Shown here in pieces: positions 1 to 64,000 of a DNA stretch of 64,000 nt. The DNA is from Macrostomum lignano. Taxonomy: Eukaryota. The DNA lies in contig NIVC01001587.1 in the NCBI GenBank assembly GCA_002269645.1, positions 186,001-250,000 of the forward strand, written 5' to 3'. A model generated the notes under the pieces. That model ran no database searches. It was not told the DNA's origin and saw only the letters and a list, made by a program, of their open reading frames with translations. The translations under genes were made by a program, and so were the position numbers. Position 1 is the first letter of the stretch. Every line of letters starts with the position of its first letter.

Positions 1-108
1 CTCAGCGGTTATTGAGGTCCTGGCTCAGCGGTTATTGAGGTCCTGGCTCAGCGGTTATTGAGGTCCTGGCTCAGCGGTTATTGAAATCCTGGCTCAGCGG
101 TTATTGAG
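1..108. repeat. 23-bp minisatellite CTCAGCGGTTATTGAGGTCCTGG (partial at the window edge)
   Basis: About 4.7 copies visible. Confidence 0.95.
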
Positions 109-634
109 CTAAAACCAGTTACAAGGGGTATAAGACTCAGAAACCGGTACTGGCTGAGTTGGAATCTAAATGTTGACCACCTCTAGAGACTCACAAGACA
201 ATTAAGAATAGTTCTTCAAGTTTCCTAGTGAGCTAGCTACCTTGCTCTAGAGAGGGTACATAAAAATTAGGCATTCCGATTTGAAATCAGGACGGCAAAA
301 CGCAGGGCCGCTCGTCTCCTATTGGTTCAACAGTCTGCAGCCAATCATATTTCGCGCAGCCTCCATACACTACTCTTGTAGAAAGAATCGATTAAGGAAG
401 CCTGCAAACCCGATTAAACAAAAGGTTGAAAATAAAAAAAAACTAATTCGTGACACACGCTTTTATAGAGCCATTTTAAATTTTATTATTTAAACAAATA
501 TAAAATAGAACACTGCAAAACTTTGTTGCTTGCATCCCTAAAACAGTTTTTTAAATGTACTAATAATATGACGAAGCGTTTACTCATTAAATTTAAAGTA
601 ATAGTTACTCCGGCCGTTTACCTTAAAACAACAG

Positions 635-2253
635 GTAAATCCAAACTTGCCGCGCACCCGCGGCGACTCGGCCATTCACAGCTCGCACATTGACTGCATG
701 GTGCAGATGCAGCAGCCGCTGCACGAGATGCCGCCTAAAAAGATTAACCCTCAGGAGCAGCGAATCGGTCAGCTGATTGCTGAGAAACTGGTAGCTGACG
801 GCTCCACCCTGCAGACTGGCATCGGCAGCATACCCGACGCCGTGCTAGCCTCGCTGAAGGGTCACAAAAACCTCGGCGTTCACACAGAGATGTTCTCCGA
901 CGGCGTAGTTGATCTGACAGAATGCGGCGCCGTCACGAATGCTTTGAAGCGAATAAGACCTGGCAAAATTGTCAGCGGCTTCGTTATTGGCACTAAAAAG
1001 GTGTTCGATTTTATTGACGAGAATGCCATGGTGGAGCTGTGCGATATTCACTTCGTTAATAAGGTATGCTGCCGTCAAGTGGAATCGGATTGTAAGGGGA
1101 TATAAATATTGCAACTATAGTTGTAAATAGCTACCTGATAACAGGTGCGATTTCTGTGAGTTGTAAATCTAATTGTCTGATAGCAGGTGAGATTTATGTG
1201 AGTTGTAAATCTAATTGTCTGATAGCAGGTGAGATTTATGTGAATTGTAAATCTAATTGTCTGATAGCAGGTGAGATTTATGTGAGTTATAAATCTAATT
1301 GTCTGATAGCAGGTGAGATTTATGTGAATTGTAAATCTAATTGTCTGATAGCAGGTAAGATTTATGTGAGTTGTAAATCTAATTGTCTGATAACTGGTAA
1401 GAATTCTGCATTCTCAATCAACTCGCAGGTGGCCATCATCAGCCAGAATCCCCGCGTCACCGCCATCAATTCGTGCATCGAGATTGACCTCACCGGCCAG
1501 GTAGTCAGCGACTCGATCGGACCCCGCATCTACTCGGGCGTGGGCGGCCAGATCGACTTCATGCGCGGCGCCGCTTTGTCCAGCGACGGCCTCGGCGTGC
1601 CGATCATCGCGCTGCAGTCTTCGACTAAGAAGGGCGGCAGCAAGATTGTGCCGTTCATTCGGGAGGGTCAGTGCGGGTCCCTGCTGTCCTCAGATCCTTC
1701 AGTGCGGATCCCTGCTGTCCTCAGATCCTTCAGTGCGAGACCCTGCTGTCCTCAGATCCTTCAGTGCGGGTCCTTGCTGTCCTCAGATCCTTCAGTGCGG
1801 GTCATTGCTGTCCTCAGATCCTTCAGTGCGGGTCCCTGCAGTCCTCAGATCCTTCAGTGCGGGTCCCTGCTGTCCTCAGATCCTTCAGTGCGGGTCCTTG
1901 CTGTCCTCAGATCCTTCAGTGCGGGTCATTGCTGTCCTCAGATCCTTCAGTGCGGGTCCCTGCAGTCCTCAGATCCTTCAGTGCGGGTCCCTGCTGCCAT
2001 CCAATCCAACACAGAGAAGCCTAACCATCCGTACTGAACACCATCCTTCCCCTCCATTGCCGCAGGCGCCGGTGTCGTGACAACCCGAGCGCATGTTCAC
2101 TACGTGGTCACCGAGCACGGCATCGCGCACCTGTGGGGCAAGAACCTGCGCCAGCGAGCCCACCACCTCATCAACATTGCCCACCCTGATCATCGCGAGT
2201 CGCTGGAGAAGGCCGCCTTCAAGCGCTTGCGTTGTATGCCATCGGCTGATTAA
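635..2253 (+). CDS. Acetyl-CoA hydrolase / 4-hydroxybutyrate CoA-transferase family protein (ASCT type IB-like), 3' part; 5' exons lie upstream of the window
   Basis: Exons 635-1063, 1429-1666 and 2066-2253 with GT-AG boundaries and matching phases (0, 1). Family motifs VNPNLPRTRGD, TLQTGIGSIPDAV, LGVHTEMFSDG, IEIDLTGQVVSDSIG, SGVGGQIDFMRGA, VTTRAHVHYVVTEHG, IAHPDHRE. AATAAA at 2475. Confidence 0.93.
1121..1398. repeat. 42-bp intronic minisatellite containing CTAAT..TAGCAG|GTGAG
   Basis: About 6 copies in CoA-transferase intron 1064-1428. Confidence 0.95.
1667..1996. repeat. 31-bp intronic minisatellite TCAGTGCGGGTCCCTGCTGTCCTCAGATCCT
   Basis: About 10.5 copies starting at the donor site. 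Confidence 0.95.
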
Positions 2254-2746
2254 TAACTCGCTGATATTCTCAAACCCAAAATGAACTACGAATTGTCTTA
2301 TTTATCCTACTATTATTAGTAAAGTAGTGCGATTCCGACTAATAACAAAAAAGGCATTTATTTTGTATAATCTATAATACTCGTAAGACAACAGATGTCT
2401 TTTATTCCAACTTGGCTTTTTAATGTTTTTCTTCAACTTTTCATTGTTTTGCTTTTGTGAAACAGCTAATTCGAAATAAATGATCCTATGCCTTTAGGTA
2501 TGATTTTTCTCTTATTTACTTTTTAAGAGAGCATGAAAGTAGGTTGTCTGCAGTTTCGTCAAGATCAACCTTTGGATTAACGGATAAGTTCGAATAACTA
2601 TCGTGTTATGCGTCAGGAATGTACTTTTACGTCTTCAAGAACGGAGCCACGCTTAGAGCTTCTGTTTCAAGTAGTCACTAAGGAGTTTAATCATCAGAAA
2701 CAAATATTTTTATTCCGCATTTTCAGCTTCCTATTATAAACCACCG

Positions 2747-6199
<3,453 letters not shown>

Positions 6200-6788
6200 A
6201 GAGTCTGACCAACGTCTCAGTTAGTCTCATCCATGTTCTCCGGCAGGCATTGTGACAGGCATTTTCCTAAACCCCAGTCAAACTCGTCGATAATATAGTT
6301 TAATAACTCAGCAGTAAAATGAATATTGCATATTTGTTCCCACTTATGGCAAACTGATTGGCCCGCCATTTGACACGCCATATTTTGTACAAAACAGGTG
6401 GCTGGTGCAAGGATTTTAAATATCCTTTTGCTAATTGGCGTTCAAAGTGTGAAATATTTATGGTACAGGGGGGGGGGGGGTCGACAAACTTTTTACCTCC
6501 GGCCAGATAGAGAACCCGGGCCAAAGTAGGGGAGATAGGAGAGGGAATAGAAAAGAGAAATATAAAAAAGGAAAGGCGAGAGAATAAAGGAAGAGAGAAG
6601 AGAAAGATGAGAGAAGACAGCTGACAAGAGGCACAAACATTGAGCGAGCCGGATTGCTATTGCGAAGTTTCAAAGGACCCGAGGGCTGGATTGAGAGGCT
6701 TCGTGGGTCGGAGTTTGCTGACCCCTGCTATCGTAGAACTTTATTAGTACCTTAGATAATCACGCTTGTCTATTACCACGTCGCTTCA

Positions 6789-7229
6789 GAAAAATCACCC
6801 AAATCATCCAGAAAAATCGCCCCAAACCACTCCAGAAAAATCGCTTTAAACCACTCCAGAAAAATCACCCCAAGCCATCCAGAAAAATCGCCCCAAACCA
6901 CTCCAGAAAAATCGCTTTAAACCACTCCAGAAAAATCACCCCAAACCATCCAGAAAAATCGCCCCAAACCACTCCAGAAACATCACCCCAAACCACTCAA
7001 GAAAAATCAGCCCAAACCACTCAAGAAAAATCAGCCCAAACCACTCCAGAAAAATCGCCCCAAACCACTCCAGAAAAATCGCCCCAAACCACTCCAGAAA
7101 AATCGCCCCAAACCACTCCAGAAAAATCGCCCCAAACCACTCCAGAAAAATCGCCCCAAACCACTCCAGAAAAATCGCCCCATACCACTCCAGAAAAATC
7201 GCCCCAAACCACTCCAGAAAAATCGCCCA
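6789..7229. repeat. 24-bp minisatellite GAAAAATCGCCCCAAACCACTCCA
   Basis: About 18 copies. Confidence 0.95.
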
Positions 7230-7744
7230 AAACTGTACACTTTCTCAAACTTTTTGTACAATTCATTCAAGGCCTTTAGGAACTCTTGCCTTGGGTTTAT
7301 TATAAAACTCAATTTCCATACATTCAGCTTTAATCTTGCCGCAAATTGCCTCAATAATCTCATATTTACGAGTATTTGTTTCATTCGGTATTTTTAAATC
7401 CTTTAAGTTTGTTTGCTCTCTGACCCTGAAATCCCACTCAATCTACAACTACTCTGAATCACGTGATTTTCCGTTTGTTTTTCGGTCTCGTAGTTTTGCT
7501 TACAGAAGAAGAAGACAAAGACCTGTGCTTTTAAAACTCCAGACTTCTAGATTGTAAGTCAATGCTGATCAGATAGAAGCTCAATTATTTTACTGTTTTA
7601 TTGAACGTCATAATTCAGCTTTTATTAGTATTAGAGACTGTGCTTTTTAAGTTTTTTTGATTTTCCTTTAATACCTAAACTAACTTCGATGCAAGCAGTC
7701 TGCAGAAACCGCTGCCTTATATTCAACTTTTGGCTCGTGCACAT

Positions 7745-8686
7745 TCCCCACCCACCCCAATGTACACTCTATCCTGTATATTCCCCACCAACCCCAATTT
7801 ACACTCTATCCTGTCCAATCACCACCCACCCCAATGTACAATCCTGTGTATCCCCACCCACCCCAATGTACACACTATCCTGTCTATCCCCACGCGCCTC
7901 AATGTACTCACTATCCTATCCATTCCCCTGCACCCACCCCAATGTACACACAAACCTGTCCATTCTTCACCCACCCCAATGTACATACTATCCTGTCCAT
8001 TCCCTACTCACCCCACTGTACACACTATCCTGTCCATTCCCCACTCACCCCACTGTACACACTATCCTGTCCATCCCCACCCACCCCACTGTACACACTA
8101 TCCTGTCCATTCCCCACTCACCCCACTGTACACAATATCCTGTCCATTCCCCACTCACCCCACTGTACACAATATCGTGTCCATTCCCCACTCACCCCAC
8201 TGTACACACTATCCTGTCCATTCCCCACTCACCCCACTGTACACACTATCCTGTCCATTCCCCACTCACCCCACTGTACACACTATCCTGTCCATTCCCC
8301 ACTAACCCCACTGTACACACTATCCTGTCCATTCCCCACTCACCCTACTGTACACACTATCCTGTCCATTCCCCACTCACCCCACTGTACACACTATCCT
8401 GTCCATTCCCCACTCACCCCACTGTACACACTATCCTGTCCATTCCCCACTAACCCCACTGTACACACTATCCTGTCCATTCCCCACTCACCCTACTGTA
8501 CACACTATCCTGTCCATTCCCCACTCACCCCAATGTACACAATATCCTGTCCATTCCCCACTCACCCCACTGTACACACTATCCTGTCCATCCCCACCCA
8601 CCCCAATGTACACTATCCTGTCCATTTCCCGCTCACCCCACGGTACACACTATCCTGTCCATCCCCACCCACCCCAATGTACACAA
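7745..8686. repeat. 37-bp minisatellite CACTCACCCCACTGTACACACTATCCTGTCCATTCCC
   Basis: About 25 copies, degenerate at both edges. Confidence 0.95.
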
Positions 8687-9291
8687 CATATGGTATACTG
8701 TCAATGGCCATCTTTTGCAGAGTGCTTGCATCCGCTCGTATAAAATGCAATGGAGAGTGTTTTACTTTTGACAGTTGCTATATGCATATTTTGTTAGACA
8801 ATGCCTTCAGCTCTCGGGCACACAAATCCCTTCTTGCTGCACTGTCCTCTAAGCGCTGAATTTATGCGTGCTTTTTGTAGCTTGAGCACAGATTGTTGTC
8901 GAAGTTTTTTAAGGACATTGTGTACTTTTTTATCCAATATTCGCAGCGTATTAACTAATATACTTCAGAGCCTTTGAAGAAATGAATTTTATCGATTTAT
9001 AAATTTAGACATCCTCAATAAATATTGCAATATTTCCTTGATTTTAATTTTTTAGTCTGACTTCTGTAATTTACTTTGCTCATATCCTGCTCAGAGATAA
9101 ATCGTTGGGTTCAAAGTACGAGTACTGCGAAAGGCGTGCATTTTTTATAATTATAGCTTTATCTCATTTAAGTCATGGCTGAATTTGGGGGCACAGCCGC
9201 GTCGAACCATATACGAGTATAAATGGAATGTCATTCTGGCTGCAGCTTGGACTGCGCATGGTCTTATAAAAAATCAAGCGCTAAACAATAA

Positions 9292-9728
9292 ATGGATCCG
9301 AAGCAGCAGTACATCGCTGTGAAGAACCGTAAGTTAATTTTTCGGAAAGCTGAATCAATTAAAGTCTTATACTGAGTCTAAAAATGCCGCAAATCCTGCA
9401 TATTCGAACAGAAAAACCGTCTGCATTGCTACTGGCTGCGTATGATCAATCGGAGTCTGCATGTTCGAGCCGTGTGAGCAGCTGCAGCAGCGGAAACAGT
9501 TCCACAAATAGTTCTCAAACTCGACTGGCGCTGCACTCGGAGCTGTCCATGCGCTGCTGGATGCGCAACCGCTGCGAGGAGGCCCAGCTTCAGCGCCGCC
9601 TGGCTGTCCTGGAGACTCAACGCCAGCAAGCCTGGTTGCGAGCGACTCGTGAAGCCGATAATTTGATGCTCAAGGCTAGGCAGCAAACTTATCCGACTCA
9701 GAACTCATACATGTACCAGGGCATGTAA
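9292..9728 (+). CDS. Small hypothetical protein (about 117 aa), Ser-rich followed by a coiled-coil-like segment
   Basis: Exon 9292-9328 (MDPKQQYIAVKN) ends at a GTAAGT donor. CAG acceptor at 9411 joins in phase 1 to an open frame ending 9728. GC-rich island in AT-rich flanks. No family recognised. Confidence 0.6.
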
Positions 9729-12700
9729 ATTCATGAACATGTATACTATGATCTACTCCCTTATGCTGATGCTTGCATATACGTCCGTTGTTACCCAGGT
9801 GCCAAATATAAATGCTTATTTAAAGTATGAATGCACGTAACATACACAGTTCATTCCGTTGATTAGGACTGTCGTGGAATTAAATAAACACGCGGTAAGC
9901 ATTTATACATGTACTACCTTCAGTGCATGATTTTTTAACGAGCGATATCTTGCGTTACTTCAATGCTGAGGTGCATTTTAGCAATAAATAAAATAATTAT
10001 TGCATACGTATTAGTAGTTAATTAGTGTCTCGTTCGCGATACGATTCCATCTTATAAAAAGTATACCTTTAAGGGCGAAGTTAAAATCGACAGTACACAG
10101 CTGGGCCTGGCCCTTTCGATTTTTTAAACTAGAAAATGAACAAACGAATAATTTTTTTGAAATATGCGATTAAAGGAGGGTTTAACTGCTTTTTCTTCGG
10201 TATATGTATGCATGTACAGCTTGGTAACTTAACTTATTACTTCCATGCATTGCAGTAAGTTAGTAGCTTTCATCAGAAGCTAATACAACTGGATTACAAG
10301 TAAAACTTGTCTTAAAATTTTATATTTTAAAGTCGTTAACTCTGAGTTGTTAACTTAATGAAAAAATATCAGATGGAAATGTACTTTAGTCAAAGACCCT
10401 GGTTTGAAACTATACATGGGGCCGTAAAAAAGCGAACTTCACTGATGCTTTCTTTTTTATAAGTGACTAACATAAAATGTTTTAACAGACAACCTGTACA
10501 GAATGTTGCTGAATTAACGGTTTTTTAATGTTATATTGTTTAACGCTTTCTGTTTTAGAACGCATTTACTGATCTAATTTCAAACTATGCGAAGTTAAAA
10601 TTTTAATACTTGGCCTTAAGACCGATCGTGTAATTATTTTTGCAATAATAATTAACTCATGTTAATAATTATCTTATGTTTATTCCTAGCAAAGTTTTAT
10701 GATGACCTACTTTATTCTTAGCTGAAAGCTACTACAAAAAACCGGATATATTGATAATATAAAATATCCCTAACCTAAGTAGACCCTAAGCCTAAGCCTT
10801 AGGCTAAGGCAATGTCCTATTTTCCTTTCCTGTGTTAAATTAACTATTTTCACACTAATTTGACACAATGTCATGATTCATGCATGGCCATGACCAAATA
10901 AACTTATGTTAAGGCTGCAGTCCTAGCCTAAGTATAATTTTTGGCTTGGCCTGGAGCTGGAGGCAAGAACAGCAATATGTTTTTGGCAATCAATAGGTCT
11001 TTCGTCTTTGCACTCTTAGAAGTAAGCAAATCTTAAAATGGTTAGGGCATAGTTTAGCTAAATAACTAAATTCAATCAAATGAAAAATAATTTCATGAAC
11101 AAAACTATAATAGTCTAATGCCCAGCTATTAAATCAAGTTTATTGCTAATAAATTATTTAATTAAATAGTTAACACCCCTACTTGGACTAGGTTTTTAAA
11201 ACTGTTTTTTTGTGTACAGAGTGTATATCCTAATATGCACCCTAAATTAAAAAATTATACCTTGAAATTGAAAATTAGATAATTTAGGTGTGGTCTCATA
11301 ACTTATTTTTACTTTGAAGCCTCATTTGCATTGCCTTAAAATAAGAAAAAAGAAATTACACTTTGAGCCTTAAAATTGCACATTGAAATTGAGCATAGGG
11401 TGTAATTTCATACCTTGCCTGTGGCAAAAAATTAAAAATAGAGGTGGCCTTTACTATTAAATAATAAATTTATTTATTAGCAAACAAATTGATAGCAAAT
11501 AAAAGTTATACCCTATGCCTATGGCCTATATAATTCTATATTTCTAAGTTTTAATTATTATTTTAACTTCCATAAGGCTTCAATTAAATAATAATAAGTT
11601 GACTATTTATTAGAGTTTATTACAAGCAAATTAAATATTATACTAATTAAACAAGTTAAGCAATGCTACTTAAACATAAGAACTAGCAATATTGTATATG
11701 CAGTGTGCACTAGTAGAGATTAAATCAAAGGTAAACTATTAGGCTGTCAAGCACAAATAGAATTTAAGGATTAAGGGTAAGCCAAGTAAAGAAAAAAGAG
11801 AGAGGGAACAAAAGGAAAGAAAAAAAATTGAGCAATGCCAAAGAACAAAATATAAATAAAAGTTGGGGAGCAGGAGGTAGATAAAGAGGAATAGGCGCTG
11901 GGGACAAGGCCTGGATACCAAAGGCCAAAACACAGAGATGGGAAAATGTTGCAAAAAACACAGTGGAAACAAAAAAATAAACCAGATAGTGGGTGCACAA
12001 ACCAGGGAAAAAAGCAGGGAGGCCAGGCCCAAGAACTAGGAAGATGACAAAATTTCATCATAGGGAGCACCTCATGATGGACAGATAAGGCCAACCCATG
12101 TAACAATAAAAAGAGGGGAAGGTCACACGGTGGTCCATAAAATAATAAACGAAATTTGAAAACAGTAAATTTAATCATTTTGTGATAGCCCCTATTACCA
12201 CACTATCTTATCTATCTTTTATCTAATTTCCTATAATTAGACAGTATAGGCGTAACTTATAACTTTAATAAAATGAAATCTAAGGACAATCCCAAATCAA
12301 TGGTATCCTACTTTATACTGTCTATGCTTAAAAGTTTGATTCAGAATTCTACTTCTATGTCAGAAAATTTATAAGTAGTATGAAGATGCCTGCATCTTTT
12401 TGTAACTAGTGAACAAATTAGCTTATTTTTAGATGTAGGCCTTCATACTACTTGTGAATTTTCCTGCATAGAAGTAGAATGCTAAATCAAATTTTATTAT
12501 TGTCATATAATGCTTAATAGTATGGTCATAGTAATGAGTTATTATCTAGTTATTCTTATAGAAGTAAATTATTTTTTTGCCAATGGTATAATAATGCTGC
12601 TATCTTATGAGATTGTCTAAAAGTGCAGAATAGCTTTATATATATTGCATCTGAATCTTGTCTATAAGGGTCAGCCACCAAGGAATAGATTGTATATGCA

Positions 12701-12894
12701 TGCTTGACATTGAGAAATTCACCTTGCTAACTTATGTATTACTATGTATTTATGTGTTAAATTTATATTATATGCAGAAAATTTTTTAGTCAAATGAATT
12801 CAAACTTGTTGAATTTCAGACATGCCTTGAAAATCTATAAGCAAAAGTATAATTAGCATAGTCTCATACTTTTTGGACACCCCACATCATACAT

Positions 12895-13051
12895 GCGCAA
12901 CCTTGAGAATCACCCGGCTGTTTCTATTGGCAACGCATACATGTAAGTCGCTATTGGCTGAGAGCAGTCACGTGACTACTATTCCGTCTAATAGCGACTT
13001 ACATGTTTTTGTTGCCAATTAGAAATGGCCGAGTGAATCCTAAGGTTGCGC
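12895..13051. promoter_or_regulatory. Foldback inverted repeat with CCAAT boxes and a central E-box palindrome, immediately upstream of the U1A-like gene
   Basis: Arms of about 60 bp (GCGCAACCTT..TTTCTATTGGCAAC..ACATGTAAGTCGCTATT / AATAGCGACTTACATGT..GTTGCCAATTAGAAA..AAGGTTGCGC); AGTCACGTGACT at 12966-12977. Confidence 0.75.
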
Positions 13052-13107
13052 CCAAGCATGCCCCACATGATAAGTCTAAGCCTATTGTTTCACAAAATTT
13101 TCAGGCA

Positions 13108-13812
13108 ATGGAAGCCCCACCAATCAACAACACTGTGTACATTCGCAATCTCAATGAGAAGATTAAACGAGACGAATTAAAAAAGTCCCTATACGCCATA
13201 TTCTCTCAGTTTGGCCAAATCCTCGACATCATCACTTCGCGTACGATGAAGATGAAGGGCCAGGCTTTTGTGGTGTTCAACGATCAGGCCTCAGCGGCCA
13301 ATGCCGTCCGGTCAATGCAGGGCTTCCCATTCTTTGAGAAGTCAATGATGCTGGCATTCGCTCGGACAGACTCGGACGTCATTGCCAAACGCAAGGGTAC
13401 GTTTGTTGAACGGCCGAAACGGCTGGCCACCGCCACCGTTGCAGCCTCCGGCAAGGACAGCCGGAAGAAGAGAAAAGCCGCCGCTGGCAAAGGCGGCCTG
13501 GCCGCGGCCGCAGCCGCTTTAAAGTCGGAATCGTCGGCCCAGCAGCCAATTGATCCCAGCAGCATTCCGGAGCAGCCGCCCAACCAGATCCTGTTCCTGA
13601 CTAACCTGCCGGCCAGTTCTAATCACGCCATGCTGACTGTGCTGTTCACCCAGTTCGCCGGGTTCAAGGAGGTCCGCATGGTGCCCGGCCGCACCGACAT
13701 CGCATTTGTCGAATTCAACACCGAGGTTGAGAGCACGCACGCCAAGAACTCTTTGAACGGATTCTGCATCGAGCCGGAGTACCCCATGAGAATCACATTC
13801 GCTAAGAAGTAG
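13108..13812 (+). CDS. SNRPA: U1A/SNF-like snRNP protein (two RRMs), intronless
   Basis: RRM1 NNTVYIRNLNEKIKRDELKKSLYAIFSQFGQILDI..KMKGQAFVVF..RSMQGFPFF..DSDVIAKRKGTF; RRM2 PPNQILFLTNLP..GFKEVRMVPGRTDIAFVEF..MRITFAKK. ATG 3 nt after TTTTCAG; AATAAA at 14141. Confidence 0.9.
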   Translation: MEAPPINNTVYIRNLNEKIKRDELKKSLYAIFSQFGQILDIITSRTMKMKGQAFVVFNDQASAANAVRSMQGFPFFEKSMMLAFARTDSDVIAKRKGTFVERPKRLATATVAASGKDSRKKRKAAAGKGGLAAAAAALKSESSAQQPIDPSSIPEQPPNQILFLTNLPASSNHAMLTVLFTQFAGFKEVRMVPGRTDIAFVEFNTEVESTHAKNSLNGFCIEPEYPMRITFAKK

Positions 13813-14204
13813 ATCCGCTTAAGTCGGGGGTTCGAATCCGGCGTGGTGTGTTTTTAGCGTTTCAATAATGATTGAATTGAAATATTCGAAAAAATTGTCA
13901 TGCTTTTCAATTGTAAATCATATGATTGTGTCGACTTTTTTTAAATTGCGCTTAGTAAATATATAAAAGCATATGCTTATTGTGTTCAAAATAATGTAAC
14001 TGACTTATTGTTATTGTCTTTGCTGCGTAAGTTTGTTGTTAATTAAAATAAACTGCTTTGATTGTGCAGTTTTTGCTATGCTTAATAAGTTGCATGCAGT
14101 CTGTGGGTGTGCACTTTTCTGCTTTTTATATATTCTTTGTAATAAAATACTAGGTTTATGTTTCGTTAGACTTAGGTATGAATAGGGTGTTTGTTGAGGA
14201 TTGA

Positions 14205-14625
14205 TAATCCACTAGCTCTCTCGGATAATCCACTAGCTCTCTCGTATAATCCACTAGCTCTCTCGGATAATCCACTAGCTCTCTCGGATAATCCACTAGC
14301 TCTCTCGGATAATCCACTAGCTCTCTCGGATAATCCACTAGCTCTCTCGGATAATCCACTAGCTCTCTCGGATAATCCACTAGCTCTCTCGGATAATCCA
14401 CTAGCTCTCTCGGATAATCCACTAGCTCTCTCGGATAATCCACTAGCTCTTTCGGACAATCCTCTAGCTCTCTCGGATAATCCAGATAATCCACTAGCTC
14501 TCTCGCGGAAAAACCATAGGCTCTCCTGGATAATCCATTAGCTCTCTCCTGGATAATCCATTAGATCCTGGATAATCCATTAGCTCTCTTACGGATAATC
14601 CATTAGCTCTATCGGATAATCCATT
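14205..14625. repeat. 21-bp minisatellite GATAATCCACTAGCTCTCTCG
   Basis: About 19 copies. Confidence 0.95.
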
Positions 14626-14984
14626 TACAATAAGAGGGTCAGAACCATAGGCATTATTTTGTTGTTTAAAATAAGTATTTTGAGATTTAATAAAAATTTA
14701 TGCTCAATACTTCACGCCTAAGAGTCAATTAAGTCTCCTTAAACTACAGAAACTGCACTCTGATCCTCGTGTTTTGCTATACGAGTTTGGCATACAGAAA
14801 GTGCCAAAGAGCTGCCAATAATAAGCTGCTCAAATTGAAATTAGTCTGAATTAAAGAACAGAAACTTCATTCGACTAATGCCATGCAAGCTGCTTGGAAA
14901 TTTTTAGCGAAAGCTCGCTTTTACAAAAGATTATGGCTTCCCCCTGACAATTTATGTTGCTGCGCCGCTAGAGGACAGTCGCAG

Positions 14985-15310
14985 GCAGGGGCTGTGCGCA
15001 CCCTGGCGCACTTTAAGCGACATTGTCACACAACCGGCGAGAGGCATTGCTGCCCATTTCGCCGACTTCTCTGAGCAGGCACACAAGCGCGCGGATACGT
15101 ACGCAGTCATACGCACAGGCACACACTCACACAGGAGTGTACAGCGGCCCTAACTTTATTTATCGTTCAGCATGTACACTTCACTGTGCCTTGGGGGTTG
15201 GCCATCAAGGCCGTTAATTGCACGAGCAGAGCCAAGCCGAGATTCCAATTTAGCCCCAAATTAATGCGACTGCACTTGGAATCGAGCCTGGGCCGCTGGC
15301 ACATGAGAGC
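14985..15310 (-). mobile_element. tRNA-derived SINE, copy 2 (5'-truncated, between the two snRNP genes)
   Basis: The reverse complement matches the 31.5-kb copy from CTCTCATGTGCCAGCGGCCCAGGCTCGATTCC through CGCCAGGGTGC. Confidence 0.88.
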
Positions 15311-15689
15311 GGTAGAATGAGACACATGAGAAGGCTAAATTGATTATAAACTGTACAATAAGGGATATGGGAAATATCTTCGTCCCGGCGCAGCAAATAG
15401 AAATTGTCAGTGAGGAATAAGTTTAGTAAGTGTCAACTACTCTGTGAGAGAAGGCGAAGCACTTTAAGCTTTCAATAGATTTCCATAACTTTTCAAGTGT
15501 TAAAGTCCTTAGCTAATGATTTAGCAGTGCACAGCGTCGGCTTGAGTTTGGTAAGTCAGTGTCCATCTAGTTCAGTTAGCTAGTAATAGAATCCAATTGC
15601 ATTTGATTATTAGCTGCTTTGGCTTTCACGTACCAACACGTCGCTCACTCCATCCATCCTGAGCAGCGGCTGGCTTATCAACTGTTGCC

Positions 15690-16424
15690 ATGGTGATGGA
15701 CAACCGGCCCTGTCACACTATCTACGTGAACAATCTGAACGATCGCGTGAAGAAATCCGATTTAAAAGCTGGCTTATATTACCTGTTTAATCAGTTCGGC
15801 AAGGTGGTCGATCTTGTCGCCATGAAGACGCCGAGTATGCGCGGCCAGGCATTTATTGGCTACAAAGACATCAGCCATGCCACGGTTGCTGTGCGATCTC
15901 TGCAGGGCTTCCTGCTGTTTGACAAGCCAATGCGGCTGCAGTTCGCCAAGCGAGACTCCACTGTTGTTAAACGGCTCAAAGGGGGCACCGCGCTTGATAA
16001 GAAATCCGCTGGCAAAGCCGCCGCCGCAGCCGCCTCAGCTGCCGCCGCCGGCTCGCAGGATGAAGCTGACAAGCGCAAGAAGAAGATCACCATCCGGATG
16101 ATGACGGACGCTGAATCGGCTGCTGCCGCCGCATCGGCCGCTGCCGCTTCATCTGAGGCTGAAGAGCCAATGGAGGAACAGGAAGGAGAGGCCAACAATG
16201 TGCTGCTATTGAACAACCTACCCGACGAGACCACTGCCGAGATGTTGCAGATGTTGTTCTCTCAGGTGGACGGACTTAAAGAGGCCAGGTGCATCGATGG
16301 CCGGCCCGATGTGGCTTTTATTGAATACGAGACCGAGGAGCAGGCCAAGTCCGCCATGGACATTTATCAGGGCTTCAAAATCGATCACGAACACGCTATG
16401 CGTATCAGTTTTGCCAAGAAGTAG
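15690..16424 (+). CDS. SNRPB2: U2B''/SNF-like snRNP protein (two RRMs), intronless paralog
   Basis: RRM1 PCHTIYVNNLNDRVKK..YLFNQFGKVVDLVAMKTPSMRGQAF..LQGFLLFDKPMRLQFAK; RRM2 NNVLLLNNLP..RPDVAFIEY..MRISFAKK. Family is certain; the U2B'' assignment rests on the VAxKT motif. Confidence 0.82.
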   Translation: MVMDNRPCHTIYVNNLNDRVKKSDLKAGLYYLFNQFGKVVDLVAMKTPSMRGQAFIGYKDISHATVAVRSLQGFLLFDKPMRLQFAKRDSTVVKRLKGGTALDKKSAGKAAAAAASAAAAGSQDEADKRKKKITIRMMTDAESAAAAASAAAASSEAEEPMEEQEGEANNVLLLNNLPDETTAEMLQMLFSQVDGLKEARCIDGRPDVAFIEYETEEQAKSAMDIYQGFKIDHEHAMRISFAKK

Positions 16425-16475
16425 TGTGCTCATTGTCTGCTCCTGCTGCAATTAATTCCCTACTGTAGTCATTGG

Positions 16476-16947
16476 GCCTTCCCACACCCCAGTACTGAGC
16501 CTTCCCACACCCCAGTACCGAGCCTTCCCACACCCCAGTACCGAGCCTTCCCACACCCCAGTACTGAGCCTCCCCCACACCCAGTACTGAGCCTTCCCAC
16601 ACCCCAGTACTGAGCCTTCCCACACCCCAGTACCGAGCCTTCCCACACCCCAGTACCGAGCCTTCCCACACCCCAGTACCGAGCCTTCTCCACACCCCAG
16701 TACTGAGCCTTCTCCACACCCCAGTACCGAGCCTTCCCACACCCCAGTACCGAGCCTTCCCACACCCCAGTACTGAGCCTCCCCACACCCAGTACTGAGC
16801 CTTCTCCACACCCCAGTACTGAGCCTTCCCACAACCCATTACAGAGCCTTCCCCACACCCAGTACTGAGCCTTCCCACACCCCAGTGCCAGTACTGAGCC
16901 TTCCCACACCCCAGTGCCAGTACAGAGCCTTCCCCACACCCCAGTAC
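16476..16947. repeat. 23-bp minisatellite CCTTCCCACACCCCAGTACTGAG, just 3' of the U2B''-like stop
   Basis: About 20 copies; the next AATAAA is at 17249. Confidence 0.95.
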
Positions 16948-17584
16948 CGAGGCTGAGCCCGACCGTACATTTACACGTATTAAATACCCATTAATGATTG
17001 GGTTGTTCGTTTTTAATAATAATACTGATTTTCGTGGCAGTGATGGCGTAAACTTTGAACTTTCGCATTTCTTTGTTTGTTTTGCTATTTCTCTCCCTTG
17101 TCGTTTCATCATGTTACTCATAATGCCTTGTAGTCGTCTAATTATAGTAGGCAAGTAGGAAAATTTTCTTAATAAATTGTTTCCTAATATAAAGTCTGTT
17201 AGCTCCTTTCAACGACTTCTGTTCTCTATTGTTACTTGCTTGCTCTTCAATAAAAATAACCATTTGTTTCACTTTATGACATTATTGTTTTGCCCTATGT
17301 TTATTTAACAAGCCAAGCGGAATTAAAAGTGTATTATTAACCTCCTTTTTCAGCAAGCAAAAATTTGGAGCAAAAGAGTTTTCTAAGTAATTGAGGCTTT
17401 ATTCATTTATTTATTTGCTTACAGTTTTGAGTAAAGACACATTCTATTTAGCCTACTTACAAGAGTAGAAAGAAGAACATTTTTTGAAACAATTATATTC
17501 GATTCGTAGCTTACTTAGACTACTGATGACAGTAGACAGTAGAACATTTTAAAATAATTGTATTGGCATAATACCCCGCTGAAG

Positions 17585-20500
17585 CTAACAGTGACCACCC
17601 TGAGCGGCGAAGGCGCCGTTGCTCAAGTGGACGCCTCGCCGGACATGACCGTGTCCGAGCTGTTGGCCGTCTGCCGCGCCGAACTCCGCATGCCGGCTGG
17701 CAACAACATAGTGCTGTTGCACAATGGCCAGCCGTTGAATTCGCCTCAGGCTAAACTAAGCCAGGCTGGCGTCACTGACGGCGATATGATTATTGCTCAG
17801 CCTATGCCTAATCAACAGCAGATGCAGCAGCAACAGCAGAGGCAGCGGCAGCAGCCGGCTCGAGGAGGTGGCGGCGGCGGCGCTGCCGGCGGAATGCCGC
17901 TTATTGATTTTTCAGGCGTTCGGCTTGGCAGCGGAGGGAGCGGCGGCAGGCAGGCGCAGCCGCAGCGCCGGTTTGAGGTCCGGAGCAGTAGGGAGTAGTG
18001 ATCATGAGGATAGGGAATGGTGATCATGAAGATAGGGAATGGTGATCATGAAGATAGGGAATGGTGATCATGAAGATAGGGAATGGTGATCATGAGGATA
18101 GGGAATGGTGATCATGAGGATAGGGAATGGTGATCATGAGGATAGGGAATGGTGATCATGAGGATAGGGAATAGTGATCATGAAGATTAGGGAGCGAGGA
18201 TAAGGGGATTATAAAAGCGCTAGGATAAGGGGATAGAATCGCTAGGATAAGGGGATAGAATCGCTGAGATAAGGGGATAGAATCGCTAGGATAAGGGGAT
18301 AGAATCGCTAGGATAAGGGGATAGAATCGCTGAGATAAGGGGATAGAATCGCTGGGATAAGAGATAGAATCGCTAGGATAAGGGGATAGAATCGCTGGGA
18401 TAAGGGATAGATACGCTAGGATAAGGGGATAGAATCGCTAGGATAAGGGGATAGAATCGCTAGGATAAGGGGAAAGAATCGCTGAGATAAGGGGATAGAA
18501 TCGCTGAGATAAGGGGATAGAATCGCTGAGATAAGGGGATAGAATCGCTAGGATAAGGGGATAGAATCGCTAGGATAAGGGGATAGAATCGCTGAGATAA
18601 GGGGATAGAATCGCTAGGATAAGGGGATAGAATCGCTAGGATAAGGGGATAAAATCGCTGAGATAAGGGGATAGAATCGCTAGGATAAGGGGATAGAATC
18701 GCTGAGATAAGGGATAGAATCGCTAGGATAAGGGGATAGAATCGCTGAGATAAGGGGATAGAATCGCTAGGATAAGGGGATAGAATCGCTAGGATAAGGG
18801 GATAGAATCGCTGGGATAAGGGGATAGAATCGCTGAGATAAGGGATAGAATCGCTAGGATAAGGGGATAGAATCGCTGAGATAAGGGGATAGAATCGCTA
18901 GGATAAGGGGATAGAATCGCTAGGATAAGGGGATAGAATCGCTGGGATAAGGGGATAGAATCGCTGAGATAAGGGGATAGAATCGCTGGGATAAGGGGAT
19001 AGAATCGCTGAGATAAGGGGATAGAATCGCTGGGATAAGAGATAGAATCGCTAGGATAAGGGGATAGAATCGCTGGGATAAGGGATAGACTCGCTAGGAT
19101 AAGGGGATAGAATCGCTGAGATAAGGGATAGAATCGCTAGGATAAGGGGATAGAATCGCTGGGATAAGGGATAGACTCGCTAGGATAAGGGGATAGAATC
19201 GCTGGGATAAGAGATAGAATCGCTAGGATAAGGGGATAGAATCGCTGGGATAAGGGGATAGAATCGCTGGGATAAGAGATAGAATCGCTAGGATAAGGGG
19301 ATAGAATCGCTGGGATAAGGGATAGACTCGCTAGGATAAGGGGATAGAATCGCTGAGATAAGGGGATTAGGGTAATGAGTCATGACAAAGACGCAGCTTG
19401 ATCGCATTGATCATTGACACCCATAAACACCAACTCCAGACTGACGAGGAAGCCTCGGCCGCGGTGGCCTCGAACCCGGAGATCCTTCGCCAAGCCCTGC
19501 TATCGATGCCCGAACAGCTGGCCGCCCTTCGCCAACAGAATCCTCAGCTGGCCGACGCCGTGTCCGACCCGGACAGATTTGCCCAGCTTGTCCGAACGGC
19601 CCAGTCTGAGCGGTCACGCGCCGCCCAAGAGCGAGCCCGCCTGATGGCCGCCAATCCGTACGATCCCCGCGTGCAGCAGGAGATTCAGAGCCTCATACAG
19701 CAGCAGAATATCGATTCCAGCATGGAAACCGCACTGGAGCACATGCCCGAGGCCTTCGCCCCCGTCAATATGCTCTACATTGATGTTAAAGTGAGCTGCT
19801 GCTGGCCACACACTGCGGACTGCTTATTCAATATAGTCAGCCTTTTCTATCCATAATCCACTGAATCTAATTCATAATCTACTGACATCTAATTCATAAT
19901 CCACTTACATCTATTCATAATCCACTGGCATCTAATCCATAATCTACTGACATCTAATTCATAATCTACTGACATCTAATTCATAATCCACTGTTATCTA
20001 ATCCATAATCCACTGTCATCTAATCCATAATCCACTTACATCTATTCATAATCCACTGTCATCTAATCCATAAGCCACTTACATCTATTCATAATCCACT
20101 GGCATCTAATCCATAATCCACTGACATCGGATCCATAATCCACTGACATCTATTCATAATCCACTGGCATCTAATTCATAATCTACTGACATCTATTCAT
20201 AATCCACTGACATCTAATTCATAATCCACTGACATCTAATTCATAATCTACTGACATCTATTCATAATCCACTGGCATCTAATTCATAATCTACTGACAT
20301 CTATTCATAATCCACTGACATCTAATTCATAATCCACTGACATCTAATTCATAATCTACTGACATCTATTCATAATCCACTGGCATCTAATTCATAATCT
20401 ACTGACATCTATTCATAATCCACTGACATCTAATTCATAATCTACTGACATCTAATTCATAATCCACTGTCATCTAATTCATAATATCCTGACATCTAAT

Positions 20501-23117
20501 TATAATCCACTGTCATCTAATTCATAATCCACTGTCATCTAATCCATAATCCACTTAAATCTATTCATAATCCACTGACATCGGATCCATAATCCACTGA
20601 CATCTATTCATAATCCACTGGCATCTAATTCATAATCTACTGACATCTATTCATAATCCACTGACATCTAATTATAATCCACTGGCATCTAATTCATAAT
20701 CTACTGACATCTAATTCATAATCCACTGGCATCTAATTCATAATCTACTGACATCTAATTCATAATCCACTGGCATCTAATTCATAATCTACTGACATCT
20801 ATTCATAATCCACTGACATCTAATTCATAATCTACTGACATCTAATTCATAATCCACTGTCATCTAATTCATAATCTACTGACATCTAATTCATAATCCA
20901 CTGGCATCTAATTCATAATCTACTGACATCTATTCATAATCCACTGACATCTAATTATAATCCACTGGCATCTAATTCATAATCTACTGACATCTAATTC
21001 ATAATCCACTGGCATCTAATTCATAATCTACTGACATCTAATTCATAATCCACTGGCATCTAATTCATAATCTACTGACATCTATTCATAATCCACTGAC
21101 ATCTAATTCATAATCTACTGACATCTAATTCATAATCCACTGTCATCTAATTCATAATCTACTGACATCTAATTCATAATCCACTTACATCTAATTATAA
21201 TCCACTGGCACCTAATTCATAATCTACTGACATCTATTCATAATCTACTGACATCTATTCATAATCTACTGACATCTAATTATAATCCACTGACATCTAA
21301 TCCATAATCTACTGACATCTAATTATAATCCACTGACATCTAATCCATAATCCACTGACATCTAATTTATAATCCACTGACATCTAATCCATAATCCACT
21401 GACATCAGATCCATAATCCACTGACATCTACTAATCGTTTAAAGATATCAAAGTCGTCAGAAGATGACCGAGAGGCATCTATAAATCAAGATACTGGTAC
21501 AATTTTTACATTAATCGCAATATTCGTGTAACTTTGGCAAACCCGCCCAGGTGAATGGCCATCCGGTGAAGGCATTCGTAGACAGCGGCGCCCAGATGAC
21601 AATCATGTCGCTGCCCTGCGCCCAGCGCTGCAACGTTGAGCGCCTGATTGACAAGCGCTGGGCGGGCATCGCCAGAGGCGTCGGCACTCAGACCATTGTG
21701 GGCAGAATTCACCTCGGCCAGCTCCAGATAGGCGGCGACTATCTCGCTTGCAACTTTAGCGTGCTGCGAGACCAGAGCATGGACCTGCTGCTGGGCCTTG
21801 ACATGCTCAAGAGGCACCAGTGCCTGCTGGACCTCAAGGTTTGTTTGTTTCTTGCTTTTATCCCCGTGCTTCCCCTCTATCAGATCCCCATGCTTCCCCT
21901 CTATCAGATCCCCCTGCTTCCCCTCTATCAGATCCCCATGCTTCCCCTCTATCAGATCCCCATGCTTCCCCTCTATCAGATCCCCATGCTTCCCCTCTAT
22001 CAGATCCCCGTGCTTCCCCTCTATCAGATCCCCATGCTTCCCCTCTATCAGATCCCCATGCTTCCCCTCTATCAGATCCCCATGCTTCCCCTCTATCAGA
22101 TCCCCGTGCTTCCCCTCTATCAGATCCCCATGCTTCCCCTCTATCAGATCCCCATGCTTCCCCTCTATCAGATCCCCATGCTTCCCCTCTATCAGATCCC
22201 CCTGCTTCCCCTCTATCAGATCCCCATGCTTCCCCTCTATCAGATCCCCGTGCTTCCCCTCTATCAGATCCCCATGCTTCCCCTCTATCAGATCCCCATG
22301 CTTCCCCTCTATCAGATCCCCGTGCTTCCCCTCTATCAGATCCCCATGCTTCCCCTCTATCAGATCCCCGTGCTTCCCCTCTATCAGATCCCCATGCTTC
22401 CCCTCTATCAGATCCCCATGCTTCGCCTCTATCAGATCCCCGTGCTTCCCCTCTATCAGATCCCTCTGCTTCCCCTCTATCAGATCCCCATGCTTCCCCT
22501 GTATCGGATCCCCATGCTTCCTCTATCCCCTATCCCAGATCCCAATTATCTTATATCCCCAATCTTCTCAGATCCCTAATCCTGTCAGATCCCCAATTCT
22601 CTCAGATCCCCAATCCTGTCAGATCCCCAATTCTGTCAGATCCCCAATCCTGTCAGATCCCATTCCTGTCAGATCCCCAATCCTCCCAGATCCCCATCCT
22701 CATAGATCCCCAATCCTCCCAGATCCCCAATCCTGTCAGATCCCCAATCCTGTCAGATCCCCAATCCTGTCAGATCCCCAATCCTCCCAGATCCCCAATC
22801 CTCCCAGACCCCCAACCCTCTGACCAGCCCCGCCCCGCCGCCCGCAGTCGAACAAGCTGGTGATCGGCACTACAGGCACAGTCGCCCCGTTTCTATCCGA
22901 GGCCGACCTGCCCGAGGACGCCCGGGCCAGCGGCGGCGGCAGCGGCGGCGAGGGCGGCAAGCCGATCACCCAGGAGTCTATCGACGCCGTCGTAGCCGGA
23001 GGTCCCGACGGTACAACAGCCGACGATGCTCGAGAAGCGCTGATGCACGCTCTAGGCGAGGTGGACGCCGCTATAGCCTTTCTGGTTGCTAAGCAGAGCG
23101 AGAGGTCCGGGCAGTGA
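17585..23117 (+). CDS. DDI1: DNA damage-inducible protein 1 (UBL - helical/STI-like - retroviral-type aspartic protease - UBA); start codon unresolved
   Basis: Exons ~17585-17977, 19440-19790, 21551-21838 and 22848-23117, all phase 0. UBL ([25 protein letters not shown]), [36 protein letters not shown], catalytic [33 protein letters not shown]-terminal UBA-like ([19 protein letters not shown]). Confidence 0.93.
18000..19367. repeat. Compound 22-bp arrays in Ddi1 intron 1 (GATCATGAAGATAGGGAATGGT, then GGATAAGGGGATAGAATCGCTA)
   Basis: Two adjacent arrays at 18000-18185 and 18198-19367. Confidence 0.95.
19852..21431. repeat. 21/22-bp minisatellite ATAATCCACTGACATCTAATTC, Ddi1 intron 2
   Basis: About 72 units. 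Confidence 0.95.
21860..22810. repeat. 24-bp minisatellite CCCCTCTATCAGATCCCCATGCTT grading into 17-bp CAGATCCCCAATCCTGT, Ddi1 intron 3
   Basis: Direct inspection. Confidence 0.95.
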
Positions 23118-23607
23118 AACAATTCTGTCCCAATCCTCACGCCGCAGGTGGGAAGACTCCGGGGAAACTGACACACTCGCTAGGGCCGAATTTCCCCTTA
23201 ATCAGTTTGACAATTATATATCTGTATATTCCGAGAGCAAACTATCCTATTGCTAATGTAAATTATTGGTTGCTCAAAAAAATTGTTACAAACAGATCAG
23301 TTTGCTGCTTATTTAATTACAATAGCTGCTTTCTAATTGCTGTTTACTCAAGCGCTTGTTGAAAACCTGCCCCCGGTTTAGCATACTATTCCTTTCCTCC
23401 GTTTGTCTCTGTTTTTTGTGTTTTTTCTAATTCTTTTTTAATTGTACCCTAGCAACACTGCGCTGGACCCTCCATTGCTAGCTGTGCGCTTATTAACGAT
23501 AATAATAAACGCAATAGGAGCGTTAAATATGGTACATATAAGTTGCCTTTTTTCATTTGCCGGATTATTGTCTTCTTAGGATCTGATTGTGGCTTCTGAA
23601 ATCACTC

Positions 23608-24200
23608 AATTCACTTATAAACTCATGAACTCGCTCATAATTCACTTATAAACTCCACGAACTCGCTCATAATTCACTTATAAACCCACGAACTCGCTCA
23701 TAATTCAATTATAAACTCATGAACTCGCTCATAATTCACTTATAAACTCATGAACTCGCTCATAATTCACTTATAAACTCATGAACTCGCTCATAATTCA
23801 CTTATAAACTCATGAACTCGCTCATAATTCACTTATAAACTCACGAACTCGCTCATAATTCATTTATAAACTCACGAACTCGCTCATAATTCATTTATAA
23901 ACTCATGAACTCGCTCATAATTCACTTATAAACTCATGAACTCGCTCATAATTCATTTATAAACTCACGAACTCACTCATAATTCACTTATAAACTCACG
24001 AACTCACTCATAATTCACTTATAAACTCATGAACTCGCTCATAATTCACTTATAAACTCATGAACTCACTCATAATTCACTTATAAACTCATGAACTCGC
24101 TCATAATTCACTTATAAACACACGAACTCGCTCATAATTCACTTATAAACTCATGAACTCACTCATAATTCATTTATAAACTTATAAATTCATAAACTCA
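23608..24200. repeat. 31-bp minisatellite ATAAACTCATGAACTCGCTCATAATTCACTT between Ddi1 and SNX3
   Basis: About 18 copies. Confidence 0.95.
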
Positions 24201-24372
24201 CTAATCGTCTTTTGGGAATTTTCTAAATTGCATGCAAAACCTGTTTTAATCAGTAAATTGAAAATTTTTAAACACAAAGACATTGTTGTAGATTTTTGCA
24301 ACAAGATTCGATAAATTAAAGTGACTATCCTGTCAGCACTACTAGCCAATCGAGCAGAGCAGCAGTAGTATA

Positions 24373-25836
24373 ATGAGCACATCGACACAGAGCGCCGCTT
24401 CAATCCAGCGACTGCAGCACAAGCGCCAGACGCTCGAGGACGCGTATTCGCCGCCCGCTAATTTTTTAGAAATCGACGTCTGCAATCCGGAGACGCACGG
24501 AGTTAACAAGGACCGCTACACGGACTATGAGGTCCGGATGCGCACTAACCTGCCCGTGTTCCGGCTCAAGGAGTCCTCGGTGCGTCGGCGCTACTCGGAG
24601 TTCGAGTGGCTTCGAGGCGAATTAGAGCGCGACTCGAAAATTGTGGTGCCGAAACTTCCAGGTGAGATTGGCTGTCACAGTTAACAGCATTGATTGGTCC
24701 TTGTCGGGAGTCAAAATCGCTTTTTATCTACCCCGAGACCCTTTGATCTTAGCCGCCAGCTAATTAGCATCACTTTGATCTCAGCCGCCACCTAATTAGC
24801 ATCACTTTGATCTCAGCCGCCACCTAATTAGCATCACTTTGATCTCAGCCGCCACCTAATTAGCATCACTTTGATCTCAGCCGCCACCCAATTAGCATCA
24901 CTTTGATCTCAGCCGCCACCTAATTAGCATCACTTTGATCTCAGCCGCCACCTAATTAGCATCACTTTGATCTCAGCCGCCACCCAATTAGCATCACTTT
25001 GATCTCAGCCGCCAACTAATTAGCATCACTTTGATCTCAGCCGCCACCTAATTAGCATCACTTTGATCTCAGCCGCCACCTAATTAGCATCACTTTGATC
25101 TCAGCCGCCACCCAATTAGCATCACTTTGATCTCAGCCGCCACCTAATTAGCATCACTTTGATCTCAGCCGCCACCTAATTAGCATCACTTTGATCTCAG
25201 CCGCCACCCAATTAGCATCACTTTGATCTCAGCCGCCAACTAATTAGCATCACTTTGATCTCAGCCGCCAGCTAATTAGTATCACTTTGATCTCAGCCGC
25301 CAGCTAATTAGCATCACTTTGATCTCAGCCGCCAACTAATTAGTATCACTTTGATCTCAGCCGCCAGCTAATTAGCATCACTTTGATCTCAGCCGCCAAC
25401 TAATTAGCATCACTTTGATCTCAGCCGCCAACTAATTAGCATCACTTTGATCTCAGCCGCCAGCTAATTAGTATCACTTTGATCTCAGCCGCCAGCTAAT
25501 TAGCATCACTTTGATCTCAGCCGCCAACTAATTAGCATCACTTTGATCTCAGCCGCCAGCTACATGTAATTAGCATTACTTTGATCTTAGCCGCCACCTA
25601 ATTAGCATCACTTTGATCCCGCAGGCAAGGCTCTCCGGCTTCAGCTGCCGTTTCGCGGCGGAGGCGACGGCCGCTTCGATGACGAATTGATCGAAGAGAG
25701 ACGCCGCGGCCTCGAGGACTTCATCAACAAGGTGGCCGGGCACCCCCTGGCCCAGAATGAGAAGTGCCTGCACATGTTCCTACAGGAGCAGACTGTTGAC
25801 AGGGGCTACGTGCCCGGCAAAGTGCGAACCACTTGA
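24373..25836 (+). CDS. SNX3: Sorting nexin-3/12 (PX domain)
   Basis: Exons 24373-24661 and 25625-25836 (phase 1). QTLEDAYSPPANFLEIDV, RYTDYEVRMRTNLPVF, VRRRYSEFEWLRGELERDSKIVVPKLPGKA, IEERRRGLEDFINKVAGHPLAQNEKCLHMFLQE. Confidence 0.96.
24741..25618. repeat. 32-bp minisatellite TTTGATCTCAGCCGCCACCTAATTAGCATCAC, SNX3 intron
   Basis: About 27 copies running up to the true acceptor. Confidence 0.95.
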
Positions 25837-26302
25837 CCTTCTGACCCAGCTATCTGGGCCTAGCGACCAACACCATCATGCATTACACTACTGAATTGAC
25901 CAAGGACTCCTAAATTCATGAGCTAACTGAAAAATAGGACTGAAGAAGATCTCAGCCAGTGGAACAAGTAGTTATTGCTAGCTAAACGTTCTTAACAGCC
26001 AGACTTCCACTCGGACCTGTTGGGTACAGAAATTGTAAAGAAAATAGTTTATTATCGATTTTCGCTTGGCTCTACTGCTAGTAAGTAGTAGGTTGAGCGA
26101 GTCTAGTTTTAGATTATTCAAGATTATTCAGAACTATGCACCGCCAGGATATTTTATCCAATTCAAGTAGACGGGTAAATTCATTTGTACTTATCTGTGT
26201 AGCATATTTGTGCGCTGTGTCATTCATTGATATTTTCGTTGCCAGTCATTTGTTGCTTTGTTGTGAATTGAGACCCAAGATTTGAAACTTGAGCTGCCGC
26301 CC

Positions 26303-27172
26303 ACAGATTCTCAGTTGCTGGGCCAGCCTCCCAGATCCTCAGTTGCTGGGCCAGCCTCCCAGATCCTCAGTTGCTGGGCCAGCCTCCCAGATCCTCAGTT
26401 GCTGGGCCAGCCTCCCAGATCCTCAGTTGCTGGGCCAGCCTCCCAGATCCTCAGTTGCTGGGCCAGCCTCCCAGATCCTCAGTTGCTGGGCCAGCCTCCC
26501 AGATCCTCAGTTGCTGGGCCAGCCTTCCAGATCCTCAGTTGCTGGGCCAGCCTCCCAGATCCTCAGTTGCTGGGCCAGCCTCCCAGATCCTCAGTTGCTG
26601 GGCCAGCCTTCCAGATCCTCAGTTGCTGGGCCAGCCTCCCAGATCCTCAGTTGCTGGGCCAGCCTCCCAGATCCTCAGTTGCTGGGCCAGCCTCCCAGAT
26701 CCTCAGTTGCTGGGCCAGCCTCCCAGATCCTCAGTTGCTGGGCCAGCCTCCCAGATCCTCAGTTGCTGGGCCAGCCTCCCAGATCCTCAGTTGCTGGGCC
26801 AGCCTTCCAGATCCTCAGTTGCTGGGCCAGCCTCCCAGATCCTCAGTTGCTGGGCCAGCCTCCCAGATCCTCAGTTGCTGGGCCAGCCTTCCAGATCCTC
26901 AGTTGCTGGGCCAGCCTCCCAGATCCTCAGTTGCTGGGCCAGCCTCCCAGATCCTCAGTTGCTGGGCCAGCCTCCCAGATCCTCAGTTGCTGGGCCAGCC
27001 TCCCAGATCCTCAGTTGCTGGGCCAGCCTCCCAGATCCTCAGTTGCTGTGCCAGCCTCCAAGATCTTCAGTTGCTGGGCCAGCCTCCCAGATCCTCAGTT
27101 GCTGTGCCAGCCTCCAAGATCTTCAGTTGCTGTGCCAGCCTTCCAGATCCTCAGTTGCGGGGCCAGCCTCCC
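26303..27172. repeat. 28-bp minisatellite CAGATCCTCAGTTGCTGGGCCAGCCTCC
   Basis: About 31 copies. Confidence 0.95.
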
Positions 27173-27835
27173 TGCCAGTACCTTTAATTAGGGATTTAAA
27201 ATCAAGTACATTTAAAGACAAAGAAGATTCCTACTGGCACCGATATTCTTGAAAACTGCAGCTGTCCAGCCGTATTTTATTCCTGCGACAACAGATCTCC
27301 CCGCTCGCTTGTCTGTCGGTCTGTGTCCCTGTGCTATTTTTGCTAATCGCTATATTCGAGAATCTCAAAAGCACCGTTCTTTTCTCACCTATGCTCTCTT
27401 TACTGATTTTTACCTTTTCTGTAGTAGTACGCAAGCTTCATTTTACTTGAGTAAAAGAAACCTTACTCGCTAAGTAGTATATAGCGACTGTTGCAGTGGA
27501 AAAGAATTGACTTCTAACGCCAGCGCTTTTGTCTCGTCTGTCTGTCTGTATGTCGATGCCGAGTTTTATCTCTAAGGATTGTTTAATAACTTTTTTATTA
27601 GTTCGTTTGCACTGGTGCCCCGCCTCCCACCTGTCTCAAGTTGAAAATAAACCGACATTAAATAATCTCTCTCTCTCTCTTGATGGACTTTCACTGTTAA
27701 TTATATTGATTTATTCGAAATCGTAAAGTGTCATAATTATCTAACGTTGCTCTTCTGTTCCTTTTTAATTAGTTTAGTTTGTTTAAATTTAATTGAAGCC
27801 CATGCAACCTGAATCTCTTGAAATCAAAAAACCCT

Positions 27836-28420
27836 AGAGAATCTCATAGAAAAATCGCCAAGATAATCTCAACAAGCCGGAGAGAATCTCAAAGAAAAAT
27901 CGCCAAGATAATCTCAACAAGCCGGAGAGAATCCCATAGAAAAATCGCCAAGATAATCTCAACAAACTCGATAGAATCACAGAAAAATCGCCAAGATAAT
28001 CTCAACTCAACAAGCCGGAGAGAATCTCATAGAAAAATCGCCAAACAATCTCAACAAACTCGATAGAATCTCAGAAAAATCGCCCAGGATAATCTCAACA
28101 AACCGGAGAGAATCTCATAGAAAAATCGCCAAGAAATCTCAACAAGCCAGAGAGAATCTCATAGAAAAATCGCCCAGGATAATCTCAACAAACCAGAGAA
28201 TCTCAGAAAAATCGCCCAGGATAATCTCAACAAGCCAGAGAGAATCTCATTGAAAGATCGCCCGGGATAATCTCAACAAATCAGAGAGAATCTCCCAGAA
28301 ATATCACCCAGGATAATCTCAACAAACCGGAGAAAATCTCCCAGAAAAATCACCCAGGATAATCTCAACAAACCCGAGAGAATCTCCCAGAAAAATCACC
28401 CAAGATAATCTCAACAAACC
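27836..28420. repeat. About 45-bp degenerate minisatellite (GAAAAATCGCCAAGATAATCTCAACAAGCCGGAGAGAATCTCATA)
   Basis: About 13 units. Confidence 0.9.
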
Positions 28421-29633
28421 TGAATCTTTAGTTCACTGCAAACCTGAGAGATTCCTCATGATTTGTTCTCCCATGAAGTGCCTGTCAAGAAACTCAGGAT
28501 TGACTCGCATCTTGTTACAAATCTGGGCAAGGATTTGTAACTGCTGCCACTGCTGCTTTCCTATTGGCTGGGAGGCGTCAGTCACTCCGGCCAATGGGAG
28601 CTCAGTAGCAAGGAGGTAGTTAAAGCTTGATTCAACCATTGAAGTCGGGGCCGCGCAAAGATTAACGGGTGAGTTTGGAGACTGTTCAACCCTAAGCCCC
28701 TATAAAATTATTTTTAACAGCTAAACTGCAAGGATTTACCATACAAAAAGAGAAAGCTTCGAAAGCTGTAATATTTGTCTGGCTGGAATAAATTAATTGC
28801 AAAGGTGAGTACAGCTGCCTACCAATTATTCTGCTTGATGAGTTCAACCATGTTCGCTTATGTTGACATTGCAGCGTCCTGACTTAGTGTCTGTTAAAAC
28901 TTTCTGAAATTCTGAAAAAATCCATTAGAGAGCCTGAGAGATGGCTTTAATACGAGTTACTAAGTCCTCCTTAATCCCTGAGAAGCGCGCACTGCTCAGC
29001 TCCGCTTTGGGGAAATGATTTGTGTAGCTTATAGTGGACAAACTGGGATGTTAGGAGTTGTGTAGCTGAAATACGATACCATTGACAGCAAAGTGGCTAA
29101 GCATGAGGAGGGGTTGGCTAAGTACCTGATATCCCTTGTGCTCGACCTACTCCTTAACGCAGTGCTCCTGTTAATATTCGCTCCGTTGCATCTTGAGTTG
29201 CCTCAGGTCATGCCATGATGGCTGTGGCAGCCTCTCCCTGCTGCGTCTCTTCTCTTTGTTCCACAAGTGCGCAAGAATCGCCTGGCACAATTGGGAAATC
29301 TGAGTCCGATTGAGAACAACCGGGCTAAAGGCCATGTTAACTGTGTCCTGTGAACTCTCCGTTCACAAGTATACTCGTAGCTAGCGGTTGTAATTTCTTA
29401 CATCATTCGCTTTGAGTCGATGATACGGTCATCCTCTGCAAGCTTTGGGGCGTGCGCTCATACAGGGTGCGCCGCGGCCGTCACTATTCATTTAGCGCTA
29501 TGCGTCCTCTATGCTGTTAATGGTAGAGCATGTTAAATGCACTGGATTTTTTTCTGCACATGTGTGCACACTCCGCTTTGGGGTCAACTGCAGCTAAGCA
29601 ATGATCTCTCAAACATCAGAGGGGGGCAGTGCC

Positions 29634-31110
29634 CAGGGGGTGTCGCCATGGATTTAATGGTGGGGGGACAAAGCCAAGAATTCTACATGTACATTATTTT
29701 CAGAATCGGTGCTATCAGCGTCCATTTTGGCGCCGCAGGCATTCATTTTGGCGCCACAGGCATTTTTTGGCGCCGCAGGCACTCTTGGCGCCAAACACTC
29801 ATTTTGGCGCCACAGGCACTCATTTTGGCGCCACAGGCACTCATTTTGGCGCCACAGGCACTCATTTTGGCGCCGCAGGCATTTTTTGGCGCCGCAGGCA
29901 CTTTTGGCGCCACAGGCACTCATTTTGGCGCCGCAGGCACTTTTGACGCCACAGGCACTCATTTTGGCGCCACAGGCATTTTTTGGCGCCGCAGGTACTC
30001 TTGGCGCCACAGGCACTCATTTTGGCGCCACAGGCACTCATTTTGGCGCCGTAGGCATTTTTTGGCGCCGCAGGCACTCATTTTGGCGCCACAGGCACTC
30101 ATTTTGGCGCCACAGGCACTCATTTTGGCGCCACAGGCACTCATTTTGGCGCCACGGGCACTCATTTTGGCGCCACTGGCACTCATTTTGGCACCACAGG
30201 CACTCATTTTGGCGCCACAGGCACTCATTTTGGCGCCACATGCACTCATCTTGGCGCCACAGGCATTTTTTGGCGCCGCAGGTACTCTTGGCGCCACAGG
30301 CACTCATTTTGACGCCACAGGCACTCATTTTGGCACCACAGGCACTCATTTTGACACCGCAGGCACTCATTTTGGCGCCACATGCACTCATTTTGGCGCC
30401 ACAGGCATTTTTTGGCGCCGCAGGTACTCTTGGCGCCACAGGCACTCATTTTGACGCCACAGGCACTCATTTTGGCGCCACAGGCACTCATTTTGGCGCC
30501 ACAGGCACTCATTTTGGCGCCGTAGGCATTTTTTGGCGCCGCAGGCACTCATTTTGGCGCCACAGGCACTCATTTTGGCGCCACAGGCACTCATTTTGGC
30601 GCCGTAGGCATTTTTTGGCGCCGCAGGCACTCATTTTGGCGCTGCAGGCACTCATTTTGGCGCTGCAGGCACTCATTTTGGCGCCACAGGCACTCATTTT
30701 GGCGCCGTAGGCATTTTTTGGCGCCGCAGGCACTCATTTTGGCGCCACAGGCACTCATTTTGGCGCCGCAGGCACTCATTTTGGCGCCACAGGCACTCAT
30801 TTTGGCGCCGTAGGCATTTTTTGGCGCCGCAGGCACTCATTTTGGCGCTGCAGGCACTCATTTTGGCGCTGCAGGCACTCATTTTGGCGCCGTAGGCACT
30901 CATTTTGGCGCTGCAGGCACTCATTTTGGCGCCGTAGGCACTCATTTTGGCGCCGCAGGCACTCATTTTGGCGCTGCAGGCGCTATGCTTTGTCGTCCTG
31001 AAGCAAAATGATTGATTTCCATAATGGGTCGCAAGGTTGGCATGTCCCCCCATACCTTCTATTGAGGGGGGCATGTTTTCCCTGTCCCCCTCCCGGTGGC
31101 GTCGTCCTTG
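29634..31110. mobile_element. hAT-type non-autonomous element (MITE) containing a 21-bp minisatellite
   Basis: 8-bp TSD GCAGTGCC at 29626-29633 and 31111-31118. Imperfect TIRs CAGGGGGTGTCGCCA / TGGCGTCGTCCTTG; subterminal GGGGGACA / TGTCCCCC. Confidence 0.8.
29722..30985. repeat. 20/21-bp minisatellite TTTTGGCGCCACAGGCACTCA inside the hAT MITE
   Basis: About 60 units. Confidence 0.95.
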
Positions 31111-31546
31111 GCAGTGCCCCTCTGCCCCACCCCCTGTTCCGCAGTCCCTGTCAACCACTGAATTTCTCATGCTCTGTACGCACTGTAGGAAATCACTGCA
31201 GCAGTGCGTACAAGCCTTTTTAACTGATCACCGTATGTTCTCATTAATTATTTATGGAATTTCTGATGCTCTGTCGAACAAAGCATAGGAGGAATCAGTG
31301 AGGGAACTCTTCATCGTTTGAGCTGCTCTTGAGTCTTTTGGGTTCATTTAGTCTTTAAATGTTTAACTAAATAGTCAGACAGGGTTTTTATGGCGGAGGC
31401 AGCCCAAGTTGAGTTCATTGTTCTTTGCCTGTTGGTTTGGTTTGAGCTGCCAGACTCACAGCAGCATCTTTGCATCAAGACAAGCTTCGGTTTCGTTGTC
31501 AATTCAATTCTGCAAAGCATCTCCCATGGCCCTTAGGGGTGACAGG

Positions 31547-31930
31547 GGGGGGGGGGTAGCCCAGTGGTCCAGCGCGGCGCTCTCATGTGCCAGCGGCCCA
31601 GGCTCGATTCCAAGTGCAGTCACATTAATTTGGGGCTGAATTGGAATCTCGGCTTGGCTCTGCTCGTGCAATTAACGGCCTTGATGGCCAACTCCCAAGG
31701 CACAGTGAAGTGTACATGCCTAACGACAAATAAAGTTAGGGCCGCTGTACACTCCTGTGTGAGTGTGTGCCTGTGCGTGTGACTGCGTACGTATCCGCGC
31801 GCTTGTGTGCCTGCTCAGGGGAGTCGGCGGAATGGGCAGCAATGCCTCTCGCCGGTTGTGCGACAATGTCGCTTAAAGTGCGCCAGGGTGCACACAAGCC
31901 TGTAAGCTAAACTATCTGTAACAACATGTA
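31547..31930 (+). mobile_element. tRNA-derived SINE, copy 3 (full length)
   Basis: A box TAGCCCAGTGG, B box GGCTCGATTCC, same body; flanking direct repeat GGTGACAGG at 31538-31546 and 31931-31939 (likely TSD). Confidence 0.9.
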
Positions 31931-32937
31931 GGTGACAGGACCGCTTGGTGACTTCATACTTGAGCAGAGTCTCAGCTCCTCATTCTCACTTCGGTGCTCA
32001 ACTTTTACTAAATGCGAATCATCTGCAGCCGCAAATCTTTCTTCATCTTTTGCATTTTCATTTCTAAATGAATGAGAGAACACGAGGGGCTCGGTTAAGA
32101 GACCCCGGTAGACTCATCAGAGAAGATTAGGGCGGCGGGACCGCATCCTGAATGCAAGGATTTAGTGAAGCAGCATTATTATTAATATTATTATTATTAT
32201 TGTGACAGCCCGCCCAGACTAACCAACAATGGCCTCCAATACACTCTCTGCGGCACAATGCTTTTGACCCGGCCGTGGGGTTGCGGGAGAAAAGATTTGG
32301 AGGGACTACATGCGTGTGTGTGTGTCGGAGCTCTGGATGCGGGACTGCAAAACCAGCGCCTCAGATCCAAGTGCGGGCGGTTGCCGCCGCCCCCCCCCCC
32401 TTCATCGGGCCCATCAGGAAGTTGTCCGCATTGACCTAGTGGCTCAGAAACCGCGGGAATCACTGCGGCCATTGTGGATGGTGAGCACACGGGCTGGGGT
32501 GGTGTTAGTGTCACAGTTGAGCACTGTGGGGACTGCAGATTAAGGCCCAGCATTATTCATTCGCTCTGTAGAATTCCTTTGTCACGCAATCCAGATCAGC
32601 GGAAGAGATGTCAGAGAGCGACTCCAGAGCTGCTGTACCTTCAGCAAACCCAGCATTTCCCCGATCGCACACATTCTCTCTCAGCCGAAAATTATCCTAG
32701 CGCCATGAGCGTCGATAATCTGATGTCGAGTTTTCGAACTGTCGCATTCGCGTGAGAAGGAAATTCTGTGCAGCAAAGAAACTCAAGAAGAATGCTTTCA
32801 GAGTTTTCAGGGATTGTGTAAGGTTTTTACTTCTTTTGATCGAAGTCTTGTTTAACTTGCTTTGCTTCTAGTAGCAATGTTCTGCTGCTGGGAAATGGAT
32901 AGGGTTCGAGTCTGCGGAACACAAGTGGATCTCCGCC

Positions 32938-33955
32938 TTTCCATCCACTCTCCGACTTTCCCCATCCACTCTCCGCCTTTCCCCATCCACTCTCCGCCTT
33001 TTCCCATCCACTCTCCGCCTTTTCCCATCCACTCTCCGCCTTTCCCCATCCACTCTCCGCCTTTCCCCATCCACTCTCCGCCTTTTCCCATCCACTCTCC
33101 GCCTTTTCCCATCCACTCTCCGCCTTTCCCCATCCACTCTCCGCCTTTTCCCATCCACTCTCCACCTTTCCCCATCCACTCTCCGCCTTTCCCCATCCAC
33201 TCTCCACCTTTCCCCCTCCACGCTCCACCTTTCCCCATCCACGCTCCACCTTTCCCATCCACGCTCCACCTTTCCCCATCCACTCTCCACCTTTCCCCAT
33301 CCACTCTCCGCCTTTCCCCATCCACTCTCCACCTTTCCCCATCCACGCTCCACCTTTCCCCATCCACTCTCCGCCTTTCCCCATCCACTCTCCACCTTTC
33401 CCATCGACTCTCCACCTTTCCCCATCCACTCTCCACCTTTTCCCATCCACTCTCCACCTTTCCCCATCCACTCTCCGCCTTTTCCCATCCACTCTCCACC
33501 TTTCCCCATCCACTCTCCGCCTTTCCCCATCCACTCTCCACCTTTCCCCATCCACTCTCCGCCTTTTCCCATCCACTCTCCACCTTTCCCCATCAACTCT
33601 CCACCTTTCCCCATCCACTCCACCTTTCCCATCCACTCTCCACCTTTCCCCCTCGACTCTCCGCCTTTCCCCATCCACTCTCCGCCTTTTCCCATCCACT
33701 CTCCACCTTTTCCCATCCACTCTCCGCCTTTTCCCATCCACTCTCCACCTTTCCCCTCGACTCTCCGCCTTTCCCCATCCACTCTCCGCCTTTCCCCATC
33801 CACTCTCCGCCTTTTCCCATTCACTCTCCACCTTTTCCCATCCACTCTCCGCCTTTTCCCATCCACTCTCCACCTTTTCCCATCCACTCTCCGCCTTTCC
33901 CCATCCACTCTCCGCCTTTCCCCATCGACTCTCCGCCTTTCCCCATCGACTCTTG
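32938..33955. repeat. 21-bp C/T-rich minisatellite CCCCATCCACTCTCCGCCTTT
   Basis: About 48 units. Confidence 0.95.
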
Positions 33956-34785
33956 CATCCCCTACTCTCATAGCTAGCTTAATCCTATCAATAAACAGCA
34001 GACACGGGTCTAGACAAGCGCCGCTAAAACGCTGCCTATATCGGATAAATATTCTGCAGCAGCAGCCAATAATGGTGCAAAAGTGGCTTGTCTCTCATCT
34101 CTCAACTGTCATAGTTATAGGAGACACTGGCCTAAGGCTGTTCATTGTCTGATTGCCCAAGTCCGTCTATGGAGAGCACAGACTCTCAGCTCCAAGCCAC
34201 TTCAACATCGAGAAGGAGGAAGTAGCTGCTGCTGCTGCTGCTGCTGCTGTTGTTGGGCTCTTCAGAGCAGCCTAAAATATGCTCTGTGTGTATATAGCAG
34301 TGTGTGCTGTGCCTTTCCTGTGACTGACAGAGCAGATCCCGATTGAGCTATGGCACTGGGAGGGAGGGGTTGGCGGGTAGAGATTTCCTGCACTGCTCAT
34401 AACTCCCTGCTGCCGCACAGGCTCACGGAACCAGCTCCACACGCCAGGGTAGTTGAGAGAGAAAATCTTCTTGTTTTCGACCATCATTTTCCCTCACCTT
34501 TGTCCCCTGCACCCAACTCCAGCTTTACTTGAAATTAGTCATACATCATCCGGGGGTCCTTGGCACTTGTGCTTCCGTGTGTCCAACCCGCATTAGCCCT
34601 CCCATTGAGTCTCTTATCTGAGCAGGAAATCAAACAGAGATAGGGGAGGCAGATTGACTCAAAAAACCAACTCATTGCTGTGCTGCGATTTCCCCAGCAT
34701 TTTTTTGCGAATCCCGCTTGCAATTACAGCCACATTTTCAAACTCCATTTGGCTGTGATGAGAGATGGGACACTGAGAGCGATCA

Positions 34786-35826
<1,041 letters not shown>

Positions 35827-36229
35827 ACTTCCCTCAAAATCCTTTCCTTCGCATAGCCTTGGGGAAAAATATTCCTCAAAGGGGAAGTCGCAGCAGACTC
35901 ATAATTTATTACTCAAACGGCTGTCTGATTCTCACATTTATTTCCTCCAAATTAACTCTTCAACGAATAAAAAGATTCGCCAGATAATCAGGAAAGGTTG
36001 CCTTAGGCCCGTTGCCTGTTACATTTTAACATGAAAGCTTCTAATACAAAGATCGCAAATCAGTAATGCTCCTTGGTAAACTTAACTACACTACATATCG
36101 GCAGTGTGTCTTTCAGAAGACTTGCGCAAGGTCAAGCAGGGCGTACAGAGCCTCTGATGCATTTATTAATTGAACTTTTCCTTATTGCCTTTTGAAAGAA
36201 GTTGCCCATGAGAACCGAACCTAAGGAAT

Positions 36230-36292
36230 CTATGGAATCGAACCCCGATCCTTCCGCCACCTTGTGACCTCTTCAAACCAGCCGGGGCCACA
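36230..36292 (-). mobile_element. Degenerate tRNA-like/SINE head
   Basis: Minus strand reads TGGCCCCGGCTGG (A-box-like) ... GGGGTTCGATTCC (B box); no complete cloverleaf. Confidence 0.3.
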
Positions 36293-37313
36293 GGCTGTTA
36301 AAAATTGGTTAAAAAGACAGGAAAACAAGAATCGGCCATTTCTTCTGTGGAAGCACTAAACTTGCTGTCTCTTCTTCTTCAAGCAAAAACATCCTCCCAC
36401 TTTTTTGCTTGGCGTGAAAGGCAATACGCCTGACGGCCCTTTCCCAGCTGGGACAGAAGCAAGAGATTGCCCAGAGATAAAGCTGTCATGCTTGCGGAGG
36501 CGTGGCAGGTCCATCCGCCCCTGTCTTCTAGGAGAGGAAGACCTGAGTCTCAGCGGTTCTAGTTTTACTGTTTCTGCTAAAAAGCCACCGTGAAACAATG
36601 CAGCGATTTTGTTTAAAAAAACACGGTTGCCCATGCAGTTGCTGCGGCAGGAGAAAAGCAGAAAGAAATTCTGTTGCAACAATTGGCCGCTGTTGCTTGC
36701 GCTGCTGTCTCTTTCGGCTCGCTCATCTCATCCGACACTTTTTTGAGTTCGCCAGCAGCGGAACTGGCTCTGTCACGAATGTCGAATTATCAATCGGGAG
36801 AGAGAGAGTAACCAGAAGCGACTGAGGGTTAGGGATAGATGAAGTCGAGTGAGCGAGAGAGACTGGGGGAGAACGCCAGAAATCCCAATGGGGAATTAAG
36901 ATGAGAAGATTCCCCAAGCGCAGCAAAATCCCATTTTCGCCAACTTTTTCCCCGGAGGTGCACGTGGCTTCGGTTTAGAGACAGGGGGGGGGGGGGGGCA
37001 CCGCGGCCAGCAGCAGCCATGGGCGGAGTTGGCGCTAATTTGACGGGCCTTCGGGTTGCACGCCACTTGAGCCGCTCTTTAGCCACTTGTCCGCCGCCGC
37101 AGCCCCTCCCATCAGCTGCGCGATGAGCGTCACGCGACCCCTCAGAAACCGACGAAGGGGTAAGAGAGAGAGAGAGAGAGAAAGAAAAGGGCAAAGCGTT
37201 TTTTCGAAAAAAAATCGAAATATGAGCAACTTGTTTGCAGGATTTTTGAACCTCATATAGTGGGAAAACTGAGTAGGTAAGTGAGCTCCTGAGTTAGTTC
37301 GCGAGTGGGTGAG

Positions 37314-38445
37314 TTATGGGTGAGTTATGGGTGAGTTCATAAGTGAGTTCATGAGTGAGTTCATGAGTGAGTTCATAAGTGAGTTCATGAGTGAGTTCAT
37401 GAGTGAGTTCATAAGTGAGTTCATGTGTCAAGTCATGAGTGAGTTCATGAATAAAGTCATGAGTGAGTTCATGAGTGAGTTCATGAGTGAGTTCATGAGT
37501 CAAGTCATGAGTGAGTTTATGAGTGAGTTCATAAGTGATTTCATGTGTCAAGTCATGAGTGAGTTCATAAGTGAGTTCATGTGTCAAGTCATGAGTGAGT
37601 TCATAAGTGAGTTCATGTGTCAAGTCATGAGTGAGTTCATAAGTGAGTTCATGTGTCAAGTCATGAGTGAGTTCATAAGTGAGTTCATGTGTCAAGTCAT
37701 GAGTGAGTTCATGAGTGAGTTCATGTGTCAAGTCATGAGTGAGTTCATGAGTGAGTTCATGTGTCAAGTCATGAGTGAGTTCATGAGTGAGTTCATGTGT
37801 CAAGTCATGAGTGAGTTCATGAGTGAGTTCATGTGTCAAGTCATGAGTGAGTTCATGAGTGAGTTCATGTGTCAAGTCATGAGTGAGTTCATAAATGAGT
37901 TCATGTGTCAAGTCATGAGTGAGTTCATGAATAAAGTCATGAGTGAGTTCATGAGTGAGTTCATGAGTGAGTTCATGTGTCAAGTTATGAGTGAGTTCAT
38001 GAATAAAGTCATGAGTGAGTTCATGAGTCAAGTCATGAGTGAGTTCATGAGTGAGTTCATGTGTCAAGTCATGAGTGAGTTCATGAATAAAGTCATGAGT
38101 GAGTTCATGAGTGAGTTCATGAGTGAGTTCATGAGTCAATTCATGAGTGAGTTCATGTGTCAAGTCATGAGTGAGTTCATGAGTGAGTTCATGTGTCAAG
38201 TCATGAGTGAGTTCATAAGTGAGTTCATGTGTCAAGTCATGAGTGAGTTCATAAGTGAGTTCATGTGTCAAGTCATGAGTGAGTTCATAAGTGAGTTCAT
38301 GTGTCAAGTCATGAGTGAGTTCATAAATGAGTTCATGTGTCAAGTCATGAGTGAGTTCATGAATAAAGTCATGAGTGAGTTCATGAGTGAGTTCATGAGT
38401 GAGTTCATGAGTCAAGTCATGAGTGAGCTCATGGGTGAGCTCTAT
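37314..38445. repeat. 12-bp satellite GAGTTCATGAGT with a 36-bp higher-order unit
   Basis: Variants GAGTTCATAAGT / GAGTTCATGTGT / CAAGTCATGAGT recur in a fixed order. Confidence 0.95.
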
Positions 38446-39651
38446 CAGTGGCAGAGCTGGCAGTCGCACCGCAACTCGCAGAGTTGGAGGATTAAGACCA
38501 ATCAACTTCGGGGTCTCAGCTGCGCTGAGCCTAAAAACCGAAATCCCCCTTAGAAAAAATGAGATATAAAATGATCGAGTTCAATAATGGAGGCTCATGA
38601 CCCGCAGGAGCAGCAGTCATTCCTATCTGCTGTCCTAAATGAGCGTAAAAAAAGCAACACAGAAGCCCCTCCTGCAGGCTTCATGACAACAAAATATTGC
38701 TAAGTCGCATATGCGGAAAATTTGGGCAAGAATTATTAGAGCGAAATCCTATTGAGAGGATCAGATTTAGGGGAAGACTAGTATGGCTTTAGCGGGGCGC
38801 CCACCCACCCCCTCCCAGCCCAGCTGCAACTCATAACTCCCTGTGGAGCTCTCGGCGGGGGGTCATAAAAACCGGGACAGTTTCTCAACCGCATCATCCG
38901 ACTGCGGGCTTCGTTTTGTCTTATCGGATCTCGTGGCCTATAAATATGGTGAAAACTTTTTCCAAGCTCACTGAATTGGAATGACGGTCGTATTGATTAT
39001 AATAATTTATGTCCACCATTATGTTTATTACCAAGCTCACGGACTGTGATGCAACGATTCAGTTTTGCTCGGTTGATTTTAATTCAGTATGTGGCTAATA
39101 TGGGTCTAATATGGTTGTATTATGAGGCTAATACACTCCTCAGGTATTAAATGCCTTCTGTACAAAATTCTGTGCAAAATCTATTGAAGGTTAGGCCTCA
39201 TAAATATGATTTCATGTAATAATCTTTTAAATTTAACAATATAGCGGCAGTCTAATTTATAGTATATCTTAACCCACTTCTAAGTATGACAAATACTTAT
39301 CTATATATCGCAATGGAATGTGAGTCTCCGCTCCCTCTCCCTCTCGGCTTATGAGCACCAGCGGCTTAGGGGGACAAGGGAGAGGAAATGACTTTTGCGA
39401 GCTTAGAGATTGCAGCGAAGGGGCTTCTTAGGGAGGGGGCAACAGTTTTAAGGGGACCGGAGTGAATTCTGAAGAGGCCCGATGGGTTGTGTGTGGGTGG
39501 GGGGTTGGTGCAGAGGCTGGGAGGACCAGAAAAAAGTGGGAAAATTGAATTCTTTTCTCTTTCTGGGCTACAGACTTTCTCCTCTGGCTACTTGGGTTTT
39601 ACTTCCCAATATCTAGAACGAAGGTCAAGGATGCGATTGCTTGGCCCCTGG

Positions 39652-40220
39652 CAGTGGCATAGCCAGGATTTTCAATTGGGAGAGCGTATTTTGGGGCGCC
39701 AGCACCAAGGGGCGCCAGCACCAAGGGCGCCAGCACCAAGGGGCGCCAGCACCAAGGGCGCCAGCACCAAGGGGCGCCAGCACCAAGGGGCGCCAGCACC
39801 AAGGGGCGCCAGCACCAAGGGGCGCCAGCACCAAGGGGCGCCAGCACCAAGGGGCGCCAGCACCAAGGGGCGCCAGCACCAAGGGGCGCCAGCACCAAGG
39901 GGCGCCAGCACCAAGGGGCGCCAGCACCAAGGGGCGCCAGCACCAAGGGGCGCCAGCACCAAGGGGCGCCAGCACCAAGGGGCGCCAGCACCAAGGGGCG
40001 CCAACACCAAGAGGCGCCAGCACCAAGGGGCGCCAGCACCAAGGGGCGCCAGCACCAAGGGGCGCCAACACCAAGAGGCGCCAGCACCAAGGGGCGCCAG
40101 CACCAAGGGGCGCCAGCACCAAGGGGCGCCAGCACCAAGGGGCGCCAGCACCAAGGGGCGCCAGCACCAAGGGGCGCCAGCACCAAGGGGCGCCAGCACC
40201 AAGGTGCCCCCTAGGCTAAT
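39652..40220 (+). mobile_element. Probable MITE fragment (left TIR CAGTGGCATAGCCAGG) carrying a 16-bp GGGGCGCCAGCACCAA array (39692-40205)
   Basis: A TIR-like 5' end precedes about 32 copies of the 16-mer. The right TIR is degenerate or absent and no TSD was found. Confidence 0.5.
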
Positions 40221-41853
40221 TCATAATTTTGTCTATATGAGCTACTGCGGTCCGTATATTGTATGAAGTGCAGGAATTCACTAGGAATGGAAGACTCAGT
40301 CAGTATGCAGCTAAGTGAGCACTCAGTCAGTAACAGTAGCAGAAAGAAATTGCTCAGACAAGGCAAACCTCTCTCTCCCAATGCATAAAACAAGCATTAG
40401 CAATAGCCATAAAAGTGTTTTTGTTTAAATGGAGAGTTGTATAAAAGACACGCACTGGGCGGGGGTAGAGCTCATGTCGACTTGAAATACCAGCTGCAAT
40501 CCTCAGATCCTCAGATAGTGAAGGAAGCAAAGCGCTTGCTATAATATGGAGACAGTGGAAAACAAACATTTATAGTCGTCAATCATTAAAATCCCGCGTT
40601 TAAGACTAGCTAACAGTGGAATAGCGGTTTCCATACTTGGTAATCCTTGTAGAGAGGAATCGACGAAAACTTCGGCGGAGAAAAAAATATGTTTTTTTGA
40701 AGAGGTTTGCAAGAGCGTTAGTGATGAGCAAACAGTGCTACGAGTCCAGTGTCCGCTGCTCCCAATACTATAGTAGTCGATCTCCGCTCTCTGTCTCTGG
40801 CACTAGTGCTTAACTACAAGGGCTCTTCAGCGCTCAGGCTTCCACTTCTTCATTGGAACAATTTAAAACGGCGCGGCATTGACCGACGAGTTGCGAGTTT
40901 CGCTGAGGGGCGGGAACTGTTGCGGCTTGCATTCTATTCTAAACTACTCATGTTTTACACGAGTCCCGCTTGGCGCATGTTTTCCACTATAATGCTACGG
41001 GCGGCGGCAGCAATCGAAAAGAGAGAGAGAGGGGGAGAGGGCGGAGAGCAGGGGTTCAGGAGAGTGGGAGAATTCTCACTAGGGGGCGCGATCCCTTCAC
41101 CTACAGCACCCCCCCCCCCGATACCCCTCTGCCGGCTGGAAGCTTGAGCACAGCAGCTGCTGCCGCTGTGTTTGAGAAGAAGACTGGAGGGTCGGCTAGG
41201 GCGGAACTGCTGACACAGAGCTGAGCAAGTTTTATTGCGCAGCATTTTGGTAAACTCGCAGTAGTCAGCTGCTTAAAAACTCGCTGATTTCTCTACTGTC
41301 TTCCCTCAGCTGCGACTCCTGAGCCTCCCCCCGAGCAGCTCTTCAAAGTTTTTATCGCAGGGGTAGGAGGGGAGAATTGGGAGAGGCGGTTCGCGCGCCA
41401 ATCTCAATGATATGTTTGTCTTTAATTTCGGTCGGGAAATATTCAAATTCTAATAGTGAGCTTGGGAGGTCGGAAAGGGGGTCGAGTCCCAAGGCCAAAC
41501 TAGACTATAAGGGGTGGCCGATGCGGCCTCTGTTTACCCAGTTTGAAGAGGCCAAAGCACAAGGAAGAGACACTGCAATGGGTTGCTTTGCTGGGCTAAA
41601 CCACTTTTTGTGTTTTTTTTTCCCAAAACTGCCTTTCCATGCGGGTTCCTTGTGCTGTGGGAAAAGTTTACACCGAGCACTGGCTGAGCAAGCAGAGGGA
41701 AGCGGTGCGTTTATTTAACGGAGAGAAAATGGACAAGAGGTTGGTCATGATTTTACCAGTATGTACTCGAGAATGGGCACCGCCAGAGTCATTTTATCAC
41801 ATTCTCGGACACCCTGTCTATAGTGCGATCAATGACTAGCCACATAATATCGA

Positions 41854-42162
41854 CCTCACTCCGAAATGTACACTGACAAAAGCAATTGTGTCTATCATCA
41901 GCCTTCCTCTCTAACCCATTAGCGCCCACCTCACTCCGCAATGTACACTGACAAAAGCAATTGTGTCTATCATCAGCCTTCCTCTCTAACCCAGCTGCGC
42001 CCACCTCACTCCGCAATGTACACTGACAAAAGCAATTGTGTCTATCATCAGCCTTCCTCTCTAACCCATTAGCGCCCACCTCACTCCGCAATGTACACTG
42101 ACAAAAGCAATTGTGTCTATCATCAGCCTTCCTCTCTAACCCATTAGCGCCCACCTCACTCC
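41854..42162. repeat. Four near-identical 75-bp tandem units just upstream of the protocadherin coding exon
   Basis: Unit CCTCACTCCGCAATGTACACTGACAAAAGCAATTGTGTCTATCATCAGCCTTCCTCTCTAACCCATTAGCGCCCA. Confidence 0.95.
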
Positions 42163-42312
42163 ACTATTGATCCGATTTAGATGTTTTAGGAGCCCTCCCC
42201 GAAGGGGGCGCAAATGACTAGTCCACATATACTAAGCAAAGCGTATGCAAAGCGTAGCACACAGTCACCTTCTCTGCTTCAATTGCATTGCAGGCAACAG
42301 TAAGTGCAGCAA

Positions 42313-45300
42313 ATGTCGTTGCTGCTGCCGCTCCTGGCGGGACTGTTCCTGACGCCGAGCCTCACAGTTCTCACCTCGGCCGTACTGCTGCAAGAGACAC
42401 TAAGCTTCGATGAGAAACAGCCGCCCAGCACTCTGGTTGGCAGCCTGCGCCCGCCATTGAGGCGCTACCTCACCGACTCCGAATTGGCAAACGTCTCCCT
42501 GACGCGCCTGTCTGCCAACCAGCCGGGTGCGAGCCTCTTCGACATCCGGCAAGATGGCGGAGTGTATACCGGCCGTCTGACGCTCGATCGAGACCGGCTG
42601 TGCAACACGGACGGCCTCTGCTGCGAACCCGACATGCGACAGCTGGGCGACCTGGCCGTGTGCGAGTTCAAGCAGCTGGTGGTGGCTACGCACAGCGCTG
42701 GCTCACCGGTTACTCTGGAGCTGACTCTACAGCTCAGAGATCTCAACGACCATTCGCCGGCATTCTCTGCCGATAAGTACGTAGTGCACTTCCGCGAAAC
42801 TGACCAGATAGATCAACTGGTGCTGCTCCCGTTGGCTATTGACGCTGACTGGGGTAGAAACGGCATCGTGAGCTACCGGCTGCGAGAGCCAAGCGACTTC
42901 TTCAAGCTGCAGGAGGTGCGAAAAGGCGACAAGATCACCGAGCTGCGGCTGCTGAACCGGCAGCCGCTAGACCGCGAGTCCAGCGCGTGGCACAGCCTGC
43001 ACCTAGTGGCCGAGGACGGCGGCAGGAAGTCCGGTGCCACATTAATCAATGTCACGATTGATGATGTCAACGATTGCAGCCCGGAGTTTGTTAACGGTAG
43101 CCAGGTGTCTGTCGACGTGCCCGAAGACAAGCGCGAACGCTCCGTGGTGGCCAGCGTTCTGGCTACGGACAAGGACGAAGGACAGAACGGCCGGGTGAGC
43201 TACAGGCTGCGCCAGGGCCAGTCGGGGCAGCCCTCGGCGCTGCTTTTCGGAGTCGACGCCCACACCGGTCGCATTTGGCTCTACCGGCCACTCACCTTCT
43301 GGCCCCAGCGGCCGGCGAGCAACTGGCACGACCTCACCGTGGTGGCGTTCGACCACGGCTCGCCAAGTCGGTCAGCCGAGATCACCGTCCGCATTCGCGT
43401 GCTGGACGTCAACAACCACGCGCCAAGCATCAACGTGCAGAGCCTCCTTGCCGGGCCGGCGGGAGCCGCTGCCTCGACTGATCCGGTTGTCCACGTGCTG
43501 GAGAATCAGCAGTATGGTGCTCAGCGACCCATAGCTTCGTTACACTCGCAAGATCAGGACGACGCTGAGAATGGCCGAGTCCGGTGCGACCTGAAGTCGG
43601 GCGCGGACATGTTCGGCCTGCAGCTCATCAGCCAGATGAAAACTGGCGACTGCATCTACCATCTACTGGCGCTGCAGACCTTTGACAGAGAAGCCGTGGC
43701 GCGTCACACTGTCACGGTGCGGTGCTCCGACCAGGGGCAGCCGGCGCAGCACAGCGAGTTAGTCATCCGTGTTGAGGTCGATGACGTGAATGATTCGCCG
43801 CCGGTGTGGCCGAGCTCCGCCCCGATTTCGCTAGCCGTTCTGGAGAATCAGCCGACCGGGGCGCCGCTCGGCTTCGCCCGCGCCGAAGACGCCGACGTTG
43901 GGCCGAACGCGGTCATCGAGTACCGCCTGGAGCCGCCGGAGATCCTGGCGGACCTGGCCATCGACACTGCGAGCGGCCAGCTGACCACCGCTCGGTCCTT
44001 CGATCGAGAGTCGCAGGCCAGCCTGTCGTTCCGCGTCGTGGCGGTCAATCCAGCTCCGCCTGGGTTCTCTGCCACCGCGGAGGCGAGCCTCCGGATTCTG
44101 GACGAGAACGACAACCAGCCGATTGTGACTGAGGACACGCCCGGGACGGTCACAGTGTTGGAGGGCGCCCCGGTCGGCACGGTGGTCACCCGGATCAACG
44201 CTACGGACGCAGACGAAGGTCCGCAACGTTTTCGATTCACAATCAAGAGTGGCGGCGGCGGGAAATTTGTCGTCCGCAACAACGGCGAGATCGCACTGTC
44301 GGGCCAGCTGGACCGGGAGCTCACCGCTGAGCACCAGCTGCTCATTGGGGTGGCCGACTCTGGCGTGCCCAGCCAGCGGACCGAGTTCCGTCTCACCGTG
44401 CTGGTCGGGGATATCAACGACTCGCCGCCGAGGTTTGTCTTCCCGCCGGCTGAGAGGCCCGGCCCGCCACATCAGGTGAGAGGCAGCTGGGCGATAGTAG
44501 TGGTGGGGAAGCTGACTTCATGACAGTTTCATTCAGAAAAAATTTTACGATGTCACGATGATGTCCCGACTATAATTCTGTCAAATGCTGTCACGATGCT
44601 TCCAGGAAACTTTTGTACAAGCATTTTTGTACCGCTCCACCCCAACCTGCGCAGGTGAACATCTCAATCAACCAGATTCCCGGCAATCCAGTCGCCACCA
44701 TCATCGCACACGACGACGACACGGGACAGAACGGCAACGTCACCTACCGGCTGCTGCGGTCGGTTTCCGGCAGCGCGCCGGCGCCTGCCTCTTCGTCGGG
44801 TTCAGCTGCCGGCGCCGAGACACCGACTGACTTCGCCGACTATTTCAACCTGGAGCCGCTGACCGGCAGGCTGCTTCTGCGGCGACGCCTCCAAGGCGTC
44901 CCCGCTGCCGACGGCTGCCTCGGCGGCGGGTCCGGCCGCCTGCTGCGGTTGGAAGCGTCTGACCAAGGACAGCCGTCTCTGAAGCGGGTGACTCAGCTAC
45001 GAATCTGCGCCGTCAACGACGTCAGCGACGGAGGCGGAGGTGCCGGCGGTGGCAACGGCAGCCCGCCATCGTCGTCCGGGCAGGACGGGCGCACCTGGCC
45101 TGGCGCCGGCGGCAGCGGCGGAAACGGCGAAGTTTTTAACGGCGGCGATTTGTCTAGCGCAATCGTGCTGCTGACTGCCGGCCTGGCCATTCTCGTGCTG
45201 CTGGCGCTCATTCTGTCTGTGGTGTTCCTCATTGTGAGGCGGCGGGCCGAGGGATTCTCTGCTGCCGGCGGCGGCGCGTCTGCCGGAGTGGGGCGGGGTG

Positions 45301-48300
45301 AGTGAGAATAGGGTGGGGAGAGTGAGAATAGGGTGGGGTGAGTGAGAATAGGGTGGGATGAGTGAGAATAGGGTGGGGTGAGTGAGAATAGGGTGGGGTG
45401 AGTGAGAATAGGGTGAGGTGAGTGAGAATAGGGTGGGGTGAGTGAGAATAGGGTGAGGTGAGTGAGAATAGGGTGGGATGAGTGAGAATAGGGTAGGGTG
45501 AGTGAGAATAGGGTGGGGTGAGTGAGAATAGGGTGGGATGAGTGAGAATAGGGTGGGGTGAGTGAGAATAGGGTGGGGTGAGTGAGAAAAGGGTGGGGTG
45601 AGTGAGAATAGGGTGGGATGAGTGAGAATAGGGTAGGGTGAGTGAGAATAGGGTGGGGTGAGTGAGAATAGGGTGGGGTGAGTGAGAAAAGGGTAGGGTG
45701 AGTGAGAATAGGGTGGGGTGAGTGAGAATAGGGTGGGGTGAGTGAGAATAGGGTGGGGTGAGTGAGAATAGGGTGGGGTGAGTGAGAATAGGGTGGGGTG
45801 AGTGAGAATAGGGTGGGGTGAGTGAGAATAGGGTGGGGTGAGTGAGAATAGGGTGGGGTGAGTGAGAATAGGGTGGGATGAGTGAGAATAGGGTGGGGTG
45901 AGTGAGAATAGGGTGAGGTGAGTGAGAATAGGGTGGGGTGAGTGAGAATAGGGTGGGGTGAGTGAGAATAGGGTGGGGTGAGTGAGAATAGGGTGGGTGA
46001 GTGAGAATAGGGTGGGGTGAGTGAGAACAGGGTGGGGTGAGTGAGAATAGGGTGGGGTGAGTGAGAAGAGGAGGGGGGTAAGTGAGGCTGGGACTCAGGG
46101 TAAGTGAGGCAGGGATTAAGGGTGAGTGAGGCTGGGATTAAGGGTGAGTGAGGCTGGGATTAAGGGTGAGTGAGGCTGGGATTAAGGGTGAGTGAGGCTG
46201 GTATTAAGGGTGAGTGAGGCTGGGATTAAGGGTGAGTGAGGCTGGGATTAAGGGTGAGTGAGGCTGGGATTAAGGGTGAGTGAGGCTGGGATTAAGGGTG
46301 AGTGAGGCTGGGATTAAGGGTGAGTGAGGCAGGGATTAAGGGTGAGTGAGGCAGGGATTAAGGGTGAGTGAGGCTGGGATTAAGGGTGAGTGAGGCTGGG
46401 ATTAAGGGTGAGTGAGGCAGGGATTAAGGGTGAGTGAGGCTGGGATTAAGGGTGAGTGAGGCTGGGATTAAGGGTGAGTGAGGCTGGGATTAAGGGTGAG
46501 TGAGGCTGGGATTAAGGGTGAGTGAGGCAGGGATTAAGGGAGAGTGAGGCAGGGATTAAGGGAGAGTGAGGCTGGGATTAAGGGTGGGTGAGGCAGGAAC
46601 TCAGGGTGAGTGAGGCTGGGATTAAGGGTGAGTGAGGCTGGAATTAAAGCTGAGTGAGGCTGGGATTAAGGGTGAGTGAGGCTGGAACTCAGGGTGAGTG
46701 AGGCTAGGATGAGGCACACTGAAGCGGTTAGGCTGAAGACTGCCTGGGTTATGACGCAACGCGGGCCACTCCAAGGCCAAGAATGAAGTGTGCATTCAGC
46801 TTAGCATAGAGTGGGGGCTTTTACGTGCCAAAAGAAATAAAAAAGGATCCATCAAGTAAAACGATGCGGACAGGAGCCGGGGGGGGGGGCTGAGCAGAGC
46901 AGGCAGATAATGAAGGCGCGGAGGACTCAACGGGAACTCAAAGGACTGAAATCGGAAATGTTTGCCAAGAGGCCTGGAATGGAGACTACCCCAACCGGCC
47001 CAGCTGGGCTCGGGGCGTGAAACTCTCGGCAGTCATCATGTCGGAATGCCGAGTCCAGCGCCCGCGATCGGAAGAAGCTCGCGATTTTCGAGGCCCCTCT
47101 CAAGTGGACCGCCTGAGCTGGGTGGGATTTTGGCACCGCGGGGAGCAGATTAGGGAGTGTTGAGGTGATTGAGAATGGCCTGGTTAGGCTCCCCGGACTG
47201 TCAGTTTAGTTAGTTGAACGAACAAGGGAAGACACAACTTCCTGTTCGTGGGGGGGGGGGGGTTCGGCCGATTGAAGTTCAACTAGACTCACGTTTGGGA
47301 GCAAGCTTTTTTATCCGATTTTTGTAACTCGCTAACTGGGGCTTTAGGGGCGCTAGCAGGGGCGCTAGCAGGGGCGCTAGCAGGAACAATGAGAGGGGCG
47401 CTAGCAGGGGCGCTAGCAGGGACAATGAGAGGGGCGCTAGCAGGGGCGCTAGCAGGAACAATGAGAGGGGCGCTAGCAGGGGCGCTAGCAGGAACAATGA
47501 GAGGGGCGCTAGCAGGGGCGCTAGCAGGAACAATGAGAGGGGCGCTAGCAGGGGCGCTAGCAGGGACAATGAGAGGGGCGCTAGCAGGGGCGCTAGCAGG
47601 AACAATGAGAGGGGCGCTAGCAGGGGCGCTAGCAGGGACAATGAGAGGGGCGCTAGCAGGGGCGCTAGCAGGGGCGCTAGCAGGAACAATGAGAGGGGCG
47701 CTAGCAGGGGCGCTAGCAGAGACAATGAGAGGGGCGCTAGCAGGGACAATGAGGAGGGCGCTAGCAGGGACAATGAGAGGGGCGCTAGCAGGGGCGCTGA
47801 GAGGGGCGCTAAGAACATGAGCTTCAGTAGAGGCACTGATTGAAATGAAAAATCAGCGATCAAACCGAGATTCCACAGCAGCGTCCTCCGAAAAAAAGGA
47901 TTCAAAGTTGTGCCTTGACATGCGTGCCTCGATTCCCTCGTTTCGCTTCTCTTATTGTTCTCATTTATCGCTGGATCTAGTCCCATACTCGTATCATCAG
48001 TAGTCTGATTTTTCATAGCTTCTCTCTGAGTGAAAGCCTGGGTGAAATCGCATTTCTCAATCCAAGTAAATCTGTCTGATCAGTGCAGTCCAGGTTACCC
48101 TTGCGTGCGCAATATCATCTTACTTGCTGGGCCTTTTCCCTCAGCCCCCTCTCTCTCCCGTATTATCCTGTTGCGCAAGATGCCAATACTGATAGGGGAT
48201 CAGCAGCGGCAGATCCATGGGAATAGCTTTGCCTTTGTCTCGCGGAGGCAGATGAGGAAGGCGTGTGTAGCTGTTAACTCAATCAGCCAGTTGAAATGCC

Positions 48301-51094
48301 ACACTATATACTCACTAGGGCCTGCAGGCCTGCTTTCTCATTAATTCAATTCATCCCTCTAATCCGTTCTGCTCTTGCCCCCATCCCAAGGATAAAACAA
48401 GCCTTACTAGTCAAACTGAGCGTCACCGCGTGTAGTGCGGGATGCAGATGGATAAAATATTAGCCCTGCCCACCTGCCACTTCCTTCATCGCGAATTGCA
48501 AATATTCGTCGTTACTGAATCCTGAGACAGCTTTTTGAGTCGAAAAATTAATTAACTCACTAGGCGAAAACCTGAGCTGCTCTCTTAGAAAAAACGACTA
48601 AAGAGAGAATTAGCCGCTTGACTGGACAAAATCTGATCAAAACTGCTCTTGTTCAGTTAATTCTTTGATAACTCTGCCGTTGGTTCTGGCACTGAATCAA
48701 TTTTTTCTTTGAGGTGTGTTTTCAATTACTCAAGTAAATTCTCCCCTCACTGCATTCTGCCTCATGCCAGATGTCCAAGGATTATCCAGCAAGAACATCA
48801 GCCTGCCTAGCTACGATCCGGTACTGAAGGTCTCTGGAGACAACGCCCTGAGCAGCCTGCACGGATATCCGGCTCAGTCAATGGTTAGCGTTTGTGAAAT
48901 TTGCCATGAGACTCGCGGTCTAGGGATACCTCAGTCTTCAAAGAAACCTCACTCCGTAAAGACCTCTTACTCTGCAAAGACACCTCACTCTGCAAAGACA
49001 ACTCACTCTGTAAAGAAACCTCATTCTGCAAAGACACCTCACTCCACAAAGACACCTCACTCTGCAAAGACACCTCACTCTGCAAAGACACCTCACTCTG
49101 CAAAGACAACTCACTCTGCAAAGACACCTCACTCTGCAAAGACATCTCACTCTGCAAAGACATCTCACTCTGCAAAGACACCTCACTCTGCAAAGACACC
49201 TCACTCTGTAAAGACACCTCACTTTGCAAAGACACCTCACTCTGCAAAGACACCTCACTCTGCAAAGACACCTCACTCTGCAAAGACACCTCACTCTGCA
49301 AAGACACATCACTCTGCAAAGACACCTCACTCCACAAAGACACCTCACTCTGCAAAGACACATCACTCTGCAAAGACACCTCACTCTTCCAAAGACACCT
49401 CACTCTGCAAAGACACCTCACTCTTCCAAAGACACCTCACTCTGTAAAGACATCTCACTCTGCAAATACACCTCACTCTGTAAAGACACCTCACTCCACA
49501 AAGACACCTCACTCTGCAAAGACACCTCACTCTGTAAAGACACCTCATTCTGCAAAGACACCTCACTCCACAAAGACACCTCACTCTGCAAAGACATCTC
49601 ACTCTGCAAAGACATCTCACTCTGCAAAGACACCTCACTCTGCAAAGACACCTCACTCTGTAAAGACACCTCACTTTGCAAAGACACCTCACTCCACAAA
49701 GACACCTCACTCTGCAAAGACACATCACTCTGCAAAGACACCTCACTCTGCAAAGACACCTCACTCTGCAAAGACATCTCACTCTGCAAAGACATCTCAC
49801 TCTGCAAAGACACCTCACTCTGCAAAGACACCTCACTCTGTAAAGACACCTCACTTTGCAAAGACACCTCACTCTGCAAAGACACCTCACTCTGCAAAGA
49901 CACCTCACTCTGCAAAGACACCTCACTCTGCAAAGACACCTCACTCTGTAAAGACACCTCACTCTGCAAAGACACCTCACTTTGCAAAGACACCTCCCTC
50001 TTCCAAAGACACCTCACTCTGCAAAGACACCTCACTCTGCAAAGACACCTCACTCTTCCAAAGACACCTCACTCTGCAAAGACACCTCACTCTGCAAAGA
50101 CACCTCACTCCGAAAAGACATCTCACTCTGCAAAGACACCTCACTCCGAAAAGACACCTCACTCTGCAAAGACACCTCACTCCGAAAACACACCTCACTC
50201 TGCAAAGACACATCACTCTGCAAAGACACGACACTTCATTAAAGACACGTCACATCGTAGACACCCCAAATCCGTTTTCGCAATTCCCCCTTCAGCTCTC
50301 TCTCTCTCAACCTTCGCAGCACATGTCACTCAGCAAGAACCGGCGCAAGCGAGGCCTTGAGCTGGAGCAGCTCGAGCTTGAAGCCAGCGAGAAGATGCTG
50401 TCGTCAGCGGCCAGTCGACCCGACGTTGCCCAGGGAGCGCCTGTCGAGACGATGCGGCGAGGCACGGATCCAGGTGATCCAGGCGTTGATGTTAAGCTGA
50501 TGAACTGGAAAAGAAAGAAAGAAGAGGGACAGATAGCAGGACTCCAGAATCTCGAGTCTACCCACCCAGTTAAAGAGAACTAGACTACAGCAATCTAATT
50601 AGTGGAGGCAAACAAATAAAGGAATGAATATTTTTGGAAAAAATTCACCATTCCTGTCGATTTTGCCAGGCTTCCTTGACCAACGCGGCTACTTCAGCGG
50701 CGCGGTCAGCCAGTCGGACGAAAATCTGTTCCGAGATGTCGGCGTCGCGGCTGCTGGCGGTTCGTCCGCTACAATGCATCGCCGGCAGCCACCGCAGCAG
50801 CAACAGCAGCAGCAGCAGCAGCAAAGACGTCAGACGAGGCAGCAACAGCAGCAGCATCCGGCTGACATGTACAGTATTCCCATGCCACCGCTACTGCAGG
50901 GGGCCGGTGCCATCATAGGATCGGCAACGGGATCTCGGGATCAGCTGCGCTCCAAACAGCCGCTGAACTACACACAGCTTACCAGCCTGTCCCAGCCAGT
51001 GTGCCAGGACTATGCCAATCCGGTGACCTCTTTGGCCACCATAAATAGCAATCGACCGGCCCGCTTGCCCTACGATCATGTTAGCGACGTCTGA
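42313..51094 (+). CDS. Protocadherin with 7 cadherin repeats, TM segment and cytoplasmic tail (about 1165 aa)
   Basis: Exons 42313-44475, 44655-45297, 48771-48883, 50320-50473 and 50670-51094, with GT-AG boundaries and phases 0,1,0,1 all matching. Signal peptide MSLLLPLLAGLFL; six DxNDxxP linkers plus a 7th repeat; LDRE/FDRE motifs; TM AIVLLTAGLAILVLLALILSVVFLIV. The cytoplasmic exons are less certain and extra exons could exist. AATAAA at 51149. Confidence 0.88.
45298..46710. repeat. G-rich donor-site arrays in protocadherin intron 2: 20-bp GTGAGTGAGAATAGGGTGGG, then 22-bp GGGTGAGTGAGGCTGGGATTAA
   Basis: About 39 and about 28 units. Confidence 0.95.
47345..47810. repeat. 12-bp GGGGCGCTAGCA with a 36-bp higher-order unit
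   Basis: Direct inspection. Confidence 0.93.
48945..50232. repeat. 18-bp minisatellite GCAAAGACACCTCACTCT, protocadherin intron 3
   Basis: About 70 units. Confidence 0.95.
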
Positions 51095-51801
51095 GCTGAA
51101 CTTCGCATTTTCTGACGCACGTTTCTTCTTTGACTAGCAACGGATACAAATAAAAGCTAAATGGGCCAGAAACTGTACTTTTAGGTTGGATGGCTTAGCG
51201 CGCTGAACCTCTCCGACGTCGCAAAATCTCTAACCCCCGTCCCGCCGCCGCATTTTAATGCCTTCTCTTCATTGGTCCAGCCAGCCTAATGCTGTCATGT
51301 ACATTTAAGTTGGCGCTGGCTAATGTACATTGCGGCTGCAACAATAGCAAGTTAAATTGTCGATTTAAAAGTCTGCAAGTCACTCTAAACTGCTACATAA
51401 AATAGCTCACAATTTCTTCTTTGCTACTGATTGAAAGTAGAAAGACTATTTTAACACGGCAGTATGCCTAAGCGGCCCATCTTGCTTTTATAGGATCTGT
51501 GATTGAGACTATGTCTATACACAATCGCCTTCTTAGTTCTGATTGGCTGCCAATTTCTCTAGCAGCCACCTCACCTACCCCGTCCTTCCTTTCTCTGTTT
51601 TCTGATTGGCTGCCAATTTAAGTAGCAGCCACCTCTCTTACTCGCCCTTCCTATCCCTCTTTTCTGATGGCTGCCAGTTTAATCGTTAGCTTGACTTACT
51701 TGACTTAGCTGCAGGGTGGTCCGTAGACACAGCGGGGAGGCGAGGGTCGCCCATTCCGCTAGCCCCTGAAGGCCCGCAGACAGGCAGAGGCGTGGGGCCG
51801 G

Positions 51802-54800
51802 TCAGGGTGGTCCGCCGGTCCGTCCTGCAGCGTGATCTTCCGTTGGGAAGAAACTGGCTCGTCTAGTCGCCCGAAGGAACTGGATGAGCCGTGGGATGCT
51901 GTCGGGCTGGCAAACCTCGTCAATGGACGGGTTCGGCCCGAGGTAGCGTAGCCGGTCTCTGTTAAAGAAAGGGCAGTGACAGACAAAGTGCTGAGCATCT
52001 TCATTGTCGCACTCGCAAAAGGGGCAAATTTCGCTCTCGAGGTCGCCTCGGAGGAAGCAGTGCCTGGCGAGGTAGCCATGGCCGGTAAGGGTCATGACAA
52101 GGGCTCGAATATCCTTCCGATTCTGGTTCAGAAGGATGTTTCTGAGCCTGTGAGACGGGCAAGGAACCGCGGCACGAGATTGCCGGCAGTTTTGGGTGCC
52201 CGCCCATCTGTCCCTGTGGAGGGAGTCAGCCCAGTCGTCGATCTGACGATTGATGACTGTCAAGGGCATAGGGACCAGGGGGGCAGGGCCGAAAAAAGAG
52301 CCAGAGCCGCCCCTCTTGGCGAGGGTGTCTGCCAGCTCGTTCCCCGGAAACCCTGCGTGCCCTGGGATCCACTTCAGCCTGACAGTATTGCTTCTGGCCA
52401 GGAGGTTGAGCTGCCGGGCGCAGTCGGCGACTGTCCGGGAGTTCGTTGTGGTGTGGCAAAGGGCCTGTAAGGCCGCTTGGCTGTCGGAGTGGATGACAAT
52501 AGTCTTTCCTCTCGTAACCTTGGCGTTTAGCTCTGCAGCGCAAGAGCTGATGGCAAGGACTTCGTTCTGGAAGACTGTGGAGAGTCTACCAGTGTGCTGG
52601 GCATGCGTGGCAATTACGCGGCCGTTGATGATGATGCAGACCCCAAAGCCGGCGCGACCGTCTTTGATGGATCCGTCCGTGTAGCAATGGACCTCCTGGA
52701 AATTCCAGTGGTCATTGGCAGCATCCCTAGAGGGGATGGTGACCTTGTAGCGCTGAAAGAGGTTGAGAGTGCGGGGTTCGCCGTCAGATAGGACGTGGAG
52801 CCCGCCGCTGTCTCTCAAGTCCTTGAGGCAGAGGTCAGCGTGGGGCAGAAGCTTGCGCTTAGCCATGGCCCTATGGGGCTGGATTCGAATGCCAGCGTCA
52901 GCTAGACGGCGGGCAGTCTTAGCCGCTTCCCTGCGGACAAAGATGTCCAGCGGAGGAATGTTGAGGAAGGCGTTGAGGCCATCGTAAGGAGCAGACGGAG
53001 GGGCGCTCATGATCGTGCGACAAGCGCGCCCTTGCGCTCTCCTGAGAGCCTCTAGACAGGTCTTTATCTGCAGGGCGCTAGCCCAGATCAGGCCGCCATA
53101 CGAGATAGCGGGCCTAACCATTGCAGTGTAGATCCACCAGAGGCGCTTGGGGGTGAGCCCCCAGGTGGTGCCGACGGCCCTGCGCAATTGCGCGAGGACT
53201 GCGAAGGCCTTTTTGGCTTTTGTTTGAACGTGGGGAGACCAGTTCAGCCTGTGGTCCAGGGTAATACCCAGACATTTAGTCTGCTTGCAGAAGGGGATTT
53301 CCCTTCCGTAAAGCGTGAGCGGCCGAATCTGCCACTTGGTCCTGCTGGTGAACATGATCGCTGCGGTCTTAGTCTCAGAGAGCCTTAAACCACAGCGGTC
53401 CGCCCATTGCTCAGCAGCGTAGATGAAGTTCTGAAGAAGGTCCCTGAGGGTATCAGGGGACGGACCAGATGCCACCGCGGTGACATCGTCCGCATATCCA
53501 ACTTTCAGAATGGGGTCAGGCCGAACATCCCGGAGGAGCTCATCGATGACCATATTCCAGAGAACTGGAGACAGCACCCCACCTTGCGGGCTACCTTTGC
53601 AGACGGGGACCGTCCTCTGGTAGCCCAGCAGACTGGCGGTGGCCGTGCGATGGCTGATCATGTACATGATCCATCTGGTGAGATGTGAGTGCGTTAGCCT
53701 CTCACAAAGAGCTCTTCGGAACGCCTCAAAGAGGACGTTATCGAAGGCGCCAATGATGTCCAGGAAGATCCCCAGAGCAAAGCCACTACCAAGCACGGCC
53801 TTCTCGAGTTTATCGACCAGGACGTGCAGCGCGCTTTCAGTGGAGCGACCCGCCCGAAAAGCGTGCTGGTTCTCGCTGAGAGGTTTGTTCTTCAGCTCAA
53901 CAGAGAGAAGGCGCCAAAGCACCAGTCTCTCCATCAGCTTGACCAGGGAGGAGGTCAAGCTGATCGGTCTGAAGGATTTGATAGAATGGTAGTCCGGGCG
54001 GCCTGGCTTAGGGATAAAGATCACCTTTGCCTCGGTCCATGCCTGCGGGACATAACCAAGCGTGATGCATGCCCGAAGAAGGCTGCAAAGTTTGCGCAGG
54101 AAGCCTGGGCATTTAACCGCCTCTCTTAGAAGGGCCGGTACAATGCCGTCGGGTCCTGGGGCTTTGAAAGGCTTGAAGGAATTTGCCGCTCTCACAATGC
54201 GGTCCTCCGTGATGATAGATGCAGCCAGCGCGTGACCTCCCTCCGAGTGATCCGGAGTGGTCTGGTTAGCTGGCTCGTTAGGGAAAAACGCAGTGAGCAT
54301 TACATCAAGCGTTTCCCCTGGGTTGTCCGTGGACGTACCGTCGGTGCGTTTGACCGAGGAGAGCTTAGACATTTTGTCCAGCGTGAGCGCTTTCACAACT
54401 CTGGAGGTGGGGCGTGAGCCCTCTAGCTCCTCACAGTATTGTCGCCATTTTTGAGCCTTTGCATTCCTAACCTGCCTTTTAAACTCATGAATTGCTTCAT
54501 GATAGGCGGTTTGGTCTGCAGGGCTCTTAGTTTTAGTTGCTCTGCGGTGGAGTCTCTTAGCCCTGCGACGGAGGTTGCCGAGCTCGGGATTCCACCACGG
54601 CGCCGATTTTTTCCCTTTATAGGCTTTTAAAGGGCAGGACGCCTCAAAGGCGGCGGTTAGCGTCTCTGTCAAAACAGTCGCGCACTCATCCGCCTCTCGG
54701 CACGACGTGATCGTGAATGGTTGGCCAGGAGACCGATGGAATTCCTTCAGGGCGAGCCCGAAGGTTTCCCAATCAGTATTTCTGGCGTTCCGTCTCCACA

Positions 54801-55506
54801 TAACACGAGTTGCGCTACGCGCGGCCATTAGGTTGAAGGAGATGAACTTGTGATCCGATAGTGAGGACACTGGAAGCACCCGCCACGCCCCAATACTCTG
54901 GTAGAGTCTGGGCGTTGCGAGCGTAGCGTCGATCACCTCCGACCACCGTCCGTTGTCAAAGGTAGGGGTGGACCCAGAGTTGCAGAACTCGAGGGTCGTA
55001 GAGGCAACGTAGGCTAGGAGGTCTTCGCCTCTCTGATTAATGCCAGTGCTGCCCCAGTGAGTGTGGTGGGCGTTGATGTCGCCGGCAACCATGAGCTCGT
55101 AGTTTTTGGCAGAGCAGAGCTCTACCAGCGTAGCGAGGGCTCTGGGGACGACCGCAGCATCGCCTGGTAGGTAAACCGAGGCAATGAGGGTGGTCTTCCC
55201 AGGAAGAAGGTCCTCGGATTGGATGACGCAGATGTCCCTGTTGGACAGGTCCGATCTGAGCCACGCACTGAGCGTTTTGCTCGCAAAGATGCAAGCTCTG
55301 GGAGGCTGGTTGGCCTCGCGAGGGTAAGTATAAAAACAATTGTAGCCAGCAGGGGCGTTTTGAGGCTTACCTCTGAGAGTCCAGGGTTCCTGGACGAGGA
55401 TGAGCCCCGGCTTGTCGAGCTCGGCGTAACGCATAAGGTTGACCGAGGCTGCGACGCAGTGCTGCAGATTAATCTGCAGGCAATGGATTCCCTGGTTGCT
55501 GATCAT
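51802..55506 (-). CDS. Retrotransposon ORF2: APE endonuclease, reverse transcriptase, RNase H, CCHC knuckle
   Basis: Uninterrupted ORF of about 1234 aa from ATG 55506. LQINLQH, LVQEPW, GDINAHH, LSDH (APE); FRPISLTS, GSPQGGVLSP, GYADDV (RT); YTDGS, NEVLAI, HSDSQAAL, WIPGHAGFPGNELAD (RNase H); CPFC-X8-H-X4-C. Confidence 0.95.
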   Translation of the reverse strand: MISNQGIHCLQINLQHCVAASVNLMRYAELDKPGLILVQEPWTLRGKPQNAPAGYNCFYTYPREANQPPRACIFASKTLSAWLRSDLSNRDICVIQSEDLLPGKTTLIASVYLPGDAAVVPRALATLVELCSAKNYELMVAGDINAHHTHWGSTGINQRGEDLLAYVASTTLEFCNSGSTPTFDNGRWSEVIDATLATPRLYQSIGAWRVLPVSSLSDHKFISFNLMAARSATRVMWRRNARNTDWETFGLALKEFHRSPGQPFTITSCREADECATVLTETLTAAFEASCPLKAYKGKKSAPWWNPELGNLRRRAKRLHRRATKTKSPADQTAYHEAIHEFKRQVRNAKAQKWRQYCEELEGSRPTSRVVKALTLDKMSKLSSVKRTDGTSTDNPGETLDVMLTAFFPNEPANQTTPDHSEGGHALAASIITEDRIVRAANSFKPFKAPGPDGIVPALLREAVKCPGFLRKLCSLLRACITLGYVPQAWTEAKVIFIPKPGRPDYHSIKSFRPISLTSSLVKLMERLVLWRLLSVELKNKPLSENQHAFRAGRSTESALHVLVDKLEKAVLGSGFALGIFLDIIGAFDNVLFEAFRRALCERLTHSHLTRWIMYMISHRTATASLLGYQRTVPVCKGSPQGGVLSPVLWNMVIDELLRDVRPDPILKVGYADDVTAVASGPSPDTLRDLLQNFIYAAEQWADRCGLRLSETKTAAIMFTSRTKWQIRPLTLYGREIPFCKQTKCLGITLDHRLNWSPHVQTKAKKAFAVLAQLRRAVGTTWGLTPKRLWWIYTAMVRPAISYGGLIWASALQIKTCLEALRRAQGRACRTIMSAPPSAPYDGLNAFLNIPPLDIFVRREAAKTARRLADAGIRIQPHRAMAKRKLLPHADLCLKDLRDSGGLHVLSDGEPRTLNLFQRYKVTIPSRDAANDHWNFQEVHCYTDGSIKDGRAGFGVCIIINGRVIATHAQHTGRLSTVFQNEVLAISSCAAELNAKVTRGKTIVIHSDSQAALQALCHTTTNSRTVADCARQLNLLARSNTVRLKWIPGHAGFPGNELADTLAKRGGSGSFFGPAPLVPMPLTVINRQIDDWADSLHRDRWAGTQNCRQSRAAVPCPSHRLRNILLNQNRKDIRALVMTLTGHGYLARHCFLRGDLESEICPFCECDNEDAQHFVCHCPFFNRDRLRYLGPNPSIDEVCQPDSIPRLIQFLRATRRASFFPTEDHAAGRTGGPP

Positions 55507-55508
55507 TA

Positions 55509-56974
55509 TCACGCAGTTGGGGAATCGTTGAGCAGGTCATCCTCCTCCTTTTCAGTGGTGGGTGACCCGCAGACCTCCATGGGAGTTTCAGCGTCCTCAG
55601 CAGTTAGGGTGGCTGTGGAGTCCTCCGCGGACGTGAGCCCAGCGTGGACGTTACCGTCGCCTCTCCTGCGTGCTTCGGTGCTGTCACTGCCCGTCCCCTC
55701 TGCCTCGTCGGTCAGGTCGATGCGGGTGGCGCCAGCCTCCTGGTGAGTCACAGACTCGAACCAGTCGGTCGGAGCCTCCCCGCTTAGAGTCTGGCCTTCT
55801 GGCTGTTGGGGTGGAGCGCGAGAAGCGCGGGCCCGCTCACGATGCGCACGAAGGTTCTTGGCCTGGTCCAGCGCGCGCTGGATCAGGCCGGACCTCCGGG
55901 TGCTCCTGGCGGGTCTGCGATTGCGATTTCCGGTTTCAGCAGCGCGAACTGCCTTACCGGGCATAGGATCGGCCGTTTGCCTCGGCTTCTTTGCCGGAGG
56001 AGCCTGGGCCCCAGTTCCGGTTTCGGAAGCTTTGGCATTCTTGGCTTCATCAGCTTTCCGCTCCTCGCAACGGAGGATGGTCAGCTGAGTCAGACCAATA
56101 TGAATTGTGGACTTAGGCGGCAAGCGCTTAGCCCAGTCATCAGAGAGCCCTAGGATCACCGTAGCCCCCTTCTCCTTGCGGGAAGTGGCGTGGTGTAGGA
56201 GCCCGTTGACCTTAAGGTCGGGGTGCAGCTTTAGCAATATTTGCCTAAGCTGATCTCCGGACTTAATGGCACTGCCGGCCGGGATCCAGACGCGAAAGCG
56301 CTGGGTCTTCTGTCGTTCGCCCTCGCTGGCGAAGACGAGCTTGCCGAGCTTCTTGGGCCAGTTCAGCTTTGGCAGAAGCTCGCGTAGATTGCGGCTGCTC
56401 TCCTCCGAGCTGCACCAGATGAAGATGCAGCCGTCGGTCTTGGCAGACTTGACCACGCTCACAGGGCGGCCCGCCAGGAGCTGGTCGATGAGCGCAGCAT
56501 CGATGGTGCGCCAGGCACTGTCGAGCTCGTCGGCCGTGAGGTCCTGCTCTTCCCCGAAGACGATGACCGCCGGTTGGAGCTTGACCTTTGAGGCGTAGTT
56601 GGTGGCGGCGGTTCCCGAAGGCCCGGCCGCGCTTGTAGCAGGTATACTGGGTGGCTCACCAGCGGGGGTTGTATCCTGGGGGCAGGGGTTGCTGTGGTTC
56701 CTTTCGGCCCAACAGCAGCCTCGCCCTCCCTAGGTTCCCCTTCCGCCGGTGGCCGGCCCGCAGTACCCCGTAGTCGCCGTCGCCGCTCGTTGCGGCGTTG
56801 GTTGCGGGTGCGTCGGGCTTCAGCGGAGGGCCCGGTTGCGCGTGCGGGCATGTCACCAGCCGAGCCGGCGGCAAGCCCATCTGCCCCCGGTGGGGCGGCG
56901 CTGGTGCCAGAGTCACCGGCCGGAGTTGCCGGGGCCCCGGCTTCAGCGGGGGTTAAAGAGGCGGATGACGCCAT
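55509..56974 (-). CDS. Retrotransposon ORF1 (about 488 aa), split by a 1-nt frameshift in this sequence
   Basis: The frame from ATG 56974 (basic RNQRRNERRRR) overlaps a -1 frame open from about 56730 to 55509 (NYASKVK..IVFGEE..RFRVWIP, DUF4780-like by resemblance). Adding one C to the C5 run at 56678-56682 fuses them. Confidence 0.8.
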
Positions 56975-57968
56975 AGCTGAAAGCGGGAAGGAGTGAGCTG
57001 AGTCACAAAAGAAAGAGGAAAGAAGAAAAAGAAAAGGACCGCTAGCGACCGGACAACCCCCCGGCCTTCCAGCCCATCGGCACGGTCAAACACCTTAGGC
57101 ATTAGGGGGTACGTTAAGCAGTACCACGGCCTGCAGGCTGGCAAGCCAGACCCGCATACCCAAATTCGGCCGAAGCCACTGGATGGGTCGCCAGCGTCGG
57201 AGCCCAGTCTGTCCAGCAGCCCTAGGGTCTGCCTTGAACACACGCGGGGACGAGTACCCTGGGTCGACTTGTGAAACAGCGTGAGGGGGGGGGGTCTGCG
57301 GCTGCCAGTGGCAAATAGCGGGTGCAGACCTCCCTCTCCAGCCTTGACCTGCTGAATATAGGGGCAGGCGTGAAGCATCGCAGACCGTAGCCCTTAGGCC
57401 TGGTCTGTCTCATACTTCACTGGCGTGCTGAATACACCTTCGCGTGCTTAATCGTTAGCTTCATCCGCAAGCGCGTTAACGGCGTTGTTCGAGCTACTTG
57501 TATTCGAGATTATTTGATATTTGACTATTGCAATAAACTACTCGTAATTTCTTTATTTGATTCATATTCCAAGGAACTCATGAGCTACGCGCATTCATCT
57601 GATTCACTGAGAATTTGCGTGAAGCCTTAATTGTTTTAATTTTTGTTTGTTCTGTAAATTGCCCACCGACCATAAGTTAATGATGCGGATTTGCTGCCCA
57701 AGCCTTGTTTTTATAGCACAGTATATATGGCAGTATTTTCATCATGAATTTACGTTAACTCACTTCTATTTTTTACCTTAGCTAGTCAGTGTTTATTTAT
57801 GTAAACATTACAAGTTTGCTTCCTTTTTATAGTTACGTTTCGCACTTCGTTTTTGTCTATTTATTGCTTGCCATATTAAAAAAAATGCATTGAAATTCCT
57901 CTGAAACTATAAAATTTTGCTTTTTAAAGGCTGGCAATGCTTCAATAAAATTATTTAAAATTCATCAT

Positions 57969-58095
<127 letters not shown>

Positions 58096-58779
58096 AATAT
58101 GAATTTCGGGATTCTGATAAATTTTTACCTCAGTGCTAATGCAGTGTTCAACCAAAAGCAGCTGCATGTTTTCATCAGTTCAGCTCGAAATCAAATTACC
58201 CTTCCGATGCTTAAAAGAATCGTGAGCTTTGAGAATCGACTGAAACAGTTTTCCCCAGTGACCGGAGTTCGTTGTTTTCCAAGGCCTTTATTACATTATT
58301 CAGAAGTAGTGCGCATGCACAGCAAAAAAATTCTATAATAGCTAGGAACGGGATATTTGCAAGTCTGATTAATCCCTTGAATTCCGCTGCCAAGCGCTGC
58401 TCCCCTACTAAACAAGTTAGGATCGTATTTAAACTATTATTTTGTTCCAAATGATCCCACATACGAGAGCTACTTTTTGGACGCATGATCTTACACATAC
58501 ATTCCGCATATTACTCTATGCATGTTTGAAGCCAAGCCGGGAAGTCAGACATCGAGGCCGTTCAACAGCACAACAACTCGTCGTTTTGTCATTTCGTCGT
58601 TCGTATTATTTTTAGCCAAAATTATGACATTATGTTAAGCTTCTTAACTATACATTCTGCCTTTTATTGCATGAACGAACGTGTCTCTGGAGTTTATAAC
58701 TACGACAACTAAGGTTGTTGCTATATGTACAAAAGATCGATAATATAGTACACATGGACAAACTGGAGTTGTACAGATG

Positions 58780-59159
58780 GAGCCTCTTCATATCGCCGGT
58801 TCGAAAAACGGAACCGGTTCCGAACCGGTTCGACGCTCTTCATATCGATGGTTCGAAAAACAGAATCAGTTCCGGAACATGGTTCTGGTTCTAGAATATG
58901 GTTCGAGAAATTTTCTCGATCCGTTGTCATGTTTACACTTTAACAGTAAAATATATTTGAAATCGTCAATTTTTATTATTGTTATATAATTATTCCTTCT
59001 TTGTCATATCCAAGAGGAAACAAAGTAAAAAAAACGACAAAATTAAATTGTAAAGACTGTCAAACATAAAATGGGTTCGAAGCTCCTCATTTCACACTGG
59101 TTCTGGTTCTAGAACTCGAATTTATTCTGGTTCTAGAACCGATTGCCATGAAGAGGCTC
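58780..59159. mobile_element. MITE with TIR GAGCCTCTTCAT and a 3-bp flanking ATG duplication
   Basis: GAGCCTCTTCAT at 58780-58791 and ATGAAGAGGCTC at 59148-59159; internal palindromic GAACCGGTTC / GGTTCTAGAA subrepeats. Confidence 0.65.
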
Positions 59160-59640
59160 ATGGTAATATACATGTACATGTACACGTGTTGCCACGCACC
59201 ATGTTCAGCTTAAATCAATGGCTATTATTTTATATAAAATCGCGGATTGCTTATTTTGGGGGTATTCCATCTGGTCGACAGCCCCCGCTGGAGATGTGTG
59301 CCCTCACAATTGAACCATAGACAAAATTTTATGCAGAAATTTCTCAAAACATCTTAGAATTCTCATTAAGTTTTAAATCGATCTTTTGTCGCAGGCCATA
59401 GACAATGTTTTAGTATGAATTTTCATTATTATTTTCTCAACAGTCAGCAAGTGAAAGAATTTGTAAAAAGGAGAGAAGCGAGTGTGACAAAATTAGCCTA
59501 ACTGCTTTACCGCAGATTTGTGCTATTCAGTTTGCTATGGCTGCTGCTGAGGAAGACTTCGACTTCTCTGATTTCTTCAACTTATTTAAGAATCCACCTG
59601 CTGCTGATGCGGTGCATCCATCTTTACCTTCAATAAAGCC

Positions 59641-59811
59641 GTGTGGGTGAGTTGCTTGATTCGACCGACTTGGATCGCAGGATGTCCGAGAGTCTGCCGA
59701 ATTCTACGCGCGCGAAGTAAAAGTGGGAAGTCAAAGTGTTTAGAACATGGAAGGAAAATCGCTACGAACTGCAGCTTAGAGAAGTGAATGGCTTGATAGT
59801 GCTATAGTCTT
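59641..59811 (+). pseudogene. Possible Crypton/DUF3504-like relic with an in-frame stop
   Basis: Translates as ELLDSTDLDRRMSESLPNSTRAK*KWEVKVFRTWKENR, resembling the 'P.NT...TKWAVKVF.EW' N-terminal motif of Crypton-derived proteins. Recognised by eye only. Confidence 0.4.
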
Positions 59812-61084
59812 AAAATTTTTAAATTCGAAAATTCAAGTTCAAATTCAAATTTGGCGCGACTTCAAAAGAAAAAGAATTGTATTTTCAAACTTTTTGAACG
59901 AACCAAACAATCTAACTCACACTGCTGCACTAAAAAACTCTGCACAAAAATGAACTGCAACTGAGTAAACTGTCACAGTGTTTTAATCATGAGCGATTTT
60001 CATTGTGATCCATTGCAATTTGCAACCTAAAATAATAATGTAATGTGCCTGCAAGCAGTAATGTCACATCAGTAATCAGTATTGTCCTATGCCCTCATCC
60101 CTATGCTATGGCTATCTTAATCTATTATTAGTTATCATTAAATAGTTTATATTGATATTTAACTAAATATAAAACAAATTAACTATTATGTTTTTTTTAG
60201 TTTTTAAAAATCTTAAAAAGGCTATTTTTCTAATATTTAAGCTTAGAAATTTCTTTTAAAAGATATTTCTCAATAGGCCTACTCAAATAGTTTAGATAAG
60301 TCAGTCAATTAAATAGTTAATAGGGCCTAAGATTACATTGCCCATTTAATGATACCTTTAAATTTAAATAAGTTGTGTTATATTATATATTATCCACATA
60401 AACAATTATGTTAAAAATAAGAATTTTTTTTACTTTAACAAAATGGTTTATTTATCTATCAATTTGCACTACAAAAAGGTCTTTAACCTAATATGCTTAA
60501 TACATAAATCATAATTGAGCTGTTAAGACCTTCATTAATGTATATTTTTATGTGTTTAGTATAATAAAGTATAATAATATAAACTATGAATATAATTTAT
60601 TGTTAATCTTATTAGCATTTTCAAATGTTTAATTACTGTATATTCTATGTTTCAATATAGTTTTTTTAGATTAAAACACAAAATAGTGCATAGTTAACAT
60701 ATAGATAGCATAGATTTACTCCTCAAAAAATATTTTGATGTATACTATGCAATTTTCCTGACTATTTTTATTTATTGTTTGACTTGTAATAGTATATAAA
60801 ATATATTATAATTCTATAGTCTAATAATAGCCAATTACAAACTTCTCAAGCTTAACTTAACTATTTGATTTTTTGTTAACTACTTAAGCTTAGCTCAAAT
60901 AGAAAATCTAGGCTTATTGGGACTCTACTTCTAGGTATGCAGAAGTAGCAATTAGTTAGTATTAGATCTAGTCACTATATTATAATCAACAAATGCCAAT
61001 GAATCCCAATGCCAAGAAACTCCAAATTCAAAATTGAAAACCAACCAATAATACATTTTGATCCTCTAAGGTAAATCTCCTTTT

Positions 61085-61260
61085 AAACCATCCCACAGAA
61101 TCTTTCCTTAATCCATCCCAGAGTATCTTCCCTTAATCTATCCTAAATAATCTCCCTTTAATCTATCCCAGATAATCTCCCCTCAATCCATCCCAGATAA
61201 TCTCGCCTTAATCCATTCCAGATAATTTCCCCTAATCCATCCCAGAGAATCTCTCCTTAA
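61085..61260. repeat. Degenerate about 25-bp repeat (TAATCCATCCCAGATAATCTCCC)
   Basis: About 7 divergent units. Confidence 0.8.
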
Positions 61261-61470
61261 TACAAGTTCCATGAATTAAGGAATTTATAACTTTTAAAGG
61301 TAAAATTTCCTTTTTTCAATCGTCATTGATTGAAGCAAAATAATTAAGCATTTAATAATGCATCCATCTAACTAATAAGTAATTGTAAAAAGTCAAATTT
61401 TCTAGTTCTATTGTTTCAACTACCCACAGCTTCCAGTATTAGATTAGACCCAAACCACTACAATAAAGCA

Positions 61471-61932
61471 ATGCCCAGGAAATCCCAATTGAAAACCAAG
61501 AACCGCCCGGCGGCAGATTTAGACCAAGTTGCCGCCGATTTAGCCTCGCCGACTCGAACCCGGGACCTTCTATATCGCCAACCAGACGAAGATCTGCCAG
61601 GCGCCGGCCAGTACTATTGCCTTGTGTGCGCCAGGCACATGACGGATCGCCAGGCACTGCTGGAGCATCGGCGAGGCAAGCCGCATAAGCGCCGATTGAA
61701 GGAGCTCGGCGACAAGCCCTACGCCCAGGCTGAGGCCGACGCTGCTGGCGGTCTCGGCGTCTACAGTCGGCCGGCTGTTGGCGACAAACGGCGTCGGATT
61801 GTTGAACCGTTGAAGCCGGAGCTGAGCCTGCCGGCTGCGGGCTCGTCTGCGCCGATTGAACCGGCTGCGACTCCGGCTAAGGCTGCCAGACTGGTTGAAC
61901 AGCCTATGCGGACTGGCAATAAAGATTTGTGA
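61471..61932 (+). CDS. ZNF593: Zinc finger protein 593 / Bud20 (ribosome biogenesis, single C2H2), intronless
   Basis: DLDQVAADL..DEDLPGAGQYYCLVCARHM..LLEHRRGKPHKRRLKELGDKPYAQAEADAAGGLG. Confidence 0.93.
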   Translation: MPRKSQLKTKNRPAADLDQVAADLASPTRTRDLLYRQPDEDLPGAGQYYCLVCARHMTDRQALLEHRRGKPHKRRLKELGDKPYAQAEADAAGGLGVYSRPAVGDKRRRIVEPLKPELSLPAAGSSAPIEPAATPAKAARLVEQPMRTGNKDL

Positions 61933-61951
61933 CGCTTAGTTAGATTGCTCA

Positions 61952-62728
61952 GCTGCCTGATCCTTCAGCTCCCGCTAGCTGCCTGATCCTTCAGCTCCCG
62001 CTAGCTGCCTGATCCTTCAGCTCCCGCTAGCTGCCTGATCCTTCAGCTCCCGCTAGCTGCCTGATCCTTCAGCTCCCGCTAGCTGCCTGATCCTTCAGCT
62101 CCCGCTAGCTGCCTGATCCTTCAGCTCCCGCTAGCTGCCTGATCCTTCAGCTCCCGCTAGCTGCCTGATCCTTCAGCTCCCGCTAGCTGCCTGATCCTTC
62201 AGCTCCCGCTAGCTGCCTGATCCTTCAGCTCCCGCTAGCTGCCTGATCCTTCAGCTCCCGCTAGCTGCCTGATCCTTCAGCTCCCGCTAGCTGCCTGATC
62301 CTTCAGCTCCCGCTAGCTGCCTGATCCTTCAGCTCCCGCTAGCTGCCTGATCCTTCAGCTTCCGCTAGCTGCCTGATCCTTCAGCTCCCGCTAGCTGCCT
62401 GATCCTTCAGCTTCCGCTAGCTGCCTGATCCTTCAGCTTCCGCTAGCTGCCTGATCCTTCAGCTTCCGCTAGCTGCCTGATCCTTCAGCTCCCGCTAGCT
62501 GCCTGATCCTTCAGCTCCCGCTAGCTGCCTGATCCTTCAGCTCCCGCTAGCTGCCTGATCCTTCAGCTTCCGCTAGCTGCCTGATCCTTCAGCTCCCGCT
62601 AGCTGCCTGATCCTTCAGCTTCCGCTAGCTGCCTGATCCTTCAGCTCCCGCTAGCTGCCTGATCCTTCAGCTTCCGCTAGCTGCCTGATCCTTCAGCTCC
62701 CGCTAGCTGCCTGACCCTTCAGCTCCCG
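61952..62728. repeat. 26-bp minisatellite CTGCCTGATCCTTCAGCTCCCGCTAG, immediately 3' of ZNF593
   Basis: About 30 units. Confidence 0.95.
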
Positions 62729-62924
62729 TTACGAGTATCGCAAGTGAATTATTTCGGCTTAAACATTGCATTGCAGTTTAATTGTTATAACTTTATCGAT
62801 CGCAAACATAGAGTGGCCATGTTTAAAATTCAATAAATATTGAGTGGCTTTTCATTGTAAGCTGGAGATCTGCCTGTTCACCTTCCGTTATTTTTCTTTG
62901 GTTTTAAGCCTAAAGTCTAGCCTT

Positions 62925-63660
62925 AGATACCCCTACCCTCCTGATGCTTTGTTAGATCATTAACGAGGCCTTAGATACCCCTGATGCTTTTTTAGTTCAT
63001 TAACAAGGCCTTAGATACCCCTGATGCTTTTTTAGTTCATTAACAAGGCCTTAGATACCCCTGATGCTTTGTTAGTTCATTAACAAGGCCTTAGATACCC
63101 CTGATGCTTTTTTAGTTTATTAACAAGGCCTTAGATACCCCTGATGCTTTGTTAGTTCATTAACGAGGCCTTAGATACCCCTGATGCTTTGTTAGTTCAT
63201 TAACGAGGCCTTAGATACCCCTGATGCTTTGTTAGTTCATTAACGAGGCCTTAGATACCCCTGATGCTTTGTTAGTTCATTAACAAGGCCTTAGCTATCC
63301 CTGATGCTTTGTTAGATCATTAACGAGGCCTTAGCTATCCCTGATGCTTTGTTAGATCATTAACGAGGCCTTAGCTATCCCTGATGCTTTGTTACATCAT
63401 TAACGAGGCCTTAGATACCCCTGATGCTTTGTTAGTTCATTAAAGAGGCCTTGGGTACCCCTGATGCTTTGTTAGTTCATTAAAGAGGCCTTGGGTACCC
63501 CTGATGCTTTGTTAGTTCATTAAAGAGGCCTTGGGTACCCCTGATGCTTTGTTAGTTCATTAAAGAGGCCTTGGGTACCCCTGATGCCTTATTAGTTTAT
63601 TAACGAGGCCTTGGGTACCCCTGCTGCTTTGTTAGTTTATTAAAGAAGCCTTAGATACCC
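62925..63660. repeat. 40-bp minisatellite CCTTAGATACCCCTGATGCTTTGTTAGTTCATTAACGAGG
   Basis: About 18 units. Confidence 0.95.
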
Positions 63661-63733
63661 CCCCCCCCGATTATTAGCTCATTAATCGAAGAATCCGTAC
63701 ATTAACGTACAATACTCTTCAGAGTCTCCAACC

Positions 63734-63865
63734 ATGTTCGACCTTCTACCGTTGCTAATTGCCTACCTGGCAATCTGCACTGCGCTGTTGACTCTCTACT
63801 TTTTGTCCGACACAAAACTGCTGCGTAATTCGCCACTTAAAACCTACCTGATTCGATCCTATAAG
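63734..63865 (+). CDS. First exon of a membrane/secreted protein (N-terminus reminiscent of DHHC4-type palmitoyltransferases; unverified)
   Basis: MFDLLPLLIAYLAICTALLTLYFLSDTKLLRNSPLKTYLIRSYK, then an AAG|GTGAGA donor. TCTTCAG acceptor 11 nt upstream of the ATG. The gene runs off the window. Confidence 0.55.
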
Positions 63866-64000
63866 GTGAGACAAATAATTCCCATCTGATTTAAAATAAT
63901 GTTCTAATTAAGCTACTATAAGTAGAAATTCAAGTAGTTTTCCCTAAAACACAAAAATCCTGTTTGCACAGTCAACCGTTCGCCTCTGCCCGATTGCTAT

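What the first reader, a model, noticed from the sequence alone, without database searches (positions are those of the whole stretch)
17520..17650. Ddi1 has no ATG before its UBL domain; the initiator may be donated by a spliced-leader AUG (or be a CUG)
Seen: an in-frame TAA at 17555-57 is followed by ...CCG CTG AAG CTA ACA GTG ACC ACC CTG. UBL strand 1 (KLTVTTL) is intact but preceded by CTG where ATG is expected, and the first in-frame ATG (17645) lies inside the UBL. An AG at 17583-84 falls exactly on a codon boundary. Established: flatworm spliced leaders end in AUG, which can act as the initiator Met. Inference: SL-AUG + CTA ACA GTG gives M-L-T-V-T-T-L, similar to the MLxTV start of animal DDI proteins. 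Alternatives are CUG initiation, or a tiny upstream exon ATG ACA (17526-31) with a weak 53-nt intron.
Basis: partly seen in the sequence, partly recalled or inferred. Interest (0 to 1): 0.78.

Follow-up and report, generated by a model that had tools for sequence, protein, structure and literature searches.

The report
Spliced-leader AUG starts flatworm Ddi1
The flatworm Macrostomum lignano's Ddi1 gene has no start codon of its own because the trans-spliced leader supplies the AUG, a known flatworm mechanism, and the odd "CTG" in its place is most likely an error left by polishing the genome assembly with RNA-seq reads.

Summary
The window is Macrostomum lignano contig NIVC01001587.1 (assembly Mlig_3_7). 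The gene is the DDI1/DDI2 orthologue Mlig028733.g1.

**Observation.** It holds as written. TAA lies at 17555-57, CTG at 17579-81 sits exactly where homologues have Met1, and the first in-frame ATG (17645) is inside the UBL.

**Spliced-leader (SL) AUG: supported.**
- The 35-nt M. lignano SL ends in ATG.
- A full-length transcript from a related flatworm (83% identical protein) begins with the last 16 nt of that SL joined directly to AAG. This gives SL-AUG-KLTVTTL.
- Codons 2-22 differ from that relative at 9 synonymous and 2 non-synonymous codons, so they are translated.

**The CTG is probably not genomic.**
- Mlig_3_7 was polished with Pilon using RNA-seq reads.
- At the neighbouring SNX3 trans-splice site, one paralogous contig has TTCAG|. 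This window and a third contig have GCATG|, the last five SL bases.
- At Ddi1 the same codon reads CTG, CTG and ATG in three contigs, and Q (CAG/CAA) in a model from the older ML2 assembly. This is a stepwise shift towards the SL's ATG.
- The true site is probably CAG|AAG, with the junction at 17581|17582 rather than 17584|17585.

CUG initiation and the micro-exon are not supported. This is a known mechanism in a new gene. The useful by-product is the assembly caveat.

The parts
17555..17557 (+). In-frame TAA that closes the reading frame upstream of the UBL. It lies in the outron.
   Evidence: Identical in L002 and L003.
17558..17581 (+). Last 24 nt of the outron, ttgtattggcataataCCCCGCTG. 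It contains no AG. The final triplet 17579-81 reads CTG in this assembly and is inferred to be the CAG 3' splice site.
   Evidence: The older-assembly model A0A1I8IBX4 has Q at this codon. The g2 annotated 5' end follows it directly.
17580..17580 (+). T that is suspected not to be genomic. It equals the penultimate base of the spliced leader (...CATG). True base inferred to be A.
   Evidence: Pilon polishing with RNA-seq; SL tail GCATG overwriting TTCAG at the SNX3 acceptor in this same contig. L003 has SL-like A and T at -3 and -2.
17582..17977 (+). Ddi1 exon 1 as trans-spliced, starting with codon 2 (AAG, Lys). It encodes the UBL domain and the Gln/Gly-rich linker. Donor is GAG|GTCCGG.
   Evidence: SL|AAG junction in L004.
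17582..17584 (+). AAG, a possible alternative in-frame acceptor. The exon would start at 17585 and SL-AUG would give MLTVTTL. With the inferred CAG it forms a CAGAAG tandem acceptor.
   Evidence: The g3 model PAA59167.1 starts LTVTTL at the equivalent base.
17589..17591 (+). CAG, a possible alternative acceptor. The exon would start at 17592, giving SL-AUG followed at once by UGA, which is out of frame.
   Evidence: The NCBI model of this very copy (PAA66131.1) starts at G17591, VTTLSG.
17645..17647 (+). First genomic in-frame ATG (codon 23), inside the UBL. Not the normal start.
   Evidence: Codons 2-22 show 9 synonymous and 2 non-synonymous codon differences from L004.
19440..19790 (+). Ddi1 exon 2 (HDD helical domain).
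21551..21838 (+). Ddi1 exon 3 (retropepsin-like protease, DSGAQ active site).
22848..23117 (+). Ddi1 exon 4, ending in the TGA stop.
24230..24234 (+). SNX3 trans-splice acceptor. It reads GCATG (the last 5 nt of the SL) here and in L003, but TTCAG in L002. This is the control that reveals the polishing artefact.
15670..15672 (+). CTG that ends at the annotated 5' end of the upstream U1A/U2B''-like gene in all three contigs. A possible second acceptor with an SL-derived T at -2.
   Evidence: This is an inference. The annotation does not state that this 5' end was defined by SL reads.

Best explanation
The gene is the Macrostomum lignano DDI1/DDI2 orthologue, with UBL, HDD and retropepsin-like protease domains. 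It lies in a same-strand, operon-like array: U1A-like, then Ddi1, then SNX3.

**Mechanism.**
- The pre-mRNA is trans-spliced to the 35-nt spliced leader (SL), CGGTCTCTTACTGCGAAGACTCAATTTATTGCATG.
- The 3' splice site occupies the position where other animals have the Met1 codon.
- The SL's terminal AUG is the only AUG in the leader, and so the first from the cap. It is joined directly to codon 2 (AAG, 17582) and serves as initiator, giving [12 protein letters not shown]...
- The gene therefore neither needs nor has a genomic ATG.

**The CTG.** The CTG at 17579-81 is most likely CAG in the animal. The assembly was polished with RNA-seq reads. Reads that carry the last bases of the SL wrote SL bases over the end of the outron: T at -2 here and in L002, and A and T at -3 and -2 in L003.

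**Shown:**
- the SL sequence
- the SL-to-codon-2 junction in a relative's transcript
- purifying selection on codons 2-22
- overwriting of the SNX3 acceptor by SL bases in this same contig

**Inferred:**
- that base 17580 is really A
- that the same junction is the main one used by this copy
- that translation starts at the SL AUG
For: **The locus**
1. The organism and locus are identified by a 100% protein match to PAA66131.1 on NIVC01001587.1.
2. The M. lignano SL ends in ATG. The trans-acceptor consensus is [T/C]TNCAG (PMC8629364). The SL is highly conserved in the genus, and its final ATG has been noted as a likely start codon (PMC10468722).

**Transcript evidence**
3. Logan RNA contig L004 (SRR30276804) encodes a Ddi1 that is 83% identical. 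It begins CTCAATTTATTGCATG|AAGCTCACCGTAACCACCCTG, which is the last 16 nt of the SL fused to codon 2.

**Selection on the coding sequence**
4. Codons 2-22 differ from L004 at 9 synonymous and 2 non-synonymous codons. The two CTG copies differ from each other at 7 synonymous and 1 non-synonymous codons. By my rough binomial, each has P of about 1e-4 to 4e-4 under neutrality. The N-terminal strand is therefore translated and the copies are under purifying selection.

**Annotated 5' ends**
5. Gene boundaries in Mlig_3_7 were cut at peaks of SL-containing reads by the TBONE pipeline. The g2 model starts at AAG. ML2-based models start K, K and QK.

**The artefact**
6. Mlig_3_7 was polished with Pilon using Illumina DNA and STAR-mapped RNA-seq.
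7. At the SNX3 acceptor, L002 reads aaattTTCAG|CAAAACC. The window and L003 read aaattGCATG|CAAAACC. These are four adjacent changes to exactly the SL tail, within otherwise identical flanks.
8. At Ddi1 the states are CAG (inferred from Q in ML2 model A0A1I8IBX4), CTG (window and L002) and ATG (L003). The SNX3 half of A0A1I8IBX4 is identical to the protein on the L002 contig. These states are the series expected from overwriting -2 and then -3 with SL bases.

**Operon context**
9. The spacers to the neighbouring genes are under 1 kb after tandem repeats are subtracted. A Ddi1-SNX3 read-through model exists.
Against: - I found no M. lignano transcript or genomic read for this locus, so base 17580 and the junction used by this copy are not directly observed. 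Searches for M. lignano transcripts in the protein collections found none.
- The NCBI model of this very copy starts at 17591, which points to the out-of-frame CAG acceptor at 17589-91. The g3 model points to AAG at 17582-84. Three junctions are therefore annotated and their relative use is unknown.
- Two contigs share the same CTG. That is also what a real variant would look like.
- Overwriting only one or two bases here, against four at SNX3, requires different RNA-to-DNA read ratios. I cannot check those.
- The Q in the ML2 model is known only from a protein record.
- L004 has an in-frame TAG at codon 89. It could be an assembly error or a defective allele in that species.
Confidence: 0.7

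Rival explanations
1. The CTG is a real variant that destroyed the ancestral CAG acceptor in this copy and in L002. Trans-splicing then shifts 3 nt downstream to AAG (17582-84). SL-AUG joined to CTA gives MLTVTTL, one residue shorter.
For: - Two independent contigs carry CTG.
- The AG at 17583-84 is in frame.
- The g3 model starts at the equivalent CTA.
- The CTG copies are under purifying selection, at 7 synonymous to 1 non-synonymous, so some productive start must exist.
Against: - The variable bases change to exactly the SL's own -2 and -3 bases.
- SL-tail overwriting is demonstrated 6.6 kb away in the same contig.
- The g2 model starts at AAG directly after its CTG, which cannot be a 3' splice site.
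- The ML2 model of the g2 haplotype has Q there.
Confidence: 0.15
2. This copy is trans-spliced mainly at CAG 17589-91. The SL AUG is then followed at once by UGA. The protein would start at Met23 by reinitiation with a broken UBL, or would not be made at all. Either way the isoform or copy is unproductive or decaying.
For: - The NCBI model of this copy starts at G17591.
- CAG is the preferred acceptor core.
- M. lignano carries several redundant copies.
Against: - Codons 2-22 are under strong purifying selection between species, at 9 synonymous to 2 non-synonymous. The copies are at 7 to 1 between themselves.
- An upstream CAG (the inferred true sequence) or the AAG would be met first by the spliceosome.
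- The relative uses the codon-2 junction.
Confidence: 0.06
3. Translation starts at the CUG codon itself (non-AUG initiation) on an mRNA that keeps the upstream sequence.
For: The CUG sits exactly at the Met1 position. CUG is the most efficient near-cognate start codon (general knowledge).
Against: - Every annotated 5' end lies downstream of the C at 17579.
- The context is poor, with C at -3 and A at +4.
- An upstream out-of-frame ATG at 17526 opens a short ORF.
- The codon is ATG in L003 and Q in ML2, so it is not conserved.
- The relative's mRNA has the SL there.
Confidence: 0.02
4. A tiny cis-spliced upstream exon (ATG ACA, 17526-31) with a 53-nt intron supplies the Met, giving MTLTVTTL.
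For: The ATG exists. GT follows ACA, and the AG at 17583-84 is in frame.
Against: - The donor GTAGAC does not fit the species consensus GT[G/A]AG.
- No public model has an MT N-terminus.
- The homologues start directly at the UBL.
- The relative's transcript has the SL, not an upstream exon.
Confidence: 0.02

Closest known systems
Flatworm mRNAs that use the spliced leader's 3'-terminal AUG as initiator Met (Cheng, Cohen, Ndegwa and Davis 2006, J Biol Chem 281:733, as cited in PMC9851317 and PMC12582326). Called slORFs in slORFfinder.
   Same: The SL ends in AUG. The acceptor sits at the first codon of a conserved ORF, the SL AUG is in frame, and no genomic AUG precedes the conserved N-terminus.
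   Different: That work was on Schistosoma mansoni, where more than 40 cDNAs need the SL AUG. Here the organism is a free-living macrostomid and the gene is Ddi1. Translation from the SL AUG is inferred, not measured.
DDI1/DDI2 (Ddi1/Rngo) ubiquitin-like retropepsin shuttle proteins
   Same: - The UBL, HDD (PF24669) and Asp_protease (PF09668) architecture is present, with a DSGAQ active site.
- Identity to mollusc, brachiopod and vertebrate DDI2 is 42-48%.
   Different: - It has a long Gln/Gly-rich linker.
- The C-terminal UBA is not detected by Pfam.
- The start codon is supplied in trans.
M. lignano operons resolved by SL trans-splicing (Ustyantsev and Berezikov 2021, PMC8629364)
   Same: The neighbours are on the same strand, with repeat-adjusted spacers under 1 kb. 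The downstream genes are trans-spliced, and a read-through precursor is seen as a fused gene model.
   Different: Operon membership here is inferred from spacing and from one fused model. It was not checked against the published operon list.
Errors introduced when an assembly is polished with reads that do not come from the genome
   Same: Pilon was run with RNA-seq alignments. Bases from the SL, which is not encoded at the locus, appear at the last outron positions.
   Different: I found no paper describing this for Mlig_3_7 or for trans-spliced organisms in a limited search. It is shown here at one site and suspected at about four others.

Membership tests
SL-AUG-initiated flatworm mRNAs | The species' spliced leader ends in AUG | tested here: met
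   The M. lignano SL is CGG...TTGCATG (PMC8629364). There is no other ATG within the SL (read directly from the sequence).
SL-AUG-initiated flatworm mRNAs | The mRNA of this gene carries the SL at its 5' end | tested here: inconclusive
   Met for the orthologue in a related flatworm (L004). For this locus the evidence is only indirect: annotated 5' ends produced by an SL-read-based pipeline. No M. lignano reads were available.
SL-AUG-initiated flatworm mRNAs | The SL AUG is in frame with the conserved ORF, with no stop between | tested here: met
   - Junction 17581|17582 gives M-KLTVTTL.
- Junction 17584|17585 gives M-LTVTTL.
- Junction 17591|17592 gives AUG-UGA and is out of frame.

SL-AUG-initiated flatworm mRNAs | No genomic in-frame AUG can encode the conserved N-terminus | tested here: met
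   TAA is at 17555-57, and there is no ATG before 17645 (codon 23, inside the UBL). Codons 2-22 are under purifying selection. L003's ATG is probably an artefact.
SL-AUG-initiated flatworm mRNAs | The protein is made from the SL AUG | not testable with these tools
   This needs N-terminal proteomics, ribosome profiling or a reporter assay.
DDI1/DDI2 | N-terminal ubiquitin-like domain | tested here: met
   Pfam Rad60-SLD covers residues 2-71 with E = 2e-6. The domain aligns with DDI UBLs.
DDI1/DDI2 | HDD helical domain followed by a retropepsin-like protease with a D-[ST]-G active site | tested here: met
   PF24669 has E = 2e-16 and PF09668 has E = 1.2e-47. FVDSGAQ is present.
DDI1/DDI2 | C-terminal UBA domain (present in some members only) | tested here: inconclusive
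   There is no Pfam UBA hit. The C-terminal helices resemble the UBA of homologues by eye only.
Non-AUG (CUG) initiated ORFs | The CUG is present in the mature mRNA, in a favourable context, and conserved | tested here: not met
   - All annotated 5' ends lie downstream of 17579.
- The context is C at -3 and A at +4.
- The codon is ATG in L003 and Q in ML2, and the relative has the SL there.
M. lignano operon genes | Same-strand neighbour within 1 kb after subtracting repeats, and a trans-spliced downstream gene | tested here: met
   - The U1A-like stop at 16424 to position 17582 is 1157 nt, of which 440 nt is tandem repeat.
- The Ddi1 stop at 23117 to position 24235 is 1117 nt, of which 575 nt is tandem repeat.

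.

The most novel reading that the evidence does not exclude
The three states at the Met1 position are real alleles of recently duplicated copies: CAG in the ML2 model, CTG in this window and L002, and ATG in L003. One gene would then be caught switching between a start codon donated in trans by the spliced leader and a start codon encoded in the genome, passing through an acceptor-dead CTG intermediate that is rescued by the in-frame AAG acceptor 3 nt downstream.
Probability: 0.1. Interest if true: 0.6.

Novelty: new member of a known kind. Interest (0 to 1): 0.3.

Why it matters
**For the biology.** This is a clean, well-conserved example of a housekeeping gene in a free-living flatworm whose start codon exists only after trans-splicing.
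- It explains why every public model of this gene is flagged "partial".
- It gives the true N-terminus as MKLTVTTL.
- The mechanism itself has been known since 2006, so a specialist would not be surprised.

**For users of the genome.** The more useful result is the caveat. Mlig_3_7 appears to carry spliced-leader bases written over trans-splice acceptors. This can have several effects:
- It can create false ATG codons, as in L003.
- It can destroy AG acceptors in silico, as at SNX3 in this window.
- It can depress motif counts at trans-splice sites. The published top motif was found at only 44% of sites, and this may be part of the reason, which is my speculation.
- It can mislead start-codon and splice-site analyses, primer design and transgene promoter design at the 5' ends of trans-spliced genes.

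Tried and rejected
**Searches that led nowhere**
- I looked for M. lignano Ddi1 transcripts carrying the SL in the protein collections. An 83-residue N-terminal query returned nothing, apparently because the word index is too sparse for short queries.
- A two-sequence N-terminal profile returned only the known M. lignano models and L004.
- The exhaustive representative search added one more ML2 model that starts with K.
- No Logan contigs from M. lignano itself turned up.
- The supplements of PMC5816591 do not list Mlig028733.
- There is no SL RNA gene or SL 16-mer in the window, no Rfam hit, and no tRNA in the three loci. The tRNA-like string upstream in L002 is therefore not a tRNA gene.

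**An analysis that did not work**
- I tried a blind scan for runs of adjacent substitutions between paralogous contigs. Minisatellite misalignment swamped it.
- After masking repeats it returned few runs, and it did not list the SNX3 site itself. That site is documented by the anchor comparison and the direct alignment instead.

**Readings I dropped**
- I first read the CTG/ATG difference as a real start-codon loss or regain between paralogues. I dropped this once the polishing method and the SNX3 control were in hand.
- The "partial" flags alone are not proof of an SL-AUG start. The U1A-like gene is also flagged partial, yet it has its own ATG six codons in.
Full report
**What the window is.**
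- The four coding blocks at 17579-17977, 19440-19790, 21551-21838 and 22848-23117 join in frame into a 435-codon ORF.
- Pfam finds a ubiquitin-like domain, the Ddi2 HDD domain and the DDI-type aspartyl protease in it.
- The protein is 100% identical to PAA66131.1, [quoted passage not shown]. It is 42-48% identical to DDI1/DDI2 of many animals.
- The encoding contig is NIVC01001587.1 of assembly GCA_002269645.1 (Mlig_3_7). Window position equals locus L001 position plus 7590.
- The + strand neighbours are two U1A/U2B''-like RRM genes upstream and sorting nexin 3 (SNX3) downstream.

**The observation.**
TAA lies at 17555-57, then LYWHNTP, then CTG (17579-81), AAG, CTA, ACA, GTG.
- The first in-frame ATG is at 17645. 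An AG ends a codon at 17583-84, and ATG ACA is at 17526-31.
- In an alignment with DDI proteins of other phyla, the CTG codon falls exactly on Met1 of the conserved M-x-[LVI]-T-[VIL]-T-T-L start. Codon 23 lies well inside the UBL.
- The cluster of this protein holds five other M. lignano Ddi1 models, and the representative search found one more. None starts with Met. They start [17 protein letters not shown] (three models) and QKLTVTTL.

**The spliced leader (SL).**
- The M. lignano SL is CGGTCTCTTACTGCGAAGACTCAATTTATTGCATG. About 30% of genes are trans-spliced, and the top acceptor motif is [T/C]TNCAG (PMC8629364).
- The SL is highly conserved in M. cliftonense and M. hystrix. Those authors note that its final ATG is a likely translation start (PMC10468722).
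- All reported flatworm SLs end in AUG. In Schistosoma mansoni more than 40 cDNAs need that AUG to start translation in the right frame (Cheng et al. 2006, as cited). The mechanism is therefore established.

**Direct transcript evidence from a relative.**
- The only other close homologue in the collections is P0002, 83% identical. It is encoded on a 1459-nt contig assembled from RNA-seq run SRR30276804.
- That contig is a full-length mRNA. It begins CTCAATTTATTGCATG|AAGCTCACCGTAACCACCCTGACC.
- The first 16 nt are the last 16 nt of the M. lignano SL. They are followed at once by codon 2, so the mRNA reads SL-AUG-K-L-T-V-T-T-L.
- The SL donor is fixed after ATG, so the genome of that species must have an AG directly before AAG.

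**The N-terminal codons are translated.**
- Between M. lignano and this relative, codons 2-22 differ at 9 synonymous and 2 conservative non-synonymous codons. These are the codons between the Met1 position and the first genomic ATG.
- By my rough binomial, taking about a quarter of random changes as synonymous, this has P of about 1e-4 under neutrality.
- The two copies that carry CTG differ at 7 synonymous and 1 non-synonymous codons over 435 codons.
- Initiation at Met23 therefore cannot be the normal mode, and these copies are not decaying pseudogenes.

**Paralogous contigs.**
- Two further contigs carry the same gene order.
- At the Met1 position the window and L002 read CCCCGCTGAAG, and L003 reads CCCCGATGAAG.
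- A model from the older ML2 assembly (UniRef A0A1I8IBX4) starts Q-K-L-T-V, so that codon is CAG or CAA. Its fused SNX3 half is identical to the SNX3 of the L002 contig.
- The annotated 5' ends fall at AAG in g2, at CTA in g3, and at G17591 in g1, which is this window.
- The annotation pipeline cut gene boundaries at peaks of SL-containing reads.
- If the first base of each model is taken as the G that the SL and every acceptor share, the implied acceptor triplets are CTG, AAG and CAG.
- The same reading gives GAG for a DHHC gene at 63725, and CTG for the U1A-like gene at 15670-72.

**Why the CTG is probably not genomic.**
- I first took CTG versus ATG to be a real start-codon difference between copies. 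The methods of the assembly paper changed that.
- An RNA-seq read that starts inside the last bases of the SL is forced to align across the acceptor. It places ...CATG over ...NCAG, so -2 becomes T and -3 becomes A.
- The states seen at Ddi1 are exactly that series: CAG, then CTG, then ATG.

**An independent control in the same window.**
- At the SNX3 trans-splice site, L002 reads ttctaaattTTCAG|CAAAACCTG, a textbook acceptor.
- The window (24230-34) and L003 read ttctaaattGCATG|CAAAACCTG.
- These are four adjacent substitutions that reproduce the last five SL bases and abolish the AG, within flanks that are otherwise identical.
- The copies differ at only 0.3-0.5% of unique positions. Natural mutation is therefore not a credible source.
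- An 11-nt SL tail, TTTATTGCATG, also sits at 58663-73. About 0.03 such matches would be expected by chance, by my estimate.

**Best explanation.**
- The true sequence is most likely ...ATACCCCGCAG|AAGCTAACAG.
- The SL is spliced to 17582, and its AUG starts the protein as MKLTVTTL.
- The gene has no ATG of its own because the acceptor occupies that codon.
- The inferred CAG and the AAG behind it form a CAGAAG tandem acceptor, and a second CAG lies 7 nt further on. These could account for the annotated 5' ends at 17585 (in frame, MLTVTTL) and 17592 (AUG-UGA, out of frame).
- I cannot tell how much each junction is used.

**Context.**
- The spacers from the U1A-like stop to Ddi1 and from the Ddi1 stop to SNX3 are 1157 and 1117 nt. 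Tandem repeats make up 440 and 575 nt of these.
- After subtracting repeats both are under the 1-kb operon threshold used for this species.
- The ML2 fusion model joins Ddi1 to SNX3, as expected for a polycistronic precursor.

**Rivals.**
- A real CTG allele rescued by the AAG acceptor remains possible.
- CUG initiation fails on three counts. The codon lies upstream of all annotated 5' ends, its context is poor, and it is not conserved.
- The ATG ACA micro-exon has a poor donor and no transcript or model support.
- A Met23 start is contradicted by the substitution pattern.

**Limits.**
- I had no M. lignano reads, neither RNA nor DNA. Base 17580 and the junction usage of this copy are therefore inferred.
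- The ML2 state is known only through a protein record.
- The species behind SRR30276804 is unknown, and its contig has an in-frame TAG at codon 89.

**Verdict.**
- The SL-AUG interpretation is supported, with the junction moved one codon upstream.
- The CTG is probably an assembly artefact.
- This is a known mechanism in a new gene. Interest is modest, and the practical warning about this assembly is the most useful outcome.

Noticed in passing
window 24230-24234; L002 18294-18298; L003 17746-17750: The SNX3 trans-splice acceptor reads GCATG (the SL's last 5 nt) in this window and in L003, but TTCAG in L002. In the window the acceptor AG is absent as assembled. This points to SL bases written into Mlig_3_7 by RNA-seq-based Pilon polishing.
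   Followed up: yes
window 58663-58673 (+); L005 7049-7059: An 11-nt exact match to the SL tail (TTTATTGCATG) is followed by AACGAACG. It is present in both paralogous contigs, and no annotated gene starts there. It may be another overwritten acceptor, possibly a 5' UTR exon of the ZNF593-like gene 2.8 kb downstream, or an unannotated transcript.
   Followed up: partly
window 15670-15672; L002 and L003 equivalents: The annotated 5'-partial CDS of the upstream U1A/U2B''-like gene (250 aa) starts at the G of cggCTG in all three contigs. This may be the same A-to-T overwriting at -2. The gene has its own ATG six codons further in.
   Followed up: partly
L003 12051-12058 (equivalent to window 19783-19790): Paralogue g3 has GTT changed to GGT (V249G). 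This creates a strong cryptic donor, GAT G|GTAAAG, 5 nt before the native one. The NCBI g3 model (PAA59167.1, 275 aa) uses it and runs out of frame.
   Followed up: partly
window 23088-23095 to 24355-24373: UniRef A0A1I8IBX4 is a Ddi1-SNX3 fusion model (...AIAFL|SSSSIMSTSTQ). A donor inside the last Ddi1 exon is joined to an acceptor, gagcAG|AGC, 18 nt before the SNX3 ATG. It is evidence of a read-through precursor. An SL AUG spliced at that acceptor would also be in frame with SNX3.
   Followed up: partly
window 16476-16915, 17989-19367, 19852-21430, 21860-22821, 23608-24182, 24741-25618: Each intron and intergenic spacer in this cluster is filled by its own minisatellite. Periods are 17-32 nt, copy numbers 9-73, and matches 86-96%. 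Array lengths differ between paralogous contigs.
   Followed up: no
window 63712-63727 (DHHC gene) and 13100-13110 (U1A-like, 234 aa): Two more genes have acceptors a few codons upstream of their own ATG, and an SL AUG there would be in frame (cagAG|TCT CCA ACC ATG and TTTTCAG|GCA ATG). In-frame SL AUGs may be common in this species.
   Followed up: no
L004 278-280: The related flatworm's Ddi1 transcript has an in-frame TAG at codon 89, in the poly-Gln/Gly linker. The gene caller split it into two ORFs. It could be an assembly error or a defective allele.
   Followed up: no
window 23590-23591; L001 23980-23981: There are CA/TG dinucleotide differences between paralogous contigs. At 23590, L002 reads gattgCAGcttc, which looks like an acceptor, against gattgTGGcttc here. 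They do not match the SL in register and remain unexplained.
   Followed up: no
window 51802-56462 (-), 42304-45305 (+), 61471-61932 (+): Other content of the window:
- a LINE-like retrotransposon (ORF1, and ORF2 with endonuclease, reverse transcriptase and RNase H)
- protocadherin exons
- a ZNF593-like zinc-finger gene. Its exact protein is annotated on the L002 contig, but was not found annotated on this one.
   Followed up: no
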